From positions 5,613 to 69,167 of the forward strand of contig CAZOKP010000005.1 in NCBI GenBank assembly GCA_964580435.1: a DNA stretch of 63,555 nucleotides, read 5' to 3'. This DNA is from an uncultured Eubacteriales bacterium. Lineage in GTDB: Bacteria; Acidobacteriota; Aminicenantia; Aminicenantales; UBA8522. The number at the start of each line of letters is the position of its first letter. The first letter of the stretch is position 1. A model generated the notes under the pieces. That model had not been told where the DNA came from, ran no database searches, and saw only the letters and a list, made by a program, of their open reading frames with translations. The position numbers were made by a program, and so were the translations under genes. Shown here piece after piece: positions 1-63,555 of the stretch.

Positions 1-1893
1 GTCTCCGGCACGAAAGCCACAAAGACGAAGATCCTTGTCCTCGGGTTCGACGGCGTTGACCCTCGCCTTCTTCAGACCTGGATGAAAGAGGGCAAGCTCC
101 CGGCTTTCGAGCGCCTCATCGGCCAGGGTGATTTTCGCCGGCTCCGCACGAGCATTCCCCCGCAGAGTCCGGTGGCCTGGGCCAATTTTATCACCGGCAT
201 GAACCCCGGCGGCCATGGGATTTTTGACTTTATGCACCGGGATCCACAAACCTACTGGCCCGTCTTTTCCGGCTCAGCTACTGAAGAGGCCAAGTCGACT
301 CTCAAAATCGGAGACCTCGTCCTTCCGCTGCGCGGCGGAAAGGTTAAAAACCAAATCCAAGGAAAGGCCTTCTGGCAAATCCTGGATGAATATGATATCC
401 CCGCGACAATTTTTAAAATTCCGTCCAATTACCCGCCCGTCCCCACAAAATCGAGAACTCTATCGGGAATGGGGACGCCGGACCTCAAGGGGTCCTACGG
501 CATTTTCAACTTTTACACAACCCAGCCGCAAGAGATCAACCAGGACATCGGAGGCGGAAGGGTTCATCAGGTCTATGTGATCGGGAATAGAGTAGAAGCC
601 AAGCTCCCCGGCCCCACCAACACCTTTAGGAAAGAGAACCCTGAGGCGACGTTGGACTTTACGGTCTATATCGACCCGGTCAACCCTCTGGCCAAGGTTT
701 CCTGCCAAGGCCAGGAGTTCATCCTCAAGGAAAAGGAATGGAGCGGATGGAAACGCGTTCGTTTCAATCTCATCCCGACGCAGAGTGTTGCCGGCATCTG
801 TATGTTTTATCTCAAAGAGGTCCGGCCGAATTTCAAGCTCTACGTCACGCCCATCAATATCGACCCGGCCGACCCGGCCCTTCCGATTTCCACTCCCGGT
901 CGTTATGCCCAGGAGCTGGACAAGAAATTCGGCCCCTTTTTCACCAAGGGCCTCCCGGCGGACACGAGCGCTCTTGACCAGAACTTTCTGGATGAAGGCG
1001 AGTTTCTCGAGCAGGATGACATGATCTTCCGAGAAGGCGAAAGAATGTTTGATTATGAGTTATCCAGGTTCGACTCAGGACTCCTTTTTTACTATGTTTC
1101 CAGCACCGACCAGCGGCAGCATATGTTCTGGCGGCTGCTGGATGAGAAACATCCGAAGTATGACCCGAAGCTCGCTTCTCAATATGGCAAGACCATAGAA
1201 AATATTTACATCGCCGCCGACAAATGCCTAGACCGTAGCCTGCAAAACATAGACCGGGACACACTCCTTCTGGTCATGTCTGACCACGGTTTCAATCCTT
1301 ATCGCCGGTCCTTCAATCTCAACACCTGGCTTCTTGACAACGGCTACCACAAGCTGCGCAACCCCTGGAAACAGGAAGAAGGCAGCCTGTTTGAGAATAC
1401 CGACTGGTCAAGAACCAGGGCGTACGGAAGCGGGCTCAACGGACTTTATATCAACCAGCAAGGAAGAGAACGAGAAGGAATCGTCAACGCAGGTGCGGAT
1501 AGCGACAACCTCATCCGGGAATTGGCCCAGAAACTGGAGCAGGTTGTGGACCCAAAGACGGGCGAGCGGGCTATCCTGCGCGCGTTTGTGGCCAAGGATG
1601 TCTACCGCGGTCCGCAAGTCGGACACGCTCCTGACATCGTTCTCGGGTTCAACTGGGGATACCGCATCTCGAATGCCTCGCCCCTGGGAAGGTTCCCCAA
1701 GGACGTCCTTGAGGACAACACCAAGAAATGGAGCGGTGACCACATGGGCGCACCCGAGGTCATTCCGGGCATTCTGGTGACTAACCGCAAGATAAGGGCT
1801 GAATCCCCGGCTCTCTACGACCTGACCGCAACGATCCTTGATGTTTTCGGCATCGAGAAACCCAAGGACATGATCGGAGAAACCATATTTTAA
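1..1893 (+). CDS. Alkaline phosphatase superfamily protein (type I phosphodiesterase/nucleotide pyrophosphatase-like), 5'-partial
   Basis: Frame is open from base 1 (VSGTKATKTKILVLGFDGVDP), so it starts upstream of the window; metal/nucleophile motifs GFDG, PPQSPVAW, MSDHGF, WSGDH. Confidence 0.85.
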   Translation, partial: VSGTKATKTKILVLGFDGVDPRLLQTWMKEGKLPAFERLIGQGDFRRLRTSIPPQSPVAWANFITGMNPGGHGIFDFMHRDPQTYWPVFSGSATEEAKSTLKIGDLVLPLRGGKVKNQIQGKAFWQILDEYDIPATIFKIPSNYPPVPTKSRTLSGMGTPDLKGSYGIFNFYTTQPQEINQDIGGGRVHQVYVIGNRVEAKLPGPTNTFRKENPEATLDFTVYIDPVNPLAKVSCQGQEFILKEKEWSGWKRVRFNLIPTQSVAGICMFYLKEVRPNFKLYVTPINIDPADPALPISTPGRYAQELDKKFGPFFTKGLPADTSALDQNFLDEGEFLEQDDMIFREGERMFDYELSRFDSGLLFYYVSSTDQRQHMFWRLLDEKHPKYDPKLASQYGKTIENIYIAADKCLDRSLQNIDRDTLLLVMSDHGFNPYRRSFNLNTWLLDNGYHKLRNPWKQEEGSLFENTDWSRTRAYGSGLNGLYINQQGREREGIVNAGADSDNLIRELAQKLEQVVDPKTGERAILRAFVAKDVYRGPQVGHAPDIVLGFNWGYRISNASPLGRFPKDVLEDNTKKWSGDHMGAPEVIPGILVTNRKIRAESPALYDLTATILDVFGIEKPKDMIGETIF

Positions 1894-1904
1894 AAGGAGG
1901 CCGC

Positions 1905-2096
1905 ATGGGTAAAGGCAAAATCAAGCTGGACAAAGACCTCTTCGAAAAAGTGAAAAAATACGCCCAGATGTCGGGCTATTCCTCAGCGGAAGAGTTCGTC
2001 TCCCATTGTCTCGAAAAAGAAATCGCCAAGCTGGAAGAATCGGATTCCGAGGAGGAAATCAAAAAAAAGCTCAAAGGACTGGGGTATATTTCCTAA
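1905..2096 (+). CDS. Small ribbon-helix-helix-like protein with C-terminal LKGLGYI tail
   Basis: AGGAGG RBS upstream; strand KIKL, helix DKDLFEKVKKYA, turn G-Y-S, helix AEEFVSHCLEKEI fits an RHH pattern. Confidence 0.6.
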   Translation: MGKGKIKLDKDLFEKVKKYAQMSGYSSAEEFVSHCLEKEIAKLEESDSEEEIKKKLKGLGYIS

Positions 2097-2100
2097 GCAA

Positions 2101-2928
2101 ATGTGGTTCATTAATTCTATCCTGAACAAATTTTTCGACTTCCTCTTTTTGCCGTTTCGGCATTTGAACGCCTGGTTCGGGATGGTCTTCATCTCGGTCC
2201 TGACAGGCCTTCTTATGCTTTTCATTTTTCGCCTGACGTCCAACCAGGCGGGCATAAAAAATGTCAAGGACAAGATCAAGGCTCACCTTCTTGAGCTGCG
2301 CCTTTTCAAAGACAACCTGAATATTAGCTTGAAAGCCCAGGGCCAGATCCTCCGTTACAATCTCCGGTACATCGGCTACTCCTTCAAGCCCATGCTGGTG
2401 ATGATAATCCCCCTGATCCTCATTCTCGTGCAACTCAACGTCTGGTTTGGTTATGAGCCGCTTCGTTTGGGAGAATCTGCCATCCTCAAGGTGAAGCTCG
2501 AGGAAAACGTAAAACTCACGGAATTGCCGGAGGCAGTCGAAGCTCCGGCCGGGCTCGTGGTCGAAACCCCGGCTCTTCGGCTCGAGGAGCAGAAGGAGAT
2601 GGATTGGCGCATCCGGGCCGCATCAAGAGGCGTCCACGAACTCACTCTTACAATCGGAGGACAGAGCCTCACTAAATCCATTGCTGTAGGCCTGGGACCT
2701 TTGGACAGAATCTCCCCTGTCAAGGTGAAGAGAGGGTTTGTCGGGGAAGTCCTCAATCCTGGAGAAAAGCCCCTCCCCTCCTCCGGGCTCATCAAGTCCA
2801 TCGAAGTCATTTATCCTCCCAAAAGGATGAATCTCTTCGGCCTGCGCCTGCACTGGCTCATCGTCTATTTTGCGCTTTCCATCATTATCGGGTTCGCCTT
2901 GAAAAGGCCCTTCAAGGTCGAAATCTGA
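2101..2928 (+). CDS. Membrane protein, DUF106/EMC3/TMCO1-like, with inserted soluble domain
   Basis: TM1, coiled coil, KPMLVMIIP TM, ~130-aa soluble region, C-terminal TM WLIVYFALS. Confidence 0.55.
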   Translation: MWFINSILNKFFDFLFLPFRHLNAWFGMVFISVLTGLLMLFIFRLTSNQAGIKNVKDKIKAHLLELRLFKDNLNISLKAQGQILRYNLRYIGYSFKPMLVMIIPLILILVQLNVWFGYEPLRLGESAILKVKLEENVKLTELPEAVEAPAGLVVETPALRLEEQKEMDWRIRAASRGVHELTLTIGGQSLTKSIAVGLGPLDRISPVKVKRGFVGEVLNPGEKPLPSSGLIKSIEVIYPPKRMNLFGLRLHWLIVYFALSIIIGFALKRPFKVEI

Positions 2929-2949
2929 CTTTAAAAAAAGGATATCGCC

Positions 2950-4074
2950 ATGAAAATCGAACAATTCAAGATGGAACGCATGCAGTCCACCTGGGAAAAT
3001 GTGGTCGAGGTCAATCTTTCGGAAAGCGGTGTCCATCCCCTTTCCCTTCAAGAGCTCATCAGCCAGGATGAACTCAAGGAGATTCTCGAAACCGGCCTCG
3101 GTTATAGTCAGACGAACGGGACTCCCGAGCTAAGGCAGGCCATCTCCAGGCTCTATCCGGGAATAGGCCTCGAGCAAATTCTGGCCACAGCCGGCTCCTC
3201 CGAGGCCAATTTCCTCCTGATGTGGAGCAACATCGAGCCTGGGGATGAAGTCATTTTCATGCTGCCCAACTACATGCAGATATGGGGGCTCCTCAGAGGC
3301 TTTGGCGCCAAGGTCAAGCCGTTCTGGCTGAGGGAAGGCCTGGGCTGGGCTCCCGACCTCGACGAGCTGGCCAAGCTGGTAACAAAAAAAACGAAATTGA
3401 TCATCGTCACGAACCCGAATAATCCGACGGGCGCTGTGCTGAGCCGAGAAGCAATGACGGCGATTGTCGAGTTAGCAGAAAAAGCCGGGGCCTGGATTAT
3501 CGCCGACGAGGTTTACCAGGGGGCGGAGCGGGAAGGCAAAGTCACGGCCAGCTTTTGGGGCAAATACGACAAAGTGATCATCGTCAACGGCCTCTCCAAA
3601 GCATACGGCCTTCCCGGGGTCAGAATCGGCTGGATCATCGGGCCGGAGGACTATATCAAGAAGACCTGGCCCTATCACGACTATACGACGATTTCTCCGA
3701 GCATCCTCAGCGACAGGCTGGCCCGGATCGCCCTCTCCCCTGCCAACAGGGACAAAATTCTTCAAAGAACGCGCAGCATTCTCAAGAGGAACTATCCGCT
3801 CCTGCGTGCCTGGCTCGAAAAGCACAGCGATCTTTTCACCTTCATCCCCCCGCAGGCAGGGGCCATCACGTTCGTTCGCTACAACCTAAAGATCAACTCT
3901 ACTGAGCTCGTGACCAGGCTTATCCACGAGAAAAGCGTCCTCATCGTGCCCGGCGACCACTTCGAGATGGACCATCACCTTCGCTTTGGGTTCGGCTCCG
4001 AGCCTGAGTATCTCGAGAAAGGCCTGGCTCGCGTCGGGGAGCTCGTGCGGGAAATCAAAAAAAGCGCGGGTTAG
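2950..4074 (+). CDS. PLP-dependent aminotransferase class I/II
   Basis: NPNNPTG, IIADEVY and PLP-lysine motif GLSKAYGLPGVRIGW. Confidence 0.9.
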   Translation: MKIEQFKMERMQSTWENVVEVNLSESGVHPLSLQELISQDELKEILETGLGYSQTNGTPELRQAISRLYPGIGLEQILATAGSSEANFLLMWSNIEPGDEVIFMLPNYMQIWGLLRGFGAKVKPFWLREGLGWAPDLDELAKLVTKKTKLIIVTNPNNPTGAVLSREAMTAIVELAEKAGAWIIADEVYQGAEREGKVTASFWGKYDKVIIVNGLSKAYGLPGVRIGWIIGPEDYIKKTWPYHDYTTISPSILSDRLARIALSPANRDKILQRTRSILKRNYPLLRAWLEKHSDLFTFIPPQAGAITFVRYNLKINSTELVTRLIHEKSVLIVPGDHFEMDHHLRFGFGSEPEYLEKGLARVGELVREIKKSAG

Positions 4075-4179
4075 GCCTCCCCAATTTGTTCTGACACGGG
4101 ACACCCCGGATTCCCGTATCTCTAAGTCCTGATTTCCCCTGGCTGGGCGACAAGCCCGCTTCAGGTTAGTTATAATTCG

Positions 4180-7100
4180 TTAGAATCCAGGCCAGAAGCT
4201 GACCTGCACGTACCAGCCCTGACCCGTCCGGGCAAACGGTTTAACATAATTGAGACCGAGGACCATAAAACCGAAAAGGTTCATCCGTACACCGACCCCC
4301 GCGCTGGAGACAGGTTGGTGCATGGCCTCCGAAAAAGTGAACCCCCCAAGCGGAGGATTGTTCCACCAGGCAAACCCCCAGTCATAAAATGCGATGAAGT
4401 CCAGCGGGAAGACGCCATAGTAGCCTTTCCCGATCCCGAGCAAACGAAAGAGCGGAAAGCGGAGTTCGGCATTGGCCACAAAGATCTTGCTGCCATAAAG
4501 TCGGTTCTGACTGTAAAAGTTCGGTTGTCCAAATACATCGTTGCTATAATAATAGTCGTAACCACGCACGAGGCCGGGATATCCTAAATAGTAAGCCCCG
4601 AGGCGGAAATCATCGGCATTTTTTCCAAAACGGCCATACATGAGAGCACGAAAAGCGAGAGTGAACGGCCTCTTGGGCATCAGGTATCGCCTGTAGTCGG
4701 CAATGATATCGAGATAAGAGAGAGAGCCCACTGTGGGCGAAAGCTGGAGGATGTAGCTTTGGCCGAGGATTGGGCCGGTCGCGCCAAAAATCGAGCTGTC
4801 ATAGATGAGGGCCAGGCTGGTATTAAAAAGGGAAAGATTGTTGAAACCCGTGGGGAGTTTTTGCCTATCTCGACCGACATGCGATAAGTCATAGGGAGAA
4901 TAGTAATCCGTGACAATTTCATTCAAATAATTAATATAGGTAAAACCCGTGCTGAACTCTAAACGGCGGACCGAATTGAACGGGTAGGAGAGAAACCCTG
5001 CCACTTGATTATTGAACTGCCAAAAAAGGTACTGTTGCTCGACAAGATAACTCGAGCCACCAGGGTCAGGACGTGGGTAGTAATCCATATAGTAGAGATA
5101 GACATAGGGCAAGCGCTGAGCCACTCCACCCCAATTCCACCGGCTCTTTGAATTCTGATATCCCACCAGGGCGGATATGCCCTTGAGCTCGTTTGTGGAT
5201 TGGACCATCGTGGCGAGCGTATGGTAACCCAGCATATCCGTCCAGAACAGAGTGACACCGCCGCCCGCGTATGTGCCGAACCGGTCAACTCCCACAGCGA
5301 TACTGGGAGAGCTGATGTAGTCGAGGCTCAGCTTGGGTTTATAAGAGGCTTCGGGGAAATCGATCTGCTCGGGCAGCCCGAACAATGGATTCCTTAGGAG
5401 CCCAAGGAGAGCGCCGCTCGGCTGGTCGCGGGGAGGGAGCACGGAGAGCAATTCGCCTTCGAATTGAGTCAAATTTGCATCCCCTTGGAGAACTCCTTGG
5501 TCATTTATGGAGAAAATGCTGAACTCGCCCGCATCATACCCGGAAAAGACCAGGTTTCCGGATTTCTGGGCGACGGAGATGGCCGGACTCAGGTCGGTGA
5601 TGCCGCTTACTCCGGTATAGAGGTTTGTCACCTCGAATATTTTTTCCGAGTCCAAATCAAGCCTGTAAATATCCGTTTTTCCGTTCCGGTCGGACAGGAA
5701 GTAGACACTCTTGGAGTCGGGAGACCATTGCGGATTGATATTCTTGGCTGAGGCAAAGCCAGGGAGTCTGCGGATCTTCCCCGACTCGGGGTCCATGAGC
5801 GCCAGCTCGTAGTCCCCGTAGCTCAAGAGCGAAAGGTCTGTGCCGAAGCGGTCGGTGACAAAAGCCACTGAATGCCCGTCTGGCGACCAAGCGGGCTGCA
5901 GGTCGCCGAAGAGGTCGTCTGTGAGCTGCCGCAAGCTCTTTGAGCCCAAGTCATAGACATAGAGGTCTGTCTTGCCTCCGGCCAATCCGGAGAAGGCGAT
6001 AAAGCGCCCATCGGGAGACCAGGTGGGGCTGTATATCTCGTCTATGTTCTTGAAGGGAATCTCATCGACGATTTTTTCGTTGGCTAAAATGGTCAGAATG
6101 GGCCGGCCGTTGCTGATGCCTCCAAAGGCAAACCGGTTTCCCGAGGAATCCCAGGCGCCGGCGGACTTGATGAATTGGATACTTTCGAATTCTGCGTTGG
6201 TCGCTGTCGAGGTGATTTTCTTTTTGATCTTGCCAGTCTGGGCATCGGCCAGGTAGAGGTCGATGGAAAAAAGGTCCCTGGTCGAGAGAAACATCATCGA
6301 CCGCCCGTCCGGATTGATCGAGGGCGCAATATTGTACCTGTTTTCCTCCGTACCCTTGAACAAGACCCGGCTTGAAGGCGCGAGGAGCTGGGTTTTTTTG
6401 ATAAGGGGGTCGTACGTTTTCGTGTAGGCCTCATGCCACTCTTTGGACAGAACCTCAGGCGTAACGCCGAGGACTCTTGTTGACACGGCCTCGAAGTCTC
6501 CGATTCTTCCCACGCCTTTCATTAACCGGGCCACCGTCTCATCCCCATACCGGCCGGTGATATAAGCCCACAGGGCTTGCCCATAGCGGTAAGGAAAATA
6601 CTTGTAGTAATTGTCCATCTTCTTGATCTGGGGAAGAAATTTCCTTTGGGTGGCATCCCGCATCCACATCGATGTATTCGGGTCCACCGAACCGATGGAA
6701 ATATACTCGGCCAGGCCTTCGATAAACCAGAGAGGAATGCGCTCGGCACTGGCCGCCGCGCCTCCTCCGGACCCAACGGCATTCATCATGTCGTATTGAA
6801 AAGCGTGGACGAGCTCGTGGCCGATGACGTGGTCTGTCTCAGCCAGCGAACCTCCCACGGGCAGGATGATCCTCCGCTTCAAAGACTCCGTCACTCCTCC
6901 CGTCCCTTCTCCGAGAATATCGGAAATGGCCGTTGTCTGCTGGAAAGCGGGACTGCTCGAATAAAGGATCAGAGGCTGACGACCCCGGAGGTCATAGTTG
7001 AGAATGCGCGAAATCCGGGCGAACCAGCGCTCGGCCATGCGCGCCGATTCTTCAGCTACCGCTTTGAACTCAGGGTAATAATAGACGTCAAAATGCTTGG

Positions 7101-7245
7101 TCTTGAGAATTTTGAAATCAAACCTCTGATACTGGACTTTATTGCGGCCGAAGTATTGCCCATAAAGTCCGGAATTGAAAAGCGTTAAGCTCAAGCTCAG
7201 GATAAAAAGAGATGTCCAGACTCTCCTCCTGGTTATGGTTTTCAT
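4180..7245 (-). CDS. Omp85/BamA-family outer-membrane protein with N-terminal HExxH metallopeptidase-like domain and TolB/PD40 beta-propeller
   Basis: Signal peptide, GHELVHAFQ...WFIEGLAEY, repeated P(A/T)WSPDG, barrel motifs VANAELRFP and SAGVGVR, C-terminal Phe; GAGGAGG RBS. Confidence 0.8.
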   Translation of the reverse strand: MKTITRRRVWTSLFILSLSLTLFNSGLYGQYFGRNKVQYQRFDFKILKTKHFDVYYYPEFKAVAEESARMAERWFARISRILNYDLRGRQPLILYSSSPAFQQTTAISDILGEGTGGVTESLKRRIILPVGGSLAETDHVIGHELVHAFQYDMMNAVGSGGGAAASAERIPLWFIEGLAEYISIGSVDPNTSMWMRDATQRKFLPQIKKMDNYYKYFPYRYGQALWAYITGRYGDETVARLMKGVGRIGDFEAVSTRVLGVTPEVLSKEWHEAYTKTYDPLIKKTQLLAPSSRVLFKGTEENRYNIAPSINPDGRSMMFLSTRDLFSIDLYLADAQTGKIKKKITSTATNAEFESIQFIKSAGAWDSSGNRFAFGGISNGRPILTILANEKIVDEIPFKNIDEIYSPTWSPDGRFIAFSGLAGGKTDLYVYDLGSKSLRQLTDDLFGDLQPAWSPDGHSVAFVTDRFGTDLSLLSYGDYELALMDPESGKIRRLPGFASAKNINPQWSPDSKSVYFLSDRNGKTDIYRLDLDSEKIFEVTNLYTGVSGITDLSPAISVAQKSGNLVFSGYDAGEFSIFSINDQGVLQGDANLTQFEGELLSVLPPRDQPSGALLGLLRNPLFGLPEQIDFPEASYKPKLSLDYISSPSIAVGVDRFGTYAGGGVTLFWTDMLGYHTLATMVQSTNELKGISALVGYQNSKSRWNWGGVAQRLPYVYLYYMDYYPRPDPGGSSYLVEQQYLFWQFNNQVAGFLSYPFNSVRRLEFSTGFTYINYLNEIVTDYYSPYDLSHVGRDRQKLPTGFNNLSLFNTSLALIYDSSIFGATGPILGQSYILQLSPTVGSLSYLDIIADYRRYLMPKRPFTLAFRALMYGRFGKNADDFRLGAYYLGYPGLVRGYDYYYSNDVFGQPNFYSQNRLYGSKIFVANAELRFPLFRLLGIGKGYYGVFPLDFIAFYDWGFAWWNNPPLGGFTFSEAMHQPVSSAGVGVRMNLFGFMVLGLNYVKPFARTGQGWYVQVSFWPGF

Positions 7246-7534
7246 TAATGTCCTCCTCGATCATCGGTCCTGGCGCTCGTTTGGATCAAGAGCAGCCTAA
7301 ATCTTACTATCTTTATAGATTCTATCAAATTAGTCAGCTTTTTTCCACCCGGCGGTGGTCCATCCCTATTGGATATAAAATAAAAAAAGCCCTCCAGACA
7401 ATATCATTCCTTATATTATATAACAAATAAACCTCGGCGGCCGTTGCGAAATGCGCCGATCCGCTTTCGTTCTGTCTCGAACCTTGCCTCCGAGGCGAAG
7501 ATAGTAACGCTCATATCGTATCCGCCCTCATTAC

Positions 7535-7551
7535 AGCAAATTTTATGCCAA
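7535..7551 (-). promoter_or_regulatory. Sigma-54 (-24/-12) promoter motif TTGGCATAAAATTTGCT
   Basis: GG-N10-GC spacing with TGGCA and TTGCT flanks, intergenic, pointing toward the Omp85 gene. Confidence 0.65.
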
Positions 7552-7669
7552 AACGTCTCCCTCTCCCCGCCTGTTCCATTGGAGAGCTCTGGTGAACGAA
7601 CGAACAGCGTGTCCCATGGCGAGGACAGATGTCGACGCAGAAGACAAACGGCCATCCCTTCCCAGTTCA

Positions 7670-8242
7670 TCAGTCTTCCAGCCGGTTAAACCAAGCGATC
7701 TCTGCCAGAGACTTCCTCTTTTTCTCCCGCCAAGGCCTCTTCTCATAATAGCCCATAGTCATCAGGCAGACGATTTTGTATTTTCGCGGGATCCTAAAGA
7801 ACTTCCTCGTTTTTCGGGAATTGAACCAGCCAATCCAACACGTGCCGAGGCCCATCTCCTCTGCCTGAAGGGCGAGATGTTCCCCGGCAATGCCGATATC
7901 CACGAGATAGAACGAGACATCTTGGATCCGTCCGCCCAGCCTGTGGGCGACCAGATCAAGCCTTGCCATAATGACAATAAGGACCGGGGCCTTGGCGGCA
8001 AATCTAGAAAAGGAATACGCGCCCGAAAAGGCTTCGGCAGCAAATTCGGTTTTGAGCTGAGGGTCATCGACGATCAAAAAACGCCAGGGCTGCGCGTTCT
8101 CGGCTGAAGGCGCCAGCCGGGCCGCTTCGATACAGGCCAGGATTTGTTCCCTCTCCACAGGTCTGTCCAGATACCGGCGGACGCTGCGACGGTTCGCGAT
8201 CAGCTCTTGCAAGGGAGTTCTCGGCATCTCGATTGACTCCAT
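7670..8242 (-). CDS. Nitroreductase family protein
   Basis: IANRRSVRRY, ARLAPSAENAQPW, GLGTCWIG motifs. Confidence 0.9.
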   Translation of the reverse strand: MESIEMPRTPLQELIANRRSVRRYLDRPVEREQILACIEAARLAPSAENAQPWRFLIVDDPQLKTEFAAEAFSGAYSFSRFAAKAPVLIVIMARLDLVAHRLGGRIQDVSFYLVDIGIAGEHLALQAEEMGLGTCWIGWFNSRKTRKFFRIPRKYKIVCLMTMGYYEKRPWREKKRKSLAEIAWFNRLED

Positions 8243-8373
8243 CTACATTACCTGGAGCTCGAAAAGAAATCAACTTCCCGGCCCCTTTTTATTTCCTATT
8301 TTTTGCCTCCGGTTTAAAATATCCGACAAAAGATAACGAGAGCTCGAAAGTATTTTTCAATTAGGAGACCGTC

Positions 8374-8682
8374 GTGATAAAAAGAATCTCGATCGGCTGG
8401 TCGCAGATGGAAGGCCATTTTCTTCAGGTCCAAGCGGATTATCTGTTCTACAGTGCCCGGATTGCCCGCGACCAAAACGTTCAGTTTTCTTTTGACGTCG
8501 GCGCCGGCGGGAAAATCATCGTTCAGGATAATAACAGCGCCTGGTTCCGCATCCTTCTGGGGATTGATTTGTTTCTCAAAAAAACTCCGTTGAATATCTT
8601 CTTCGAGATCGCCCCGTCCTTTGCTTTCGACGAGATCAATCTTTGCGGAGCGATCGGCATCCGCTACATCTTCACTCGATGA
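8374..8682 (+). pseudogene. Outer-membrane beta-barrel-like ORF lacking signal peptide and first strands (possibly N-terminally degraded)
   Basis: Alternating beta pattern ending GAIGIRYIF; in-frame TAG at 8362-8364 immediately upstream; no signal peptide. Confidence 0.4.
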
Positions 8683-8903
8683 CCTGGCAGGAATTTCTAG
8701 GAAGCATCTTCTATGATGATGTGATGGGGGCGGGCCCTGTCGCAGTTCCCCCCGGCGCCCGTGCGGTCAATCATGTTGTTTCCAGAGCCAAAGACGGGGG
8801 CATCAAACGCTCGGGGCGGCGGAGGACCCCCGAACCACGCCCCCCCTTCTATCAGCATAGGACTATCACGGAATTGAAAATGCTTCCGAACGTCTAAAAA
8901 AGA

Positions 8904-8932
8904 TTGCGCGTTGGATGACTTTCTGGTATAGT
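8904..8932 (+). promoter_or_regulatory. Sigma-70-type promoter TTGCGC-N17-TATAGT
   Basis: 17-bp spacer with extended TG, about 50 nt upstream of the lipoprotein gene. Confidence 0.5.
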
Positions 8933-8981
8933 CAAAAAGCGCTATGCGCTTTTTGCATATTATCAGAAAGGAGAAAACAGG

Positions 8982-9974
8982 ATGAAGAAATTCACAGCTA
9001 TTGGTCTATCTGTTCTTTTCGCCTTGTTCTTCGTGGCCTCGTGCGCCAAAAAACCGGCTGCACCTAAAGCCGGCGCGGCTAAGGCAAATGATATGCTTTC
9101 TCTTCTCCCCAAGGAATCAGCCGGCGTGATCGTCATCGATGTTAACCGGATCATGACGACGGAATCGGTTGACAAAGCGATCAAGGAAAATAAGGACTAT
9201 CAGAAATACCAGGAATTTGTCCAGGAGACGGGCATCGACCCGCAGAAAGATGTCTTTTTCTTTGTCGGGGCCATGACCGGAGATTTGAGTCAAGGGGCCA
9301 AAGACGGGGTGGCCGTCGTCAACCTCAAATACGACAAAGATAAGCTTCTGGCCAAGATCCAAAAGGAGCGCGGCGAGCTGGCCAAGGCAGAGTACAACGG
9401 ATTCACCATCTACCAGGCGGCCGGGGCCGGCGAGCAAAAACCGGTGAGCGGCGCGTTCCTGGATGATTCCAACATCATCTTCGGCACCGATTCTGCGGTC
9501 AAGAGAGTCATCGATGTCTACCAAAAAAAGGCCGAAAACATCTGGAAGAGCGCATCGCTTCCAGCCTTGCTGAAGGGCATGAACACAGATGCCATGGTCT
9601 GGGGTGGCTTTGCCGTTCCGGCAGAGGCCCTGAAAAAGGCCGCCTCGCAAAACCCGATGCTGGGCGCTTTTGCGGATATCCAGTCCATCATCATTTCCTT
9701 TGATTACAAGAACCAGAACGTCCTGGCTGAGATCAAGGCCATGTGCCCGGACGAGGCCAAAACCAAGAAGATGGCCGATGCGCTTAACGGGTTCAAGGCC
9801 TTGGGAGCGGGAGTCGCCGCAAAAGAGCCGCTGGTCGGTGAGCTCTTGAACAAGATCGAGATCAGCTCGTCGGCCGATCATGTCAAGATCAATGCCAGCA
9901 TACCCGAGGAGCTTATCAAGAGTCTCAGCGAGAAAGTGAAAGTTGAGAAACCCCAGCCCGAGGGCCAGAATTAG
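8982..9974 (+). CDS. Hypothetical lipoprotein
   Basis: AGGAG RBS; signal peptide II with lipobox VASC; no family recognised. Confidence 0.75.
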   Translation: MKKFTAIGLSVLFALFFVASCAKKPAAPKAGAAKANDMLSLLPKESAGVIVIDVNRIMTTESVDKAIKENKDYQKYQEFVQETGIDPQKDVFFFVGAMTGDLSQGAKDGVAVVNLKYDKDKLLAKIQKERGELAKAEYNGFTIYQAAGAGEQKPVSGAFLDDSNIIFGTDSAVKRVIDVYQKKAENIWKSASLPALLKGMNTDAMVWGGFAVPAEALKKAASQNPMLGAFADIQSIIISFDYKNQNVLAEIKAMCPDEAKTKKMADALNGFKALGAGVAAKEPLVGELLNKIEISSSADHVKINASIPEELIKSLSEKVKVEKPQPEGQN

Positions 9975-10759
9975 TCCTCAAGAACATAATCTTTAAGAGA
10001 AAAAAGTAGACAGGCCAGGCCCAAAAAAGCTGCCGTAACCAGGAAAAGAACGAGAAGGGCAATTGCCGGTTGAGTCGGCACCAGCCGGAAGGTCAAGAAG
10101 GAGAACCTCCCCGGAGAGGAAGAGGGCAGGAACGACTTGAGATAGTGGATAATCGCAAATCGCTGCGTCGACCCGGGAAAATACTGGATGACATTTTCCC
10201 AGCCAAAACTGAAGAGCAGCCCGAAAAAAATCGACCTTCTTAAAAAACTCCCGAAAAAAGTAAAAAACGCAGTGTACGCGATAATCCCCAAGGTTGAGAC
10301 GCCCCAATATCGGAACAGCGTCAGGTAGATGGAGCCGTCGAGAAGACGGCTGATGTTAAGAACGGCAAAGGAAAAAACCATGCCCAGGCTGACCATCCCG
10401 ATGACGATGACCGTATAAGCGGCGTACTTGCCCAAGACGATGGCTGATTTCGGAATCGGACGGGTGAGGAGATAAGTAAGGGTTTTGCCTTCCACCTCTT
10501 CGGAGCAGACCGATGTTCCATAAAAAAGAGCCAGGATCAGGATGATCAATTGAAGATAAAACAGCATGATGATGTTAGTGAAGAGGTAGAGGCCATCGAG
10601 AGAATGGCTCTCGGAAAAGACCTGGTTGAATTTGATGACCAGAGCCACGACCACTGGCAAGAAGCTCAACAGAAAAAAGAATTTTGTCCTCCTGGCCTTC
10701 TTACCCAGGGAAAAGAAAACCGAAAAAACGTGACCAAGAGTCTTGACATAATAACGCAT
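9971..10759 (-). CDS. ABC-2-type transporter permease
   Basis: About 6 TM; EEVEGKTLTYLLTRPIPKS motif; start re-called to MRYYVKT right after the ATPase stop. Confidence 0.85.
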   Translation of the reverse strand: MRYYVKTLGHVFSVFFSLGKKARRTKFFFLLSFLPVVVALVIKFNQVFSESHSLDGLYLFTNIIMLFYLQLIILILALFYGTSVCSEEVEGKTLTYLLTRPIPKSAIVLGKYAAYTVIVIGMVSLGMVFSFAVLNISRLLDGSIYLTLFRYWGVSTLGIIAYTAFFTFFGSFLRRSIFFGLLFSFGWENVIQYFPGSTQRFAIIHYLKSFLPSSSPGRFSFLTFRLVPTQPAIALLVLFLVTAAFLGLACLLFSLKDYVLED

Positions 10760-10760
10760 T

Positions 10761-11684
10761 CTATTTACCCACGAGATAATCGAACACGGCCTGCAGATTA
10801 TCATCGGCAGAAGTGATCTCTTCGACCTCAATCCTGTTCTTCACCAGAAGGGATTGAAGAAGGCCGAAGAATCTATCCCGATTATTCGTCTCGACCAAAA
10901 GCGCCCGCGAGTCCGGCCCAATATGAACTTTCAAAACATATTCCTCCCGCAAGACCAGGGCGGCAAGGCCGCGCGGGTCGGCACACTTGACCGAAACCAT
11001 ATGAGGGTGGCTCTCGATCAGGTCACGGATATAATGGATATCTCCCTTAGCGAAAATTTTGCCCTGATGAATCAGGATGATATTCTTGGTCAGGGCTTCG
11101 ATCTCGGGCAGCACATGGCTCGAGACGATAATGGTCTTCCCCTCTTTGAAGTCTTTGATCAGCCGGATGAGCTTGCGCTTTCCCAGCGGGTCCATTCCGC
11201 TCAAAGGCTCATCCAGGATGAGGATGTCCGGGTCGTGAGCGATCGCCTGGGCAAATTTGAGCCTCTGACGCATGCCGCGGCTGTAGGCTCTGATTAATCT
11301 TTTTTTATCTCCGACGAGCTCGACGATCTCCAGGGCCCGCTCCGCCCGGGATTGGATCTCCTCTGCAGAAAATTGCTGCAGCCTCAGAAGGCTGGTCAAG
11401 AATTCCCACCCAGTCATCTCCTCGTAGAAAGAGTCCTGCTCGGGGCAAAAACCGAGGCGCGAAAAAAGGGCATAGTTATTTCTAACCTTCTGCCCGTAAA
11501 TGGCGACTTGACCGATACTCGGCCTGATCTGGCCGGTCAGGAGCTTGAGGAAGGTCGATTTCCCGGCGCCGTTCGGTCCGAGAAGCCCGGTTATCCCAGG
11601 CTCGATCTGGAGGGTGACGTCGCTCAGCCCGAGGACATTGCCGTACCACTTGGACAGCTTGCTCGTTTCGATCACAGCGGTCAT
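10761..11684 (-). CDS. ABC transporter ATP-binding protein
   Basis: Walker A GPNGAGKS, signature YSRGMRQ, Walker B ILILDEP; start re-called to MTAVIE (ATGA overlap at 11681-11684). Confidence 0.92.
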   Translation of the reverse strand: MTAVIETSKLSKWYGNVLGLSDVTLQIEPGITGLLGPNGAGKSTFLKLLTGQIRPSIGQVAIYGQKVRNNYALFSRLGFCPEQDSFYEEMTGWEFLTSLLRLQQFSAEEIQSRAERALEIVELVGDKKRLIRAYSRGMRQRLKFAQAIAHDPDILILDEPLSGMDPLGKRKLIRLIKDFKEGKTIIVSSHVLPEIEALTKNIILIHQGKIFAKGDIHYIRDLIESHPHMVSVKCADPRGLAALVLREEYVLKVHIGPDSRALLVETNNRDRFFGLLQSLLVKNRIEVEEITSADDNLQAVFDYLVGK

Positions 11685-12553
11685 TTGATGACGTCCACTC
11701 CTTTGACTTTGCTTATCATCACTAAGTACGCCAGGAAACAGATCCCCAGCAAAATGAAGAACGACCAATACCAGGGAACAGCGTAGGCCGGTTTCATTTT
11801 AAAGATGAAGGCTCCGACCTGCTGAAGATTGGCTTTCACGGAAAGGAGAACAAAGCCCGGTTTTTTAAAATATTCGTAAAAGAAGCCAGAAAGGATGTCG
11901 GAAAAGATATACACGGCAAAGATCAGGATAGAGACATACCTCCTGTTCTTGCTCAACGCTGAAAGCAGGAGCGTATAAAAACAGAAAAACAAGGACACGA
12001 CCAAGGAATAGACGATGACGGAGACAATCAGCCAGGGATAAGAGGCGATAAACTGGAAGCTCCCGGAAAAGAGCAGCTTGAAGAGAATAAAAAGAAGCCC
12101 GGGAACAGCGGTCAGGAGAAGAAGGAAAAACAAGACGATTGCGCCTTTTCCGACCAGGTAGTCGCGCTTCTCCAGCGGCCTCGAGAAATACAGCTGGAGA
12201 GAATTGCCTTTGAGGTCATCGGAGATGAGGCCGGCCCCACTGACGACGAGGATCATGACCATTATGAAGAGAAGAAAATCACCCGTGAAATAGGTCTTGA
12301 AATAAGCCGGATTGACCTCGAGCAGCTTGGGCGTACCCCGGACCATATATTTGAAATCCTCGATTCTCTCGGAGACATAGATCCCCACAAGGAACACGAG
12401 AGCGGGTATAAAGGACCCGAAGTAAAGGAACTTGAAATATTTTTTCTTGAACGAGAGCTTGATGCCGAGCCAGGTGATCGGCCACCAGGCAAACTTCCTT
12501 TCTCTGAGCACGCCGTCCCAATGGATGTATCCTTTCTCCCTGATGGTCATCAA
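11681..12553 (-). CDS. ABC-2-type transporter permease
   Basis: Multiple TM; ISDDLKGNSLQLYFSRPL motif. Confidence 0.85.
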   Translation of the reverse strand: MMTIREKGYIHWDGVLRERKFAWWPITWLGIKLSFKKKYFKFLYFGSFIPALVFLVGIYVSERIEDFKYMVRGTPKLLEVNPAYFKTYFTGDFLLFIMVMILVVSGAGLISDDLKGNSLQLYFSRPLEKRDYLVGKGAIVLFFLLLLTAVPGLLFILFKLLFSGSFQFIASYPWLIVSVIVYSLVVSLFFCFYTLLLSALSKNRRYVSILIFAVYIFSDILSGFFYEYFKKPGFVLLSVKANLQQVGAFIFKMKPAYAVPWYWSFFILLGICFLAYLVMISKVKGVDVIK

Positions 12554-13461
12554 TCCACTCCAACCGCCTTGGCGAAAAGGTCCTCGAGGGAGGTTTGACT
12601 CCTGACGAACAGGCGGACCTGCACTTTCTCCTCTTCCGCCGCCTGGAAAAATTCGATGATTTCTCTGTCTGCCGGGATATATACCTTCAGCAGGTTGTCT
12701 TCGGTCTCTTCGACCTTGTAGCCTATGCTCCTCAATCTCTCAACAAAACCCTGTCCATCCCCTTTTATCCTCACTTCATAGAGCCTGAAGTGGAGCCGCT
12801 TGAGCTCGCTGATTTTTCCTTGGGCCGCCAGCCGCCCTTTGTTGAGAATCACCACATCCGAGCAGACGGATTCGATATCGGTGAGGATATGCGAGGAGAT
12901 CAGCACTTGAATGTCTTTCTTGGAAGAGATATCCGTGATCAGTTCGAGGATCTCTTTCCGGCCCTGCGGGTCCAGGTTGCTGGTCGGCTCATCAAGAAAG
13001 AGGAGCTTGGGATCATGGACGATGGCCTGGGCAAGCTTGAGCCTCTGCTTCATGCCGGCGGAATAGGTCTCCAACTGCCTGTACCGAGACTCCCCCAGCC
13101 CGACATAGAAAAGAACATCATGGGCTCTCTTCATGGCTTCTTGATGAGGCATCCCGGAAAGCTCTCCGAAATAAGCCGTGAAGGTTACTGCATCCATTCC
13201 GGGGATGAGACATTCGTCTTCAGGCATATAGCCGACGTGGCGTCGGATCTGCGGCTGCTCCAGCCGGATATCATAGCCGAGGACCCGCCCGCTCCCTTTC
13301 TGAGGGGCTAAAAAACCGAGAAGGAGGCGAAGTAGAGTGCTCTTGCCCGCGCCGTTGGGTCCGAGGAGCCCGACCGCGCCTTCGGAGAGTTCCAGAGTAA
13401 CGCCGTCCAGGGCTATGACTCGGCCGTAGCTGAAATGAATATCGTGGAGCTCGACGATCAT
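12550..13461 (-). CDS. ABC transporter ATP-binding protein
   Basis: GPNGAGKS, YSAGMKQ, LLFLDEP; start re-called to MIVELHDI. Confidence 0.92.
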   Translation of the reverse strand: MIVELHDIHFSYGRVIALDGVTLELSEGAVGLLGPNGAGKSTLLRLLLGFLAPQKGSGRVLGYDIRLEQPQIRRHVGYMPEDECLIPGMDAVTFTAYFGELSGMPHQEAMKRAHDVLFYVGLGESRYRQLETYSAGMKQRLKLAQAIVHDPKLLFLDEPTSNLDPQGRKEILELITDISSKKDIQVLISSHILTDIESVCSDVVILNKGRLAAQGKISELKRLHFRLYEVRIKGDGQGFVERLRSIGYKVEETEDNLLKVYIPADREIIEFFQAAEEEKVQVRLFVRSQTSLEDLFAKAVGVD

Positions 13462-13534
13462 CGTTCTCTGTCTCGGCCTCAATTCTCAAATACGAGGGTG
13501 AGGACAAAAAAGTTCAATCTTTCAAGGGAATGCA

Positions 13535-15139
13535 TCAACCCGAAATCTTCGTTCCCTCCCCATGCACGAGAGCCCGATACGCCTTTTCCACGCGATCCCA
13601 GTTCTCCTCCCTGTCAAGAGCCCAATAGCGGCCGAGGACGGTGACGGCTTCCCCGACTCCGAGCGTTTTGGCTGTCTCCTCGACCTTTTCCATGTAAATG
13701 GCCCCGCTTTCCGGCTTCTCCCCTCTCCGGCCGATGAAAGCATGAATGTAAACCTTTTTTAGTCCCACATTTTTGGCCAAGCGGAGGAGCGCAAAGAGAT
13801 GCCTGATCGTTCCATGAGAGCTATAATGAGAGACGATGCCCATGAGGTGAAGAGCCTTCTTGTCCCTTTTGGCTCCCTCCATGGCTGAGAGGAAAACAGG
13901 GTTGCGGAAAAAGCTTCCATCCTCGATGGACCGATCGATCTTCACCCGCTCAAGGAAGACGCGCCGCCCGGCGCCAAGATGGAGATGTCCGGCTTCCGAG
14001 TTTCCGACGGTGTGGGAAGGCATGCCCACCGCCTCTCCCGAGGCTCTGAGGAGTGAATGCGAAAAACAAGACCAGAGCCCGTCAAAATGAGGCGTCCGGG
14101 CTTCCAAGATGAGGTTGCCTTGGGTCTCTTCCTTCAATCCCCACCCGTCTAGGATAAGAAGGGCAACTCGCTGTCTCGTTCTTGACGGTCGAGGCCGGCC
14201 GAGGATTAGACTCTCGCCTGTCATTTCCTCCGGCTTCCCCATGTTCAGCAAGTCAAGGACCGTCGGCGCCACGTCGGCAAGCTCCCCTGTTTCTTTGAGA
14301 ACCCAGGCCTCTGGGCGTTCTCTGGATAGATCGGCCAGGATAAAAGGGACCGGATTTTTGGTGTGACCCGTATTGACCGTGCCGTCGGGATAAAGCCACT
14401 CTTCGACGGTGCCGTGATCCGAAGTCACAATCAGAAATACTCCCTGCCTTCGGCACTCTTCAATGATCGCGCCCAGCGCGGAATCTACCGTTTCCACAGC
14501 TTTTAGGACTGCCGGTTTATCCTCACTATGGCCGACCACATCAACATTGGCGAGATTCGCGATGATGACAGAGTAAGAACGATCTTGAAGTTTTCGCCTC
14601 ACGTCCTGAGCCACTAGAGCGGCGCTCATTTCCGGCTTTTGAGCATAAGAGGCGACGTCTTGAGGCGAAGGAACAACGAACCTCTCTTCGCCGGGAAAGA
14701 CCTGGTCGCTTTTGCCGTTGAGAAAATAGCCCACGTGCACGGCTTTTTCCGACTCCGAGATTTTCGCCAGGCGCAAGCCTTGCCGGCTGATGACTTCAGT
14801 GAGCGTATTTTTAATTTTTTCTTCCGGAGGGAAGGCCGTTTTGGCCCTGAGCATCGGGTCATAGGTGATCATGGTCACGAAATGCAGATGGAGATCCTTT
14901 TGGCGCGAAAAATGGCTAAAGTCATCTTCGGTCAAGCTCTGTGTCAGCTCGATCTCTCTCTCGCCGCGGATATCATAAAAAATAACATAATCTCCGTCGC
15001 TGAGCCTTCCTCTGGGCCTGCCCGTAGGGTCGGCCTTAATAAGCGGTTCCAGGGCCTCATCCTCTTGGCCCCTTGTGTAGGCTTCGCGTATGGCGTCAGC
15101 AAGCGAAAGATTCTTAACCTGAGCGGCCGTTTTCATCAT
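13535..15139 (-). CDS. gpmI: 2,3-bisphosphoglycerate-independent phosphoglycerate mutase, circularly permuted
   Basis: All iPGM motifs are present but the canonical C-terminal half (DIRGERE, EKAVHV, NVDVVGH, TSDHG, GHT, ADVAPT) precedes the canonical N-terminal half (LDGWG, GNSEAGH, GRYWALDR). Confidence 0.88.
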   Translation of the reverse strand: MMKTAAQVKNLSLADAIREAYTRGQEDEALEPLIKADPTGRPRGRLSDGDYVIFYDIRGEREIELTQSLTEDDFSHFSRQKDLHLHFVTMITYDPMLRAKTAFPPEEKIKNTLTEVISRQGLRLAKISESEKAVHVGYFLNGKSDQVFPGEERFVVPSPQDVASYAQKPEMSAALVAQDVRRKLQDRSYSVIIANLANVDVVGHSEDKPAVLKAVETVDSALGAIIEECRRQGVFLIVTSDHGTVEEWLYPDGTVNTGHTKNPVPFILADLSRERPEAWVLKETGELADVAPTVLDLLNMGKPEEMTGESLILGRPRPSRTRQRVALLILDGWGLKEETQGNLILEARTPHFDGLWSCFSHSLLRASGEAVGMPSHTVGNSEAGHLHLGAGRRVFLERVKIDRSIEDGSFFRNPVFLSAMEGAKRDKKALHLMGIVSHYSSHGTIRHLFALLRLAKNVGLKKVYIHAFIGRRGEKPESGAIYMEKVEETAKTLGVGEAVTVLGRYWALDREENWDRVEKAYRALVHGEGTKISG

Positions 15140-15199
15140 GGCTATGTCCCAAAGAGAAGTTATAATATAAGAAGCGAGCAAAAGCATGTCAATGGGGGT

Positions 15200-15540
15200 G
15201 CTTGGGGTATGGGCTCGAATGCAGGCGAGTGTGCTCCCAGCCCGGTGTGGGTCCTGTCAGGGCGCGTCCCCGTAAAGGCTCGGGCTCTGGGATTCGTCAG
15301 CACGCTGATTTTCCCCAGCGAGAAAAATCAGCTCCGACTCATCCTTCGCTCTTCTCTCTTGCGGAGAGAAACCCTGCCCGCTCAGTCTTCGACGGGCTTC
15401 CTCACCCAAACCCTTCGTCTTGTCTTTCTTGGTTGAGTTGCGGGCGGTCCAGGGACTAACGCCGTGCCACCCACACCTCAATACTCGCGCATACGAGAAT
15501 TGTTCGTCCAACCCCTCGCATCGAAATAAGGAAGGGGATG
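15200..15540. other. Unassigned intergenic element with several hairpins
   Basis: About 450 bp between divergent gpmI and S9 peptidase; 9-bp stem GCTGATTTT/AAAATCAGC at 15304-15332 plus smaller stems. Confidence 0.3.
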
Positions 15541-15640
15541 AGCGGCTGCCTCCATATCTTTCTCAAAGGTAGGAATTCTCTTGACGACCGAACAGCATCC
15601 GAATAAATTAGCAGGGAAAGCATCCGAGAAAGGAGAAGTC

Positions 15641-17683
15641 ATGAAAAGAATTTGGCGGCTGATTGTGGTCTTTGTGCCGTTCTCTCTCATGCTCACAGGA
15701 GTGGCGTCAGCAGCCCGGACCAGGGCCATCACGTTTGACGACTTCCTCAACATCAAGCGCGTGAGCGATCCCCAGCTCTCTCCTGATGGAAAGCATATCG
15801 CCTTCGTCGTCACGGTGATAGAAAAGGAAGCCAACCGCGGGGACAGCGACATCTGGATCGTCCCATCAAGCGGTGGCGAAATCCGCCGCCTCACGTCAAG
15901 CCCGAAAGCGGACTTCAACCCGCGCTGGTCTCCCGACGCGAAAAAGATTGCTTTCATCTCCGCGAGGAACGGAACTCCCCAGGTTTTTTTGATCGACCTC
16001 GCCGGGGGGGAGGCTCAGCCGCTTACAGATATCTCTACAGGAGCCTCCGGGGTTATTTGGTCTCCAGCAGGCAAAGATCTCGCTTTTATCTCAGCGGTCT
16101 TCCCAGAATGTCCGGATGACGAATGCAATAGCAAAAAGAAGGAAGCAAGAGAGAAAAGTCCGGTCAAAGCCCAAACCTACGATCACCTTCTCTTCCGCCA
16201 CTGGAATGCCTGGACCGATGGGACAAGAAGCCACCTGTTCACGGTTCCTGCCCAGGGAGGAAAAGCGGTCGACCTCACGCCCGGCGATTATGACACTCCG
16301 CCCATCGCCTTGGAGGGCATGTCGGACTATGTCTTTTCACCCGACGGCGAGGAAGTCTGCTTTGTTCGAAACATGGACCCGGAACTCAAACTTGGGCTGG
16401 GCACAAACAATGACGTCTTCCTGACTTCTTCAAGGGGTGGCGAGATCAAAAAAATTACCGAAAACCGGGCCAACGATAACCAGCCCCTTTATTCGCCCGA
16501 CGGACGACATATCGCTTACAGGGCCATGTCCCGTGGCGGTTTCGAGGCCGACAGCTATTGTTTGATGCTCTACGACAGGAAATCCGGCCGGGCACGAAAT
16601 CTCACCGAAAACCTCGATTATTCCATCGGGGAAGTCGTCTGGGCCCCGGACAGCGCCTCGCTTTATTTCACTTCCGAGGACAAGGGACGCACGGCCCTGT
16701 TCAGGCTAGGTTTGGCCGGACCAAAAATTGAAAAAATTCTCGAAGGCCATTACCTTACCCACCCCTTCATCTCCCCCGACGGAAAAACTCTCTTTTTCCT
16801 CAAGCAGTCCATCCATCGCCCCGCCGATATCTACTCTTTCGACCTGGAGGGACCAGAGCTCTTGCAGCTCACCGATATCAACTGCGAGCTCCTGGTCAGG
16901 CTCGAGCTTCCGGGGGCCGAGGAGTTCTGGTTTGAAGGCGCGGCTAAGGACAAGGTTCATGGCTTTCTTCTCAAACCGCCTTTCTTCGACGCGGCCAAAA
17001 AATACCCTCTGGTTATGCTCATCCACGGCGGACCTCAGGGCGCATGGAGCGACAACTTCCACTTTCGCTGGAACGCCGAGATGTTCGCCGCTCCCGGGTA
17101 TGTCGTGGCCATGATTAATTTTCACGGCAGCACAGGTTACGGCCAGCGCTTTACGGACTCAATAAGCGGCGATTGGGGAGGAAAACCCTACAAGGACATT
17201 ATGCGTGGATTGGACCACCTCCTTGCTCAGTACGCTTTCATTGATAAAGACAGGCTCGCAGCCGCAGGCGCTTCCTATGGAGGCTACATGGTCGACTGGA
17301 TCGAGGGTCAGACCGACCGCTTCGATTGCCTCATCTCTCATTCAGGCGTCTTTGACCTCCGCTCCATGTACGGAGCGACCGAGGAGCTCTGGTTTCCTGA
17401 ATGGGAATTCAGAGGCACTCCCTGGACAAATCCCGAACAATACGCGCACTGGTCGCCCAGCAATTATGTTAAAAATTTCAAGACACCGTGCCTTGTCATC
17501 CACAGCGCTAATGATTTCCGGGTTCCGCTCACTCAAGGCCTGCAGTTCTTTTCTTCGCTCCAGCGGATGGGAATCCCGTCCAAATTGTTGTATTTCCCGG
17601 ACGAGGACCATTTTATCCAAAAGCCCCAAAACTCCGAGCTCTGGTGGAAAACGGTCTTGGATTGGCTCAAAACGTATCTGTAA
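15641..17683 (+). CDS. S9 family (prolyl oligopeptidase/acylaminoacyl-peptidase-like) exported peptidase
   Basis: Signal peptide after AGGAG RBS, beta-propeller SPDG repeats, GASYGG nucleophile, NDFRV Asp, DEDH His. Confidence 0.92.
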   Translation: MKRIWRLIVVFVPFSLMLTGVASAARTRAITFDDFLNIKRVSDPQLSPDGKHIAFVVTVIEKEANRGDSDIWIVPSSGGEIRRLTSSPKADFNPRWSPDAKKIAFISARNGTPQVFLIDLAGGEAQPLTDISTGASGVIWSPAGKDLAFISAVFPECPDDECNSKKKEAREKSPVKAQTYDHLLFRHWNAWTDGTRSHLFTVPAQGGKAVDLTPGDYDTPPIALEGMSDYVFSPDGEEVCFVRNMDPELKLGLGTNNDVFLTSSRGGEIKKITENRANDNQPLYSPDGRHIAYRAMSRGGFEADSYCLMLYDRKSGRARNLTENLDYSIGEVVWAPDSASLYFTSEDKGRTALFRLGLAGPKIEKILEGHYLTHPFISPDGKTLFFLKQSIHRPADIYSFDLEGPELLQLTDINCELLVRLELPGAEEFWFEGAAKDKVHGFLLKPPFFDAAKKYPLVMLIHGGPQGAWSDNFHFRWNAEMFAAPGYVVAMINFHGSTGYGQRFTDSISGDWGGKPYKDIMRGLDHLLAQYAFIDKDRLAAAGASYGGYMVDWIEGQTDRFDCLISHSGVFDLRSMYGATEELWFPEWEFRGTPWTNPEQYAHWSPSNYVKNFKTPCLVIHSANDFRVPLTQGLQFFSSLQRMGIPSKLLYFPDEDHFIQKPQNSELWWKTVLDWLKTYL

Positions 17684-17702
17684 AGACGAGGCTTCGGGTA
17701 AG

Positions 17703-18635
17703 CTACTTCTGGAGCGGAAGACTGAGAAGAGCGAGAGGGTCGACCCGGCTGTCTTGAATCCTCACGCCCCAGTGGAGATGGGGGCCGGTTGACCTTCCGC
17801 TGCTGCCCACCAAGCCGACGACATCTCCTTTGCTCACCATCTCGCCCCTTTTCACTGTGATTCTAGAAAAATGGCAGTAGTAGGTGAATAAGCCCAGGCC
17901 GTGGTTCAGAATGACCGTTTTCCCGGAAAAATACAGATCTCTGGCCAAGACGACACGGCCCGCGTTGGCGGCCCGAACCGGGGAGCCGGAGGGCGCTCGA
18001 ATATCCACGCCCGCATGGGTGGAGCGGGGCACATTGTTATAAATTCTTCTCTCGCCAAAATTCGGAGCCATTTCACCCGCACTCGGGAGAATGAAGGCCC
18101 CGTCGCCCAGCCATTGCGTTGTAACAATGCCGTAGATGGATTCCAGAAGCTCGGCTTCCCACTGGACCCGCGCCCGGACCTCGGGCGGCGGAGTGACATA
18201 TTGTTCCTTTACCCAGAGTTTCTTGACCGGGAATTCCCTGGCTGAAAAAGAAAATTCCCTTTTCAAGGTCTCTGTCCGGCCGTCCTTTCTGAGGACTGTG
18301 ATATCGAAAGCGTGGCTTCCAGGCGCGAGGCCGATGTCAAGACCGATGAAAGCAAAGGGTTCGTCTCTCTCGCCGGCTGGTTCAAGCACAAACGTCTTGT
18401 TGAGGAATCGGATCGTAACCTTTCTCACTCCGGAAGCGTCGGTAAGCCTGACCAGGACGATTTGGCCAGGCTCAAAGGATGAATAAACGAAGTCGATGCC
18501 GGTTCCAAGCGGCGATTGCAGTATTATGCTTTCTTCGCCGTTAACAGCTATAGACGCAGCCAGGAAGAAACTGAAAAGAAACAGAAAACCCCTTTTCAAC
18601 CCGCTAAACCTTTTTCTTGAGAAGCTGTCCGGCAA
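17703..18635 (-). CDS. M23 family metallopeptidase (peptidoglycan endopeptidase-like)
   Basis: HAGVD (HxxxD) and TGPHLHW (HxH) motifs; N-terminal signal/anchor. Confidence 0.9.
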   Translation of the reverse strand: MPDSFSRKRFSGLKRGFLFLFSFFLAASIAVNGEESIILQSPLGTGIDFVYSSFEPGQIVLVRLTDASGVRKVTIRFLNKTFVLEPAGERDEPFAFIGLDIGLAPGSHAFDITVLRKDGRTETLKREFSFSAREFPVKKLWVKEQYVTPPPEVRARVQWEAELLESIYGIVTTQWLGDGAFILPSAGEMAPNFGERRIYNNVPRSTHAGVDIRAPSGSPVRAANAGRVVLARDLYFSGKTVILNHGLGLFTYYCHFSRITVKRGEMVSKGDVVGLVGSSGRSTGPHLHWGVRIQDSRVDPLALLSLPLQK

Positions 18636-20307
18636 GTCTCCCGGTATGTTCCCCGTGTTTAACTACGATCTGGCCGTTAACGATGACGTACTCTATGCCC
18701 ACAGGATATTGATGGGGATTTACCCAGGTGGCTTTGTCCTCAATTTTGTCCGGGTCGAAAATGACCAGGTCGGCAAAAAAACCGGGCTGAAGGCTGCCCC
18801 TTTTTTCAAAACCAAAGCGGTGGGCCGGAATCGAGGTTATTTTCTTAATCATCTCTTCGAGAGGAAGGATCCTTTCCTCCCGCACGTATTTGCCGAGAAC
18901 GCGGGGGAAAGTGCCGTAGTTGCGCGGATGCGGCTTGTCCCGACCGAGGATGCCATAAGGGGCTACGGCGGAGCCGTCACAGCCGACCCCGACAAGGGGA
19001 TGAGCCAGAATTTTTCTTAAATTGTCCTCGCTCATGGTAAAGGCGATCATGCCCACAAGGTCTTTCTCTTCGATAAGGATATCTCTTATAAAATCATAGG
19101 GCTCTTTCCCGTTCCCTTTGGCGGCCTCCAGGATATTCTTGCCCTGAAGGTTCCTATTCTTTTCGGAAACCACAGAAGAGATAACCACCTTGTCCCATGA
19201 GCCGAGTTTCTTTTCCTGCTCAACCAAAGACGAACGAAGCTTGGCGTCCAAGGACGGGTCCTGCAACCGGTGCAGGAACTCTTCTGTGGTCCCTTGCCTG
19301 GCCCAAAGGGGGAAGTAAAAACTGAGGCCGGTGGAGCCGGCAATATAAGGATACCGATCGCAAAAAATATCAACGCCATCCGAGTGGGCCTGTTCAAGCC
19401 TGGCCAACGCCGCATCGATTTTTGACCAGTTCCGAGGATAGGCGACCTTGAGATGGCCGATCTCGAGACGCGCGCCTGAAAGGCGGGCTGCTCCGATCGA
19501 TTCATCAAGAGACTCAAGGAGAAGATCTCCTTCATTGCGCATGTGTGTGGCATAGACGCCATCGTAGCTGGCGACAACCCTGCATAATTCGGCGATCTCC
19601 TCGGGCTGGGCGAAACTTCCGGGAGTGTACTCGAGGCCGGAAGAAAGTCCGAACGCGCCGCCGCGGATGTGCTCCTCAACAAGGTTTTTCATCCGTTCGA
19701 GCTCCGCGGGAGAGGGTTTGCGATCATTGAATCCCATCGCCGCCCCACGCACGGAGCCGTGGCCGACAAGGGTAGAGTAGTTCAGGGCGATCCCCTTCTC
19801 CTCGAGCCGAGAAAAGAAACCGGCCATATCCTTCCAGGTCAGGTCCAGGTCATAAACTTTCTTGGCGCTCTCTCTCGCCTCCTCAAAGACCTCCGCAGCA
19901 ATGGGGAAGGGAGAAGAGCCGCAATTCCCGCTCAGCAGAGTTGTTATCCCTTGGTGGATAACACTCTCGGCTCGCGGGTTAATGATCAAGCTGAGGTCCG
20001 AATGGTCGTGGACGTCAATGAACCCGGGGGCAACGGCGAGATTCTCGGCGCTGACTACGGTTATTCCCCGGCTGCTTTTTATTTTGCCTATGGCTGTGAT
20101 TATATCTCCAGTTATGGCGATATCCGCTGTGAAAGGAGGACCTCCCCGCCCGTCGTAGATAAGCCCGTTTTTGATAAGGAGGTCGTACTTCTTCCCTGCA
20201 CGACATCCCTGAAGGAGAGGGCCGCAGCCGCTCAGACTGGCGAGAGTTGCTGCTTTGGCCGTCTGCTTCAAAAAAGTCCGCCGGTCCATTTTTTTCTTCA
20301 TGGTCAT
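18604..20307 (-). CDS. N-acyl-D-amino-acid deacylase (D-aminoacylase family amidohydrolase) with Tat signal
   Basis: DRRTFLK twin-arginine and LSGC lipobox-like site; PGFIDVHDH, GNCG, THMR, GTFPRVLGKYVRE. Confidence 0.88.
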   Translation of the reverse strand: MTMKKKMDRRTFLKQTAKAATLASLSGCGPLLQGCRAGKKYDLLIKNGLIYDGRGGPPFTADIAITGDIITAIGKIKSSRGITVVSAENLAVAPGFIDVHDHSDLSLIINPRAESVIHQGITTLLSGNCGSSPFPIAAEVFEEARESAKKVYDLDLTWKDMAGFFSRLEEKGIALNYSTLVGHGSVRGAAMGFNDRKPSPAELERMKNLVEEHIRGGAFGLSSGLEYTPGSFAQPEEIAELCRVVASYDGVYATHMRNEGDLLLESLDESIGAARLSGARLEIGHLKVAYPRNWSKIDAALARLEQAHSDGVDIFCDRYPYIAGSTGLSFYFPLWARQGTTEEFLHRLQDPSLDAKLRSSLVEQEKKLGSWDKVVISSVVSEKNRNLQGKNILEAAKGNGKEPYDFIRDILIEEKDLVGMIAFTMSEDNLRKILAHPLVGVGCDGSAVAPYGILGRDKPHPRNYGTFPRVLGKYVREERILPLEEMIKKITSIPAHRFGFEKRGSLQPGFFADLVIFDPDKIEDKATWVNPHQYPVGIEYVIVNGQIVVKHGEHTGRLAGQLLKKKV

Positions 20308-20342
20308 GTGTTTCTCCCTGGTTCTTCGCGTTTTTTTATTTC

Positions 20343-21185
20343 TTAGAACCTGATCGAAAGCGTCAAGGCTTGCCGGGCACGGGAAAACTGAAAACCGAGG
20401 CTCACTGTTTTTTTCGCGCCAGGACGATTCAAATCCGAGATCTTTTTGCCAATGAAATAGCCGAGGGCCGACCCGATAAACACGTCCGAAGCCCAGTGCT
20501 GATTATCATGGATTCTGGAAAGCGCGACAAGTGTGGCCAGACTGTAGGCGATGATATCGACGGCCAGCACATTTGATTGTTCCGCAATTGTCGTGGCGAA
20601 GGCAAAGGCGCCTGCCGCATGGCCGGAGGGAAAAGACTGGTAGCTGGAAGCGATAGTGAAGGAGTCGAACGTATGACCCGACTCGTGCGTGTCGGGCCGG
20701 GCTCTTCCGACGATAGCCTTTGTGCCCCAGACAAGGATGCTGGCAGTGACCAAGCTTTCAACGCTCACTAAGGCTGTCTTCCGCCAACTGTCTTTATGAT
20801 CGATCGCGCCCACCGCATAAATCACCCCCGCGAGACCGAGGAGAACCCCGCCGTTGCCGACATAAGAAAAAACCGAAGAGACGTCATCCGACGACGGAGT
20901 GCGTTTTCCCTGAACCCAGGCGTTGATATCCTCGTCAAAGGAATAAAGGAGCAGTCCGACACCGGAAATGGCGGCCACTGTCAGGACATCTTTTTTCCCC
21001 CAGTGGCAAGGAGAGCTGAAGACGCCTTTGAAATCCCCGCCGAATCGTTTGAAGAATTCCTTATTAAGCTTATATTCTCCGGAGTCGGCTTGGCTATAGC
21101 CTATGCCCATACTCAAAACGCAAAAGATCGTAATCACGACCGTTGCTGCAGACAGCCAGCGCTTCCGAGTTGTTCTTGTCACCAT
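20343..21185 (-). CDS. PAP2 superfamily phosphatase
   Basis: C1 KAIVGRARP, C2 PSGH, C3 SRIHDNQHWASDV. Confidence 0.9.
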   Translation of the reverse strand: MVTRTTRKRWLSAATVVITIFCVLSMGIGYSQADSGEYKLNKEFFKRFGGDFKGVFSSPCHWGKKDVLTVAAISGVGLLLYSFDEDINAWVQGKRTPSSDDVSSVFSYVGNGGVLLGLAGVIYAVGAIDHKDSWRKTALVSVESLVTASILVWGTKAIVGRARPDTHESGHTFDSFTIASSYQSFPSGHAAGAFAFATTIAEQSNVLAVDIIAYSLATLVALSRIHDNQHWASDVFIGSALGYFIGKKISDLNRPGAKKTVSLGFQFSRARQALTLSIRF

Positions 21186-21213
21186 GGCAGTTTCCCCGTG
21201 TTTACGTTCCAAC

Positions 21214-22485
21214 CTAATCCTCAACCATCAACGTTTCGATCGCCTGAAGGGTTCTCTCGGTAGCGCCCTGAAACGAATTGAGCAGAATTTTTGCCTGTCT
21301 GCCCATTTCATGCAGGGCAGGTTCATCCTTCATCCTGAAGGCCTCGGCCAGCTCTTCTGTTCCGCCGACGACACGGACAGCGCCGGAACGAATAAATGCC
21401 TCAGCCAGAACGGCAAAATTTTCCAGATGTGGTCCGCAAAAAACGGGCTTCTCATAAAACGCCGGCTCCATAAAATTCTGGCCTCCGTGCGGAACAAGGC
21501 TTCCCCCAACAAAAGTCAGGTCGGCCAAAGCATAAAAATAGGCCAACTCGCCGATAGTGTCCAGAATCAGCACATCCCACGGCTGGTCGGGCGTGGCCCT
21601 GGTTTTTCTCACGACGGACAGGCCGAGATTCAGGCACATTTTCTCCACTTCTCCGGTTCTATCGGGGTGGCGAGGCGCGATGATCAGAAGCAAGCCCTCC
21701 TTTTCTTTTCTTGCCAGGCCAAAGGCCTCAAGGATCAGCTCTTCTTCGCCTCTGTGAGTGCTGCCCGCGACTATGACTTTTTCTGACCCGGAGATGCCCA
21801 GACTCTTTTTGAAAGCCTCCCTGTTCCCCTGATTAAGGGAAGGCAAACTCACCTCGGCCTTGAGATTGCCGGCGACCTTGACTCTTTTCGGGTCAATGCC
21901 GATGTCTTCTATCCTGCCCCTGTCCTGTTCTGTTTGCACCAGAAAGAGGTCGATGTTTTCGAGGACCTTGATAGACAGCGGCTTCAAGCGGCGATAGGCC
22001 TTGAATGAGCCAAGGGACATTCGTCCGTTGAGCAAAAGGACGGCTTGACATTTTTTTCCTGCGATCCGGAGAAGATTTGGCCAGAACTCGGACTCGGCCA
22101 ACAGGAAAAGCCGTGGATTCAGCACCCTAAAAAACCTTCGGACGATGAAGGCAAAATCCAAAGGAACCAAAAAAACGCTATCCGCCATCCAAAGTTTCTC
22201 TCTGGCCATGAGATAGCCTGTATTGGTGAGCGTCGAGAAGCAGATCCTCCAAGATGGATGCCTCTTTTTGATATGGGCCAGCAAGTTCCTCAGGCTCAGG
22301 ACTTCACCGACAGAAACGGCATGGATCCAGAGCGTGGGACCGGTTGCCTCTCTCGGCGGCAGCCTGAAACCCAGCCTTTCCGGAAGGTAGAGGCGTTTCC
22401 TACCCCATACCTTCATCCGGAAAAAATAAACCGGAGTATAAAGGAGGAAACCCAAGAACAGAAGAAAAGAATACAGAAAATACAC
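21214..22485 (-). CDS. waaA: 3-deoxy-D-manno-octulosonic acid transferase
   Basis: WIHAVSVGE, AESEFWPN, APRHPDR, GGSLVPHGGQNFMEPA. Confidence 0.95.
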   Translation of the reverse strand: MYFLYSFLLFLGFLLYTPVYFFRMKVWGRKRLYLPERLGFRLPPREATGPTLWIHAVSVGEVLSLRNLLAHIKKRHPSWRICFSTLTNTGYLMAREKLWMADSVFLVPLDFAFIVRRFFRVLNPRLFLLAESEFWPNLLRIAGKKCQAVLLLNGRMSLGSFKAYRRLKPLSIKVLENIDLFLVQTEQDRGRIEDIGIDPKRVKVAGNLKAEVSLPSLNQGNREAFKKSLGISGSEKVIVAGSTHRGEEELILEAFGLARKEKEGLLLIIAPRHPDRTGEVEKMCLNLGLSVVRKTRATPDQPWDVLILDTIGELAYFYALADLTFVGGSLVPHGGQNFMEPAFYEKPVFCGPHLENFAVLAEAFIRSGAVRVVGGTEELAEAFRMKDEPALHEMGRQAKILLNSFQGATERTLQAIETLMVED

Positions 22486-22654
22486 GGGTTTTGACTATAC
22501 TAAATTGGGACCGAGCAAGCAAGCTTTCCGAATGCAGTGGGCTCTCTGCAGGAACCAGCCATAAAAAAACGTTGCCTCTCAACTCAAATTTTGCTATTGT
22601 AGAACGGACAAAGAATAAAAAATATCAACTCCATATGAGAGGAAAGGCAGAAAA

Positions 22655-22843
22655 ATGGCTGAAGAAAAAGCAGAACAGGCTCAAGAAAAAGCCAAGAAAG
22701 GCAAGAAAACGAACAAGCTGACTTTGGCCGAAGTTGAGAAAAAACTCGAAGAGGCCAAGAGCGCCCAGGGAGGTTTTTCCTCCCGGTATGCCAAGGAGCT
22801 GCTTCGCCGCAAGGACATCCTCCGCTCTCAGGGAAAGAAATAG
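22655..22843 (+). CDS. Small charged hypothetical protein (62 aa)
   Basis: Fills an otherwise empty gap; purine-rich RBS; helical Lys/Glu-rich sequence. Confidence 0.55.
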   Translation: MAEEKAEQAQEKAKKGKKTNKLTLAEVEKKLEEAKSAQGGFSSRYAKELLRRKDILRSQGKK

Positions 22844-22914
22844 ATTCTAGACGAGTCCGCCCCCAAAGACATATTTCCCCTTTAGAGTCGCTATTTCGCA
22901 CTGATAATAAAAAA

Positions 22915-22943
22915 TTTACATTCTTATTCAAATCTGCTAGGAT
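22915..22943 (+). promoter_or_regulatory. Sigma-70-type promoter of rpsO-pnp, TTTACA-N17-TAGGAT
   Basis: 17-bp spacing with extended TG. Confidence 0.55.
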
Positions 22944-22970
22944 GATAGATTGATTGAAGGAGTTAGAATC

Positions 22971-23237
22971 GTGCTAAGCAAAGAACACAAGACGAAAATC
23001 GTCGAGGACAATCGGCTAAAGCCTGAGGATACAGGCTCGCCAGAAGTCCAAATCGCTCTTCTGAGCGAGAGAATCAGTTTTCTCACCAACCACCTCATCA
23101 TTCACAAAAAAGACCACACTTCTCAAGTCGGCCTGATGAGGCTTGTCGGACAGAGAAAAAGGCTCCTGGCTTACCTGAAAAGGCAAGACTCAAGCCGCTA
23201 TGAAAACCTTATTCAGAAGCTGAACCTGCGCAAATAG
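22971..23237 (+). CDS. rpsO: 30S ribosomal protein S15
   Basis: DTGSPEVQIALL, HKKDHTS, GQRKRLLAYL; GTG start after AAGGAG. Confidence 0.97.
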   Translation: MLSKEHKTKIVEDNRLKPEDTGSPEVQIALLSERISFLTNHLIIHKKDHTSQVGLMRLVGQRKRLLAYLKRQDSSRYENLIQKLNLRK

Positions 23238-23257
23238 GCTGCGGCCTGGGGACGAAA

Positions 23258-25432
23258 ATGCCTCACACCATTACCCTTGAAATCAACAATCTCCCTCTTA
23301 CTATCGAGATTGGCAAGATCGGCAAACAGGCTGACGGCTCCGCTCTAGTCCGCTATGGCGAAACCATCATGTTCTGCGCGGCCACCTCCAAGAAGGAAGT
23401 CAAAGAGCAAAAACCTTTCCTGCCTCTCATCGTGGACTATAGAGAGAATACCTATGCCGCCGGGAAGATCCCGGGCGGATTTTTCAAACGCGAGGGCAGG
23501 CCCTCGGAAAGAGAGATCCTGGTCAGCCGGCTCATCGACCGGCCCATCCGCTCTCTTTTCCCGGACGGCTACTTTTTTGACACCCAAATCGTCGCCCTCC
23601 TGCTCTCCGCCGACCTAGAGAACGAGCCGGATATTTTGGGGATCATCGGGGCCTCGGCGGCCCTCTATTTTTCTGATATTCCTTTCACCACGCCTATCGG
23701 CGCTGTCAAAATCGGCTGCGTCGACAACCAGTTCTTGATCAATCCTACCGGGGCACAACTCGAAAAAAGCAAGCTCAACATGGTCGTCGTGGGGACGGAG
23801 CAAGGCACCGTCATGATCGAGGCCGGAGCCACAGAAGTGGAAGAAGAAAAGTTTATCGAAGCCCTTGCGCTGGCTCAAGAGCCGATACGTAAAATCATCG
23901 AAGCGCAGAAAGACCTCTATCAGAAGCTCAACATCAAGAAGCGCGAATTCACGGTCAAGTCCTTTGACCCGGACAAAGTGGAAAAAATCGAGCGCAAAAT
24001 ATCGGCTGACCTTTTGCGGGCAATCCAGATCAGGACAAAAAAAGAGAGCGAAGAGGAAAGCGACAAGATTCTGAAAACGCTCTTGGCTGACATCCCGCCT
24101 GAGAACGAGAAGGAAATCAGTGAGACCAAAGAAACATTTTATAACCTGCAAAAGAAACTCGTCAGAGACCTCGTTTTGAACCAAGGCAAGCGTTCCGACG
24201 GCCGACGTTTTGACGAAATTAGGCCGATTTCCATAGAGGTCGGCCTCCTTCCACGCACCCACGGCTCGGCCCTTTTCACCAGGGGAGAAACTCAGTGCCT
24301 GGCCACCGTTACCCTGGGGACCTTTGAGGATGTCCAGAGGCTCAATGGGCTGGGAGAAGAGGCAGAAAAGCGCTTCATGCTCCATTACAATTTTCCGCCG
24401 TTCTCTGTAGGAGAGGTCTCTTTCCTGCGGGCTCCGGGAAGACGGGAGATCGGACACGGCGCCCTGGCTGAAAAATCTATTCTCCCTGCCATTCCGAGTG
24501 AGGAGGTTTTTCCCTACACGATCAGAATCGTCTCGGACATTCTGGAATCCAACGGCTCTTCCTCGATGGCGACGGTCTGCGGAGGCGTTCTCTCCCTCAT
24601 GGACGCGGGTGTTCCCCTGTCCATGACTATCGCCGGCATTGCCATGGGACTTTTTACGGATGGGCCGAGGTCCGTCATTCTCACGGATATCGCCGGGTTG
24701 GAGGATCATTTCGGGGACATGGACCTGAAGGTGACAGGCACGGATAAAGGGGTCACCGCCATCCAGCTGGACCTGAAGATCCCGTCGATTAGCCCTGAAG
24801 TCTTCCGGGAAGGACTGCTCAAAGCCAGAGCCGCCCGGCTGGAAGTCCTGGCGAAAATGAAAGAGGCTCTCCCGGCACCGAGACCCGAGATCTCGTCCTT
24901 TGCGCCCCGGATCATCACGCTTTTTATAAATCCCGAAAAAGTGGCTGAAGTGATCGGCCCGGCGGGAAAGGTCATCAAAAGGATCATCGCTCAAACAAAG
25001 GCCAAGATCGATATCGAAGAAGGCGGCAAAATCATCATCGCTTCCACGGACATGCAGGCGGCGGAAAAGGCCAAAGAGATGATCCGGGAGATCACTGTCG
25101 AGGCCGAAATCGGCAAGGTCTACCAGGGAAAAGTCATCCGGATCGAAGAGTACGGCGCTTTTCTTGAAATCCTCCCCAATATTGTTGGGCTGCTTCATGT
25201 TTCTGAGATCGCCCACTACCGGGTCAAGAGCGTCCGGGACGTGCTCAAAATGGGGCAGATCCTCGAAGTCAAAGTCATCAGCATCGACGAGGATAACAAG
25301 GTCCGCCTAAGCCGCAAAGCCCTCGAGGAAAGGCCCGCCTCAGCGCCCGACCCGGAAGGTTCGGATCAGTATCCCCGGCGCAATACATCCCCTCGCGACG
25401 ACCGCCGTCCGCGGAATAAATACAGGACTTGA
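23258..25432 (+). CDS. pnp: Polyribonucleotide nucleotidyltransferase
   Basis: GKIPGGFFKREGRP, RREIGHG, ESNGSSSMA, GDMDLKV, KH and S1 domains. Confidence 0.98.
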   Translation: MPHTITLEINNLPLTIEIGKIGKQADGSALVRYGETIMFCAATSKKEVKEQKPFLPLIVDYRENTYAAGKIPGGFFKREGRPSEREILVSRLIDRPIRSLFPDGYFFDTQIVALLLSADLENEPDILGIIGASAALYFSDIPFTTPIGAVKIGCVDNQFLINPTGAQLEKSKLNMVVVGTEQGTVMIEAGATEVEEEKFIEALALAQEPIRKIIEAQKDLYQKLNIKKREFTVKSFDPDKVEKIERKISADLLRAIQIRTKKESEEESDKILKTLLADIPPENEKEISETKETFYNLQKKLVRDLVLNQGKRSDGRRFDEIRPISIEVGLLPRTHGSALFTRGETQCLATVTLGTFEDVQRLNGLGEEAEKRFMLHYNFPPFSVGEVSFLRAPGRREIGHGALAEKSILPAIPSEEVFPYTIRIVSDILESNGSSSMATVCGGVLSLMDAGVPLSMTIAGIAMGLFTDGPRSVILTDIAGLEDHFGDMDLKVTGTDKGVTAIQLDLKIPSISPEVFREGLLKARAARLEVLAKMKEALPAPRPEISSFAPRIITLFINPEKVAEVIGPAGKVIKRIIAQTKAKIDIEEGGKIIIASTDMQAAEKAKEMIREITVEAEIGKVYQGKVIRIEEYGAFLEILPNIVGLLHVSEIAHYRVKSVRDVLKMGQILEVKVISIDEDNKVRLSRKALEERPASAPDPEGSDQYPRRNTSPRDDRRPRNKYRT

Positions 25433-25451
25433 GATAAAAAGCGGGACGAAA

Positions 25452-25946
25452 ATGGCTGGTTTTTTTCAGCCGAAAAAGGGTTTCACTCTCATCGAAGTGC
25501 TTGTGACTCTGGCGATCCTTGCTATTCTGGCCGCCGCCATCATGCCGCTGGCAAAAACCGCGGTCAAGCGGGAAAAAGAGATCGAGCTGCGCCGCAATTT
25601 GCGGATTATCCGTGAAGCGATCGACGCCTACAAGAAGCTGGCGGACGAAAAAAAAATCGAAGTCGAAGAAGATTCCGAAGGCTATCCTCCTGACCTCGAA
25701 ACCCTGGTGAAGGGCGTCGAGATCAAAGAACAGGAGGGCGACGAAAAGGGCCAAAAGACCGGCCCGAAGGTCATCAAGTTCTTGAGGCGAATACCCGGGG
25801 ACCCGATGACGGACTCGCTCGACTGGGGACTCCGCTCGTATCAGGATGACCCGGATGAGGATGTCTGGGGAGGCGAAAATGTCTACGACATCTATTCCAG
25901 AAGCAGGGCCACGGCCTTGGACGGCTCAAAGTACAGTGATTGGTAG
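25452..25946 (+). CDS. Type II secretion pseudopilin/type IV pilin-like protein (GspG-like)
   Basis: Prepilin site KKG|FTLIEV with Glu+5; RRIPGDPMT. Confidence 0.85.
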   Translation: MAGFFQPKKGFTLIEVLVTLAILAILAAAIMPLAKTAVKREKEIELRRNLRIIREAIDAYKKLADEKKIEVEEDSEGYPPDLETLVKGVEIKEQEGDEKGQKTGPKVIKFLRRIPGDPMTDSLDWGLRSYQDDPDEDVWGGENVYDIYSRSRATALDGSKYSDW

Positions 25947-25950
25947 CTCC

Positions 25951-26361
25951 ATGATGGCACAAGGAAACCGGCCAAAAAACGGATTCACCCTGATTGAAAT
26001 CATCATCGTTCTCACCCTCATCGGAATCCTGCTCGGGCTGGCGGTTCCCCAGTATAAATATTCCCTCAAAAAGGCTCGGGAGGCGGTCTTAAAAGAGGAC
26101 CTTTTCGTTTTTCGCAAACTGATCGGTCAGTACTATACGGACAAGGGCAAGTATCCGGCTTCTCTCCAGGCCCTGGTGGATGACGGCTACCTCACCAAGA
26201 TTCCCGTCGACCCGATGACCAAGAGAGCGGACACTTGGGTCGAGGTCAGGGAGAATCCCACCTACGAAGAGCTGGTCCCGAACATGGAATTCGGGATCGT
26301 AGATGTCCATTCCGGGTCCAAGGACAAAGCCATAGAAGGGACAACCTACGATACCTGGTAA
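25951..26361 (+). CDS. Type II secretion pseudopilin-like protein (GspG-like)
   Basis: KNG|FTLIEI; KGKYPASLQALV, IPVDPMT; start re-called to 25951. Confidence 0.85.
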   Translation: MMAQGNRPKNGFTLIEIIIVLTLIGILLGLAVPQYKYSLKKAREAVLKEDLFVFRKLIGQYYTDKGKYPASLQALVDDGYLTKIPVDPMTKRADTWVEVRENPTYEELVPNMEFGIVDVHSGSKDKAIEGTTYDTW

Positions 26362-26371
26362 CAGAAGAGGA

Positions 26372-26971
26372 ATGAAACAACCGCGCGGCTATGTCCTGAT
26401 CATGCTCATGCTTGTCATCGCACTCATGGGTCTCGGGCTGATGGTGGCCGTTCCCGTTTGGCAGACTCAAATTCAAAGAGAAAACGAGGAAGAGTTGATC
26501 TTCAGGGGCAACCAGTACGTTGAAGCCCTCCGCATCTTCCAGCTTAAGAATCCCGGCAGCTTTCCGAAAACGCTCGAGGAGCTCGTCGAAAACAAATGCA
26601 TTCGCCGTCTTTACAAAGACCCCATGACTCCCGGGGGCGAGTGGAACCTGATTCTTAATCAGGAAGGAATCGGCAGTGTGGGGCAGCCGAGGTCGCTCAC
26701 ATCCCGCGGCTCAGCCTCGTCAAGAATCTCCCCAGGCGAGGGCCCAAAGGGCCCGTCCTTTTCTGCCCAGAGAGTCATGGTCGCTCCCCCGAAAGCTCTC
26801 TCGTCTATCCGGAACCCTCGCATCCTCGGAGTCGTCAGCACCTCCACTAAAAAATCTATTCGGGTCTACAAAGAACAAGAGAGCTACGATAAATGGCTTT
26901 TTTTCTACGGCCAGGACTCGACCAAACTCCCGGAGATCATTTATTACGGTCAACCCGCCAAGACTCCATGA
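26372..26971 (+). CDS. Pseudopilin-like protein lacking Glu+5
   Basis: PRG|YVLIMLM hydrophobic N-terminus; IRRLYKDPMT resembles the two preceding genes. Confidence 0.7.
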   Translation: MKQPRGYVLIMLMLVIALMGLGLMVAVPVWQTQIQRENEEELIFRGNQYVEALRIFQLKNPGSFPKTLEELVENKCIRRLYKDPMTPGGEWNLILNQEGIGSVGQPRSLTSRGSASSRISPGEGPKGPSFSAQRVMVAPPKALSSIRNPRILGVVSTSTKKSIRVYKEQESYDKWLFFYGQDSTKLPEIIYYGQPAKTP

Positions 26972-28104
26972 ATTCCATCCTAATCGTTGCGGGCGAAAAT
27001 TCGGGAGAGAAATACGGGGCCGATGTCATCCACGAATTCAAGAAGAGACATCCCTCTCTCTCTTTTTTCGGAATTGGCGGAAAAAGGATGCGGGAGGAGG
27101 GCGCGGAGCTCATTTTCTCGATCGAAGACCTGAGCGCAATCGGCATCATCGAGGTCATCTCCAGGATTCCTCAGATCAAAAAAATCTTCAACCGCCTGGG
27201 AAAAGAAATAGAAGCCAGAAGACCAGTCAGCGCCGTGCTGATTGATTCTCCGGATTTCAACTTGCGCCTGGCCCGCAAGCTCAAAAAAGCGGGGATTCCC
27301 GTCTTGTATTATATCAGCCCCACTGTCTGGGCTTGGCGGAGCAGCCGGCTGAAGACAATCAAAGACGTCGTCACTCGGATGTGTCTTATTTTTCCTTTTG
27401 AGCTGGCGCTCTACGAGGAGCACGGCATTCCCGCTACGTTCGTCGGACACCCACTCAAAGAAAAGGTCAAAACGCGGCTGGGCCGCGAGGAATTTTTCAA
27501 GAAATATTCGCTTCCTCCCGCAAGCCGGCTCATCGCTCTGCTTCCAGGAAGCCGGAAGACCGAAGTGAAAAACAATCTGCCCATTCTCGTCCAGGCCGTC
27601 GGCAGAATGAAAAGAGATGTTCCGGCGTGTTTTCTCTTGGTCCTGGCCGAAAGCTTGGATCGGGGCTATCTTAGCCGTTTCCTGTCCTCCGAAGAAAGGG
27701 ACATCCGGGTTCTTGACGCCGACGGCTATGAAGCCATCGCCTACTCCGACCTCGCTCTTTCGGCCTGCGGGACGGCCAACCTCGAAGCCGCTCTGTTGGG
27801 AACGCCCCTAATCGCTTTTTACCGGGTCTCCCCCCTGACCTACTATCCTTTCCGCCGGCTCTTGAAAATCCACAACTACAGCATCGTCAATATCCTCGCC
27901 GGAAGAAGAATCATTCCCGAGCTCATCCAGCGCCAATTCAACGCCGAAAGACTTGCGCAAGAAGCCAAAGAGCTCCTCTTTTCCGAGAAAGCAAGAGCGA
28001 ACATGAAAGCAGAATTCCTACGAATCGGAGAGAGTCTCGGCCAGGAAAGCGCCTCTGTTCACGTCGCGGCAGAACTGGAAAAGCTCATTTTCATTTCTCC
28101 TTGA
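26968..28104 (+). CDS. lpxB: Lipid-A-disaccharide synthase
   Basis: VAGENSG, IDSPDFN, YYISPTVWAWR, LLPGSR, GTANLE; ATGA overlap with previous gene. Confidence 0.95.
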   Translation: MNSILIVAGENSGEKYGADVIHEFKKRHPSLSFFGIGGKRMREEGAELIFSIEDLSAIGIIEVISRIPQIKKIFNRLGKEIEARRPVSAVLIDSPDFNLRLARKLKKAGIPVLYYISPTVWAWRSSRLKTIKDVVTRMCLIFPFELALYEEHGIPATFVGHPLKEKVKTRLGREEFFKKYSLPPASRLIALLPGSRKTEVKNNLPILVQAVGRMKRDVPACFLLVLAESLDRGYLSRFLSSEERDIRVLDADGYEAIAYSDLALSACGTANLEAALLGTPLIAFYRVSPLTYYPFRRLLKIHNYSIVNILAGRRIIPELIQRQFNAERLAQEAKELLFSEKARANMKAEFLRIGESLGQESASVHVAAELEKLIFISP

Positions 28105-28165
28105 AATTCCCTGTGTTTCCAATATAATTCCTCTTTCCAAAACGTCAGACGACAAAGGAGGTCGC

Positions 28166-28675
28166 ATGAAAAAGTCCGTGATGTGCGGCGCTATTTTCTT
28201 CCTGGCGCTGGGTCTATTGTTCGGCCAAAGCGATGAAATCCTCAAACTCAAGGAAAAGATCATCGAGATGCAGAACGCCGGCGAGCTGGGATTCCGTAAT
28301 TTTGCCTTTTGCTCAAACATCATCGGGTTCGGCTCCTATGTCCCTCTTCCCAACCCGGTCTTGGACAAAAACGCAGACCTTTTAGTTTACTACGAACCCG
28401 TCAATGTTTTTACCAGCAAAAAAGAAGGACTCTACGAAATCTGGTATACCCAAGACATGGCCCTCCTTAATGACAAAGGAGAAGTCCTCCAGGAATGGCC
28501 TAACGCCCTCGACTTCCACTATACAGCCAGGGCTCCGGTCATGGACCTCTTTGCCCAGAACAACATCACTTTGGGAGGTCAGGTTCCGGCGGGGAAATAT
28601 AAATTCAAGGCGGTACTCAAAGATAAACTGAGCGGAAAGTCTGCGACTAAAGTCGCGGATTTTGAGGTCCGCTGA
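28166..28675 (+). CDS. Hypothetical exported protein
   Basis: AGGAGG RBS, signal peptide, beta-rich C-terminal domain. Confidence 0.7.
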   Translation: MKKSVMCGAIFFLALGLLFGQSDEILKLKEKIIEMQNAGELGFRNFAFCSNIIGFGSYVPLPNPVLDKNADLLVYYEPVNVFTSKKEGLYEIWYTQDMALLNDKGEVLQEWPNALDFHYTARAPVMDLFAQNNITLGGQVPAGKYKFKAVLKDKLSGKSATKVADFEVR

Positions 28676-29120
28676 TATTCTTCGGCAGGACGAAAGCGAG
28701 CCGGTCATAAAGGCGGAGGCCCTGCTTTTCTGCGCTTCCGCTTTTCAGCTCCAAGACGTACATAGCGGCAGCGCCCGGTACATAAGAGGGGCAAGGGTCG
28801 CTCGGGCAGGGCGGGACATTGGGCTCGAGGTGGACAACCCTTTTTTGGATGTCCAACCACAAGATATCAATAGAAAATCTCATGTTCTTCATCCAGAAGG
28901 AGTTGATCCCTTCCTCCTCGAAAAGAAATAGCATGCCCTGGTCGTCATTGAGTCTCTCCCGAAACATCAGCCCCTGCTGTCTTTGTTCATCAGTTATGGC
29001 GAGTTCGGCCGTTACGGCAAATCCATTTGGAAAATAGACCTTGACGAAGGCCTTTTTCCCGGCTTGGCCTGAGCAAAAGAGCAGGCACAGCGACAAAGTC
29101 AGAAGGTACCTTCTTTTCAT
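28647..29120 (-). CDS. DUF192 family protein
   Basis: QQGLMFRE, GMLFLF, FWMKNMRFSIDILWL, YVLEL. Confidence 0.88.
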   Translation of the reverse strand: MKRRYLLTLSLCLLFCSGQAGKKAFVKVYFPNGFAVTAELAITDEQRQQGLMFRERLNDDQGMLFLFEEEGINSFWMKNMRFSIDILWLDIQKRVVHLEPNVPPCPSDPCPSYVPGAAAMYVLELKSGSAEKQGLRLYDRLAFVLPKNISGPQNPRL

Positions 29121-29134
29121 TTCTCGTCTCCGTC

Positions 29135-29836
29135 TCAATGCATTGAAATCAGGGGCACAAAACGAACCGGCAGAAGCTTCTTCTTCTTGAAATGCTCCTT
29201 TTCCCGGACGACGACAACCAACTCCTGAAACCCCTCCCCGACCGGAATGATCATTCTGCCGGCAGAGCAGAGTTGTTCCCGCAATTTTTTCGGCACCGCA
29301 GGCGCCGCCGCAGTCACCATGATCGCATCATAGGGAGCGTTGTCTTGCCAGCCAAAGGTCCCATCTCCGATCTTAAAATGGATGTTAGCATACCCAAGCT
29401 TCTGCAACAGTTCCTGGGCTCTTGACGAGAGCGTGCTGATAACCTCAATGGTATAGACCTGCTTGACGATTTCGGCCAGCACGGCTGTTTGATAGCCAGA
29501 GCCTGTTCCCACCTCCAAGACCGTTTCCCCGCCCTTGAGATCGAGCGCTTCTGTCATATAGGCCACGATATATGGCTGAGAAATCGTCTGTCCTTCGCCG
29601 ATAGGAAGCGGTTCATCGGCATAAGCATAGGGCTTGAGCTCATCGGGAACGAAAAAATGCCGCGGGACCTTCCTCAGGGCCCGGAGGACCTTTTCGTCCT
29701 TGACTCCGCGGGCCTGGATCTGAAGGTTGACCATGCTCTCTCTTGGCCCGGCGAATCCGTTGTCGTTCTCTAACAAGAAAGTCCCCGAATCTATAAGGCT
29801 TGCGGGTTCATCAGTAGGCTCTGGCAAAGAAGACAA
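29135..29836 (-). CDS. pcm: Protein-L-isoaspartate O-methyltransferase (start codon uncertain, may be about 29770-29734)
   Basis: VPRHFF, GQTISQPY, VLEVGTGSGYQ, APYDAIMVTAA, VRFVPL. Confidence 0.95.
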   Translation of the reverse strand: MSSLPEPTDEPASLIDSGTFLLENDNGFAGPRESMVNLQIQARGVKDEKVLRALRKVPRHFFVPDELKPYAYADEPLPIGEGQTISQPYIVAYMTEALDLKGGETVLEVGTGSGYQTAVLAEIVKQVYTIEVISTLSSRAQELLQKLGYANIHFKIGDGTFGWQDNAPYDAIMVTAAAPAVPKKLREQLCSAGRMIIPVGEGFQELVVVVREKEHFKKKKLLPVRFVPLISMH

Positions 29837-31265
29837 GTTCCTTGGCTTCTTTCTGGCAGGAGATGCATTTTCCAGAAGGTTCTTTGTTCTCCTGGTTCAG
29901 CGGAATAACCCGGATGGTGGCCATGGTCTCTTCCTTGATCTTGTCTTCGCAGGACGCGTCCCCGCACCACCAACTCTTTAGAAAGCCTCTTTTCGACTCG
30001 ATCACTTTTTTGAACTCTTGATAATCCTCGACGGCGTGCGTGTTTTCGAGTTTAAATTTCAGAGCCTGTTCGAAGAGGGATACTTGAATATCCTTGAGTG
30101 TCTGGGGAATCCGCTGGACGAGATTGTCCAGGCCGACAAAGTCCTTTCTTTTGATGTCCCTTCTGACCAGCACAGCGCGGTTTTCCTGGATGTCTTTCGG
30201 ACCGATCTCCAGACGAAGAGGAACGCCCCGCATCTCCCACTCGGAAAATTTCCATCCGGGAGTGAATTCTTCCCTGGCATCAAGCCTGACACGAAGTCCG
30301 CTTTGCCCGAGATCTTTCTCTATCTGCAGCGCTACAGGCAGAATGGTTTCTTTCCAATTGCCGATGGATATGGGAACAATCACGACCTGCACGGGCGCGA
30401 CCTGAGGAGGGAGCCTCAACCCGGAGTCATCTCCATGCATCATCACCAAAGCCCCGATCAATCGCGTCGAGACCCCCCATGAGGTCTGCCAGACATACTG
30501 GAGGTTCTGGTCTCTGTCCTCATAGCGGATGTCAAAGACTTTGGAAAAATGCTGGCCGAGGTTATGGGATGTTCCCATCTGCAGGGCTTTCCCGTCCGAC
30601 ATCAGAGCCTCGATCGCATAGGTTTCCAAGGCACCGGCAAATTTTTGGCTCAGGGTTTTCCGTCCTTCGATCACGGGAATAGCCAGCTCCGTTTCGACAA
30701 ATTCCTTGTACAGGTAGAGGATTTTGATGGTCTCTTCCTGAGCTTCCTCAAAGGTCTCGTGAGCCGTATGTCCCTCCTGCCAAAGGAATTCGGTTGTCCT
30801 TAGGAACGGACGAGTTACTTTTTCCCAGCGAACGATGTTGGCCCACTGGTTGATCAAAACAGGCAGATCCCGCCACGACTGGATCCACTTAGAATACATC
30901 GAGCCGATAATGGCCTCGGAAGTGGGCCGGACAGCCAGCCGTTCTTCGAGTTCTTCTGTCCCTCCGTGGGTAACCCAGGCCACTTCGGGCGCAAACCCCT
31001 CCAGGTGATCCATCTCCTTCTGGAACAGGCTTTCCGGGATGAAAAGAGGGAAATAGGCATTGACATGGCCGGTGTCCTTGATCCGCTTGTCCATCAGCCG
31101 CTGGAGGTTCTCCCAAATCGAGTAGCCATAGGGACGGATGATCATCATGCCCTTCATCGGGGCATAATCCGCCATCTCCGTTTTACGGATGATCTCCACA
31201 TACCATTTGGAAAAATCCTCGCTCTTGGGAGTGATCTGCTTGACAAAACGTTCGTCTTTGATCAC
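29811..31265 (-). CDS. proS: Proline--tRNA ligase, archaeal/eukaryote-like type without insertion editing domain
   Basis: IRPYG, VRPTSE, RPFLRTTEFLWQEGHT, QTSWGVSTR, C-terminal FARAY; 484 aa. Confidence 0.96.
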   Translation of the reverse strand: MIKDERFVKQITPKSEDFSKWYVEIIRKTEMADYAPMKGMMIIRPYGYSIWENLQRLMDKRIKDTGHVNAYFPLFIPESLFQKEMDHLEGFAPEVAWVTHGGTEELEERLAVRPTSEAIIGSMYSKWIQSWRDLPVLINQWANIVRWEKVTRPFLRTTEFLWQEGHTAHETFEEAQEETIKILYLYKEFVETELAIPVIEGRKTLSQKFAGALETYAIEALMSDGKALQMGTSHNLGQHFSKVFDIRYEDRDQNLQYVWQTSWGVSTRLIGALVMMHGDDSGLRLPPQVAPVQVVIVPISIGNWKETILPVALQIEKDLGQSGLRVRLDAREEFTPGWKFSEWEMRGVPLRLEIGPKDIQENRAVLVRRDIKRKDFVGLDNLVQRIPQTLKDIQVSLFEQALKFKLENTHAVEDYQEFKKVIESKRGFLKSWWCGDASCEDKIKEETMATIRVIPLNQENKEPSGKCISCQKEAKELVFFARAY

Positions 31266-31295
31266 GGAAGTCTCCGCTCTCTTGAGTATTGGCTC

Positions 31296-31324
31296 ATTCT
31301 ATCCGCGCCCCTCATTTTTGTCAA
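31296..31324 (-). promoter_or_regulatory. Sigma-70 promoter of proS, TTGACA-N17-TAGAAT
   Basis: Near-consensus with 17-bp spacer on the minus strand. Confidence 0.75.
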
Positions 31325-31408
31325 GGAACGCTCCGACCCAACCGCGCCTCTCAAGGCTAGTTCTCCACGGTGATGGGCCAATGAAAAAGAACTAAAAATT
31401 CGCCCCAG

Positions 31409-31447
31409 GAAATTCACCCCTGATTTCATCCAAAAGGGTGATTGACC
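31409..31447 (+). promoter_or_regulatory. Copy 1 of a 39-bp shared upstream element (palindrome TCATCC-AAAA-GGGTGA abutting a TTGACC -35)
   Basis: GAAATTCACCCCTGATTTCATCCAAAAGGGTGATTGACC; 35/39 identical to 48443-48481; candidate -10 CATCGT at 31465-31470 (17-bp spacer). Confidence 0.8.
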
Positions 31448-31500
31448 CATGAAAAAGGCCGTGGCATCGTAGGCTCTACACAAAGGAAAAGGAAGCGAAT

Positions 31501-31860
31501 ATGCGATCGAAATCCTCGCTCTTTCATCTGGACAAAGCAGAGAGGAAGGGCCAGGCCTTCAACCTTCCTCTCCCGACGGTCGTAGAAGGGCAAGATGCCG
31601 CGGGAAAGACATTCCAGGAAAAAACCGTGCTCTTCTATATCAGCCATAAGGGCGCTTCATTCAATCTGCCGAACGCCATCGCTCTTGGGTCCAAGCTGAA
31701 GCTGATCATCGACCTGCCCCCAGCATTGGCCGAAGATAAGAACCTGAAGCTCGTCATCAAGGGCAAAGTGGCTCTCGTGGAGGCTAATCATTCGCACCCC
31801 TCCAGACAGCGGGTCTCTCTGAGGTTTGAAAGCAAGTATTTTATCAAAGCGGACGATTGA
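31501..31860 (+). CDS. PilZ-like domain protein (degenerate motifs)
   Basis: Paralog of 33301 (FNLPLPTVVEG...GSKLKLIIDLP); RxxxR absent, YISHKG replaces NxSxxG. Confidence 0.7.
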   Translation: MRSKSSLFHLDKAERKGQAFNLPLPTVVEGQDAAGKTFQEKTVLFYISHKGASFNLPNAIALGSKLKLIIDLPPALAEDKNLKLVIKGKVALVEANHSHPSRQRVSLRFESKYFIKADD

Positions 31861-31980
31861 GGCCCCCCTGTCCTCAGTCGAAGGAAATGGATAGGCCTCT
31901 TGCCGGCGCGTTCAAGATCATCAAGACCGCGCCCAGAGGCAGGATGAAGCCAAGTTGCCTAATCTCTGTGGATGATAAGA

Positions 31981-32451
31981 ATGTCAAAAAAATCACCCTC
32001 TGATTCATCCCCAAGAGCGATTGAACTCAGAGAAGAAGCCGACGAAAATTGGTCTGCGGAAATGAACGAAAAGGAAGAACTCTCCAAACCCTCCACCCAT
32101 GGCGCGGCCAGAGCCGGGAAGAGAGAGCGCGCCTTCGAGCTCTCTCTCCCAGCTTTGGTTACGGGCGTGGATGCCCTGGAAAACAAGTTCAGGGAAAAAA
32201 CCCAAGTCTTGTCCATAAGCTCGGAAGAGGCTACGGTCTGGCTCAAGTCAAGAGTTATGCTGGGGTCTAAGCTGGACTTGGCCCTAGACATCCCCAAGAC
32301 GCTGATCCTGGAGAATCATTTCAAGCTTCGCCTCTCCGGCACGGTCATTCTCATGCAAAATGACTCGGCACGGGCTGGCAAAAAGCAGCTTGTATCCGTG
32401 CGGCTGGACAAAAAATTCCGCCTGCTTCCGATTCCTCCCTCGATCAATTAA
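31981..32451 (+). CDS. PilZ-like domain protein (degenerate motifs)
   Basis: FELSLPALVTG...GSKLDLALDIP; SISSEE replaces NxSxxG; start could be 31972, 31981 or later. Confidence 0.65.
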   Translation: MSKKSPSDSSPRAIELREEADENWSAEMNEKEELSKPSTHGAARAGKRERAFELSLPALVTGVDALENKFREKTQVLSISSEEATVWLKSRVMLGSKLDLALDIPKTLILENHFKLRLSGTVILMQNDSARAGKKQLVSVRLDKKFRLLPIPPSIN

Positions 32452-32488
32452 TAGACATCTCTCTTCCCGTCTTTGGGCAATTATTTCC

Positions 32489-32517
32489 TTGACAAGAATT
32501 CATCGATTTAATAGAAT
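32489..32517 (+). promoter_or_regulatory. Sigma-70 promoter of the LuxR-type regulator, TTGACA-N17-TAGAAT
   Basis: Near-consensus sequence and spacing. Confidence 0.75.
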
Positions 32518-32586
32518 TTTGCCTACCGGAGAATTGATATACCTCTTTGGCTCAGGGGTTAAGAAAGACCAAAGAGGGAGAGAACT

Positions 32587-33273
32587 ATGAATAAAAAACC
32601 AATAACCACGGAAGAAAAAAGAATCAAAATCCTCATTTTCTGTCCCTCTGAAATCATCCTCTCGGGCATCCTCAGAGCTCTGGAAGTGGACGCGGGGATT
32701 GAGATCACGAATGTAGAAAAGAATACGATCGAAACGTTCATGGATTCGATCAAAAAACTCAGGCCGCACGTCATCCTCTTTGCCAACACGGAGCCCCTGC
32801 CCAATATGAGGGAAATCTGCAAGGCGATCAAGGAGATCTCCAAGCTCCAGAGCAAATCCCAGTTGCTGATCCTGGGCAGTATTCCCTCCCATGAAGAAAT
32901 CGTCGGGCTCATCAATGCTGGCGCCCGGGGATATTTCGACCTCACCGACCCGTCCAGTCAACTCTCCGAAGCGATCCGCGTTATCCACAAAGGAGAAATC
33001 TGGCTTCCCCGGGACAAGATGAGCAGCATCATGGACCGGATCATCTCCGTGGTCGGAAGAGACCTCAAGGAAAAAACTCTGGACCAGCTAACCCCCACCG
33101 AATTCCAGGTCCTCAGGCTGATCGGGCAGGGCAAGAGCAACGATGAAATCGCCGAGATCCTTTTTATCAGTAAAAACACGGTCCGGTCTCATATCAAGAG
33201 CATCTATGCCAAGCTCGATACCCACAGCCGGTTGCAGCTGGCCCTTTATGCCATTAATTCTGCCCTATTTTAA
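32587..33273 (+). CDS. LuxR/NarL-family regulator with atypical (pseudo-)receiver domain, VpsT/CsgD-like
   Basis: HTH LTPTEFQVLRLIGQGKSNDEIA...TVRSHIKSIYAKL; receiver lacks acidic pocket, phospho-Asp and Lys; linker GEIWLPR. Confidence 0.85.
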   Translation: MNKKPITTEEKRIKILIFCPSEIILSGILRALEVDAGIEITNVEKNTIETFMDSIKKLRPHVILFANTEPLPNMREICKAIKEISKLQSKSQLLILGSIPSHEEIVGLINAGARGYFDLTDPSSQLSEAIRVIHKGEIWLPRDKMSSIMDRIISVVGRDLKEKTLDQLTPTEFQVLRLIGQGKSNDEIAEILFISKNTVRSHIKSIYAKLDTHSRLQLALYAINSALF

Positions 33274-33300
33274 TGAAACCTAAAAAAATCAGAGGTTGAG

Positions 33301-33696
33301 ATGAAGAAAGTTCAAAAATCCAAAAAGAGAATTCCCCTGCCTGTGGTCCGGACCAATCGACGAAGGGAATGGCGCTTTGACTTGCCCCTCCCGACGACCA
33401 TCGAGGGGAAACTCCCCCACGGAGAACAATTTAAAGAATTCACCACGCTCGAGAATATCAGCTCCACGGGAGCCTATTTCTGCCTGGATTCCGGCGTCAT
33501 CGTCGGCTCGAAGCTCAACCTTATGATCGACCTTCCCCCGAAGCTAACGGGAGGCAAAGAGGTTAAGCTCCATCTTGGGGGAATCACCGTCCGCCTTGAA
33601 GAACCGGACAAGAAAGGCAAGAGGCAAGGCGTGGCCATCCGCTTCAGCAAAGATTTCAATTTTGTTGAATCCGAAAAAAAGAAGAAATCAAAGTAA
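33301..33696 (+). CDS. PilZ domain protein (canonical c-di-GMP motifs)
   Basis: RREWR (RxxxR) and NISSTG (NxSxxG). Confidence 0.8.
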   Translation: MKKVQKSKKRIPLPVVRTNRRREWRFDLPLPTTIEGKLPHGEQFKEFTTLENISSTGAYFCLDSGVIVGSKLNLMIDLPPKLTGGKEVKLHLGGITVRLEEPDKKGKRQGVAIRFSKDFNFVESEKKKKSK

Positions 33697-33793
33697 TTTT
33701 CCGGTTCAGACCCGTCAGCCCGGATCTCATTCCTCAAGAATTGGCGAGTCTGGGCAGCGATGACATCATTCTGAAGAGCAGGCCGACCCCATC

Positions 33794-34423
33794 ATGAGCA
33801 TTTTGACCGTCGCGCTCACGGGAGGGATTGCGACAGGCAAGTCCGTCGTCGCCCGGATGCTAAAACTGCGCGCTTGCTATATCCACTCTGCCGATCGAGT
33901 CGCCCGCGACCTGATGAAACCCCGCCTCCCGGCCTGGATAAAAATAGTCTCTCACTTCGGCCCGGAGGTCCTGAATCCCGACCAAACAATTGATCGCTCC
34001 AAACTGGGTGTCATCATCTTCTCAAATAAAAAAGAGCGGCAGTTTCTCAACAGCCTCATTCACCCTCTCGTCCTGGAAAAGAAAATGGAGGCAATTCGGC
34101 GACTGGAGAAAAAAGGCCGCTACAAGATATTTGTGTCCGAGGCGGCTTTAACCGTCGAATCCGGGTTCGCCAGTTTCTTTGATAAAGTCATCGTTGTCCG
34201 CTGCGGAAAAGAGACGCAGATCCGGAGGCTGATGGGAAGGGATAAGATCAGCCGTGCCGAAGCCCTCAAGAAAATTCGTAGCCAGATGCCGCTGGAAGAA
34301 AAGCTGAAATATGCCGATTACGTGATCGACACATCCGGCACCTTGGACGAAACAGCCAGGCAGACGGAGGCTGTCTATCAAGGTCTTCTGTCCGATTACC
34401 GCAGGAAGTCGAAAACGTCCTAG
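33794..34423 (+). CDS. coaE: Dephospho-CoA kinase
   Basis: ALTGGIATGKS, ADRVAR, LNSLIHP, RSQMP, ADYVIDTSG. Confidence 0.95.
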   Translation: MSILTVALTGGIATGKSVVARMLKLRACYIHSADRVARDLMKPRLPAWIKIVSHFGPEVLNPDQTIDRSKLGVIIFSNKKERQFLNSLIHPLVLEKKMEAIRRLEKKGRYKIFVSEAALTVESGFASFFDKVIVVRCGKETQIRRLMGRDKISRAEALKKIRSQMPLEEKLKYADYVIDTSGTLDETARQTEAVYQGLLSDYRRKSKTS

Positions 34424-35364
34424 ACCAGCAGGGCGGCGGCCAAAAGGGGAATCATGATTTCGTGATGCCCGATAAAGTAAAACCCCTTCCCTTTTTTGCC
34501 CACGGGTCTCTGGACGACGTTTTGAGACGGACGATAGTGATGGATGAAATCAAAAACCGCGGTGGAAAAATCGTCCAGAGCCTTGCCCCTGTTTCTGACG
34601 AAGGATACCGCTTTGAGGAAGACTTCGGGCAGGATGACGGCTGAGCCGACGTTGATGAAGACTCCTCCTCCTTCAAGGCTTTCCACGAGAGAGCAGAAGA
34701 GAAAAAAATCAGCCAAGGATGTTTTTCCGATGGCCTCGCCGCTTGCTTCCGGATGGAAGTGGATCGTGTCTGTCCCCACAGCCACATGGACGCTGACGGG
34801 AATGCCAAGATCGGATGAAGCCGCCAGGAGGCTCAGGTGTTTATAAGGAAAGCGCGAGGCGGCAATCATTCTGCCGACTGCATCTCCCAACCCGATCCCC
34901 TGCTTGGCGCCCGCCCTTATGGCCCTGTTTAAAAGTTCCCCGGTTTCCTTGGCCATACCAAACGTCCCGTCTTTGACCCCGGAAGCGACATCCTCTGAAG
35001 TCCGGCCGGCAAAGGCGATTTCGAAGTCATGAATGATGCCGGCTCCATTCAGGGCCAGCCCGGTGACCCAGCCCTCTCTCATCAGCTGGATGATCACCGG
35101 GCTCAAACCCACCTTGATCACATGGGCGCCCAGGGCAAAAAGGATGGCTCTTTTTTTCGACTTGGCCGCCCGGACGAGAGAAATAAATTCTTTGAAATCC
35201 CTGGCGGCCAAAATGTTGGGAAGGCTGCCAAGAAATCCCTCCAGGCCGCTCGAGGGCGAATAATCCTTGGCGAAGTCTTTGACCTCGACTTTGCTCTTTC
35301 TCGCAAGGAGTGAATGGGTCCTCAATCCCGCCGAAGAGCGCTTCTGGGATGGTTTGTTCTTCAT
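34420..35364 (-). CDS. Conserved hypothetical protein, deoxyhypusine-synthase-like fold
   Basis: LGAHVIK, LNGAGIIHD, HVAVGTD, NVGSAVILPEVF resemble DHS-like NAD-binding segments. Confidence 0.55.
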   Translation of the reverse strand: MKNKPSQKRSSAGLRTHSLLARKSKVEVKDFAKDYSPSSGLEGFLGSLPNILAARDFKEFISLVRAAKSKKRAILFALGAHVIKVGLSPVIIQLMREGWVTGLALNGAGIIHDFEIAFAGRTSEDVASGVKDGTFGMAKETGELLNRAIRAGAKQGIGLGDAVGRMIAASRFPYKHLSLLAASSDLGIPVSVHVAVGTDTIHFHPEASGEAIGKTSLADFFLFCSLVESLEGGGVFINVGSAVILPEVFLKAVSFVRNRGKALDDFSTAVFDFIHHYRPSQNVVQRPVGKKGKGFYFIGHHEIMIPLLAAALLV

Positions 35365-35459
35365 GGCTGAATCTCCCCTGTCTCGAGAATCCGAGGATGT
35401 CCTCTCCTGCGTTTGCCGGAGAGTGGGTCGACGAGGTTATGCGCGAGGATCACTCGGGT

Positions 35460-35738
35460 TTATTTTTTGACCAGGGTGTTCTTCAGGTCTTGGCCGGAAC
35501 GGAACTTGATCCGTTTTCCCTTTTCTATCTTGATCTGTCTTTTCCGGCGGATATCCCGACCGAAGCCCGTTTTCTTGTTGACGACCTTGAAGCTCCCAAA
35601 TCCCCTGATCTCGATCTTCTGATTCTTGGTCAAGGCCTCTTTTAAGGCCGCCAATATGGATTCGACGATTAACAATGATTTGGCCCTGTTGAATTCCGAA
35701 TTCTTCTCAATAGCAAGGGCAATATCATTCTTAATCAT
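35460..35738 (-). CDS. HU/IHF family DNA-binding protein
   Basis: IEIRGFGSFKV, GRDIR arm, IKFRSG. Confidence 0.92.
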   Translation of the reverse strand: MIKNDIALAIEKNSEFNRAKSLLIVESILAALKEALTKNQKIEIRGFGSFKVVNKKTGFGRDIRRKRQIKIEKGKRIKFRSGQDLKNTLVKK

Positions 35739-35811
35739 GTGAATCTCCTCTGATCCGGTCGGACGATAGATAATAATTAATGAATCACAAATAAAAAGTC
35801 AAGACGTATTA

Positions 35812-35840
35812 TTGACTTGATTTTCTCGAGTTCATATAAT
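35812..35840 (+). promoter_or_regulatory. Sigma-70 promoter TTGACT-N17-TATAAT
   Basis: Near-consensus; -10 ends 9 nt before the nfeD ATG. Confidence 0.8.
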
Positions 35841-35849
35841 GAGAACACG

Positions 35850-37127
35850 ATGAAAAAAAATTCCCTTCTTCTCTTTTGCTTTGTTCTTTTGTCGCTCCAG
35901 GTCAACGCCGCGATTCTAAAAATTACGGTCGACGCTCCCATCCATCCCATCTCTTCTGAGTACATTATCAAGAGCATCGAACACGCGGAGAAAGAAAACG
36001 CCGGTTTGATCATCCTGGTCCTGAATACGCCGGGAGGTCTGGATTCCTCGATGCGGGAGATCATCGCGAAAATTCTCGTCTCCAAAGTGCCGCTGGCCAC
36101 TTACGTGAGCCCGAGCGGCGCTCGGGCCGCCTCGGCCGGTTTTTATATCGCCATCGCTAGCGATCTTTTCGTGATGGCTCCAGGGACTAGCACGGGGGCC
36201 GCCCATCCGGTCGGGGTTTCCCTCACCGGCCAAGGAATGGACAAGACCATGGAGGAGAAAGTCACCAATGACGCGGCTGCCTATATCAAAACCCTGGCTG
36301 AAAAAAGGGGAAGGTCCGTCCAGCCGTCGGAAGACGCTGTCAGGAAAAGCCTCTCTTATACAGAAAAGGAAGCCTTCGAGCTCGGGTTGATCGACCTCGT
36401 TGCCAAGAACGAGCAGGAGATCATCGATCATTTTGACAATAAAATCATCAAGCGATTCAACGGCGAAGACCTGCTGTTGCATCTCAAGGACGAACCCATC
36501 ATTGAAATCCCGATGTCGACCAGGCAGAAGTTTCTTCTCACCATTTCCAACCCTAACCTGGCTTACATCCTGCTTATGCTCGGGCTTCTCGGCCTCTATT
36601 TTGAGTTTTCTAACCCCGGGGCCATTCTGCCCGGGGTTATGGGAGGCATCTGTCTGCTTCTGGCCATATTCTCTTTCCAGATTTTGCCCATCAATTATGT
36701 CGGGCTCCTGCTCATCCTGCTGGCTATCGGGTTGTTCATCTTGGAGGTCAAGGTCCATAGTTATGGAATTCTTTCCGTCGGAGGAATAGCGGCTATGGTC
36801 ATCGGGTCCATCATGCTTATCAATGCGCCTATTCCGGAGCTCAGGCCCAGCCTTAGATTCGTCATTCCTGTGGCCGTCAGCTTTGGGGTGGTCTTTTTGT
36901 TCCTCGTCTTCCTGGTGATCCGGGCCCACGCCAAAAAGGTCCAAACGGGGAAGGAAGGGCTCATCGGCGAAATCGGTGTCGCTGAGACCGACCTCAACCC
37001 GGAGGGGAAGGTCTTTGTCCATGGGGAGCTGTGGAATGCCGAAACGACTGGAGAGATCCCCAGGGGCAGCCGAGTCAAGGTCATCCAGGTCTTGAACGGC
37101 CTTAAGATACGCGTGCAAAAAATCTGA
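35850..37127 (+). CDS. nfeD: NfeD family membrane-bound ClpP-class serine protease
   Basis: Signal peptide, LNTPGG, ARAASAG, TSTGAAHPV, TM region, C-terminal OB fold (GKVFVHGELWNA). Confidence 0.92.
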   Translation: MKKNSLLLFCFVLLSLQVNAAILKITVDAPIHPISSEYIIKSIEHAEKENAGLIILVLNTPGGLDSSMREIIAKILVSKVPLATYVSPSGARAASAGFYIAIASDLFVMAPGTSTGAAHPVGVSLTGQGMDKTMEEKVTNDAAAYIKTLAEKRGRSVQPSEDAVRKSLSYTEKEAFELGLIDLVAKNEQEIIDHFDNKIIKRFNGEDLLLHLKDEPIIEIPMSTRQKFLLTISNPNLAYILLMLGLLGLYFEFSNPGAILPGVMGGICLLLAIFSFQILPINYVGLLLILLAIGLFILEVKVHSYGILSVGGIAAMVIGSIMLINAPIPELRPSLRFVIPVAVSFGVVFLFLVFLVIRAHAKKVQTGKEGLIGEIGVAETDLNPEGKVFVHGELWNAETTGEIPRGSRVKVIQVLNGLKIRVQKI

Positions 37128-37152
37128 CTTGACATAGACTGAGGAGGTCAAA

Positions 37153-37917
37153 ATGATTACTTTTCCTATTATCGTCGTCGGTTTTGTCGTCCTATATTTG
37201 TTGAACTCGATCAAAATCTTAAGGGAATATGAACGCGGCGTTATCTTTCGCCTGGGACGCGTCCTCCCCCATCCCAAAGGCCCCGGTCTTATTTTTGTCT
37301 TTGCTCCGATCGACAGGATGATCAGGGTCAGCTTGAGGATTATTACCCTGGACATCCCGCCGCAAGATGTCATCACCAAGGACAACGTCTCGGTCAAGGT
37401 GAATGCCGTCGTATATTTCCGCGTCATGGACCCGCTCAAAGCGATCATCGAAGTCCAAGATTATCTTTATGCGACCTCCCAGCTTGCCCAGACGACCTTG
37501 CGCAGTGTGCTCGGCGAGGTCGAACTCGACGACCTCCTTTCTAAGAGAGAGAAGCTCAATGCCCAGCTCCAGGACATTCTGGACAAGCACACCGATCCCT
37601 GGGGGATCAAGGTCCAGCTCGTCGAAACAAAGCACGTTGACTTGCCCGACAACATGGTCAGGGCCATTGCCAAGCAGGCCGAGGCGGAAAGAGAAAGAAG
37701 GGCCAAGGTCATCCATGCCGATGGAGAGTTCCAAGCTGCTTCCAAGCTGACCGACGCCGCAGAGATCATCTCTCGAAATCCGCAGGCCCTTCAGCTACGC
37801 TATCTCCAGACCCTCACGGAGATCGCCGTCGAGAAGAATTCGACGATCGTCTTTCCCCTGCCCATCGAAATTTTGAAATCTTTTGGCTATGAGAAAGCGA
37901 AGTCCGAGAAACCATGA
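37153..37917 (+). CDS. Stomatin/slipin (SPFH) family protein
   Basis: [40 protein letters not shown]. Confidence 0.95.
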
Positions 37918-38549
37918 TGAAAAACAGAGAATTCAGAGAATTGCAGGTCTCCAGTACTCAGCTGGCCATTATATTTCTGGGGATTCTGATCATCGGGGTC
38001 ATCATCTTCCTGCTTGGAGTTTCTGTGGGGAAAAAGCACGCTAAAATCGCCCAGAAATCGAACCTCATCGCCCAGCAGCAGCCTGAGCAGGTCAAAGAGA
38101 AGATATCCCTCCCGGAGACAAAGCCGTTGCTGCAGCCCGCCAAGACATCCACGAGGCAGGCTGCCCCCGGTCAAAAACAGGCCCCCGTCGAAAAGCCCAA
38201 GGAAGAGCCAAAAGCAGCTCTTAAAGTCGAGCCCGAGAGAGAAACGGACAAGAAGGTGGAGCCCAAGCTGGAGGCAAAGGTCACCGAGAGTGTTCCCGCA
38301 GCGAAAACGAACCTTTATTACGTCCAAGTCGGTGCGCTCGCAGACAGGCCGGCTGCTTTATCCACGGCCCAAAAATTCAAGACTCAGGGCTACCCGGCCC
38401 TTATTTTAGACCCTCTCCCCACGGACAGAAAGCCTGTTTTCCGGGTGAGGATTGGGGGATTTCAAACCAAGGAAGAAGCAGAATCCGCCAGAACAAAGTT
38501 AGCCTCAGCGGCCGGAAGGAAAACAGATTATTTCATCGTCAGAGATTAA
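37914..38549 (+). CDS. SPOR domain-containing membrane-anchored protein
   Basis: N-terminal TM, Pro/Glu/Lys linker, YYVQVGAL...FRVRIGGF. Confidence 0.88.
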
Positions 38550-38563
38550 AGAATCCAGCGGCC

Positions 38564-40105
38564 ATGTCCTTTCTATTAGCCTGTTTAAGCGGCGCGCTTA
38601 CGGCTTTCTGCTTTCCCAAGATCAATTTATTCTTTCTGGCCTGGGTTTGTCTTATACCCCTGTTCTTTTCTCTGCTTAGAAAAAGGCCTGGGCGGTCATT
38701 CTTTCTGGGATTCTCGGGGGGTTTTGTCTATTACGCCATCCTGCTCTATTGGATCCCAGCGGTTCCGGCGCATTACGGCAATCTTTCTGCGATATTGAGC
38801 TTTCTCATATACCTTCTGCTTATCATTCTGATGGCCCTCTCCTGGGCAGGCTTTGCCTTTATTTTTGCTGCGCTGCGCTCAGCCTTCCCTCAGTCAGGCT
38901 TCATTTTGGCGCCTTTCATCTGGGTTGCCTTTGAATATATCTTCACCTTTTTCCTGACCGGTTTTCCCTGGGGCCTTTTGGGCTATAGTCAGGTAAAAAA
39001 TATCGCCTTTCTCCAGACGGCCTCAGTGGCGGGAGTATACGGGCTTTCCTTCGTGCTCGTCCTCCTCCAGAGCTTTTTTGTCCTGTCCCTAAAAAGCCGG
39101 AAGAGATGGCCTTTTTCCTTGGCCCTGGCGGCTGTTCTGGCTGTCCATTTGGCCGGCTTCCTCAGCCTCAAGGTCCCCGCCCCTTCGAAAGACACTTTCA
39201 AAGCGGCTGTGCTTCAGGGGAACGTTTCCTCGGACATTTACTGGGACCGCATTTCTGCGCCCGAGATCGAGGGCCTTTTCAAACAGCATCTCGACCTTAG
39301 CCGCCAGGCCTATCTGCAGGGGGCCAGGCTGATCATCTGGCCGGAATTTTCCGTCCCTCTCTGTTTTAGCTGCAACGAACCGCTCTACAGGTCTTTTAAG
39401 GAGACGCTTTTTCAATTTGTCAGGGAGACAAAGTGCACACTCCTTCTCGGCACCAACGAAACCGCTTCCGAAGGCGGTGAACTCCGTTATTTCAATACAG
39501 CCCTCTGCCTCAGCCCCGACCTCTCCATGACGCAATATTACAAAATGCATCTCGTTCCCTTTGGCGAGTACACTCCCTATAAGAAAATATTCTCTTTTAT
39601 TGAAAAGGTGACTCACGCGATCGGGGATGTAACTCCTGGCAAACAGCATGTCCTGCATTCTTTCGAGGGGAAAAAATTCGGTTCCCCTATCTGCTATGAG
39701 GTCATCTTTCCCAAGCTTGTTTGCAAATTTTCGGAAAAGGGCGCCGAATTCCTCGTGACCATCACCAACGACGGTTGGTATGGAACAAGCCCGGCTCCTT
39801 ACCAGCATTTCTTGATTGCCGTGTTCAGGGCGGTTGAGAACAGGCGTTTCCTGCTACGGGCCGCGACAACGGGCATAAGCGGAATCGTCGACCCCTGCGG
39901 GCGGATTCTCTCCCGCTCAGAGCTCATGACCCAGACCTATTTGACGGGAGATATTACGCCCCTTAAAAAACTCTCTTTCTATGCCCGCTTTGGCGACGTG
40001 CTTCCCGTCCTGAGCTTGACTTTGACCTGCATCTTCTTTATTCTGGCCTTGGCAAAGAGAGCCGATGAAAGAAAAAAAGCAGACCGCAGCAGACAAGTCA
40101 TCTGA
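38564..40105 (+). CDS. lnt: Apolipoprotein N-acyltransferase
   Basis: FPWGLLGYSQ, IWPEF, KMHLVPFGEY, ICYE, TNDGWYG, RAVENRR. Confidence 0.95.
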   Translation: MSFLLACLSGALTAFCFPKINLFFLAWVCLIPLFFSLLRKRPGRSFFLGFSGGFVYYAILLYWIPAVPAHYGNLSAILSFLIYLLLIILMALSWAGFAFIFAALRSAFPQSGFILAPFIWVAFEYIFTFFLTGFPWGLLGYSQVKNIAFLQTASVAGVYGLSFVLVLLQSFFVLSLKSRKRWPFSLALAAVLAVHLAGFLSLKVPAPSKDTFKAAVLQGNVSSDIYWDRISAPEIEGLFKQHLDLSRQAYLQGARLIIWPEFSVPLCFSCNEPLYRSFKETLFQFVRETKCTLLLGTNETASEGGELRYFNTALCLSPDLSMTQYYKMHLVPFGEYTPYKKIFSFIEKVTHAIGDVTPGKQHVLHSFEGKKFGSPICYEVIFPKLVCKFSEKGAEFLVTITNDGWYGTSPAPYQHFLIAVFRAVENRRFLLRAATTGISGIVDPCGRILSRSELMTQTYLTGDITPLKKLSFYARFGDVLPVLSLTLTCIFFILALAKRADERKKADRSRQVI

Positions 40106-41202
40106 GCTTGAAGCAGAGATCAAACAACATCTGCTCAAGTTTGAAGAGCTCAGAGGCTTTCTTTGACATAGCCAGCAAAAAAGCCGAAGCCCAAGCTATC
40201 CATAAAGAGCTTACTTCGCCGGACACCTGGCAGGATCAAACAAAGTTCCAATCCCTGCAGCAGAAAAAAAAGAAGTTAGACCGGGGCCTACGTTTTTTCT
40301 CCGGCCTGGAGGAAAAAAAGGAAGAAGTCGAAGTCCTCGCTGAGCTGGCCGCGGAGGGGGAAAATGTTGCTGAAGACCTCGAGCGAGCCTTGACTATATT
40401 CGGGAAAAAACTTGAAGAAGCCGAACTTCAAACCCTTTTTTTTGAGGAAGATGACGGCAGGAATGCCATCCTGACGATCCATCCCGGGGCCGGTGGGACC
40501 GAATCACAGGACTGGGCCCAGATCCTCCTCAGGATGTACCTTCGGTACGCCGAACGCATTGACTATAAGACTGAGGTCCTCGATATCATGCCCGGCGAGG
40601 AAGCCGGGATTAAAAGCGTTACCGTCCGTGTGGAAGGCGACTATGCTTACGGCAACTTGAGCCAGGAATCCGGGGTTCATCGCCTTGTCCGGATCTCGCC
40701 TTTTGACGCCAATAAAAGGCGCCACACCTCTTTTGCCGCCGTGTTCGTTTTCCCTGAGGTCGAGGAGGATATTGCCATCGCTATCAATCCCGAGGACCTG
40801 CGGATAGACACTTACCGGTCCTCGGGCCGGGGCGGCCAGCACGTCAATGTCACCGATTCGGCCGTCCGCATCACCCATATTCCTACCGGGATTGTCGTCC
40901 AGTGCCAGAGCGAAAGGTCTCAACACAAGAACAAAGCGGCCGCGCTGAAGGTCCTCAAGGCCCGGCTCTATGAAAGGGAGAAGAAAAAGCAGCTTGAAAA
41001 GTTCGAAAAAATGGAGGAATCCAAGTCGGATATCGCCTGGGGCAATCAAATCAGGTCCTACGTTCTCCACCCCTACCGGATGATCAAAGACCTGCGCACG
41101 AAAGTAGAGACCGGGGATGTCGATAAAATCTTGGACGGCGAGCTGGACGAGTTCATCAAAGCCAGCCTTGTCCTGAGAAAAAAATCGGCGCAAGCGTCCT
41201 AA
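40065..41202 (+). CDS. prfB: Peptide chain release factor 2 (programmed +1 frameshift after codon 33)
   Basis: ATG 40065...CTT TGA C then +1 frame DIASKK; SPF and GGQ motifs. Confidence 0.96.
40152..40167 (+). promoter_or_regulatory. RF2 programmed +1 ribosomal frameshift site
   Basis: Internal SD AGAGG, spacer, CTT TGA C (stop at 40164-40166). Confidence 0.93.
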
Positions 41203-41361
41203 CCCTTCGGTTTTTTCTTCAGCTCGTCCCAGGTCTGTCCTCTATCCTCAAGGCTCACGTGTCCCAGGGCCAGCCGTCTTGGCTCCGTAAGACCCTCAGA
41301 TCTCGACAAGCCTCTCAAATTTTTCTCCCGCTCTTATCGTCGGCTCCATCTTTTCTCCCCC

Positions 41362-41390
41362 TTGAATTCTTCCGCATAAAAAAGTAATAT
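41362..41390 (+). promoter_or_regulatory. Sigma-70-type promoter TTGAAT-N17-TAATAT
   Basis: 17-bp spacing upstream of DUF1844-ribF. Confidence 0.5.
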
Positions 41391-41474
41391 AGCCTTCTAA
41401 GAACATAACTTGGGCCCGAATAAATATTAATTCCTGCTTGCCCGATAGAGATAAAATCAACCAAGAGGATGATA

Positions 41475-41801
41475 ATGTCGGAAAAAGATTCTTCAGAGAA
41501 GGACCCGATAAAATCGGAAAACGGAGAATCCAAGAAGGAGTTCCTTCCGCCCCTCGATTTCAGTTCCATCGTCTTTCCGTTTTATACCCAAGCCCTGTTC
41601 AAGATGGGCATCCTGGAAGACACGACTGAGCCCAAGGGCGAAGAGAATGTGGAATTGGCCCGCCGGCTGATCGATATCCTTGACCTCCTGAAGGACAGGA
41701 CCAAGGGAAATCTCAATCCTGATGAGGAGAAATTCCTCCAATCGTGCCTCGAACAGCTGAAGATGCATTACTTGGAGAAGGCCAAGATCATTAAATACTG
41801 A
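41475..41801 (+). CDS. DUF1844 family protein
   Basis: LDFSSIV, ARRLIDILDLLKDRTKGNL, EEKFLQSCL. Confidence 0.8.
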   Translation: MSEKDSSEKDPIKSENGESKKEFLPPLDFSSIVFPFYTQALFKMGILEDTTEPKGEENVELARRLIDILDLLKDRTKGNLNPDEEKFLQSCLEQLKMHYLEKAKIIKY

Positions 41802-41805
41802 AGCC

Positions 41806-42732
41806 ATGCAGGTCTTTAAAGGACTCGATCGCTGGCCGCCTCCAACCCGTCCTGCGGCAGTAGCAATAGGGAACTTCGACGGCGTTCACCTCGGGCATCA
41901 AAAGATTCTGCGGTTCCTCGTCGATAGAGCCAGGGAGAGGCGACTTTATTCTCTTGTCCTGACATTCTCCCCCCATCCAGAAAGAGTTCTAGGCAGGAGC
42001 CGCATCGCCATGATTCAAACCCTGGCCCAGAGACTGGCGCGAATAAGGGCGCATGGCATCCAGGCCATTGTCGTCACGCCTTTCGACCGGAGGTTCTCGA
42101 GCTTGTCAGGCCAGGAATTTGTTCGGGAAATCATTGTCCGCTCTCTCCGAGCCAAGGAGGTTATTGTCGGGGAGAATTTCCGTTTTGGCCGCAACCGCTC
42201 CGGCACGATCGATGACCTTCGGCGACTCGGTTCAAGACTCGGATTTATCATTCATCCGATCCCGGCCGTTGCCCATAACGGCCAGGTCGTCAGCAGCAGT
42301 CTCATCCGGCTCCTCCTTGCTCAGGGGAAAATTAAAAACGCCAATGCCCTCCTGGGCCGGCCTTACGAAATCGATGGGACGGTCATAAAAGGTGCCTCGA
42401 GAGGGACATCTCTCGGGTTTCCCACCACCAACACTCAGACAATCAATGAAATCACGCCAGAAGGCGTCTTTTTCACAGAAGCACAAATCAGCCGCCGGAA
42501 CTATCCTTCCGTGACCAATATCGGGACTCGTCCGACGTTCGGAGAGCACACGCTTGAGATTGAATCCTTCCTTTTGGATTTTCAAGGAAATGCCTACCGA
42601 AAAAAGATCAGGCTTCGCTTTCTCAAAAAGCTCAGGGCTGAGCGAAAATTCCGCACCTCGCAAGCTCTGGTGAAGCGGATCCGTCAAGATATTGCCGCTG
42701 CCAAGAAATTCTTTGCTCACAGAAAGGATTGA
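41806..42732 (+). CDS. ribF: Bifunctional riboflavin kinase/FAD synthetase
   Basis: IGNFDGVHLGH, LTFSPHP, GENFRFG, LGFPT, NIGTRPTF. Confidence 0.96.
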   Translation: MQVFKGLDRWPPPTRPAAVAIGNFDGVHLGHQKILRFLVDRARERRLYSLVLTFSPHPERVLGRSRIAMIQTLAQRLARIRAHGIQAIVVTPFDRRFSSLSGQEFVREIIVRSLRAKEVIVGENFRFGRNRSGTIDDLRRLGSRLGFIIHPIPAVAHNGQVVSSSLIRLLLAQGKIKNANALLGRPYEIDGTVIKGASRGTSLGFPTTNTQTINEITPEGVFFTEAQISRRNYPSVTNIGTRPTFGEHTLEIESFLLDFQGNAYRKKIRLRFLKKLRAERKFRTSQALVKRIRQDIAAAKKFFAHRKD

Positions 42733-42757
42733 CTTTTTTCCCCGCTTGGTGCATTTT
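42729..42757 (+). promoter_or_regulatory. Sigma-70-type promoter TTGACT-N17-CATTTT
   Basis: 17-bp spacing, extended TG, upstream of pyrR. Confidence 0.45.
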
Positions 42758-42792
42758 CATGGGAGATTCGTCAAGAATTTAGGAGACTGCTC

Positions 42793-43347
42793 ATGGACGA
42801 AAAAATCAAAGCCAGGGTCATGGACGCCGGCAAAATTAAAAGATCCCTTGACCGGATGACGACCGAGATCCTGGAGCGGAACCGCAACCTGAAAAACCTG
42901 GTGATCGTGGGCATAAGAACCAGGGGAATTTATTTGGGCAAGCGTATATCCCAGCTGATCAAAGAGCTTGAAAAAATCGATATTCCCGTGGGAGTTTTAG
43001 ACATCACTCTCTACCGGGATGATTTCTCCGAGCTCGAAACTCAGCACATGGTCCAAAAAACGGAAATCGACTTTCCCATTTCCAAAAAAGATGTTCTTCT
43101 CATCGACGATGTCCTTTTTACAGGACGGACGATCAGGGCGGCCATGGACAGCCTTTTTGACCTGGGACGACCGCAAAGTATCCAGCTTCTTGTGCTCATC
43201 GACCGCGGACACCGCGAGCTGCCCATTCGCGCAGACTATACGGGAAAAGTCCTTCCCACGTCCAAGAGGGAGATCGTCCAGGTAAGGCTCATGGAAATCG
43301 ATGAGACGGATGAGGTCCTCATCACCGAGTCCGCCAAGCTCGAATAG
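42793..43347 (+). CDS. pyrR: Bifunctional pyr operon regulator/uracil phosphoribosyltransferase
   Basis: [36 protein letters not shown]. Confidence 0.96.
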
Positions 43348-43354
43348 GAGACGC

Positions 43355-44296
43355 ATGTTGGAATTTAAGCAGAGACATCTCCTGGGCATTCAGAATCTCG
43401 ACGTCTCGGATATCATGACGATTTTGGATACTGCTGAATCCCTGGCCGAGATCTCCACCCGAGAGGTCAAAAAAGTCCCGACCTTGAGAGGCAAGACCGT
43501 CGTCAACCTGTTTTTTGAGCCGAGTACGAGGACGCGCAGCTCCTTTGAGCTGGCCGCCAAAAGACTGAGCGCCGACATCATCAACTTCAGCCAGCAGACG
43601 AGCAGCGTGGTCAAGGGAGAGACATTGAAGGACACGGTTCTCAACCTTGAGGCCATGAACCCCGACGCCCTGATCATCAGGCACTCATGTTCTGGGGCTC
43701 CCTACTTCGTTTCGACATTCTGCCGCTCTCACGTCATCAACGCGGGTGACGGATCGCACGAACATCCTACCCAGGCCCTGCTCGATGCCTTCACCATAAG
43801 GCAACAGAAGAAAAGCTTCAAGAACCTTAAGGTCGTTATCGTTGGCGACATCCTGCACAGCAGGGTGGCCCGCTCGAACGTCTTTCTACTTCAGAAAGTG
43901 GGAGCTCAGGTGACTCTTGTCGGCCCCCCTCCTCTTCTTCCGGCAGAGTTCAAGAATTTCGGCACGCAAATCTCTTACGACCTGGACAGAGCTCTGGAAG
44001 GGGCGGACGTCATCATGATGCTTCGCATTCAGAAGGAAAGGCAGAAAGCCAACTTCTTTCCGTCCACTCGAGAATACCGTAACCTCTATTGCCTGACAGA
44101 AAAAAGATACTGTCTGGCCAATAAAGATGCCATTATCATGCATCCAGGCCCGATTAACCGCGGAGTGGAAATCTCCTCGGAAATGGCCGATTCGGTGAAA
44201 TCAGTCATCTTGAAACAAGTCGAAAATGGGATCTCGATTCGGATGGCTGTCCTCTATCTTCTCTTAGGAGGAAAAGAGCGTGAGACTGCTGATTAA
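43355..44296 (+). CDS. pyrB: Aspartate carbamoyltransferase catalytic subunit
   Basis: [35 protein letters not shown]; AGGAG RBS before 43355. Confidence 0.97.
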
Positions 44297-45560
44297 AAAC
44301 GGAAGAGTCGTTGACCCCTCTTCTGGGATAGATGAGACCCTGGATATCCTTGTCGACAGGGGTAAGATCGTCGACCTCAGAGCCAAGATCGAAGCAGATA
44401 ATGCCCAGGTCGTCGATGCTTCAAGGCTCGTCGTGGCTCCTGGTTTCATCGATATGCACGCCCATCTCAGAGAGCCCGGTCAGGAAGACAAGGAGGACAT
44501 TTTCACGGCCTCCCTTGCTGCCGCCAAAGGAGGGTTCACTTCTCTCTGTGCCATGCCCAACACCCATCCGGTCAATGACAGCCGAGGTGTGACGGAATAT
44601 ATCCTTTCCGAAGCGAACAAGAGGGCCCGAGTGAATATCTTCCCGGTCGCAGCCATCACCATGAACCTCAAGGGAGAGGAGCTTACGGATATGGCCGATC
44701 TTGTCAGCGCCGGCGCCGTGGCCTTCTCTGACGATGGGAAGTGTATCCAGAACAGTCTTGTGATGAGACGGGCTCTGGAGTACTCGAATTTCCTCCAGGC
44801 GCTAATCATTGACCATTGCGAGGATTCGAGCCTCAGCCAGGACGGGCTCATGCATGAGGGCTTCTCTTCTCATCTCTTCGGGCTCGAAGGCATCCCCGCC
44901 TCAGCCGAAGATATAATGGTTGCGCGGGACGTCATCCTGGCCGAAGCGGCGAACGCCCGAATCCATATCGCTCACCTCAGCACTCGCGGCGCCGTTTATC
45001 TCGTTCGGGAAGCCAAGAAAAGAAAAGTCAAGGTCACGGCCGAGGTCACGCCGCATCATTTGATCCTCACCGACTCAGCTCTCGAGAGCTACAGCACCAA
45101 TCTTAAGGTCAATCCTCCCTTGCGTGGCCAGGACGATGTTCAGGCCCTTCTAGCTGCCGTCAAGGAAGGCGCGATCGATGTCTTCGCCACCGACCACGCG
45201 CCCCATTCACCGGAGGAAAAGGACGTCGAGTTCGACCGGGCACCGTTTGGCATCAACGGCCTGGAGACAGCGGTTTCTTTGCTCTTGGACAAATTGGTGA
45301 ACAAAAACATCATCTCCTTGCCGCGGTTCGTGGAGATGATATCAACCCGGCCGGCCCAGATCCTGGGCCTCAAGGATAAAGGCCGCATCGCAGCGGGCGC
45401 GGATGCAGACCTGACCATCCTCAACCTGCACAAAGAGGTCGTTGTGGACGTCCATGGATTTCTCTCCAAAAGCCGGAACAATCCCTTTCACGGCTGGAAG
45501 CTGAGAGGAGCTCCAACAATGACAATCGTCGCCGGAAAGATCGTTGATCCCTGGTCATAA
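44280..45560 (+). CDS. pyrC: Dihydroorotase (type I)
   Basis: [34 protein letters not shown]. Confidence 0.96.
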
Positions 45561-45571
45561 GCCCCAAAAAT

Positions 45572-46312
45572 ATGACCGCGAATCTGGCCCAGCTTGAGAA
45601 AGCCATCGGCGTTCATTTTCGAGATCAAGAGCTGCTGCTCCGGGCGTTGACCCATAGTTCTTATGCCTATGAAAATCAGCCCAAAGGTCTGACGGACAAT
45701 GAGGTCCTGGAATTCCTTGGAGATTCGGTCGTCGGGCTTGTGTTGGCCGATTTTTTCTGCGCCACCTACCCCGGCGCTGCCGAAGGCGAGCTCTCCAAGT
45801 ACAAAGCGGCGGCGGCCAGCACCCTGTCTCTTTCCCAGTTTGCCAAAAAAATCAAGCTCGATAAATACATCCTTCTAGGAATAGGAGAGGAAAGAAGCGG
45901 CGGCCGCAAAAAAAGGACCATTCTGGCCGGAGCCTTGGAGGCCCTGGTGGGCGCGGTCTATTTGGATCAAGGCTATGATAGAGCCCGGAGACTGCTCCTC
46001 CCGCTCCTCGATAAATCCTACAAGAAAGTGGACAGCCACAAGTTCCTGATCAACAATTATAAGTCCGCCCTTCAGGAACATTTTCAGAAGGAGAACCTTC
46101 CTGCGCCCGTTTATAAGACTTTGACTTCGGTCGGACCAGACCACAAAAAGACCTTTTTCGTGGAGGTCTGTCTCGGGCATTATCCTCTGGCCAAGGCCAA
46201 GGGCTTCTCTAAAAAGAGCGCCGAGCAGAAGGCGGCGCAGATTGCCCTAAGGAGTTTGCTCGGGAAAAAAATGAAGACCCTGACCAGCGAAACGTTTATC
46301 CTGAAAAAATGA
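45572..46312 (+). CDS. rnc: Ribonuclease III
   Basis: ALTHSSY, NEVLEFLGDSV, EALVGAVYLD, dsRBD (YKSALQE, GPDHKK). Confidence 0.96.
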   Translation: MTANLAQLEKAIGVHFRDQELLLRALTHSSYAYENQPKGLTDNEVLEFLGDSVVGLVLADFFCATYPGAAEGELSKYKAAAASTLSLSQFAKKIKLDKYILLGIGEERSGGRKKRTILAGALEALVGAVYLDQGYDRARRLLLPLLDKSYKKVDSHKFLINNYKSALQEHFQKENLPAPVYKTLTSVGPDHKKTFFVEVCLGHYPLAKAKGFSKKSAEQKAAQIALRSLLGKKMKTLTSETFILKK

Positions 46313-46647
46313 TCCGAAGCTACGATTTCGGCGCCATGGTGATAGACGGGCAAGAATATTTCGCCGACTTGGTCATCTTGCCCCGAAAGATCAATTCGGC
46401 GTGGTGGCGCAAAGAGGGACACAAGCTCGCCTTGGTGGACCTTGAGGATGTGTTGAAAGAAGATATCGAAGCCCTTGTCGTCGGGACGGGATTCTTCGGC
46501 CTGATGAAGGTGCAGCAGGATGTTCTTGAAGCGGCCCGCGTGAAAGGCCTTATCCTCCACATCGAAAAGACCCAAAAGGCGGTGCAGATCTTTAATCAGC
46601 TTTTTTCGCAGATAAAAACAGCTGGCGCGTTCCACCTCACCTGTTGA
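46309..46647 (+). CDS. Mth938/DUF498-like protein
   Basis: IRSYDFGAMVIDG, LVVGTG, C-terminal FHLTC. Confidence 0.85.
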   Translation: MIRSYDFGAMVIDGQEYFADLVILPRKINSAWWRKEGHKLALVDLEDVLKEDIEALVVGTGFFGLMKVQQDVLEAARVKGLILHIEKTQKAVQIFNQLFSQIKTAGAFHLTC

Positions 46648-46661
46648 AGCGAGAAAAGAAC

Positions 46662-47291
46662 ATGATTAAATGCTCCCGTTGCAGAGAGAGAAAAGCGAAA
46701 AGGCTTTGCCCGGCTCTGGGCAACGACCTCTGTCCGCTCTGCTGCGGAATCCTGAGGGAAAAGAAAATCCATTGTCCGGCCGACTGTTCCTTTCTGATTA
46801 AGCACAAACCCTACCAAGAGAAGAAGGTCATCGAGAAAAAGCCGACCTTCTCCGCAGACATCCTCCAGGATGAAAGGCTCAACTGGCTGACCTTGAACAT
46901 CGAAGCCCCACTCGAGGAATATGGAGAAAGAGACCGCGCCTTTGCCGACAGAGAGGCGATTCTGGCCCTCGAATATGCCAAAGAAAAAGTGGAGAAAGGA
47001 AAATCAGCCCTTGTCCTCCCGAAAGAAGAAGACAAACTGAAAAATGATCTGGGGGAGGCAATATTCCAGAACATTGAGCAGTGCCATTACCAAAGGAAAA
47101 TTATTCTTCCCCAAGGCCTGGAAACATACAAAAAAGAAGAAAAGCTAAAATGCCTGGAAAATGCCATCGTGGCGGTTAAGCATCTGGCCAAGAGAAATAT
47201 CCGGGGCAGGAATTACATCGAGGACCTCAGCCGGCGTTTCGCCAGGATCAAAGACGCCTCCGAGCAAAAAAGAATCATCAGCCCGGCCTGA
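46662..47291 (+). CDS. Hypothetical protein with N-terminal 8-Cys cluster
   Basis: CSRC...CPAL...CPLCC...CPADC in the first 42 aa. Confidence 0.7.
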   Translation: MIKCSRCRERKAKRLCPALGNDLCPLCCGILREKKIHCPADCSFLIKHKPYQEKKVIEKKPTFSADILQDERLNWLTLNIEAPLEEYGERDRAFADREAILALEYAKEKVEKGKSALVLPKEEDKLKNDLGEAIFQNIEQCHYQRKIILPQGLETYKKEEKLKCLENAIVAVKHLAKRNIRGRNYIEDLSRRFARIKDASEQKRIISPA

Positions 47292-47302
47292 GCCTCATCG
47301 GC

Positions 47303-48322
47303 TCAACCGCTCATCATTTCGGCAATGGGCTGAAGAGCAGGAATATTGCTGCAAATGATCTTGACCACGGCCATAAGAGGAACAGCCAGGATCATCCCGG
47401 GGATCCCCCACAGCCAGCCCCAGAAAATGAGAGAAAGGAGTACCACCAGCGGGCTCAGCCCCAGCCCTTGCCCCATCATCTTCGGCTCCAAAACATTGCC
47501 TATGACGACATCGATAACGATGAGAATAAGGAAAATCCATAAAGTGGGCCAGAGGCTGTTCAATTGAACGGCCGCAGCCAGAACGCATAAGGCCAGCGCC
47601 ACGACCGATCCCAGGCTGGGAATGTAGTTGAGAACAAACGTCAGGAAGCCAAGGACGATTGCATAATCGACGCCAAAGATGGCCAGGACGGCTGTCGTGA
47701 TGATTCCCGAGATGATGCTGATACCAGTTTTTATGATCAAGTACTTCTGGATTTGACCATCGATGTTATCGATGATCTGGTTGACCTTCTTTGCCCGGGT
47801 CGGAGAAAACGATTTATCCACCTTGACCTTGAGCTTGCCCCGTCCCGCCAGCATAAAGACAAGAAAGACAAAAATCAGGGCGAACGTAGAGAAAAATGAA
47901 AAAATTCTATCCAGAGAAGTCAGGACCAGAGAGGCCAATTTATGGGGATTGAGACTCTTGCTCCAGGCCCAGGGATCCCAATTCTCCTCGGTCAGCTTTA
48001 ATTCTTGCCTTACCGATTGAAGGAACTCATTCAGTTTCTCGCTGTACTGGGGCAATGAGTTGGCAAAATCTTTGCCGCTGGTATAGATGAGGATGCCGAA
48101 AAGATAAAGGACAAAAAAAGCGACCACAACGATAAAAAGGAGGGCCAGGCCTCGAGGAATCTTTAGTCGAGTTAGGAAATCCAAGGCCGGAGAGAGGATG
48201 AAGTAGAACAGAATGGCCAGGAAAAAAGGAAAAAAAACTGGCTTGGCCAGCCGCAGGATAACGCCCAGGACAACAACCAGGATCACTCCTGAAGTGATGG
48301 CAACAATCTTGTTATCTTCCAT
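47303..48322 (-). CDS. AI-2E family transporter
   Basis: PFFLA, LNYIPSLG, GNVLEPK, GLSPLVVLLSLIFWGWLWGIPGMILAVP. Confidence 0.93.
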   Translation of the reverse strand: MEDNKIVAITSGVILVVVLGVILRLAKPVFFPFFLAILFYFILSPALDFLTRLKIPRGLALLFIVVVAFFVLYLFGILIYTSGKDFANSLPQYSEKLNEFLQSVRQELKLTEENWDPWAWSKSLNPHKLASLVLTSLDRIFSFFSTFALIFVFLVFMLAGRGKLKVKVDKSFSPTRAKKVNQIIDNIDGQIQKYLIIKTGISIISGIITTAVLAIFGVDYAIVLGFLTFVLNYIPSLGSVVALALCVLAAAVQLNSLWPTLWIFLILIVIDVVIGNVLEPKMMGQGLGLSPLVVLLSLIFWGWLWGIPGMILAVPLMAVVKIICSNIPALQPIAEMMSG

Positions 48323-48414
48323 TAGATTTTATATTATACATTTTCTCTCTGAAATATTGAACTGGAATAGGTGAAATCGGCCTCTCCGTTCTCCCCTTCC
48401 CTTAAGAGCTCTCT

Positions 48415-48430
48415 TCACCCCTCCGGGTGA
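48415..48430. promoter_or_regulatory. Perfect palindromic box TCACCC-CTCC-GGGTGA
   Basis: Same 6-4-6 palindrome as in the shared 39-bp element, 45 bp upstream of the promoter-proximal box. Confidence 0.7.
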
Positions 48431-48442
48431 TGTTCCCATCCT

Positions 48443-48503
48443 GAAATTCACCCCAGTTTTCACCCAAAAGGGCGATTGACCGGGCTCAGGGAGCGGCTAA
48501 AAT
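48443..48503 (+). promoter_or_regulatory. Copy 2 of the 39-bp element (48443-48481) plus promoter TTGACC-N16-TAAAAT
   Basis: GAAATTCACCCCAGTTTTCACCCAAAAGGGCGATTGACC; box at 48460-48475 abuts the -35 at 48476-48481; -10 at 48498-48503. Confidence 0.8.
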
Positions 48504-48537
48504 CAAACCGTCTTACTTCTGACAGAGAGGACTATGG

Positions 48538-51500
48538 ATGCCAATTCCTGACGACTATGTTCTGGAAGAGGAAGAACAGTCCTACCAGAGCGAGCCGGCC
48601 GCCCGAGAAAAGACGACGAAGAGGCTCGTCTCGGACCTGGCTCACGTCCAGATAGAAAAGGCCTATTTCGAAAAGCTGTTTGAAGACGCCCAGGAGGGCA
48701 TTATCATCGCAGATAGAGAAGGCCATGTCCTCAAAGTGAACGGGGAATTCAAAAGAATGTTCGGGTTTGAAAACGACGAAATCGTCGGCCAAACCATTGA
48801 TAAACTCATTGCTCCCCGGGATAACCTCAATGCCGCCGTTAACATAACCCAGCGCGTCGCCAGCGGCGAGAAAGTCTCCTTTGAAACGCTCCGCCGCAGG
48901 AAAGACGGCCGGTCCATCCAAGTTTCGGTCATCGCCTCTCCGATCATTGAGGAGGGAAAGTTACAGGCCATTTTTGGCATTTACAGGGATATTTCCGAGC
49001 AGAAAAAAATCCTGCAGGAGCTCAAGAACTCAGAGATGAGATTTCAGGATATTGCCCTCAGCTCGGCCGACTGGATCTGGGAAATCGACAGGAACGGGAG
49101 GTATATTTTCGCTTCCGGCAGAGTCACACAGATCCTCGGGTACGACCGCGAAGAAATCCTCGGCAAGACGCCGTTTGACCTGATGCCCAAAACAGAAGCG
49201 GAGCGAGTCCGACATTTCTTTCAGGAAATCATGGCCGCAAAAAAGCCGGTCGTCGACCTGGAAAACTGGAACCTCACCCGGGATGGGAAATTGGTCTGCT
49301 TGCTGACGAACGCCCTGCCAATACTCGACGAAAAAAGCGGGCTTCTGGGCTACCGCGGCATGGACAAGGACATCACGGAAAGGAAGCGCACAGAAACGCA
49401 AATCTTAAGACAGAACCTTCTTTTGGACGGCATCAACAGGCTCCTGCAAAAAGTCTTTACGAAAGAGACGGATGCTGATTTGGCCGAGTTCTGTCTCCAC
49501 CTGGCTGAAGAACTCACGGGGAGCAAGTACGGATTCATCGGCGAGATCAATGACCAGAATAACCTGGATATTATCTCCATGAGTCACTTTGCCTGGGACG
49601 CCTGCACAATTCCCAAATCCAACGCGCCCCTGCTTCTGAAGAACATGAGAATCCGAGGAATATGGAGTGAGGCCATCAAATATGGCGAGACCCAGCTCAT
49701 CAACGCCCCGGATTCGCACCCGAGCCGGGTCGGATTTCCCAAAGGACATCCCACTCTTCAAACTCTACTCTGCGCGCCTCTGAAACATGCCGGTCATATT
49801 GTCGGCGTCATAGCCCTGGCCAACAAAGAATTCGGTTATGACAGGGATGATGAAAAGGCCGTAGAAGCTCTGGCGACGGCCTTCGTCGAGGCTCTGTACC
49901 GCAAAAGAGCTGAAGCGGCGATCCAGAGAGAGACGGCCAAGCTCTCGGCGATCATCACCGGAATTGACGAGGGGGTTCTTTTTGCAGACCAGGATGACAG
50001 GATCATCGAAATTAATGATTACTTTCTCAGACTCTTGGGGAAGAATAAACCGGAGATCCTGGGCAAGACTCTCTGGGACATCTATGTCGGAAAGCCGGAG
50101 GAAGACCTGAAAAAATATGTCGAGATCTTCAAGAAGGATTCGGGGGCTCCCCCCGTCGAAATTCAGAAAACCTTGGGCGAGAAAGAAGTCATTTTCAGGA
50201 TCAAGCCCATCCGCCGCAATGATCAATACGAAGGTCTTATCCTCAACGTGGCGGATGTTTCCGAACTCGTCCGGGCGCGCATAGAGGCCCTGACCGCCAA
50301 CAGAGTCAAAAGCGAGTTCTTGGCGAATATCAGCCACGAAATCCGCACCCCGATGAACGGGATTTTGGGCATGACCGACCTGGCCCTCGACACCCAGCTG
50401 ACTCCTGAGCAGAAAGAGTACTTGGGGGGGATCAAATCCTCGGCAGAGTCCCTGTTGAGCTTGATCAACGATATCCTTGATTTTTCCAAGATTGAAGCCA
50501 AAAAGCTCGAGCTGGAATCGACCGTCTTCAGCCTGGAAGACCTTCTCTTCGAGACCTTGGCCCCTCTCTCCATCCAGGCCCATCGAAACAAGCTCGACTT
50601 GGCCTGCGAGATCTCTCCGAGTCTGGATCCCGACCTCCTCGGCGACCCCGGCCGGCTCCGTCAGATCCTGGTCAACCTTATCGGCAACGCCATCAAATTC
50701 ACAGAAAAAGGCGCCGTGGTTGTCACGGTCGCTGAATCGACCCGGTCGGAGAAGGACGTCGTCCTCCATTTTACCATCGCCGACACGGGAATCGGCATTC
50801 CTGAGGAGAAGCAGAAGATCATTTTTGATGTCTTCGCCCAGGCCGACAGCTCCATGACCCGAAAATACGGCGGCACGGGCCTCGGTCTGGCGATTTCCTC
50901 CCAGTTGGTCGACCTGCTTGGCGGCAAAATTTGGGTGGAGAGCACGGTAGGAAAAGGCAGCAAGTTCCACTTCACCGCTCGCTTCGGAGTTCTCCAAGAC
51001 TCTGACGAGAGGAGAATAGCGCAGCCAAAACTCACCTTCATGAATCTGCCTCTTTTCTTGGTGGAGGATAACGCGAGCTGCCGGCGCATCCTCAGGGAAT
51101 TGACATCCGGCTGGGGTGCGAAAGTGAAAGAGGCCGAAAGCGCCGACGAAGCGACCGTCCTGCTCGATGAAGCTAAGGAAAAGAAAAAGCCTTTTCCTCT
51201 CATCCTTTTGGATGCCAATCTCCCGGGGCACGACAGTTTCATCATCCTCGATTACATCAAGAACAATCCGGATATCGCCAAGGCCATCATCATGATGATG
51301 GGCACAACGAGCAACCGCATTGACGCCACACCCTGGCTGAAGGTCGGGATTTCTGTTCACCTGAGCAAACCCATTAAGCCGACCGAGCTCAATAATAAGA
51401 TCTCCCAGGTGCTCGGGCTGGCTGCCACGTTCCCCAAGCCTGCGGAGGCGCCTGTTCCCGTAATCGCTGAGCCTGTCGCCCCTCAGGTTGAGCAGCGCCC

Positions 51501-51936
51501 GACCACATATCGCGTTCTTATCGCGGAAGACAATTTGGTCAATCAAAAGGTCGCTATCTACATGCTTGAAAAACAAGGCCATTCCGTAACAGGAGTGATG
51601 AATGGAGAAGAAACTCTGGCTGCGCTGGAGAAGGGGAATTTTGAGCTTATTCTGATGGACCTCCAGATGCCTAAAATGGACGGTTTTAAAGCCACCCAGT
51701 TGATCCGCCAGAAAGAAAAGGAAACAGGTCTTCACCTCCCGATCATTGCCATGACCGCGCACGCCATGAAAGGAGACCGCGAAAGATGCCTGCGCGCGGG
51801 AATGGATGAATATATCTCTAAGCCCCTGAACGTCAAGCAACTCGCTGACACGATCGCCCGGGTTATGAATAATGAGGTCCAGGGCCACGAGGAACCCCCG
51901 GGAACAGCGGAGGTAGCTGGTAAAAGAAGACAATGA
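48538..51936 (+). CDS. Cytoplasmic hybrid sensor histidine kinase (PAS-PAS-GAF-PAS-HisKA-HATPase-REC-REC)
   Basis: H-box FLANISHEIRTPMNG, N/G/F boxes, receiver Asp in LILLD and LILMD; no TM segment. Confidence 0.95.
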   Translation: MPIPDDYVLEEEEQSYQSEPAAREKTTKRLVSDLAHVQIEKAYFEKLFEDAQEGIIIADREGHVLKVNGEFKRMFGFENDEIVGQTIDKLIAPRDNLNAAVNITQRVASGEKVSFETLRRRKDGRSIQVSVIASPIIEEGKLQAIFGIYRDISEQKKILQELKNSEMRFQDIALSSADWIWEIDRNGRYIFASGRVTQILGYDREEILGKTPFDLMPKTEAERVRHFFQEIMAAKKPVVDLENWNLTRDGKLVCLLTNALPILDEKSGLLGYRGMDKDITERKRTETQILRQNLLLDGINRLLQKVFTKETDADLAEFCLHLAEELTGSKYGFIGEINDQNNLDIISMSHFAWDACTIPKSNAPLLLKNMRIRGIWSEAIKYGETQLINAPDSHPSRVGFPKGHPTLQTLLCAPLKHAGHIVGVIALANKEFGYDRDDEKAVEALATAFVEALYRKRAEAAIQRETAKLSAIITGIDEGVLFADQDDRIIEINDYFLRLLGKNKPEILGKTLWDIYVGKPEEDLKKYVEIFKKDSGAPPVEIQKTLGEKEVIFRIKPIRRNDQYEGLILNVADVSELVRARIEALTANRVKSEFLANISHEIRTPMNGILGMTDLALDTQLTPEQKEYLGGIKSSAESLLSLINDILDFSKIEAKKLELESTVFSLEDLLFETLAPLSIQAHRNKLDLACEISPSLDPDLLGDPGRLRQILVNLIGNAIKFTEKGAVVVTVAESTRSEKDVVLHFTIADTGIGIPEEKQKIIFDVFAQADSSMTRKYGGTGLGLAISSQLVDLLGGKIWVESTVGKGSKFHFTARFGVLQDSDERRIAQPKLTFMNLPLFLVEDNASCRRILRELTSGWGAKVKEAESADEATVLLDEAKEKKKPFPLILLDANLPGHDSFIILDYIKNNPDIAKAIIMMMGTTSNRIDATPWLKVGISVHLSKPIKPTELNNKISQVLGLAATFPKPAEAPVPVIAEPVAPQVEQRPTTYRVLIAEDNLVNQKVAIYMLEKQGHSVTGVMNGEETLAALEKGNFELILMDLQMPKMDGFKATQLIRQKEKETGLHLPIIAMTAHAMKGDRERCLRAGMDEYISKPLNVKQLADTIARVMNNEVQGHEEPPGTAEVAGKRRQ

Positions 51937-52865
51937 AGATACTCATCGCTGAAGATGACCCCATCAGCAGCAAGATTTTGGGAAAAAACCTCTCGAACTG
52001 GGGCTACAATGTCAGCCTGGCCAAGACCGGCGAAGAAGCCTGGGGCGCTCTCAAGGATGAAGATTTGCGCCTAGCGATCCTAGACTGGATGATGCCGGGG
52101 ATGGACGGCGTGGACATCTGCAAGAAGATCCGCCGCCGGAAAAGGAAAAAATACACCTATATCATCCTTCTGAGCGCCAAAGACCGAAAACAGGACATCA
52201 TCGCCGGACTTTCCTCCGGCGCGGACGATTACATGACCAAGCCGGTAAATTTTCTCGAGCTGAGGGCGCGCCTGAGAACGGGCGAGCGCATCATCGACCT
52301 CGAAGATAAGCTGATTCTCATCCAGAATCAGCTTAAAGATATCGCCAGCAGGGACAGCTTGACCAAGCTCTGGAACCGGGGCGAAATTATCAAATTTCTG
52401 CGTGAGGAGCTCGAGCGAGGCAGCAGAGATAAAAACGCGGTCGGGGTCATCATGCTGGACCTGGACTATTTCAAAAAGATCAACGACATCTTTGGCCACG
52501 ATATCGGGGATGTCGCTCTCCTTCAGGTTGTCTCACGAATCAAAAGAAAAGTGCGCAAATCAGATAAGGTGGGCCGCTATGGAGGGGACGAAATCGTCGT
52601 CATCCTGCCCAATTGCCCCCAATCGGAATTGTTTGAAATCGGCGAGCGCTTGCGCCTGTCCGTCGCACGTCGAGCCATTAAAACTGACCTGGATACGATC
52701 CCCATAACCATTTCTGCCGGCTGCGCCTGCTCGGATGATGTTCCGCAGCCAACGGCTGAGAAGCTCATCAGGGCTTCTGATGAGGCACTTCTGACAGCCA
52801 AAAGCCAGGGGCGTAACTGCGTCATCGTAAATAACGCATCTCACAAAGGACAGAAAAATGTCTAA
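51933..52865 (+). CDS. Response regulator-diguanylate cyclase (REC-GGDEF, WspR/PleD-like)
   Basis: IAEDD, ILDWMMP, KP; DLDYFKKIND, I-site RKSD, active site GGDEI. Confidence 0.92.
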   Translation: MKILIAEDDPISSKILGKNLSNWGYNVSLAKTGEEAWGALKDEDLRLAILDWMMPGMDGVDICKKIRRRKRKKYTYIILLSAKDRKQDIIAGLSSGADDYMTKPVNFLELRARLRTGERIIDLEDKLILIQNQLKDIASRDSLTKLWNRGEIIKFLREELERGSRDKNAVGVIMLDLDYFKKINDIFGHDIGDVALLQVVSRIKRKVRKSDKVGRYGGDEIVVILPNCPQSELFEIGERLRLSVARRAIKTDLDTIPITISAGCACSDDVPQPTAEKLIRASDEALLTAKSQGRNCVIVNNASHKGQKNV

Positions 52866-53250
52866 CCATCTTGATTCCAGCCAGGATCTGCCCATTGATT
52901 ATTCCGAAGTCCTCGAAAGAATCGGCGGAGACGAACTTTTCCTTGAAGAGCTCCTCAAAATCTACTTTGAAGAATTCAGCGAAAAAATTGCCCTGCTCCG
53001 AGAGGCCATCGAGCAGGGAAATTTCAGCCTGATCCAAGAACTTGGCCACTGTCTTAAGGGCGCCTCTGCCAACCTCAGCCTAGCCTCGCTGAAAAAAGCC
53101 TGCTTTGCTTTGGAAGTATCCGGACGCGAAAAGAACATCGAGCAAGCCCAGAGCGCCTTCCTCTCCCTGGGGACAGAATTCCAGAGACTCAAGAATTACC
53201 TTGAGGCGTCTCCCCTGAAAAATCGGGCCGCCCAGAGATTAGGGAAGTGA
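52858..53250 (+). CDS. Hpt (histidine phosphotransfer) domain protein
   Basis: LGHCLKGASANL. Confidence 0.9.
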   Translation: MSNHLDSSQDLPIDYSEVLERIGGDELFLEELLKIYFEEFSEKIALLREAIEQGNFSLIQELGHCLKGASANLSLASLKKACFALEVSGREKNIEQAQSAFLSLGTEFQRLKNYLEASPLKNRAAQRLGK

Positions 53251-54150
53251 TTTCCTTATGGAGCGGGCCAACGCCTGGAGATATCTAAGGCCCGTTTCTT
53301 CATAACCGTCCTTGATTCTCATCACTCCGAATATAACCTTCCCGGCCCTAGAGATATAGATATCTTGAGCGTAACGGTCTTTGATATGATAGCCAAGGGG
53401 AATTTCGTCAGGAGTCGGGTCGTTTTTCTGGTAAGCCGATAAATATTGCTTCATCATATCCGCCCCATCGGCTTCGCTTTTTCCCTCGATGATAAAAACG
53501 TCGAATTCAAGGTCCCCGTCTTTATAGCTCGCCAGATAGCCGTTATGAAGAAAGCTAAACCCCAAGACATTGCGGAGGATGAATTTCTCGCTATTGACAA
53601 TCAGTCCTTCTTTCGGAAAACGTTCCAGGAGAGGCGGCAGAGCTCCCTTCTCTTTCACCCTTTTGGCGATGTCCTGGGCAAACTGTTTCAAAACACTTTC
53701 CGAACTCTCTCCGCAGTCGTAACAAAGGAGTTTCACATAGTCGCTTCCGACAATAAAATTGAGGCTTCCTTCCTCTAGATATCCCTGATTGCCCACGGGT
53801 ATAAAGAGGCTCTCCGGATACCTCTCGGAGCTATAAATGCCGAAGGAATTCCTATCATTCCCCATATCATAAATTTCAAGCGTGAGGGAGCCCTTGGACA
53901 TTTCGTCCTGATACTGAGCCACGATGAGTTCCTTGAAGTCATAGCTCAAATAGGCCTCAGCCGCTCCATCGATGTATTCAAACAGCGTTGCCGGAAGAAA
54001 CGTCTGCGGTTTTTCTCGAAGCGTCCAACCCGAGACTTGAGGAAGAAGAGGCTGAAGAGGAGAACGACCGGCCTCCTGGCTGAATGCAGCGGGCAGCAAA
54101 AGGAAAAATAAGGCATAAAGCAGAGTTCTGGTCGGTTTTCTTTCGGCCAT
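53239..54150 (-). CDS. Exported hypothetical protein (DUF6599-like)
   Basis: Signal peptide from MAERKP (GGAGG RBS); LFEYIDGAAEAYLSYDF, LEIYDMG, FGIYS. Confidence 0.6.
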   Translation of the reverse strand: MAERKPTRTLLYALFFLLLPAAFSQEAGRSPLQPLLPQVSGWTLREKPQTFLPATLFEYIDGAAEAYLSYDFKELIVAQYQDEMSKGSLTLEIYDMGNDRNSFGIYSSERYPESLFIPVGNQGYLEEGSLNFIVGSDYVKLLCYDCGESSESVLKQFAQDIAKRVKEKGALPPLLERFPKEGLIVNSEKFILRNVLGFSFLHNGYLASYKDGDLEFDVFIIEGKSEADGADMMKQYLSAYQKNDPTPDEIPLGYHIKDRYAQDIYISRAGKVIFGVMRIKDGYEETGLRYLQALARSIRKSLP

Positions 54151-54263
54151 GGTGGACCTCCTTTTCTTCCAAAATCTCGTCTCAACTTTACTACACCGGG
54201 CGGGATTTTTCAAACGACCTCAGTTGACAGGTCCCTCAAAGAAGAGTAATTTTTCTAATCCGG

Positions 54264-55160
54264 ATGAACGAAGCCAAAGTCGCCGTAATTAGAGGAAAAG
54301 GGGTCCTCACTCGAGCGGGTGAATTGAGCCAGCTGAAGGTTGCTGAGATGATCCAGCGCGGTCTCCAAATCCTTACCGGGTTGCCTAATGCCGAGGACGC
54401 TCTCGGCCAGATTTTCGCCAGGAATGACCGCATCGGCATCAAAATCAATACCATCGGAGGCCGCAAGATCTCCACCCGGCCGGAAGTATCTCTGACCCTG
54501 GCCGATCTCCTGGTTAAAAGCGGTCTCCACGAACGGAACATCATCATCTGGGATCGCACCAACAGAGAGCTCAAAGATGCCGGCTATCGCCTGGCCTCAC
54601 CCTCAAACGGCCTGAAGGTTTTCGGCACGGACATGGATGGCGCAGGATATGAGACCGAGCTCGTATCTCATCTCAACATCGGAAGTCTTTTCTCCACAAT
54701 CCAGACCAATTTTGTTACCGCCTCGGTCAGCCTAGCCATTCTCAAAGACCACGGCCTGGCCGGGGTAACAGCGGGAATGAAAAACTATTTTGGCTCCATC
54801 CATAATCCTAATAAATACCATGATTCCCACTGCAACCCTTATGTTGCCGAGCTCTTTGATACAGACCCTATCAAGAGGAAACACAAGCTCTCCGTCCTCG
54901 ACGGACTGATCGTTCAATACCACCGCGGACCTTCCTATCATGCTCAGTGGGCGGAAGCTTGCGGAGTCCTTGTTTTTAGCCGCGACCCTGTTGCTGCTGA
55001 TTCAGTGGGCTGGCAGATGATCGAAAAACTGCGGGCCAAAAAGGGGCTTCCGTCGCTTCAAGAAGACAAAAGAGAACCGGCCTATCTTATGACAGCCGAG
55101 AAGATGGGACTTGGCCGGGCCGGAGTTGATCAAATCCAAATTATCGAGGATGAGGTATAA
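54264..55160 (+). CDS. DUF362 family protein
   Basis: IGIKIN, IIWDRT, LKDHGLAGVTAGMKNYFG, DPVAAD. Confidence 0.85.
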   Translation: MNEAKVAVIRGKGVLTRAGELSQLKVAEMIQRGLQILTGLPNAEDALGQIFARNDRIGIKINTIGGRKISTRPEVSLTLADLLVKSGLHERNIIIWDRTNRELKDAGYRLASPSNGLKVFGTDMDGAGYETELVSHLNIGSLFSTIQTNFVTASVSLAILKDHGLAGVTAGMKNYFGSIHNPNKYHDSHCNPYVAELFDTDPIKRKHKLSVLDGLIVQYHRGPSYHAQWAEACGVLVFSRDPVAADSVGWQMIEKLRAKKGLPSLQEDKREPAYLMTAEKMGLGRAGVDQIQIIEDEV

Positions 55161-55185
55161 TAGGATTATCAGGACAGTGTGGACC

Positions 55186-56307
55186 ATGGAAAGGCGGCAA
55201 TTCTTTAAGACCGTGGCCGGCTCGAGCCTTCTCTTGGGCGCAAACGCGGGAACCTTTCTCTGCGACCTTTTCGCGTTCCAGGACACTGCCAACCTCTCCC
55301 GAGTGGAAGCGCGTTATTACAAGAAACTTCCCGACAGGGAAATCGAATGCCAGCTCTGTCCTCGCAACTGCAAGCTGGGGGATAAAGAACGAGGATACTG
55401 CGGAGTCAGGGAGAACATCGGCGGGACGTACTATACGTTGGTCTATGGCAAAGCCTGCACCGCCAATGTTGACCCTATCGAGAAAAAACCGTTCTTCCAT
55501 TTTCTGCCCGGCAGCAAGGCTTTTTCCATCGCCACAGCCGGCTGCAATCTCAACTGCAAGTTCTGCCAGAACTGGCAGATCTCTCAAGTGAGGGCGGAAC
55601 AGGTCACGCCGTTGGACCTGCCCCCCCAGGATGTCGTCGTCAATGCCCTCAGCTACAAGTGCCCCAGCATTTCCTACACCTACACAGAGCCCATCGTTTA
55701 CTTCGAGTATATGTATGACACGGCCATCCAGGCGCGTACTAAGGGAATAAAGAATTGCGTCGTCACGGCGGGACATATCAACCGAGAGCCCCTCCTGGAC
55801 CTGGTCAAGGTCGTCGACGCCATCAAGATCGACCTGAAGTCTTTCAGCCAAAATTTTTATGCAAATTATGTCCGCGGCGAACTCCAGCCGGTTCTTGAAG
55901 CTATAAGAACCGTACACCAAAGCAAGGTCTGGCTGGAGCTTGTCTATCTGGTCATCCCCACCCTGAATGACGACGTTGAAGGGATCCGCGAGATGAGCCA
56001 ATGGATCAGAAAAGAAATCGGGCCCGACGTCCCGCTCCATTTTTCGCGGTTTCAACCGATGTATCTCGTGCAAAATCTCCCCCCCACTCCCATCTCGACT
56101 TTGGAGAAAGCGCACGATATCGCCCTGGATGAGGGGCTCCATTATGTTTACATCGGCAACGTTCCTGGGCATAAAGCGGAAAGTACCTTCTGCCCCCGTT
56201 GTCAAAACGTGATCATTGAGAGAGTGGGCTTCGAGGTCAATAGAATAGACCTCGACGGCGGAAAGTGCAAATTCTGCCACAACCCTATTCCCGGAATCTG
56301 GGCTTGA
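55186..56307 (+). CDS. AmmeMemoRadiSam-type radical SAM enzyme with twin-arginine leader
   Basis: ERRQFFK leader; CQLCPRNC; DPIEKKPFFHF; CNLNCKFCQNW (CxxxCxxC); YTYTEP; YIGNV. Confidence 0.9.
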   Translation: MERRQFFKTVAGSSLLLGANAGTFLCDLFAFQDTANLSRVEARYYKKLPDREIECQLCPRNCKLGDKERGYCGVRENIGGTYYTLVYGKACTANVDPIEKKPFFHFLPGSKAFSIATAGCNLNCKFCQNWQISQVRAEQVTPLDLPPQDVVVNALSYKCPSISYTYTEPIVYFEYMYDTAIQARTKGIKNCVVTAGHINREPLLDLVKVVDAIKIDLKSFSQNFYANYVRGELQPVLEAIRTVHQSKVWLELVYLVIPTLNDDVEGIREMSQWIRKEIGPDVPLHFSRFQPMYLVQNLPPTPISTLEKAHDIALDEGLHYVYIGNVPGHKAESTFCPRCQNVIIERVGFEVNRIDLDGGKCKFCHNPIPGIWA

Positions 56308-58439
56308 CCAATTATCTTCCTCCGTTTCTGCTCGGGTTTCTGGCCACTTCCTTCCAAATCCTGCTGCTGCGGGAATTCTCCGCCCATTTCTACGGGAATG
56401 AAATGATGATCGGAATCGTCCTGGCCTCCTGGCTTCTCTGGGGAGGTCTCGGCAGCCTAACGGCTCCGAAAATTAAGTTCAAGGCAAAGCATCTGCCGTA
56501 TATTTATGGCCTGGTCATTCTTCTCTTCCCCGTCTCGCTCATAGGCGTCAGGTTTTCCAGATTTATGCTGCATCTTCTTCCCGGTGAGCTCACCGGAATG
56601 ACTTCCGTCCTCTTCATCTCTCTCGGTTTTTGTTTTCTCGTCAGTTTTCCTTTAGGAATCCTTTTTGTCTTCAACGTCAGCCGCATCGGAGGCCGGATTA
56701 CTCAGGTCTATATATTTGAATCGCTCGGCGCCGCGACGGCAGGATTGATCGTTCACTGGCTTCTCGTCCCTTATTTCTCCGCCTGGCTGGCCGTTTCTCT
56801 GGTCGGCGCGGCGGGCGCTCTGTTCATCTCCTTCGCAGCGGCAAAAAAGCCGCCGTGGCTCTTTTTGGGGTTTATCCTGGTTTTCCTGGCAGGATTCGGC
56901 CTCTTTGACCTTCCCAGTCAAAAGATCTACTGGAAGCCGTTCAATCTTATCGCCAGCAAGGACACCCGTTACGGAAGGCTCCAGGTCATCCAAACCCAGG
57001 AACAAATTTCTCTCTACAGCAACGGCTTCCAGGCCTATTCGTATCCAAATCCTGCCGCCGCCGAGGAGTCCGTCCATTTTGCCCTGCTTCAAAATCCGGA
57101 GGCTCGATCTGCACTCCTCATCGGGGGCGGGGCGGGAGGAAGCCTGAAAGAAATGCTCAAATACCCTCGGGTCGAAGTCGATTATGTCGAGTTGGACCCC
57201 GAGATTATCCGCTTATCCCGAAGATTTTTGAGCCCTGAGGAAAGGACTATTTTGGGCGGTGAGCGGGTTCACCTATTCTTTCAAGACGGGAGAGCTTTTC
57301 TCCAGAAATCAGCAAAAAAATTCGAATTCATCATCCTGATCCTGCCGGAGCCAGCCACAGCCCAGCTCAATCGGTTTTACACGAGAGAATTTTTTTGTCT
57401 GGCCAAGGAAAAGCTCGACCCGAACGGCGTTTTTTCCTTTACCGTTCCCTCGGCCGAAAACTATATCAGCCCCGCCCTTCAGCAGTTTCTCTCCTCTCTT
57501 TATTTCACTCTGACAAGCGTTTTCACGGAAGTGAAAGTCGTGCCCGGGGACAGAAATATTTTTCTCGCCTCTTCCCGTCCCCTGTCTCTCAATACTGCTG
57601 ATCTCGGCCAAAGAATCGAGTCCTATCACCTGGACAACCTTTATGTAAACCCTTCCTTTCTCGCGTCCCGGCTTCATTCTCTCAGGGTCGATTACTTGGA
57701 AAGCATGTTGAAGTCAGGAGATAAGAGGCTCAACCGCGACCTTGTTCCCGTGAGCTTTTTTTTTCACGCGGTCCTCTGGAGCACGCAGTTCAATAGCCTG
57801 GACTCAAAGATATTGGGCTCCTTGTCCGGGCTTTCTTTTTTTTGGCTGCTTGATTTCCCTCTTCTTCTCTTTGTGCTCCTGCTTCTTTTTTTATACATCA
57901 AAAGGAAAACAACCAGCTTTTTCTTGACGCCTCTTGTGGTCATGGGCCTGACGACGATCGCAGTGGAAATCATTCTGCTCGTCTGGTTTCAAGCGCTCTA
58001 CGGCTATCTTTATGGGCGGATTGCCCTACTTCTAACCGCCTTTATGTTTGGGCTCTTCCTGGGGAGCCTGGCAAGCTCAAGAATCAAAGACGCATCGTTC
58101 AGACATCTCATTATTGTCCAGTCCGGGTTTCTGGTCGTCCTGGTTCTTTTTCAGCTGACCCTGGAGGCAGCTCCCCCCGAGTTCCTGGCGTTTCTTTTCC
58201 TTCTGCTCTTTGGCTCTCTCGGCGGCGCTCTTTTTATCGTTTCTAACCGGCTTTATCTCCGAGAAAAAAGCAATTACGGAATCGGCTATGGACTCGACCT
58301 GGGGGGCTCTTTTCTCGGGGCCTTTGTGACTTCTTCCGTTCTAATCCCCCTCGTCGGATTGCCCCTTCTTTTGAGATATCTCCTTCTCCTGAATTCTTTT
58401 TGCTTTCTGTTCCTTCTGCTCCGCCCCAAAAATCCTTGA
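56304..58439 (+). CDS. Polytopic membrane protein with central spermidine-synthase-like SAM-binding domain
   Basis: TTG start overlapping the rSAM stop; about 7 TM, LLIGGGAGG/VELDPE/DGRAFL domain, then about 6 TM. Confidence 0.85.
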   Translation: MTNYLPPFLLGFLATSFQILLLREFSAHFYGNEMMIGIVLASWLLWGGLGSLTAPKIKFKAKHLPYIYGLVILLFPVSLIGVRFSRFMLHLLPGELTGMTSVLFISLGFCFLVSFPLGILFVFNVSRIGGRITQVYIFESLGAATAGLIVHWLLVPYFSAWLAVSLVGAAGALFISFAAAKKPPWLFLGFILVFLAGFGLFDLPSQKIYWKPFNLIASKDTRYGRLQVIQTQEQISLYSNGFQAYSYPNPAAAEESVHFALLQNPEARSALLIGGGAGGSLKEMLKYPRVEVDYVELDPEIIRLSRRFLSPEERTILGGERVHLFFQDGRAFLQKSAKKFEFIILILPEPATAQLNRFYTREFFCLAKEKLDPNGVFSFTVPSAENYISPALQQFLSSLYFTLTSVFTEVKVVPGDRNIFLASSRPLSLNTADLGQRIESYHLDNLYVNPSFLASRLHSLRVDYLESMLKSGDKRLNRDLVPVSFFFHAVLWSTQFNSLDSKILGSLSGLSFFWLLDFPLLLFVLLLLFLYIKRKTTSFFLTPLVVMGLTTIAVEIILLVWFQALYGYLYGRIALLLTAFMFGLFLGSLASSRIKDASFRHLIIVQSGFLVVLVLFQLTLEAAPPEFLAFLFLLLFGSLGGALFIVSNRLYLREKSNYGIGYGLDLGGSFLGAFVTSSVLIPLVGLPLLLRYLLLLNSFCFLFLLLRPKNP

Positions 58440-58516
58440 GAGGCGGTTTGACATCATTGCCCTTCTGTGCTAATAGGTAACGCCTTTGGTGTCATATCCA
58501 GATAGTCCCAAAGAGA

Positions 58517-59308
58517 ATGGACGGCTTAGACACAAATCGCGAAAAAGAGAACCTTGTCCTCGTCAACGCCTACTTGACCAATAGCTTGGTCTTGAAAGGG
58601 TTCATCGATTATCTGAGCCGCTTTTTCAACGTCTATTTCATCGACCTTCCGGGTTTCATCCAAGATGTCCCTCCGCTTGCCCAAATCTCCATCGAAAGCT
58701 ATGCCGGATATGTCCAGAAAAGACTTGAACGGCTGAACCTTAAGAGCTTTATCCTCGGGGGCATTTCTTTTGGGTTTCTGGTCGCGAGCCATATGCCGCA
58801 AGATCAAAGATGCAAGGGACTTGTCGCTATCGCTCCTTATATCAATTCCCGCTCGCTCAAGCTGGGATTCCTGAAAATGTCCGTCTACTCGCTCCTTGTT
58901 CATCTGACCCTGACCTTCAACATGTCTACTAAGATATGGGAAAGCCGCCATTTCCATCGGGCTTTTCATTGGTACAGCGACTATCCTGCCGAACGAATCA
59001 ATAACCTTTTGAGCCATATGGACGGGAGGACCTTTTTTGAAACCGCAAGGATCATCCTGGGACACCGCGAGCCCTGCCCCTTTCACGCGTTGCCCTATGT
59101 CCTCATCATCAGTTCTTCCGACAAAACCATCAAGAACGATCCTCTCCTGAAACTTTTTGCGAAGAACGTCGAAAACCTGAAAGTGCTGGAAGTCGGCACG
59201 GATCACTATCCTCTGGATATCAGCGCAGACTATTTTAAGAAAAGAATTCCTGAGGAACAAATCAAAGACATCATTCTTTTTGTCAACGGAAAAGCAGCCC
59301 GGAATTAA
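58517..59308 (+). CDS. Alpha/beta hydrolase fold protein
   Basis: IDLPGF, GISFG nucleophile elbow, late Asp (SDK) and His (TDH). Confidence 0.8.
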   Translation: MDGLDTNREKENLVLVNAYLTNSLVLKGFIDYLSRFFNVYFIDLPGFIQDVPPLAQISIESYAGYVQKRLERLNLKSFILGGISFGFLVASHMPQDQRCKGLVAIAPYINSRSLKLGFLKMSVYSLLVHLTLTFNMSTKIWESRHFHRAFHWYSDYPAERINNLLSHMDGRTFFETARIILGHREPCPFHALPYVLIISSSDKTIKNDPLLKLFAKNVENLKVLEVGTDHYPLDISADYFKKRIPEEQIKDIILFVNGKAARN

Positions 59309-59331
59309 GAGCCCGGGTCGGGCAAATTTTC

Positions 59332-59360
59332 TTGACAGGAAATCAAATTTATGTTTTACT
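59332..59360 (+). promoter_or_regulatory. Sigma-70-type promoter TTGACA-N17-TTTACT
   Basis: Consensus -35, extended TG, upstream of hdrC. Confidence 0.55.
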
Positions 59361-59435
59361 GGAAAGTCATTTTTGGCATGACAATTTCTCAAAGAGATAG
59401 ATATCTCGCCATCCAATCTTGAAAGAGCAAAACAC

Positions 59436-59843
59436 ATGAGAATCAACATATCCAAGAAAAAAATCAGGGACCCTTTTGTCCAAAAGATCGAGGAACTGAG
59501 CGGCCAGAAGCTTCTCGCCTGTTATCAGTGCGGCAAATGCTCAGCTGGGTGCCCCGCGGTGTCCCAGATGGATATCTTGCCCAATCAAATCATCCGCTTC
59601 GCCCAGCTCGGGCTGAAAGAGGAGCTCCTCGAATCCAAATCCATCTGGGTCTGCGCCTCCTGCTACACCTGCAACGTCCGCTGTCCCAAGGGGATAAAAA
59701 TAGCTGAAGTGATGGAAGCCCTCAGGCAGGTCCTGCTGCGCAAAAGATGCGACCATGTCGAAATCCCCAAACTCACCAACGAAGAAAAGGCCAGCGTGCC
59801 AGCCATCGCCTTAATCAGCAATTTCCGGAAATTCACGTCTTGA
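59436..59843 (+). CDS. hdrC: Heterodisulfide reductase subunit C-like 2x[4Fe-4S] protein
   Basis: CYQCGKCSAGCP and CASCYTCNVRCP. Confidence 0.88.
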   Translation: MRINISKKKIRDPFVQKIEELSGQKLLACYQCGKCSAGCPAVSQMDILPNQIIRFAQLGLKEELLESKSIWVCASCYTCNVRCPKGIKIAEVMEALRQVLLRKRCDHVEIPKLTNEEKASVPAIALISNFRKFTS

Positions 59844-59866
59844 CAGAGAGATGTTAAGGAATCACG

Positions 59867-60745
59867 ATGAAAATAAGCTACTACCCGGGTTGCACCTTAA
59901 AAAGCAATGCCAAGAACTTTGAAGACTCCGCGCTATGCTCCTTAAAAGAGCTTGGGGTTGACGTCCAGGAGCTCAAGCGCTGGAACTGCTGCGGGACCGT
60001 CTATTCCCTGGCGACTGACGATCTGATGCATCATCTTGCCTCTATCCGCAACCTGATCCGCGTCAAAGAAGCCCAGACAGATTCGGTGATGACTCTTTGT
60101 GCCATGTGCTACAACACCCTGAAGAGAGTCAACGAGAGGATCAAAGCCGACCCGGAAAGCCTGGAAAAAATCCACAAATTCATGGATGAGGAAAAAGTCT
60201 CCTACGAGGGCGATGTTAAAGTCCGTCATCTGCTGGAACTTTTGCGGGACGATATCAAATTCGAGAACATCACCAGGAAGGTCCGAAAGCCCCTGAAAAG
60301 CCTTAAGGTTGCCAGCTATTATGGCTGCCTTCTGGTCCGTCCCAAAGAGATCGGGTTTGATGACCTGGAAAATCCCCGGATTCTCGACGACCTGATGACC
60401 GCCCTGGGCGCTAAGTCCGTGGATTTCCCGTATAAGACAGAATGCTGCGGTGCTTATCAGACGGTCGATAAGCCCGAAATCATTGCCGAGAGGACATACG
60501 GCATCCTGACCTCCGCCCGGAACCAGGGGGCCGAGGTCGTCGCCGTAAGCTGCCCTCTCTGCGCGTTCAACCTGGATCATCGGCAAAAAGAGACGACTCA
60601 GAAATACTCGGAATTCAAGAAAATGCCGATTCTCTACTTCACCCAAATCATGGCCATCGCTCTGGGGTGTGAGGAAAAAGACCTCCGTTTTGACCTTCAT
60701 TATGTTAACCCCAAGCCGCTGCTCGAACAGAAAGGCTTGATCTGA
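59867..60745 (+). CDS. hdrB: Heterodisulfide reductase subunit B-like (two CCG domains)
   Basis: YYPGC...CCG...CAMC and YYGC...CCG...CPLC. Confidence 0.9.
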   Translation: MKISYYPGCTLKSNAKNFEDSALCSLKELGVDVQELKRWNCCGTVYSLATDDLMHHLASIRNLIRVKEAQTDSVMTLCAMCYNTLKRVNERIKADPESLEKIHKFMDEEKVSYEGDVKVRHLLELLRDDIKFENITRKVRKPLKSLKVASYYGCLLVRPKEIGFDDLENPRILDDLMTALGAKSVDFPYKTECCGAYQTVDKPEIIAERTYGILTSARNQGAEVVAVSCPLCAFNLDHRQKETTQKYSEFKKMPILYFTQIMAIALGCEEKDLRFDLHYVNPKPLLEQKGLI

Positions 60746-60752
60746 GGAAAAA

Positions 60753-61028
60753 ATGATCCACTTTGGCGATCTCAAGGCTAAAAAAGGCACCATTCATATC
60801 AACAAGGAACGATGCAAAGGTTGCGGGTTTTGTGTGGAATACTGTCCCAGGGACGTCCTCGAACTCTCCGAAGAATTCAACAAGAAGGGCTACCATCCGC
60901 CCCGTATCGTAAAAGAAGAAGAATGCTGTTATTGCCAACTCTGTGAAGCGATCTGCCCGGAGTTCGCCCTGTTTGTCACACTCAAGAAAGAGGAGGAAGA
61001 AGGTGAAAAAAGTGAAAGCCGACCCTAA
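60753..61028 (+). CDS. korD: 2-oxoacid:ferredoxin oxidoreductase delta subunit (2x[4Fe-4S] ferredoxin)
   Basis: CKGCGFCVEYCP, KGYHPP, CCYCQLCEAICP. Confidence 0.85.
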   Translation: MIHFGDLKAKKGTIHINKERCKGCGFCVEYCPRDVLELSEEFNKKGYHPPRIVKEEECCYCQLCEAICPEFALFVTLKKEEEEGEKSESRP

Positions 61029-62169
61029 GGGAGTCTTAACCGGATCCCATTATCTGGACGGCGACTTTGCCATAGCCGAGGGCGCGCTGGCAGCCGGCTG
61101 CCGTTTTTTTGCGGGTTACCCGATTACGCCTTCCACGGAAACGGCGGAAAGGTTTGCCGAGCGGATTCCCTTTGTTGGCGGAGTTTTTATACAGATGGAG
61201 GATGAGATTGCCTCTATCACGGCGTTGATCGGAGCCTCCTGGGCTGGCCAGAAAGCCATGACGGTGACTTCCGGACCAGGATTTTCCTTGATGATGGAGA
61301 ATATCGGGCTGGCCTGCATGATGGAAGCTCCGCTTGTCATCGCTAACGTCCAGAGGGGCGGGCCCTCCACGGGGCTTCCCACCCTGGTCGGCCAAGGTGA
61401 CATGATGCAGGTCAAGTGGGGCTCCCACGGCGATTTCAGGATCATCGCCCTCTCCCCCGATTCTCCCCAAGAGTGTTTTGACCTCACCATCAAGGCCTTC
61501 AACCTCGCGGAATTGTACCGGGTTCCTGTTTTTGTCATGACGGACGAGTGCGTCGGCCACATGCATGAAAAAGTCGTGATCCCCGCTGCTGACCAGATCG
61601 AGGTCGTCGAACGGAAATGGTACAAGGGGCCGAAAGACAAGTACCTCCCCTACAAGCCGGACAAAGACAAGGTCCCCTTCATGGTCAAAGCGGGTGACGG
61701 CTACCGCTTCCACACGACCGGACTCACCCATGATGAAAGGGGCTACCCTGCGATTAACGCCGAATGCCAGGATGTCTGCGTCCGCCACCTGGTGGATAAG
61801 ATCGATAATAACGCTGATAAAATCATCGAATACCAAGAAGACCAGACAGACAATGCCGATGTCGTGGTCATATCCTACGGCATCACCTCAAGGGTCGCGA
61901 CCAAGGCGATTCAAGAGGCCAGAAAGTCCGGTATTAAAGTGGGAACCATGCGGTTGATCACAGTCTGGCCTTTCCCGGAGAAACGGATCAAGGAGCTGGC
62001 CAAAAAAGTCAAGGCGTTCGTCATCCCGGAGCTAAACCTGGGTCAGGTCCGCATGGAGGTGGAACGCTGCGCCTTTGGCCAGGCCCCGGCCATCGGAGTA
62101 GGCCATTGCGGCGGCTGGGTCCATGACCCCGATGACATTCTCAAAGCCATCAAGGAGGCAGCCCGATGA
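61003..62169 (+). CDS. korA: 2-oxoacid:ferredoxin oxidoreductase alpha subunit
   Basis: AGYPITPSTE, QMEDEIA, TSGPG, QRGGPSTGLPT; GTG start at 61003. Confidence 0.93.
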   Translation: MKKVKADPKGVLTGSHYLDGDFAIAEGALAAGCRFFAGYPITPSTETAERFAERIPFVGGVFIQMEDEIASITALIGASWAGQKAMTVTSGPGFSLMMENIGLACMMEAPLVIANVQRGGPSTGLPTLVGQGDMMQVKWGSHGDFRIIALSPDSPQECFDLTIKAFNLAELYRVPVFVMTDECVGHMHEKVVIPAADQIEVVERKWYKGPKDKYLPYKPDKDKVPFMVKAGDGYRFHTTGLTHDERGYPAINAECQDVCVRHLVDKIDNNADKIIEYQEDQTDNADVVVISYGITSRVATKAIQEARKSGIKVGTMRLITVWPFPEKRIKELAKKVKAFVIPELNLGQVRMEVERCAFGQAPAIGVGHCGGWVHDPDDILKAIKEAAR

Positions 62170-63035
62170 AAGAAGAACCCCGGCTCGAAGAACGTAACCC
62201 GATAGAGAATTTCTTGAGGATGGACCGCATCCCCCACATCTGGTGTCCTGGGTGCGGCATCGGAACGGTCGTGACCTCTTTTGCCGAAGCCCTGCGCAAG
62301 AGTCAGATCGATTTGAGCAAGGTCGCCGTGGTCTCCGGCATCGGCTGCACTGGAAGGGTCGCCGGCTATGTCAAGCTCGATTCGTTCCACAGCACTCACG
62401 GCCGGGCCATCCCCTTTGCCACCGGACTGAAGTTGGCCAATCCTGAACTCAAGGTCGTCGTTTTCAGCGGCGACGGCGATATCGCAGGCATCGGCGGCAA
62501 TCATCTCATCCACGCCGCTCGGCGCAACATGGACCTCGTGGTCATCTGCGTCAACAACTTCAACTACGCGATGACGGGAGGGCAGGTTGCGCCCACAACA
62601 CCGATTCAGGCCAACCTTTCCACCGCCCCTTACGGCAATTTCGAGTATCCTTTTAACCTGCCTTATCTGGCCGAAGCCTGCGGCGCGACTTATGTGGCCC
62701 GCTGGACGGCTTTGCATCTGCGCAGAGTTACCAAGTCCATCCAGGAGGCGCTGGGCAAAAAGGGTTTCTCTTTCATCGAGGTCATCACGCCATGTGTCAC
62801 CCTTTACGCCCGCCGCAACAGGCTGGGAGACGGGCTCAACCTGATGAAATACTACTACGAGAACTGCGACATCCAACACGGCGCTGATACCCGCACGCTG
62901 GCCATCGACTTTCAAGCGAAATTCGTTGTCGGCAAATTCATCGATAAGGATAAACCGACTTTTCTCGAATGCATGAATACTCATCTGCAGAAAGCCTTGG
63001 GCGAAAAATACGTCCCCTATGGAGTCAAGCCATGA
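62166..63035 (+). CDS. korB: 2-oxoacid:ferredoxin oxidoreductase beta subunit (TPP-binding)
   Basis: WCPGCG, SGIGC, HGRAIP, GDGD, NNFNYAMTGGQ. Confidence 0.94.
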   Translation: MKEEPRLEERNPIENFLRMDRIPHIWCPGCGIGTVVTSFAEALRKSQIDLSKVAVVSGIGCTGRVAGYVKLDSFHSTHGRAIPFATGLKLANPELKVVVFSGDGDIAGIGGNHLIHAARRNMDLVVICVNNFNYAMTGGQVAPTTPIQANLSTAPYGNFEYPFNLPYLAEACGATYVARWTALHLRRVTKSIQEALGKKGFSFIEVITPCVTLYARRNRLGDGLNLMKYYYENCDIQHGADTRTLAIDFQAKFVVGKFIDKDKPTFLECMNTHLQKALGEKYVPYGVKP

Positions 63036-63555
63036 ACGAGATCCGTTTTTCAGGCTATGGCGGGCAGGGCATTATCCGCTGCGGTCTCATCGCCGGAAAG
63101 GCCATCTCCCTGTTTGACAACAAGTACGCAACTATGACTCAGAGCTTCGGACCGGAGGCCCGGGGAAGCGCCTGCAGCTCTCAGGTTGTCGTTTCCGAGG
63201 ACCGCGTGCTTTACCCCTACATCACCCGGCCGGAGATTCTCGTGACCATGTCTCAAGATGCCTACGAAAAGTATGAACCTGATCTCCGGGAAGGCGGCAT
63301 CCTGATCTATGACACGGACCTGGTGAGATTAAAGCCGGCCCGGCCGAAAATCAAGATCTACGGCATCTCCTCAACCCGCTTTGCCGAGGAAATGGGCAAT
63401 CGCATTTTTGCCAACCTAGTTATGCTCGGGTTCTTCACGGCTATCACCAAGGTCGTTACTCCCGAGGCCATGAAAAAGGCCCTTCCTGGACTGGTCCCCA
63501 AGAGATTCTTGGAGCTTAATATCCGGGCTTTCGAAAAAGGCTACAGCTACGGGCT
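63032..63555 (+). CDS. korC: 2-oxoacid:ferredoxin oxidoreductase gamma subunit, 3'-partial (missing from ORF track)
   Basis: My translation from ATG 63032: MNEIRFSGYGGQGIIRCG...QSFGPEARGSACSSQVV; runs off the window. Confidence 0.92.
   Translation, partial: MNEIRFSGYGGQGIIRCGLIAGKAISLFDNKYATMTQSFGPEARGSACSSQVVVSEDRVLYPYITRPEILVTMSQDAYEKYEPDLREGGILIYDTDLVRLKPARPKIKIYGISSTRFAEEMGNRIFANLVMLGFFTAITKVVTPEAMKKALPGLVPKRFLELNIRAFEKGYSYG

Follow-up and report, generated by a model that had tools for sequence, protein, structure and literature searches.

The locus comprises a gene for a DUF6599 protein on the minus strand and, on the plus strand, a tight operon of three genes that encode a DUF362 protein, a radical SAM enzyme of the AmmeMemoRadiSam type (rSAM in the following) and a membrane protein with a domain resembling spermidine synthase (SpeE). 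Together they occupy positions 53239-58439 of the 63,555-nucleotide stretch of DNA that was analysed as a whole (the window; Table 1). All four genes proposed by the initial annotation are present and in the order described there, with rSAM downstream of DUF362 and its stop codon overlapping the start of the membrane-protein gene by 4 nt (cTTGA), as is the case in 711-aa homologues. The rSAM gene is predicted to be co-transcribed with DUF362 and translationally coupled to the membrane-protein gene, for which TTG 56304 is the most likely start; initiation at GTG 56265 would yield a protein of 724 aa.

Table 1. Features of the DUF6599/DUF362/rSAM/membrane-protein locus (positions refer to the window)
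Feature	Position	Strand	Assignment or remark
DUF6599 protein, 303 aa	53239..54150	-	PF20244, E 6e-47
Divergent intergenic region DUF6599/DUF362, 113 nt	54151..54263		Between divergent genes
DUF362 protein, 298 aa, operon gene 1	54264..55160	+	PF04015, E 1.4e-17
AmmeMemoRadiSam-type radical SAM enzyme, 373 aa	55186..56307	+	TIGR04337; PF04055
Putative Tat signal region of rSAM, residues 1-41	55186..55308	+	MERRQFFK; RR codons 55192-55197
14-helix membrane protein, 711 aa	56304..58439	+	PF01564, E 4e-24; 7 TM + SpeE-like domain + 7 TM
Spermidine-synthase-fold domain	56943..57743	+	Foldseek to 1uir
Alpha/beta-hydrolase ORF	58517..59308	+	PF00561, E 1e-9; 77 nt past the membrane-protein gene

The divergent gene encodes a predicted exported protein, in line with the initial annotation: DUF6599 (160 bits against a Pfam gathering threshold of 27) is translated from ATG 54150, with AAGGAGG upstream, and its N-terminus MAERKPTRTLLYALFFLLLPAAFSQ is a Sec-type signal. 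The gene also adjoins the cluster in three other Aminicenantes loci (L001-L003), and weaker or more distant homologues are found at L015, L016 and L024; as judged from these comparisons, DUF6599 is an accessory partner restricted by lineage. The intergenic region between the divergent genes presumably holds their promoters; an Rfam search of this region gave zero matches and a scan for consensus promoters nothing above background level. The alpha/beta-hydrolase ORF past the operon is missing from the corresponding position in L001-L003, and it is doubtful that it is a member of the system.

The assignment of the central enzyme is clear, with 375.3 bits against TIGR04337 (cut-off 220; ORF residues 67-397 matched), a PF04055 match (E 1.4e-17) and a CxxxCxxC motif at C120/C124/C127 (nt 55543-55566) that is invariant in the alignment of homologues. 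The only sequence relatives in the PDB are pyruvate formate-lyase activase entries (3c8f, E 8e-10; 8fo0, E 2.5e-9), and glycyl-radical activases such as PFL-AE also provide the next-best HMMs, but all of these scores fall far under the family cut-offs, and rSAM has extra N- and C-terminal Cys motifs which are typical of TIGR04337. A role as PFL activase itself was rejected, with TIGR02493 at 61 against a cut-off of 232 and a window devoid of any glycyl-radical enzyme.

The TIGR04337 model begins at rSAM residue 42, and residues 1-41 (MERRQFFKTVAGSSLLLGANAGTFLCDLFAFQDTANLSRVE) form an N-terminal extension. The start of this extension, M-E-R-R-Q-F-F-K and a hydrophobic stretch, had been read as a twin-arginine (Tat) signal, and this reading is upheld by translation and by conservation among homologues, although the segment that follows E-R-R-Q-F-F-K (TVAGSSLLLGANAGTFL) is only mildly hydrophobic and rich in Gly, Ala, Ser and Leu. 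A start downstream of the two arginines is contradicted by the conservation of the extension and by a Shine-Dalgarno sequence (AGGA) 11 nt 5' of ATG 55186, which is absent upstream of the alternative GTG 55303. Among 20 aligned homologues M-x-R-R-x-F-[FL]-K is nearly invariant, as are R3, R4 and F6. The Tat motif is shared by 109 of 120 close homologues, and RR signals occur in 104 of 115 distant ones obtained as profile matches, whose source names include Acidobacteriota, Planctomycetia, Brocadiales, Calditrichaeota, Zixibacteria and Pseudomonadota; many representatives of 50%-identity clusters, at 37-55% identity, also begin with RR signals. As 4 of the 59 ORFs of the window have a loose Tat-like motif, which is chance level, the motif alone would be weak evidence; its conservation across phyla, more than ten for this clade, makes it more than chance. 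A second good Tat candidate in the window is an amidohydrolase (18604-20307) that starts with MDRRTFLKQ.

Substrates of the Tat pathway are exported folded and loaded with their cofactors. Tat-exported Fe-S proteins such as hydrogenase small subunits, DmsB/HybA-type ferredoxins and Rieske proteins have N-terminal leaders of the S/T-R-R-x-F-L-K type similar to that of rSAM, and share with it the need to receive Fe-S clusters in the cytoplasm. In contrast to rSAM, these proteins serve electron transfer and require no nucleotide co-substrate outside the cell. No radical SAM enzyme is known to us among the Tat Fe-S substrates, and none was found in the searchable literature, nor was a published description of an exported rSAM cluster found. 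The rSAM signal is followed by no clear A-x-A site but by a conserved L-[YF]-A-F, a possible cleavage site, so that the leader may be cleaved after Ala or be retained as an anchor.

Conservation of the neighbourhood was assessed with a comparison set of 87 related loci. Fifty of 88 loci belong to the Tat class and 12 more have a hydrophobic signal on rSAM; in twelve related loci, mostly from Omnitrophota, rSAM has Sec-like instead of Tat signals, which are hard to reconcile with Fe-S loading in the cytoplasm. DUF362, rSAM and the SpeE-domain membrane protein (TM-SpeE) recur together in Planctomycetia-like, Zixibacteria-like and Acidobacteriota-like contigs, far beyond Aminicenantes and with different flanks. 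TM-SpeE lies within 10 kb of rSAM in 37 of 61 signal-bearing comparison loci and in 2 of the 21 that had been assigned to the signal-less class (Fisher p = 3.8e-5). Both exceptions actually have M-T-R-K-E-F-L signals, and the corrected split with the window included is 39/63 for signal-bearing against 0/19 for signal-less rSAM.

The membrane protein had been described as having roughly 13 TM segments, a count which has to be revised to 14 on the basis of an AlphaFold model (pLDDT 90.4, pTM 0.90) with seven helices on either side of the SpeE-like domain. The K/R-rich loops all lie opposite this domain (about 20.7 K+R on one side against about 3.7 on the other in 35 homologues), and the model together with the positive-inside rule predicts a periplasmic location for it. 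The full SpeE fold of SpeE, PRK03612 and NF037959 proteins is present, with a TM-score of 0.75 to T. thermophilus SpeE (1uir; Foldseek E 1e-13, ~280 aligned columns), and the N-terminal membrane helices are as in PRK03612. The domain keeps adenosyl-binding motifs, having the GGG loop, the ribose-binding acidic residue and the DG motif of SpeE, and has lost the aspartates of aminopropyl transfer: GGGDG/GGGEG is replaced by GGGAGG, at a position that is variable in the family, which removes the Asp that selects decarboxylated SAM (dcSAM), and the D-x-x-D-P loop (I-D-L-T-D-P in 1uir) by I-L-P-E-P (family consensus N-L-P-x-P), so that both of its aspartates are absent. A polyamine aminopropyltransferase was rejected, as these catalytic aspartates and the dcSAM-selecting acid are missing and the equivalog HMMs score far under their cut-offs; NF037959 reaches 36.6 against a cut-off of 40, in a match confined to the SpeE part.

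Membrane-bound SpeE proteins also differ in architecture, since the window domain sits between two 7-helix halves and is predicted to be periplasmic. PGAP names the homologues 'fused MFS/spermidine synthase', but the membrane part has no Pfam match to MFS (best MFS_3, E 0.39). A possible internal repeat would relate TM1-6 to TM9-14 (hhalign E 0.011), and a Foldseek search with a half-model of low confidence (pLDDT 66) ranked MFS proteins at the top with E values of at least 0.5. The membrane gene of these clusters should not be annotated as a spermidine synthase; it appears to be dedicated to the putatively exported rSAM as its partner.

DUF362 (64.9 bits, gathering threshold 24) adjoins the Tat-rSAM in 19 of 50 Tat-class loci and in none of 21 loci without the extension; 18 of the 61 signal-bearing comparison loci have it when the window is excluded. 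In 11 of 17 loci the protein has an RR signal of its own, but signal peptides are absent from the window protein, and the DUF362 proteins of Aminicenantes and Zixibacteria do without the Tat signal found in other phyla. It is solely on account of these signal-less copies that export of DUF362 by hitch-hiking on a Tat substrate, as the initial annotation had suggested, appears plausible. The accompanying idea of DUF362 as Fe-S support is without basis, because 17 aligned cluster-associated proteins conserve KDH...IHNPNKYH and no multi-Cys motif, and DUF362 is included in a LarA-related Pfam clan (PMC11770544).

Conservation of AMMECR1 and Memo extends from bacteria to humans, and both have been connected with human disease; we know of no biochemical function for either of them. 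Their neighbourhood with TIGR04337 enzymes, AmmeMemoRadiSam, was first noted by Balaji & Aravind 2007 (PMC2034487). Searches of 20 window ORFs of 150-340 aa and the amidohydrolase ORF gave zero matches to either domain, the remaining ORFs of this size near the cluster being identified through synteny, and both are absent from the 63.5-kb window and from L001-L003. The earlier statement that the two partners are not in the window is thus accurate, but they are not missing from the system: in 20 of 50 Tat-class loci the Tat-rSAM of this clade has a Memo-AMMECR1 fusion as its neighbour. Fusions beside signal-bearing rSAMs start with Sec or lipobox signals, which Memo proteins beside signal-less rSAMs (L061, L084) do not have. 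The cluster therefore resembles the three-gene AmmeMemoRadiSam system in its rSAM, which scores well over the family cut-off, and in the pairing of rSAM with Memo-AMMECR1 at related signal-bearing loci. It differs in the Tat signal on rSAM, the Sec or lipoprotein signal on Memo-AMMECR1, the two added conserved partners DUF362 and TM-SpeE, and the absence of Memo and AMMECR1 from the window. RNA base modification, which has been suggested in print as the function of the canonical system, could not be the function of a system that is exported.

Several close rSAM relatives have domains fused to their N-termini, namely DsbD_2, FMN_bind, Fer4_5, a beta-propeller and a CBM_11-like domain, and in four of them (P0142, P0145, P0123, P0133) the membrane helix is absent between the fused domains and the rSAM domain. 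In NqrC, RnfG and NosR the FMN_bind domain lies outside the cytoplasm. Modules of the NosR/NapH type, FMN_bind domains of the RnfG/NqrC type and DsbD/CcdA modules are physically joined to sister rSAM proteins, and an outside-facing rSAM might by analogy receive its electrons in this way. The window encodes no DsbD-, FMN_bind- or NosR-type module, and no low-potential donor was identified in it.

Five independent comparative lines, all computational, support rSAM as a Tat substrate and the cluster as an extracytoplasmic module: the Tat signal, the neighbourhood, the export signals of the partners, the topology of the SpeE-like domain, and the fusions to extracytoplasmic electron-transfer and binding domains. 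The core of the initial annotation's proposal, a periplasmic radical SAM module, is thus well supported by comparison; the part it gave to DUF362 in Fe-S chemistry is not, and a membrane protein supplying or handling SAM would be conjecture. We consider it somewhat better than an even chance (about 55%) that the cluster represents, in Aminicenantes, a widespread, undescribed exported variant of AmmeMemoRadiSam which works as follows. The rSAM would acquire its [4Fe-4S] cluster(s) before leaving the cytoplasm, already folded, by way of Tat, with DUF362 in the Aminicenantes lineage possibly as its passenger. On the outside of the cytoplasmic membrane it would then act together with the periplasmic SpeE-like domain and, in other lineages, also with the lipoprotein Memo-AMMECR1 fusion. 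The membrane protein, which would resemble two 6-helix bundles with two connecting helices, may transport SAM through the membrane and then present it, or may bind and return the nucleoside product; we know of no periplasmic SAM pool, SAM source or SAM exporter. The electron source would be a carrier in the membrane or periplasm, the counterpart of the DsbD-like, FMN_bind or NosR-type module fused to sister rSAMs, and the substrate would be an envelope molecule, most likely a lipid, isoprenoid or glycan.

The strongest alternative, although an unlikely one, is that the radical chemistry is cytoplasmic, with rSAM as a maturase of itself or of a partner exported along with it, for example DUF362, and that Tat carries the finished complex to the periplasm as its destination, SAM having been cleaved beforehand. 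Both SAM and the flavodoxin or ferredoxin are located in the cytoplasm, the signal-less DUF362 of the window and of Zixibacteria could be the passenger, the enzyme family is nearest to protein-activating enzymes such as PFL-AE, and a cytoplasmic-looking, flavodoxin-like FMN_red gene adjoins rSAM at two loci (L006, L023). Against this, Memo-AMMECR1 could meet rSAM only outside, because Sec and lipoprotein substrates are exported unfolded; the nucleotide-binding SpeE-like domain is also predicted to be outside, and the modules fused to sister rSAMs, FMN_bind and DsbD-like, deliver electrons there.

Next in order, and likewise improbable, is a twin-arginine motif that is not an export signal, either as a vestigial or chaperone-binding leader of the kind known from cytoplasmic enzymes such as NarG (with NarJ) or as an N-terminal membrane tether that would keep a cytoplasmic enzyme beside the membrane protein. 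The mild hydrophobic region without a clear A-x-A site and the lack of any known periplasmic SAM source agree with it. It fits poorly with the retention of the full R-R-x-F-[FL]-K motif and hydrophobic region in more than ten phyla, with Tat, Sec or lipobox signals occurring independently on the partners, with the association of TM-SpeE being limited to signal-bearing rSAMs, and with the positive N-terminus before the hydrophobic segment, which predicts the C-terminus outside. An annotation artefact, that is an ordinary cytoplasmic enzyme starting at GTG 55303 or phylum-level synteny devoid of functional linkage, is very improbable, for although this GTG sits exactly at the start of canonical family members and the flanking genes are syntenic too within Aminicenantes, the Shine-Dalgarno sequence precedes the ATG and not the GTG, the 41-residue extension is conserved as protein with invariant RR, and the three genes are found together in unrelated phyla amid other flanking genes.

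Few enzyme superfamilies are as large as that of the radical SAM enzymes, whose dependence on SAM, a low-potential reductant and Fe-S assembly is the reason that they are regarded as confined to the cytoplasm. A large and phylogenetically broad clade with export or outward-facing features on every component would break this rule, and an exported AmmeMemoRadiSam variant suggests that chemistry held to be strictly cytoplasmic may run outside the cytoplasm too. Such a clade would also raise testable questions about the routes by which SAM and electrons reach the periplasm. More tentatively, and with the odds somewhat against it, many anaerobic phyla may possess a whole extracytoplasmic pathway composed of Tat-rSAM, lipoprotein Memo-AMMECR1, a Tat-exported DUF362 cofactor protein, a dedicated transporter-like protein with a periplasmic SpeE-like domain that passes SAM to the enzyme or recovers 5'-deoxyadenosine, electrons from DsbD, FMN_bind or NosR modules, and an envelope lipid, isoprenoid or glycan as target. 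Such a pathway would be unprecedented both as radical-SAM chemistry outside the cytoplasm and as a dedicated route by which SAM is used across the bacterial inner membrane. An exported version also gives a new handle on AMMECR1 and Memo, as it argues for a substrate other than nucleic acid at least in these lineages. For database annotation, the 'fused MFS/spermidine synthase' genes in these clusters can be corrected as lacking the catalytic residues of an aminopropyltransferase.

From its sequence, the cluster is best read as a version of the AmmeMemoRadiSam system that is exported. The names carried by its nearest homologues assign the organism to Aminicenantes. Five genes were found at window 53239-59308 by ORF listing and HMM scans. 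The start codon of the DUF6599 gene is preceded by a strong AAGGAGG, and its product begins with a Sec-type signal, MAERKPTRTLLYALFFLLLPAAFSQ. The operon is tight, with a gap of 25 nt between DUF362 and the radical SAM enzyme (rSAM), and the TTG at 56304, which overlaps the rSAM stop codon (cTTGA), is most likely the start of the large membrane protein. The same 4-nt overlap is present in the gene calls of two syntenic Aminicenantes loci (L002, L003), and most homologues have the 711-aa form. No SAM or other riboswitch was found upstream of the operon, and promoter and terminator scans of the cluster stayed at background level. The alpha/beta-hydrolase ORF is wholly covered by a longer antisense ORF, with Pfam support for the plus-strand ORF only.

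Genes of the cluster and other features discussed in the text (window positions unless a compared locus is named)
Feature	Position	Strand	Family match or detail
DUF6599 protein	start ATG 54150	-	PF20244, E 6e-47
DUF362 protein	54264-55160	+	PF04015
rSAM	55186-56307	+	TIGR04337 "AmmeMemoRadiSam system radical SAM enzyme", 375 bits (cut-off 220)
Large membrane protein (TM-SpeE)	56304 or 56265 to 58439	+	central Spermine_synth domain, PF01564
Alpha/beta hydrolase	58517-59308	+	weakly supported
ORF antisense to the hydrolase	58526-59455	-	309 aa
Hybrid sensor kinase, REC-GGDEF response regulator, Hpt protein	48538-53250	+	kinase 1132 aa, PAS/GAF/HisKA/REC
HdrC/HdrB-like pair, small ferredoxin, 2-oxoacid:ferredoxin oxidoreductase subunits	59436-63035	+	pair with Fer4_8 and CCG domains
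Amidohydrolase	18604-20307	-	567 aa; PF07969, PF01979
DUF192 protein	28647-29138	-	
rSAM paralogue, L073 (Candidatus Aminicenantes bacterium JdFR-80)	9926-11002		canonical, extension-less
FMN_red flavodoxin-like protein, L006	8327-8905	+	no signal peptide
FMN_red flavodoxin-like protein, L023	7271-7849	+	no signal peptide

As the TIGR04337 model starts at residue 42 of the ATG-initiated rSAM, residues 1-41 form an N-terminal extension, in which M-E-R-R-Q-F-F-K is followed by a mildly hydrophobic stretch rich in Gly, Ala, Ser and Leu. This ATG has an AGGA 11 nt ahead of it, with nothing comparable before GTG 55303. The query is covered end to end by all of the best 120 homologues, 109 of which carry the Tat motif, and M1, R3, R4 and F6 are nearly invariant in an alignment of 20 homologues. 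A start at GTG 55303, which would give a canonical, extension-less protein, was rejected on the position of the Shine-Dalgarno sequence together with the conservation of the extension at the protein level. The Tat signal proposed in the initial annotation is thereby upheld, and a true start downstream of the RR motif, which would have undone it, is not borne out. A loose Tat-like motif occurs in 4 of the 59 window ORFs; therefore, the motif alone proves little and its conservation carries the argument. Elsewhere in the window, the amidohydrolase begins MTMKKKMDRRTFLKQTAKAATLASLSGC, in which a good Tat motif precedes a lipobox-like Cys; Tat therefore appears to serve other proteins of this organism too. 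The DUF192 protein starts with an RR-containing, lipoprotein-like leader, MKRRYLLTLSLCLLFCSGQ.

A full HMMER scan over 1.84 billion cluster representatives found RR signals on many of the closest ones (50%-identity clusters at 37-55% identity), with extension-less canonical members first seen at about 46% identity. A profile built from 24 signal-bearing representatives recovered 115 new proteins, the motif being present in 104, with source names covering Acidobacteriota, Planctomycetia, Brocadiales, Calditrichaeota, Zixibacteria and Pseudomonadota. Of the two remaining hits with a source name, P0289 ("bacterium BMS3Bbin03", MDRRKFLEK) has the motif and no phylum assignment, and P0372, from Calescamantes, shows a Sec-like N-terminus lacking it. 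At 88 loci, 80 of them from GTDB species genomes and all analysed with our own ORF calling and HMMs, the rSAM N-termini comprised 50 of Tat type, 12 hydrophobic and Sec-like (mostly Omnitrophota), 21 without extension, among them archaea and several Desulfobacterota, and 5 unclear. Carrier MAGs were found in Bacteroidota (Prolixibacteraceae, Sunxiuqinia) and Desulfobacterales. Sec-type signal peptides such as MKKSLLLLILLLSVLFPAIGA were noted in L027, L030, L031, L035, L041, L042, L045, L046, L051, L058 and L068. Since Sec translocates unfolded chains, such a leader is a paradox on an enzyme with Fe-S clusters; this minority would have to gain its Fe-S clusters outside the cytoplasm, a standing difficulty for reading the rSAM as an exported enzyme. 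The extension-less paralogue of L073, which lies among unrelated genes (endonuclease III-like, ribonucleotide reductase), indicates that exported and cytoplasmic types can share one phylum.

Within Aminicenantes, the genes for DUF6599, DUF362, rSAM and the membrane protein are syntenic, and since their flanks are syntenic as well, this alone is no proof of functional linkage. As far as gene order can show it, such linkage is shown by four distant contigs: one Planctomycetia-like (DUF362, Tat-rSAM and a 792-aa TM-SpeE, the membrane protein with its central SpeE-like domain), one Zixibacteria-like (DUF362-rSAM and a 612-aa TM-SpeE), one Acidobacteriota-like (a Memo-AMMECR1 fusion joining both canonical partner families, DUF362, Tat-rSAM, a flavodoxin-like protein and a 780-aa TM-SpeE) and a fourth with DUF362, Tat-rSAM and the Memo-AMMECR1 fusion. 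Mere phylum-level synteny was rejected once other phyla had been sampled. Among the 61 signal-bearing comparison loci, which leave out the window, 37 had TM-SpeE within 10 kb of rSAM, versus 2 of 21 classed as signal-less (Fisher p = 3.8e-5). These two exceptions, L060 and L082, have M-T-R-K-E-F-L leaders missed by the search pattern; with both reclassified and the window included, the figures become 39/63 versus 0/19, all neighbour counts being lower bounds as many loci are cut off by contig ends. TM-SpeE lay no more than 300 nt from rSAM in 19 non-Aminicenantes loci. The 50 Tat-class loci include 19 with DUF362 (18 within the comparison set of 61), all others being without it. The neighbourhood anticipated by the initial annotation therefore recurs outside Aminicenantes. 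In control loci, signal-less rSAMs sit among unrelated housekeeping genes, so that an rSAM lacking Memo and AMMECR1 beside it is in itself nothing out of the ordinary. The FMN_red flavodoxin-like protein adjoins the Tat-rSAM in L006 and lies about 2 kb upstream in the unrelated L023. A periplasmic 5'-deoxyadenosine/MTA nucleosidase was considered and rejected, as the PNP_UDP_1 gene beside rSAM in L004 lacks a signal and is not recurrent.

The AlphaFold model of the membrane protein, with 45 homologues as input (pLDDT 90.4, pTM 0.90), runs from seven helices through a SpeE fold at about residues 214-480 and two short helices to a further seven. A many-helix protein with a SAM-binding domain had been noted in the initial annotation; its helix number of roughly 13 gives way to 7+7. 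Averaged over 35 homologues from many phyla, Lys and Arg amount to about 20.7 per protein in the N-terminus, loops 2-3, 4-5, 6-7, 8-9, 10-11 and 12-13 and the C-terminus, against about 3.7 in the short loops on the opposite side. As a single helix separates the SpeE domain from each K/R-rich loop (AAKKPP, YIKRKT), the positive-inside rule places the domain outside the cytoplasm, and it is accordingly predicted on the periplasmic side. Foldseek matched a complete SpeE fold (1uir, TM-score 0.75). Compared with 1uir and the family, the protein retains GGG, the acidic residue that binds ribose (VELDP) and the DG(R) motif. In place of the acidic residue of GGG(D/E)G that selects dcSAM, the window protein has Ala, at a position that varies in the family, and the D-x-x-D-P catalytic loop reads I-L-P-E-P (family consensus N-L-P-x-P). 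With these changes the domain is not a canonical aminopropyltransferase, though binding of an adenosyl compound is probably retained. The alignment of helices 1-6 with 9-14 is weak (hhalign E 0.011). PGAP names the homologues "fused MFS/spermidine synthase"; no significant MFS match for the membrane part was obtained with Pfam (E up to 10), NCBIfam or Foldseek of a low-confidence AlphaFold half-model (helices 1-6).

The partner proteins carry export signals of their own. Eleven cluster-associated DUF362 proteins have clear RR leaders (e.g. TRREFIRD, KRREFLK, MNRRSFLQ, MRRRAFFK, TSRRDFLKE), which are missing from the Aminicenantes and Zixibacteria copies. A frequent Tat signal implies that DUF362 would fold before export, perhaps loading a cofactor first, and it is a reasonable idea that the signal-less Aminicenantes protein hitch-hikes on rSAM. 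The Fe-S role initially ascribed to DUF362 is unsupported, since an alignment of 17 cluster-associated copies contains no cysteine cluster motif. Conserved across these copies are KDH and (A/S)IHNPNKYH, a Lys/His placement reminiscent of the residues that bind the cofactor in the related LarA family, whose N-terminal domain belongs to the same Pfam clan (PMC11770544). No PDB sequence relatives were found for DUF362, and nothing meaningful for DUF6599, which occurs at 7 of 88 loci, of Acidobacteriota type only, and is probably a lineage-specific exported accessory. Memo-AMMECR1 fusions of ~500 aa beside signal-bearing rSAMs have an N-terminal Sec signal peptide, many with a lipobox Cys (LVPGC, PLGC, PAGC, FTDC, VNAC); beside signal-less rSAMs (L061, L084), the catalytic domain of Memo begins at the very start.

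A neighbourhood of AMMECR1, rSAM and dioxygenase (Memo) genes has been on record since 2007 and was predicted to act in RNA base modification (PMC2034487). What the comparison shows is a set of sequence features and how far they are conserved, together with linkage of the genes and a predicted topology; export itself, the electron source, the substrate and the role of the membrane protein are inferred. On this reading, rSAM would be loaded before leaving the cytoplasm through Tat and would act at the periplasmic face with the SpeE-like domain, the membrane protein would deliver SAM or remove product, and the lipoprotein Memo-AMMECR1 fusion, where present, would be a further partner. The main rival, in which rSAM completes catalysis before export, is weakened by the Sec-signal and lipoprotein partners and by the outward-facing SpeE-like domain, and both points also weaken a secondary reading of the leader as a vestigial or tethering sequence. 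Export of the enzyme would challenge the assumed confinement of radical SAM chemistry to the cytoplasm and give an experimental way into AMMECR1 and Memo function. The literature search found no paper on a Tat-signal radical SAM enzyme, the four-part cluster or the fused MFS/spermidine synthase; the survey by Burroughs et al. 2019 (J Biol Chem 294:10211), said to cover Memo gene contexts, lay outside the search for the first two.

In close rSAM relatives (46-52% identity) the N-terminal fusion partners are DsbD_2 transmembrane electron-transfer domains (P0131, P0134, P0138), FMN_bind domains (P0134, P0137, P0142, P0145), NapH/NosR-type Fer4_5 membrane ferredoxins (P0134, P0137), a Reg_prop/PorZ-type beta-propeller (P0123) and a CBM_11-like domain (P0133). 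P0134 (1055 aa) joins DsbD_2, FMN_bind, Fer4_5 and rSAM in one chain, and P0142, P0145, P0123 and P0133 have a single N-terminal helix and none between the fused domains and rSAM. In NqrC, RnfG and NosR the FMN_bind domain lies outside the cytoplasm, and DsbD/CcdA pass reducing power to the outside. The fusions are independent evidence that the clade sits at the membrane's outer face or farther out, and they suggest how an exported rSAM might be reduced. The genes that follow the cluster, from the HdrC/HdrB-like pair to the oxidoreductase subunits, are syntenic in L001-L003 and all cytoplasmic-looking; low-potential electrons could come from them. Directly upstream, the sensor kinase, REC-GGDEF and Hpt genes are syntenic in L002 and L003 and may be linked to the cluster by regulation.

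Follow-up and report, generated by a model that had tools for sequence, protein, structure and literature searches.

An hdrCB-korDABC cluster of Aminicenantes as the 5' half of a 13-gene operon with a putative role in NAD(P)H-driven electron bifurcation to fumarate and 2-oxoglutarate synthase

The operon head and its upstream boundary

At the end of the window, the whole 63,555-nucleotide stretch of DNA analysed here, an hdrC-hdrB pair runs straight into the genes of a four-subunit 2-oxoacid:ferredoxin oxidoreductase (Kor). The locus raises the question of whether Kor passes electrons to HdrBC directly, with no HdrA involved, as a sequence-only reading had proposed, or whether the cluster belongs to a larger unit. 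The window holds the following features:

59311..59323, + strand: terminator-like GC hairpin with a T-run, directly 3' of the upstream alpha/beta-hydrolase gene
59332..59360, + strand: promoter, with -35 TTGACA (59332-59337), a 17-nt spacer and -10 TTTACT (59355-59360)
59394..59407, no strand: palindrome GAGATA-GA-TATCTC between promoter and start codon, read by eye from an alignment
59436..59843, + strand: hdrC-like, 135 aa, two-[4Fe-4S] subunit (Fer4_8/PF13183; TIGR03290 at 85 bits, below its cut-off of 160)
59867..60745, + strand: hdrB-like, 292 aa, two CCG domains (PF02754 twice; TIGR03288 at 186 bits, below its cut-off of 345)
60753..61028, + strand: korD, delta ferredoxin, 91 aa, 2x[4Fe-4S] (best match NF042987 OGOR_delta at 72 bits, below cut-off)
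61003..62169, + strand: korA, alpha subunit (NF006412, a generic 2-oxoacid:acceptor oxidoreductase model, at 572 bits, above its cut-off of 411)
62166..63035, + strand: korB, beta subunit with TPP and Fe-S
63032..63555 (window end), + strand: korC, gamma subunit, cut by a scaffold gap

The hairpin marks the upstream boundary of the operon. No hdrA was found upstream of hdrC, where the neighbours are the hydrolase gene and this hairpin. Although a consensus promoter scan made no call upstream of hdrC, the earlier claim that the cluster has its own promoter is backed by an alignment of 40 Aminicenantes species, in which CTTGACA...AATTnTGn TnTACT is kept at a level of at least 80%; in the hdrC promoter, a TGT lies immediately 5' of the -10 element. 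The palindrome between promoter and start codon may serve as an operator or fold into a hairpin in the 5'-UTR; at this position other species have a palindrome of another sequence, frequently CCTATA-N5-6-TATAGG (judged by eye in the alignment).

The junctions measure 23 bp (hdrC/hdrB) and 7 bp (hdrB/korD), the start of korA overlaps the end of korD, and korA/korB and korB/korC each overlap in an ATGA, which agrees with the gaps of about 25 bp or less, or overlaps, described before. The likely start of korA is GTG 61003, preceded by GGAGG, with 61012 as an alternative. Long antisense ORFs gave no family matches.

Continuation across the scaffold gap

The window ends inside korC at a scaffold gap of 100 N with an exact 55-bp duplicate on both flanks. 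This duplicate is an assembler overlap, and the gap was collapsed at it. In the collapsed sequence, korC ends in a Lys-rich tail of some 35 aa, and its stop codon TGA and the hdrA start codon ATG overlap (ATGA, 4 bp); mvhD starts 2 bp after hdrA. An exact overlap of 55 bp also links contig C5 to contig C4, into which the cluster runs on. The downstream contig, named beforehand as the place to look for hdrA, thus holds it directly after korC in the same operon. The claim of an HdrA-less unit falls with this result, and the accompanying suggestion that hdrA and mvhD could lie beyond the window end is borne out.

The hdrCB-korDABC cluster of this uncultured Aminicenantes bacterium thus makes up the 5' half of a single operon of 13 genes, in the order hdrC-hdrB-korD-korA-korB-korC-hdrA-mvhD(flxD)-flxC-flxB-flxA-tfrB'-tfrA, only the first six genes of which are visible within the window. 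All its junctions are 32 bp or shorter, with overlaps at korD/korA, korA/korB, korB/korC, korC/hdrA, mvhD/flxC and flxB/flxA. The operon is flanked by the alpha/beta-hydrolase gene upstream and a BNR/sortilin-type gene at the other side. No membrane-anchor gene for a fumarate reductase was found at the operon; the gene that comes next after tfrA is convergent.

Subunits encoded by the operon

The delta, alpha, beta and gamma subunits of Kor are all encoded within the one operon. Their best named matches are 2-oxoglutarate-specific models, with scores under the cut-offs (alpha 403 vs 579, beta 232 vs 364, delta 72 vs 125). The closest solved chains to KorA are 1YD7 and the 2-oxoglutarate synthase 8YS5, the best solved match of KorB is 8YS5_C (2-oxoglutarate:ferredoxin oxidoreductase beta, 203 bits), and 8YS5 is also the closest solved whole enzyme. 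The two other four-subunit oxidoreductases of this kind (OFORs) in the genome are of the Por/Vor type. 2-Oxoglutarate is the putative substrate of Kor.

HdrA (648 aa) matches M. wolfeii HdrA (5ODC_A) over its full length (residues 3-641, 705 bits) and has features of the bifurcating type, namely an FAD domain, an N-terminal Cys cluster, and inserted and C-terminal ferredoxin domains. Its score against NF040770 (834 bits) lies under the cut-off of 1100, since the MvhD portion is encoded separately here. A genome search found no HdrA other than that of the operon. HdrB matches the HdrB of 8RVU and 5ODC at full length (153 bits) and in the alignment lacks none of the ten cysteine ligands of the two non-cubane [4Fe-4S] clusters of methanogen HdrB; CoM-S-S-CoB is an unlikely substrate, since the host is a bacterium. 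By gene content, the operon has a set of the FlxABCD-HdrABC type, in which an MvhD-like FlxD, a pair of Fe-S subunits and one NAD(P)H/FAD/[2Fe-2S] subunit are encoded beside the hdr genes. The flxD/mvhD product matches PF02662 (FlpD/MvhD), two Flx subunits are of the Fer4 type (343 aa and about 350 aa), and HydB/AsrA-like and HydG/AsrB-like NAD-binding subunits occur, with NAD_binding_1 and DHODB_Fe-S_bind present.

The last two genes of the operon encode an SdhB-like and a TfrA-like protein, and among HdrB relatives outside this gene order the closest lie directly beside such a pair, which gives weight to an earlier remark that CCG proteins serve in thiol:fumarate reductases. TfrB' is SdhB-like, with a single motif of the [2Fe-2S] type and a pair of CxxCxxCxxxCP motifs. 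No CCG domain was found in its 247 aa; the C-terminal CCG part of the TfrB type is missing, and these domains are supplied instead by the separate HdrB. The best family of the flavoprotein is TfrA (351 bits, below the family cut-off), and the His/Arg/His/Arg of the fumarate site are kept (motifs HPT, R-G-x-G-G, H-Y and N-R-L). In SdhA and FrdA, covalent FAD is required for succinate oxidation. All eight TfrA-like sequences have Asn in place of the His that binds FAD covalently, while the canonical SdhA of the genome retains this His, which points to fumarate reduction.

Conservation and relatives

The gene order is the same in 80 of 80 loci from Aminicenantes species, as far as each contig reaches, and hdrA follows korC in every one long enough to show it. 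The overlap of korC and hdrA is not conserved, one closed relative having a 79-bp gap. flxCBA is missing in six species, and in four of these mvhD as well, and no FlxC ortholog was found in the five of these six genomes that were searched; Flx-borne NAD(P)H input is thus not universal. Sixteen of 21 relatives encode an HdrB ortholog, and the operon is absent from some relatives, including a single-contig genome.

Related HdrB genes occur in hdrCB-tfrBA and hdrCB-hdrA-tfrBA clusters. Among 35 more distant metagenome loci with several gene orders, 28 contain hdrA, 20 tfr and 11 kor. In a quick tree, nearly all rows with kor directly after hdrB (38 of 39) fall into one clade (SH-aLRT 90). These clusters and the shuffled Kor/Hdr/Tfr sets found elsewhere argue for a functional unit. 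The conserved-neighbourhood check, with one order kept in 80 loci and the same gene set recurring in other orders in relatives, sustains the earlier view that Kor and Hdr are functionally tied.

Proposed mechanism and alternatives

From the directly observed gene content, operon structure, conservation and cofactor motifs, we lean slightly towards an operon for NAD(P)H-driven bifurcation, which would couple fumarate reduction to reductive carboxylation to 2-oxoglutarate. The bifurcating FAD of HdrA would receive NAD(P)H electrons by way of FlxABC and MvhD. The high-potential electron would pass HdrC/HdrB and then TfrB', the SdhB-like subunit, before reaching the non-covalently bound FAD of TfrA, where fumarate would be reduced to succinate, and the low-potential electron would reach KorD and Kor through the ferredoxin domains of HdrA, either directly or via free ferredoxin. 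Kor would act as a 2-oxoglutarate synthase that carboxylates succinyl-CoA reductively to 2-oxoglutarate. Electron flow from 2-oxoacid oxidation to HdrBC, as assumed earlier, is probably the reverse of the actual direction.

The 1:1 split of bifurcation fits the 1:1 demand of these two reductive steps of the TCA branch. A citryl-CoA-lyase operon (CCS/CCL-like) lies on another contig of the same genome; matches to PF16114 reach only about 30 bits.

A more far-reaching version, possible but on the unlikely side, would unite Flx, HdrABC, Kor and the fumarate reductase in one megacomplex that splits NAD(P)H electrons between fumarate and a CO2-fixing 2-oxoglutarate synthase without a thiol or free ferredoxin. 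If true, it would parallel, in bacteria, the Hdr-Fwd assemblies of methanogens and, together with citrate cleavage of the CCS/CCL type, would imply a bifurcation-driven reductive TCA cycle or branch in supposed fermenters.

Alternatively, though this is unlikely, a thiol/disulfide carrier may do without direct wiring or a megacomplex: Flx-HdrABC would bifurcate to ferredoxin and a DsrC-type disulfide, HdrCB-TfrB'A would work as a thiol:fumarate reductase in split form and re-oxidise the carrier, and Kor would run on free reduced ferredoxin. The CCG cysteines of HdrB are all intact, and four-gene hdrCB-tfrBA clusters without hdrA exist that resemble TfrAB split into subunits. In 20 of 21 relatives there is a DsrC-family protein that has its two C-terminal cysteines (C-x10-C-V), but its gene is unlinked to the operon. 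For the FlxABCD-HdrABC of sulfate reducers, DsrC has been proposed as the partner (Ramos 2015, as cited in PMC6315080). TfrB', however, lacks a CCG domain of its own, and one HdrCB would need to both reduce and oxidise the carrier. The two-cysteine DsrC-type protein encoded in the genome could be the real substrate of HdrB.

OFOR reactions are reversible, and Kor may instead oxidise 2-oxoglutarate or another 2-oxoacid of amino-acid fermentation, with electrons passing via HdrA to a fumarate sink or confurcating with those of succinate onto NAD(P)+; this appears quite improbable. The variants without Flx and MvhD, which retain only Kor, HdrABC and Tfr, fit a chain from Kor to fumarate, and the literature portrays Aminicenantes as heterotrophs with a fermentative metabolism (PMC5459899; Kadnikov 2019, as cited in PMC7509429). 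On the other hand, a full bifurcating-type HdrA would be superfluous for a plain downhill chain, the non-covalent-FAD signature of TfrA (Asn for His) speaks against succinate oxidation, and NAD+ confurcation from 2-oxoglutarate and succinate would be endergonic, as estimated from standard potentials.

Barely credible is a direct flow from the Kor delta ferredoxin to HdrBC that reduces some disulfide: hdrB and korD are only 7 bp apart, and in one metagenome locus (L133) nothing but a gene for a korD-like ferredoxin separates hdrB from hdrA, but HdrA-less HdrBC fed by Kor is ruled out by the hdrA that overlaps korC by 4 bp, hdrA follows korC in every long-enough Aminicenantes locus, and relatives without HdrA pair hdrCB with tfrBA rather than kor.

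Comparison with known systems

The NAD(P)H-driven bifurcation favoured here matches a published model (PMC6315080 Text S1 note 3, PMC11636981, PMC7282089). A kor/tfr/flx-hdr module lies in the reductive TCA (rTCA) cluster of Ca. Endoriftia persephone, the Escarpia laminata symbiont and Thioflavicoccus mobilis (Rubin-Blum 2019, PMC6315080; Mitchell 2024, PMC11636981), co-expression has been shown for that of Endoriftia (PMC6315080, PMC11636981), and a similar module was reported in Bipolaricaulia UBA7950 (bioRxiv 10.1101/2023.11.26.568696). Compared by published layout, the tubeworm-symbiont/Thioflavicoccus module and the Aminicenantes operon share a four-subunit Kor between hdrA and hdrBC, flx and a two-subunit soluble fumarate reductase, all co-directional, and the mechanism proposed for the symbionts is the same, NADH bifurcation to OGOR and fumarate reductase. 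In contrast to the symbionts, the Aminicenantes host belongs to the Acidobacteriota and is viewed as a fermentative heterotroph, its operon stands alone, outside any aclAB/acn/idh/mdh/pntAB rTCA island, and its citrate-cleavage genes, if such they are, are of the CCS/CCL type on another contig.

FlxABCD-HdrABC of Desulfovibrio vulgaris, as cited in PMC6315080 (Ramos 2015), shares HdrABC, an MvhD-like FlxD, two Fe-S subunits and the NAD(P)H/FAD/[2Fe-2S] subunit, and is presumed to perform flavin-based bifurcation to ferredoxin and a high-potential acceptor. Relative to the arrangement cited there, the Aminicenantes operon has Kor between hdrB and hdrA, an appended fumarate reductase, no alcohol dehydrogenase gene and a reversed flx order (flxD-C-B-A). 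The "succinate operon" of Pseudoclostridium thermosuccinogenes, as described in PMC7282089 (Koendjbiharie and van Kranenburg 2019 preprint, cited there), comprises fumarate hydratase, Flx-Hdr and a soluble fumarate reductase. It likewise combines Flx-Hdr with a membrane-free two-subunit fumarate reductase, with fumarate as the proposed high-potential acceptor; in that description it has no Kor, whereas the Aminicenantes operon has no fumarase gene.

TfrAB of Methanothermobacter (NF004900/NF004898) is the best family of the Aminicenantes flavoprotein, with all scores below the family cut-offs, and the Aminicenantes Fe-S subunit is similar to TfrB in the N-terminal part of the latter. The two systems are alike in being soluble, without a membrane anchor, but the CCG domains are fused C-terminally in Methanothermobacter TfrB and reside in a separate HdrB with its own HdrC in Aminicenantes. 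HdrA, HdrB and HdrC of the methanogen Hdr-Mvh/Vhu-Fwd assemblies (5ODC, 7BKB, 8RVU; PMC13518236) are homologous to the Aminicenantes subunits over their full length, and Hdr-Fwd offers a precedent for wiring the low-potential electrons of HdrA directly to a CO2-fixing enzyme (PMC13518236). The methanogen donor is H2 or formate rather than the NAD(P)H proposed here, the acceptor CoM-S-S-CoB rather than fumarate, and the CO2-fixing partner formylmethanofuran dehydrogenase rather than an OFOR. As both the layout and the idea have been published for tubeworm symbionts (2019), Thioflavicoccus and Bipolaricaulia, the Aminicenantes operon would be a further example.

Operon organisation

The hdr and kor genes at the end of the window belong to a 13-gene operon, hdrCB-korDABC-hdrA-mvhD-flxCBA-tfrB'A, since korC runs into hdrA-mvhD-flxCBA and a second contig of the same genome, C4, completes tfrB' and adds tfrA. 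Within 59436-63555, open reading frames and family matches reveal six genes, all in one direction. Together with the junction lengths, they confirm the tight six-gene hdrCB-korDABC set described in the sequence-only reading: hdrC and hdrB are 23 bp apart, hdrB and korD 7 bp, korD overlaps korA by ~20 bp, and korA/korB and korB/korC are joined by ATGA overlaps. Long antisense open reading frames have zero family matches and were discarded as shadow ORFs.

Genes of the operon, in order
59436-63555, + strand, first two of six genes: HdrC-like two-cluster ferredoxin; HdrB-like protein with two CCG domains
59436-63555, + strand, remaining four genes: delta, alpha, beta and gamma subunits of a four-subunit 2-oxoacid:ferredoxin oxidoreductase (Kor)
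Directly after korC: HdrA, 648 aa (NF040770, 834 bits)
2 bp after hdrA: MvhD/FlxD (PF02662)
Gap to mvhD -1 bp: 343-aa Fe-S protein (flxC)
4 bp after flxC: HydB/AsrA-like Fe-S protein (flxB)
Gap to flxB -11 bp: HydG/AsrB-like NAD-binding [2Fe-2S] flavoprotein (flxA)
32 bp after flxA: Fe-S protein (tfrB'), cut by the C5 end and completed on C4
G000:C4:80273-81937: 555-aa flavoprotein (TfrA-like)

The window corresponds to G000:C5:5613-69167 (contig C5 of the assembly under study, G000). Its last base abuts a run of 100 N, which is flanked by an exact 55-bp duplicate (window 63501-63555 and beyond; 5169-5268 in locus L003), and the end of C5 shares an exact 55-bp overlap with the reverse complement of the C4 end. 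Gap and C5/C4 join are unresolved k=55 assembler overlaps, because of which the gene calls across both joins are broken in the public record. After the gap is collapsed, korC extends into a Lys-rich tail of ~35 residues, and its TGA stop overlaps the start codon of the gene that follows (ATGA). This gene encodes the HdrA protein, which aligns along its full length with HdrA from the solved Methanothermococcus enzyme structure 5ODC (705 bits). The sequence-only reading had proposed an hdrCB-kor unit without hdrA. This claim is refuted by the sequence beyond the window, where hdrA and then mvhD come after korC, the arrangement that this reading had itself named as counting against it; an HdrA-less HdrBC is excluded and the proposed novelty is absent, because hdrA lies in the same operon.

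Beyond the flavoprotein gene, C4 continues with a convergent BNR/sortilin-type gene. The operon of a closed relative ends with a gene for a 247-aa SdhB/TfrB-N-like subunit, which contains one [2Fe-2S]-type motif, two CxxCxxCxxxCP motifs and no CCG domain, and a gene for a flavoprotein whose top family is the thiol:fumarate reductase TfrA (351 bits, under the cut-off).

On the 5' side, hdrC is preceded by an alpha/beta-hydrolase gene and then a terminator-like hairpin. The 127-bp spacer 5' of hdrC harbours TTGACA-17 nt-TTTACT. Although a sigma-70 consensus scan called no promoter there, conservation did reveal one: in an alignment of 40 species, it is kept as CTTGACA...TnTACT at >=80%, which backs the earlier proposal that the genes have their own promoter. 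Between promoter and hdrC start lies a palindrome (window 59394-59407). Its position is kept across species, its sequence is not, and in many species it reads CCTATA-N5-6-TATAGG. An operator and a 5'-UTR hairpin are both conceivable roles.

Conservation and gene order

The sequence feature is genuine, and its conservation is strong. Nearly all of the 80 closest genome loci are labelled Candidatus Aminicenantes, and many others have been given default names, 'uncultured Eubacteriales' for example. Three loci (L018, L019, L053) and many 'uncultured Eubacteriales' entries, titled Desulfaltia, Spirochaetota, Bacteroidetes or Eubacteriales, have an operon 72-91% identical; these titles on an Aminicenantes-type operon are probably erroneous or default assignments of taxonomy. 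The gene order is the same at all 80 closest loci, as far as the contigs extend. Six of them lack flxCBA (L038, L062, L065, L066, L071, L072), four of these lack mvhD as well, and in the five flxCBA-less genomes searched no FlxC ortholog was found elsewhere. An HdrB ortholog is present in 16 of 21 close relatives and was not found in the other five, one of which is a single-contig genome. In G000, the sole HdrA and the sole stand-alone HdrB-type protein belong to the operon. At one locus (L106 455-9334, genome G160), a second, divergent hdrC-hdrB...hdrA-mvhD-flxC-like set lies immediately 5' of the Kor-containing operon, in the same orientation.

A homologue search, its list saturated by Aminicenantes sequences, returned ~7,500 HdrB relatives at E <= 1e-40, and a protein-atlas comparison returned only generic HdrB clusters. 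Among 300 sampled Acidobacteriota genomes, HdrB relatives with 46-52% identity occur in hdrCB-tfrB'A clusters (three genomes) or hdrCB-hdrA-tfrB'A (one), and paralogs with <=41% identity in ordinary hdrCBA-mvhD clusters. With distant representatives as seeds, a metagenome scan yielded 35 loci of >=8 kb with an HdrB <65% identical to that of G000; tfr is present in 20, hdrA in 28 and kor in 11. Some metagenomic gene sets are reordered, e.g. korDABC-hdrCB-hdrA-mvhD-tfrBA and tfrBA-korDABC-hdrA...hdrCB, and one divergent lineage (50-71% identity) has exactly the order of G000. Kor, Hdr and Tfr genes appear in varied orders at L168, L162 and L183, and at L133 (1084-9250) only a korD-like ferredoxin gene lies between hdrB and hdrA.

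The survival of this linkage through repeated shuffling is good evidence that the HdrCB clade, HdrA, Kor and a soluble fumarate reductase work together. A provisional, quick IQ-TREE maximum-likelihood tree of HdrB groups 38 of the 39 rows in which kor comes immediately after hdrB into one clade (SH-aLRT 90); this clade is nested within a set of tfr-linked and hdrA-linked forms. The series of architectures, from hdrCB-tfrBA through the addition of hdrA, then kor, then flx, suggests that the primary partner of HdrCB is the soluble fumarate reductase.

Cofactor and active-site residues

All ten cysteines of the two CCG motifs are intact in HdrB, as are the four fumarate-site residues (His, Arg, His, Arg) in the TfrA-like protein. 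At the position of the covalent-FAD His of SdhA/FrdA, all eight TfrA-like sequences examined have Asn. The canonical SdhA of the genome keeps this His, and its separately encoded NadB, an L-aspartate oxidase, also has Asn. In FrdA and SdhA, loss of the covalent FAD bond abolishes succinate oxidation and leaves fumarate reduction intact. The Asn thus points to a flavoprotein that would work as a fumarate reductase. Residues 1-90 of the TfrA-like protein (G000:C4:80273-81937) form a conserved N-terminal extension of ~90 residues (YPEYM...FHPDY...IGPNKG), for which no family match was found.

The solved structures nearest to the Kor subunits are a Pyrococcus 2-ketoacid enzyme (1YD7) and a 2-oxoglutarate synthase (8YS5). 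The two other four-subunit oxidoreductases of this kind in the genome are of the Por/Vor type. Kor is likely to be specific for 2-oxoglutarate, judging by its sequence.

Proposed electron flow and alternatives

The reading favoured, by a modest degree of confidence, is flavin-based electron bifurcation from NAD(P)H to fumarate and to carboxylation by Kor. Electrons of NAD(P)H would enter via FlxABC/MvhD, and the pair would be split at HdrA. [quoted passage not shown] A reductive branch is compatible with this stoichiometry, as each carboxylation there requires one fumarate reduction. From the observed genes, their order, coupling signals, conservation and motifs, we infer the complex, its direction and its substrates.

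Whether a thiol intermediate takes part is likewise a matter of prediction, and a DsrC-mediated version of the same enzymes is considered rather unlikely. In its favour, the genome encodes a protein of the DsrC family whose C-terminal cysteines are both present (C-x10-C-V; G000:C101:7337-7639, L095 4323-4643); it may serve HdrB as a thiol/disulfide partner. A two-cysteine protein of this family is also present in 20 of the 21 relatives. The dsrC-type gene adjoins a class-V aminotransferase/cysteine-desulfurase-like gene. An oxidative or linear route from Kor to fumarate, which the Flx-less operon variants favour, appears improbable.

If the bifurcation model is true, exergonic NAD(P)H-driven fumarate reduction pays for the low-potential electrons of 2-oxoglutarate synthase, and a reductive TCA branch needs no separate ferredoxin-reducing system. 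Another contig carries a three-gene operon (G000:C93:181-3512, L096) that fits the pattern of ATP-dependent citrate cleavage by CCS/CCL.

Genes of the C93 operon (G000:C93:181-3512)
SucC-like protein: 522 aa, weak citrate-binding match
SucD-like protein: 306 aa
Citryl-CoA lyase: 259 aa (NF004869, 278 bits, above the curated cut-off of 212)

A canonical ATP-citrate lyase was rejected: the PF16114 matches are marginal (~30 bits) and represent the SucC-like subunit of this operon. CCS/CCL-like operons occur in 17 of the 21 relatives, among which their presence does not cleanly match that of the Hdr operon, and no paper tying Aminicenantes to the reductive TCA cycle was found. The Hdr-Kor operon is very common: Aminicenantes species that carry it number at least 80, and many further uncultured lineages have it too. 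It could therefore be of consequence for the flow of carbon through anoxic sediments.

Comparison with published operons

In tubeworm symbionts and Thioflavicoccus mobilis, Rubin-Blum et al. (PMC6315080, Text S1 note 3) reported korABCD and tfrAB intermingled with flxABCD-hdrABC, and proposed direct bifurcation to 2-oxoglutarate:ferredoxin oxidoreductase and thiol:fumarate reductase. Co-expression was shown by Mitchell et al. (PMC11636981), who placed KorABCD between HdrA and HdrBC. The same model was restated in a 2026 survey (PMC13147460). According to a preprint (10.1101/2023.11.26.568696), Bipolaricaulia carry the cluster. For Pseudoclostridium thermosuccinogenes, a Flx-Hdr-fumarate reductase 'succinate operon' has been described (PMC7282089). 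The literature search found no paper on the cluster in Aminicenantes. The Aminicenantes operon is a further member of this published kind, with a predicted function. New relative to the published work are the series of architectures, the non-covalent-FAD signature of the flavoprotein and the candidate citryl-CoA synthetase/lyase genes in the host group.
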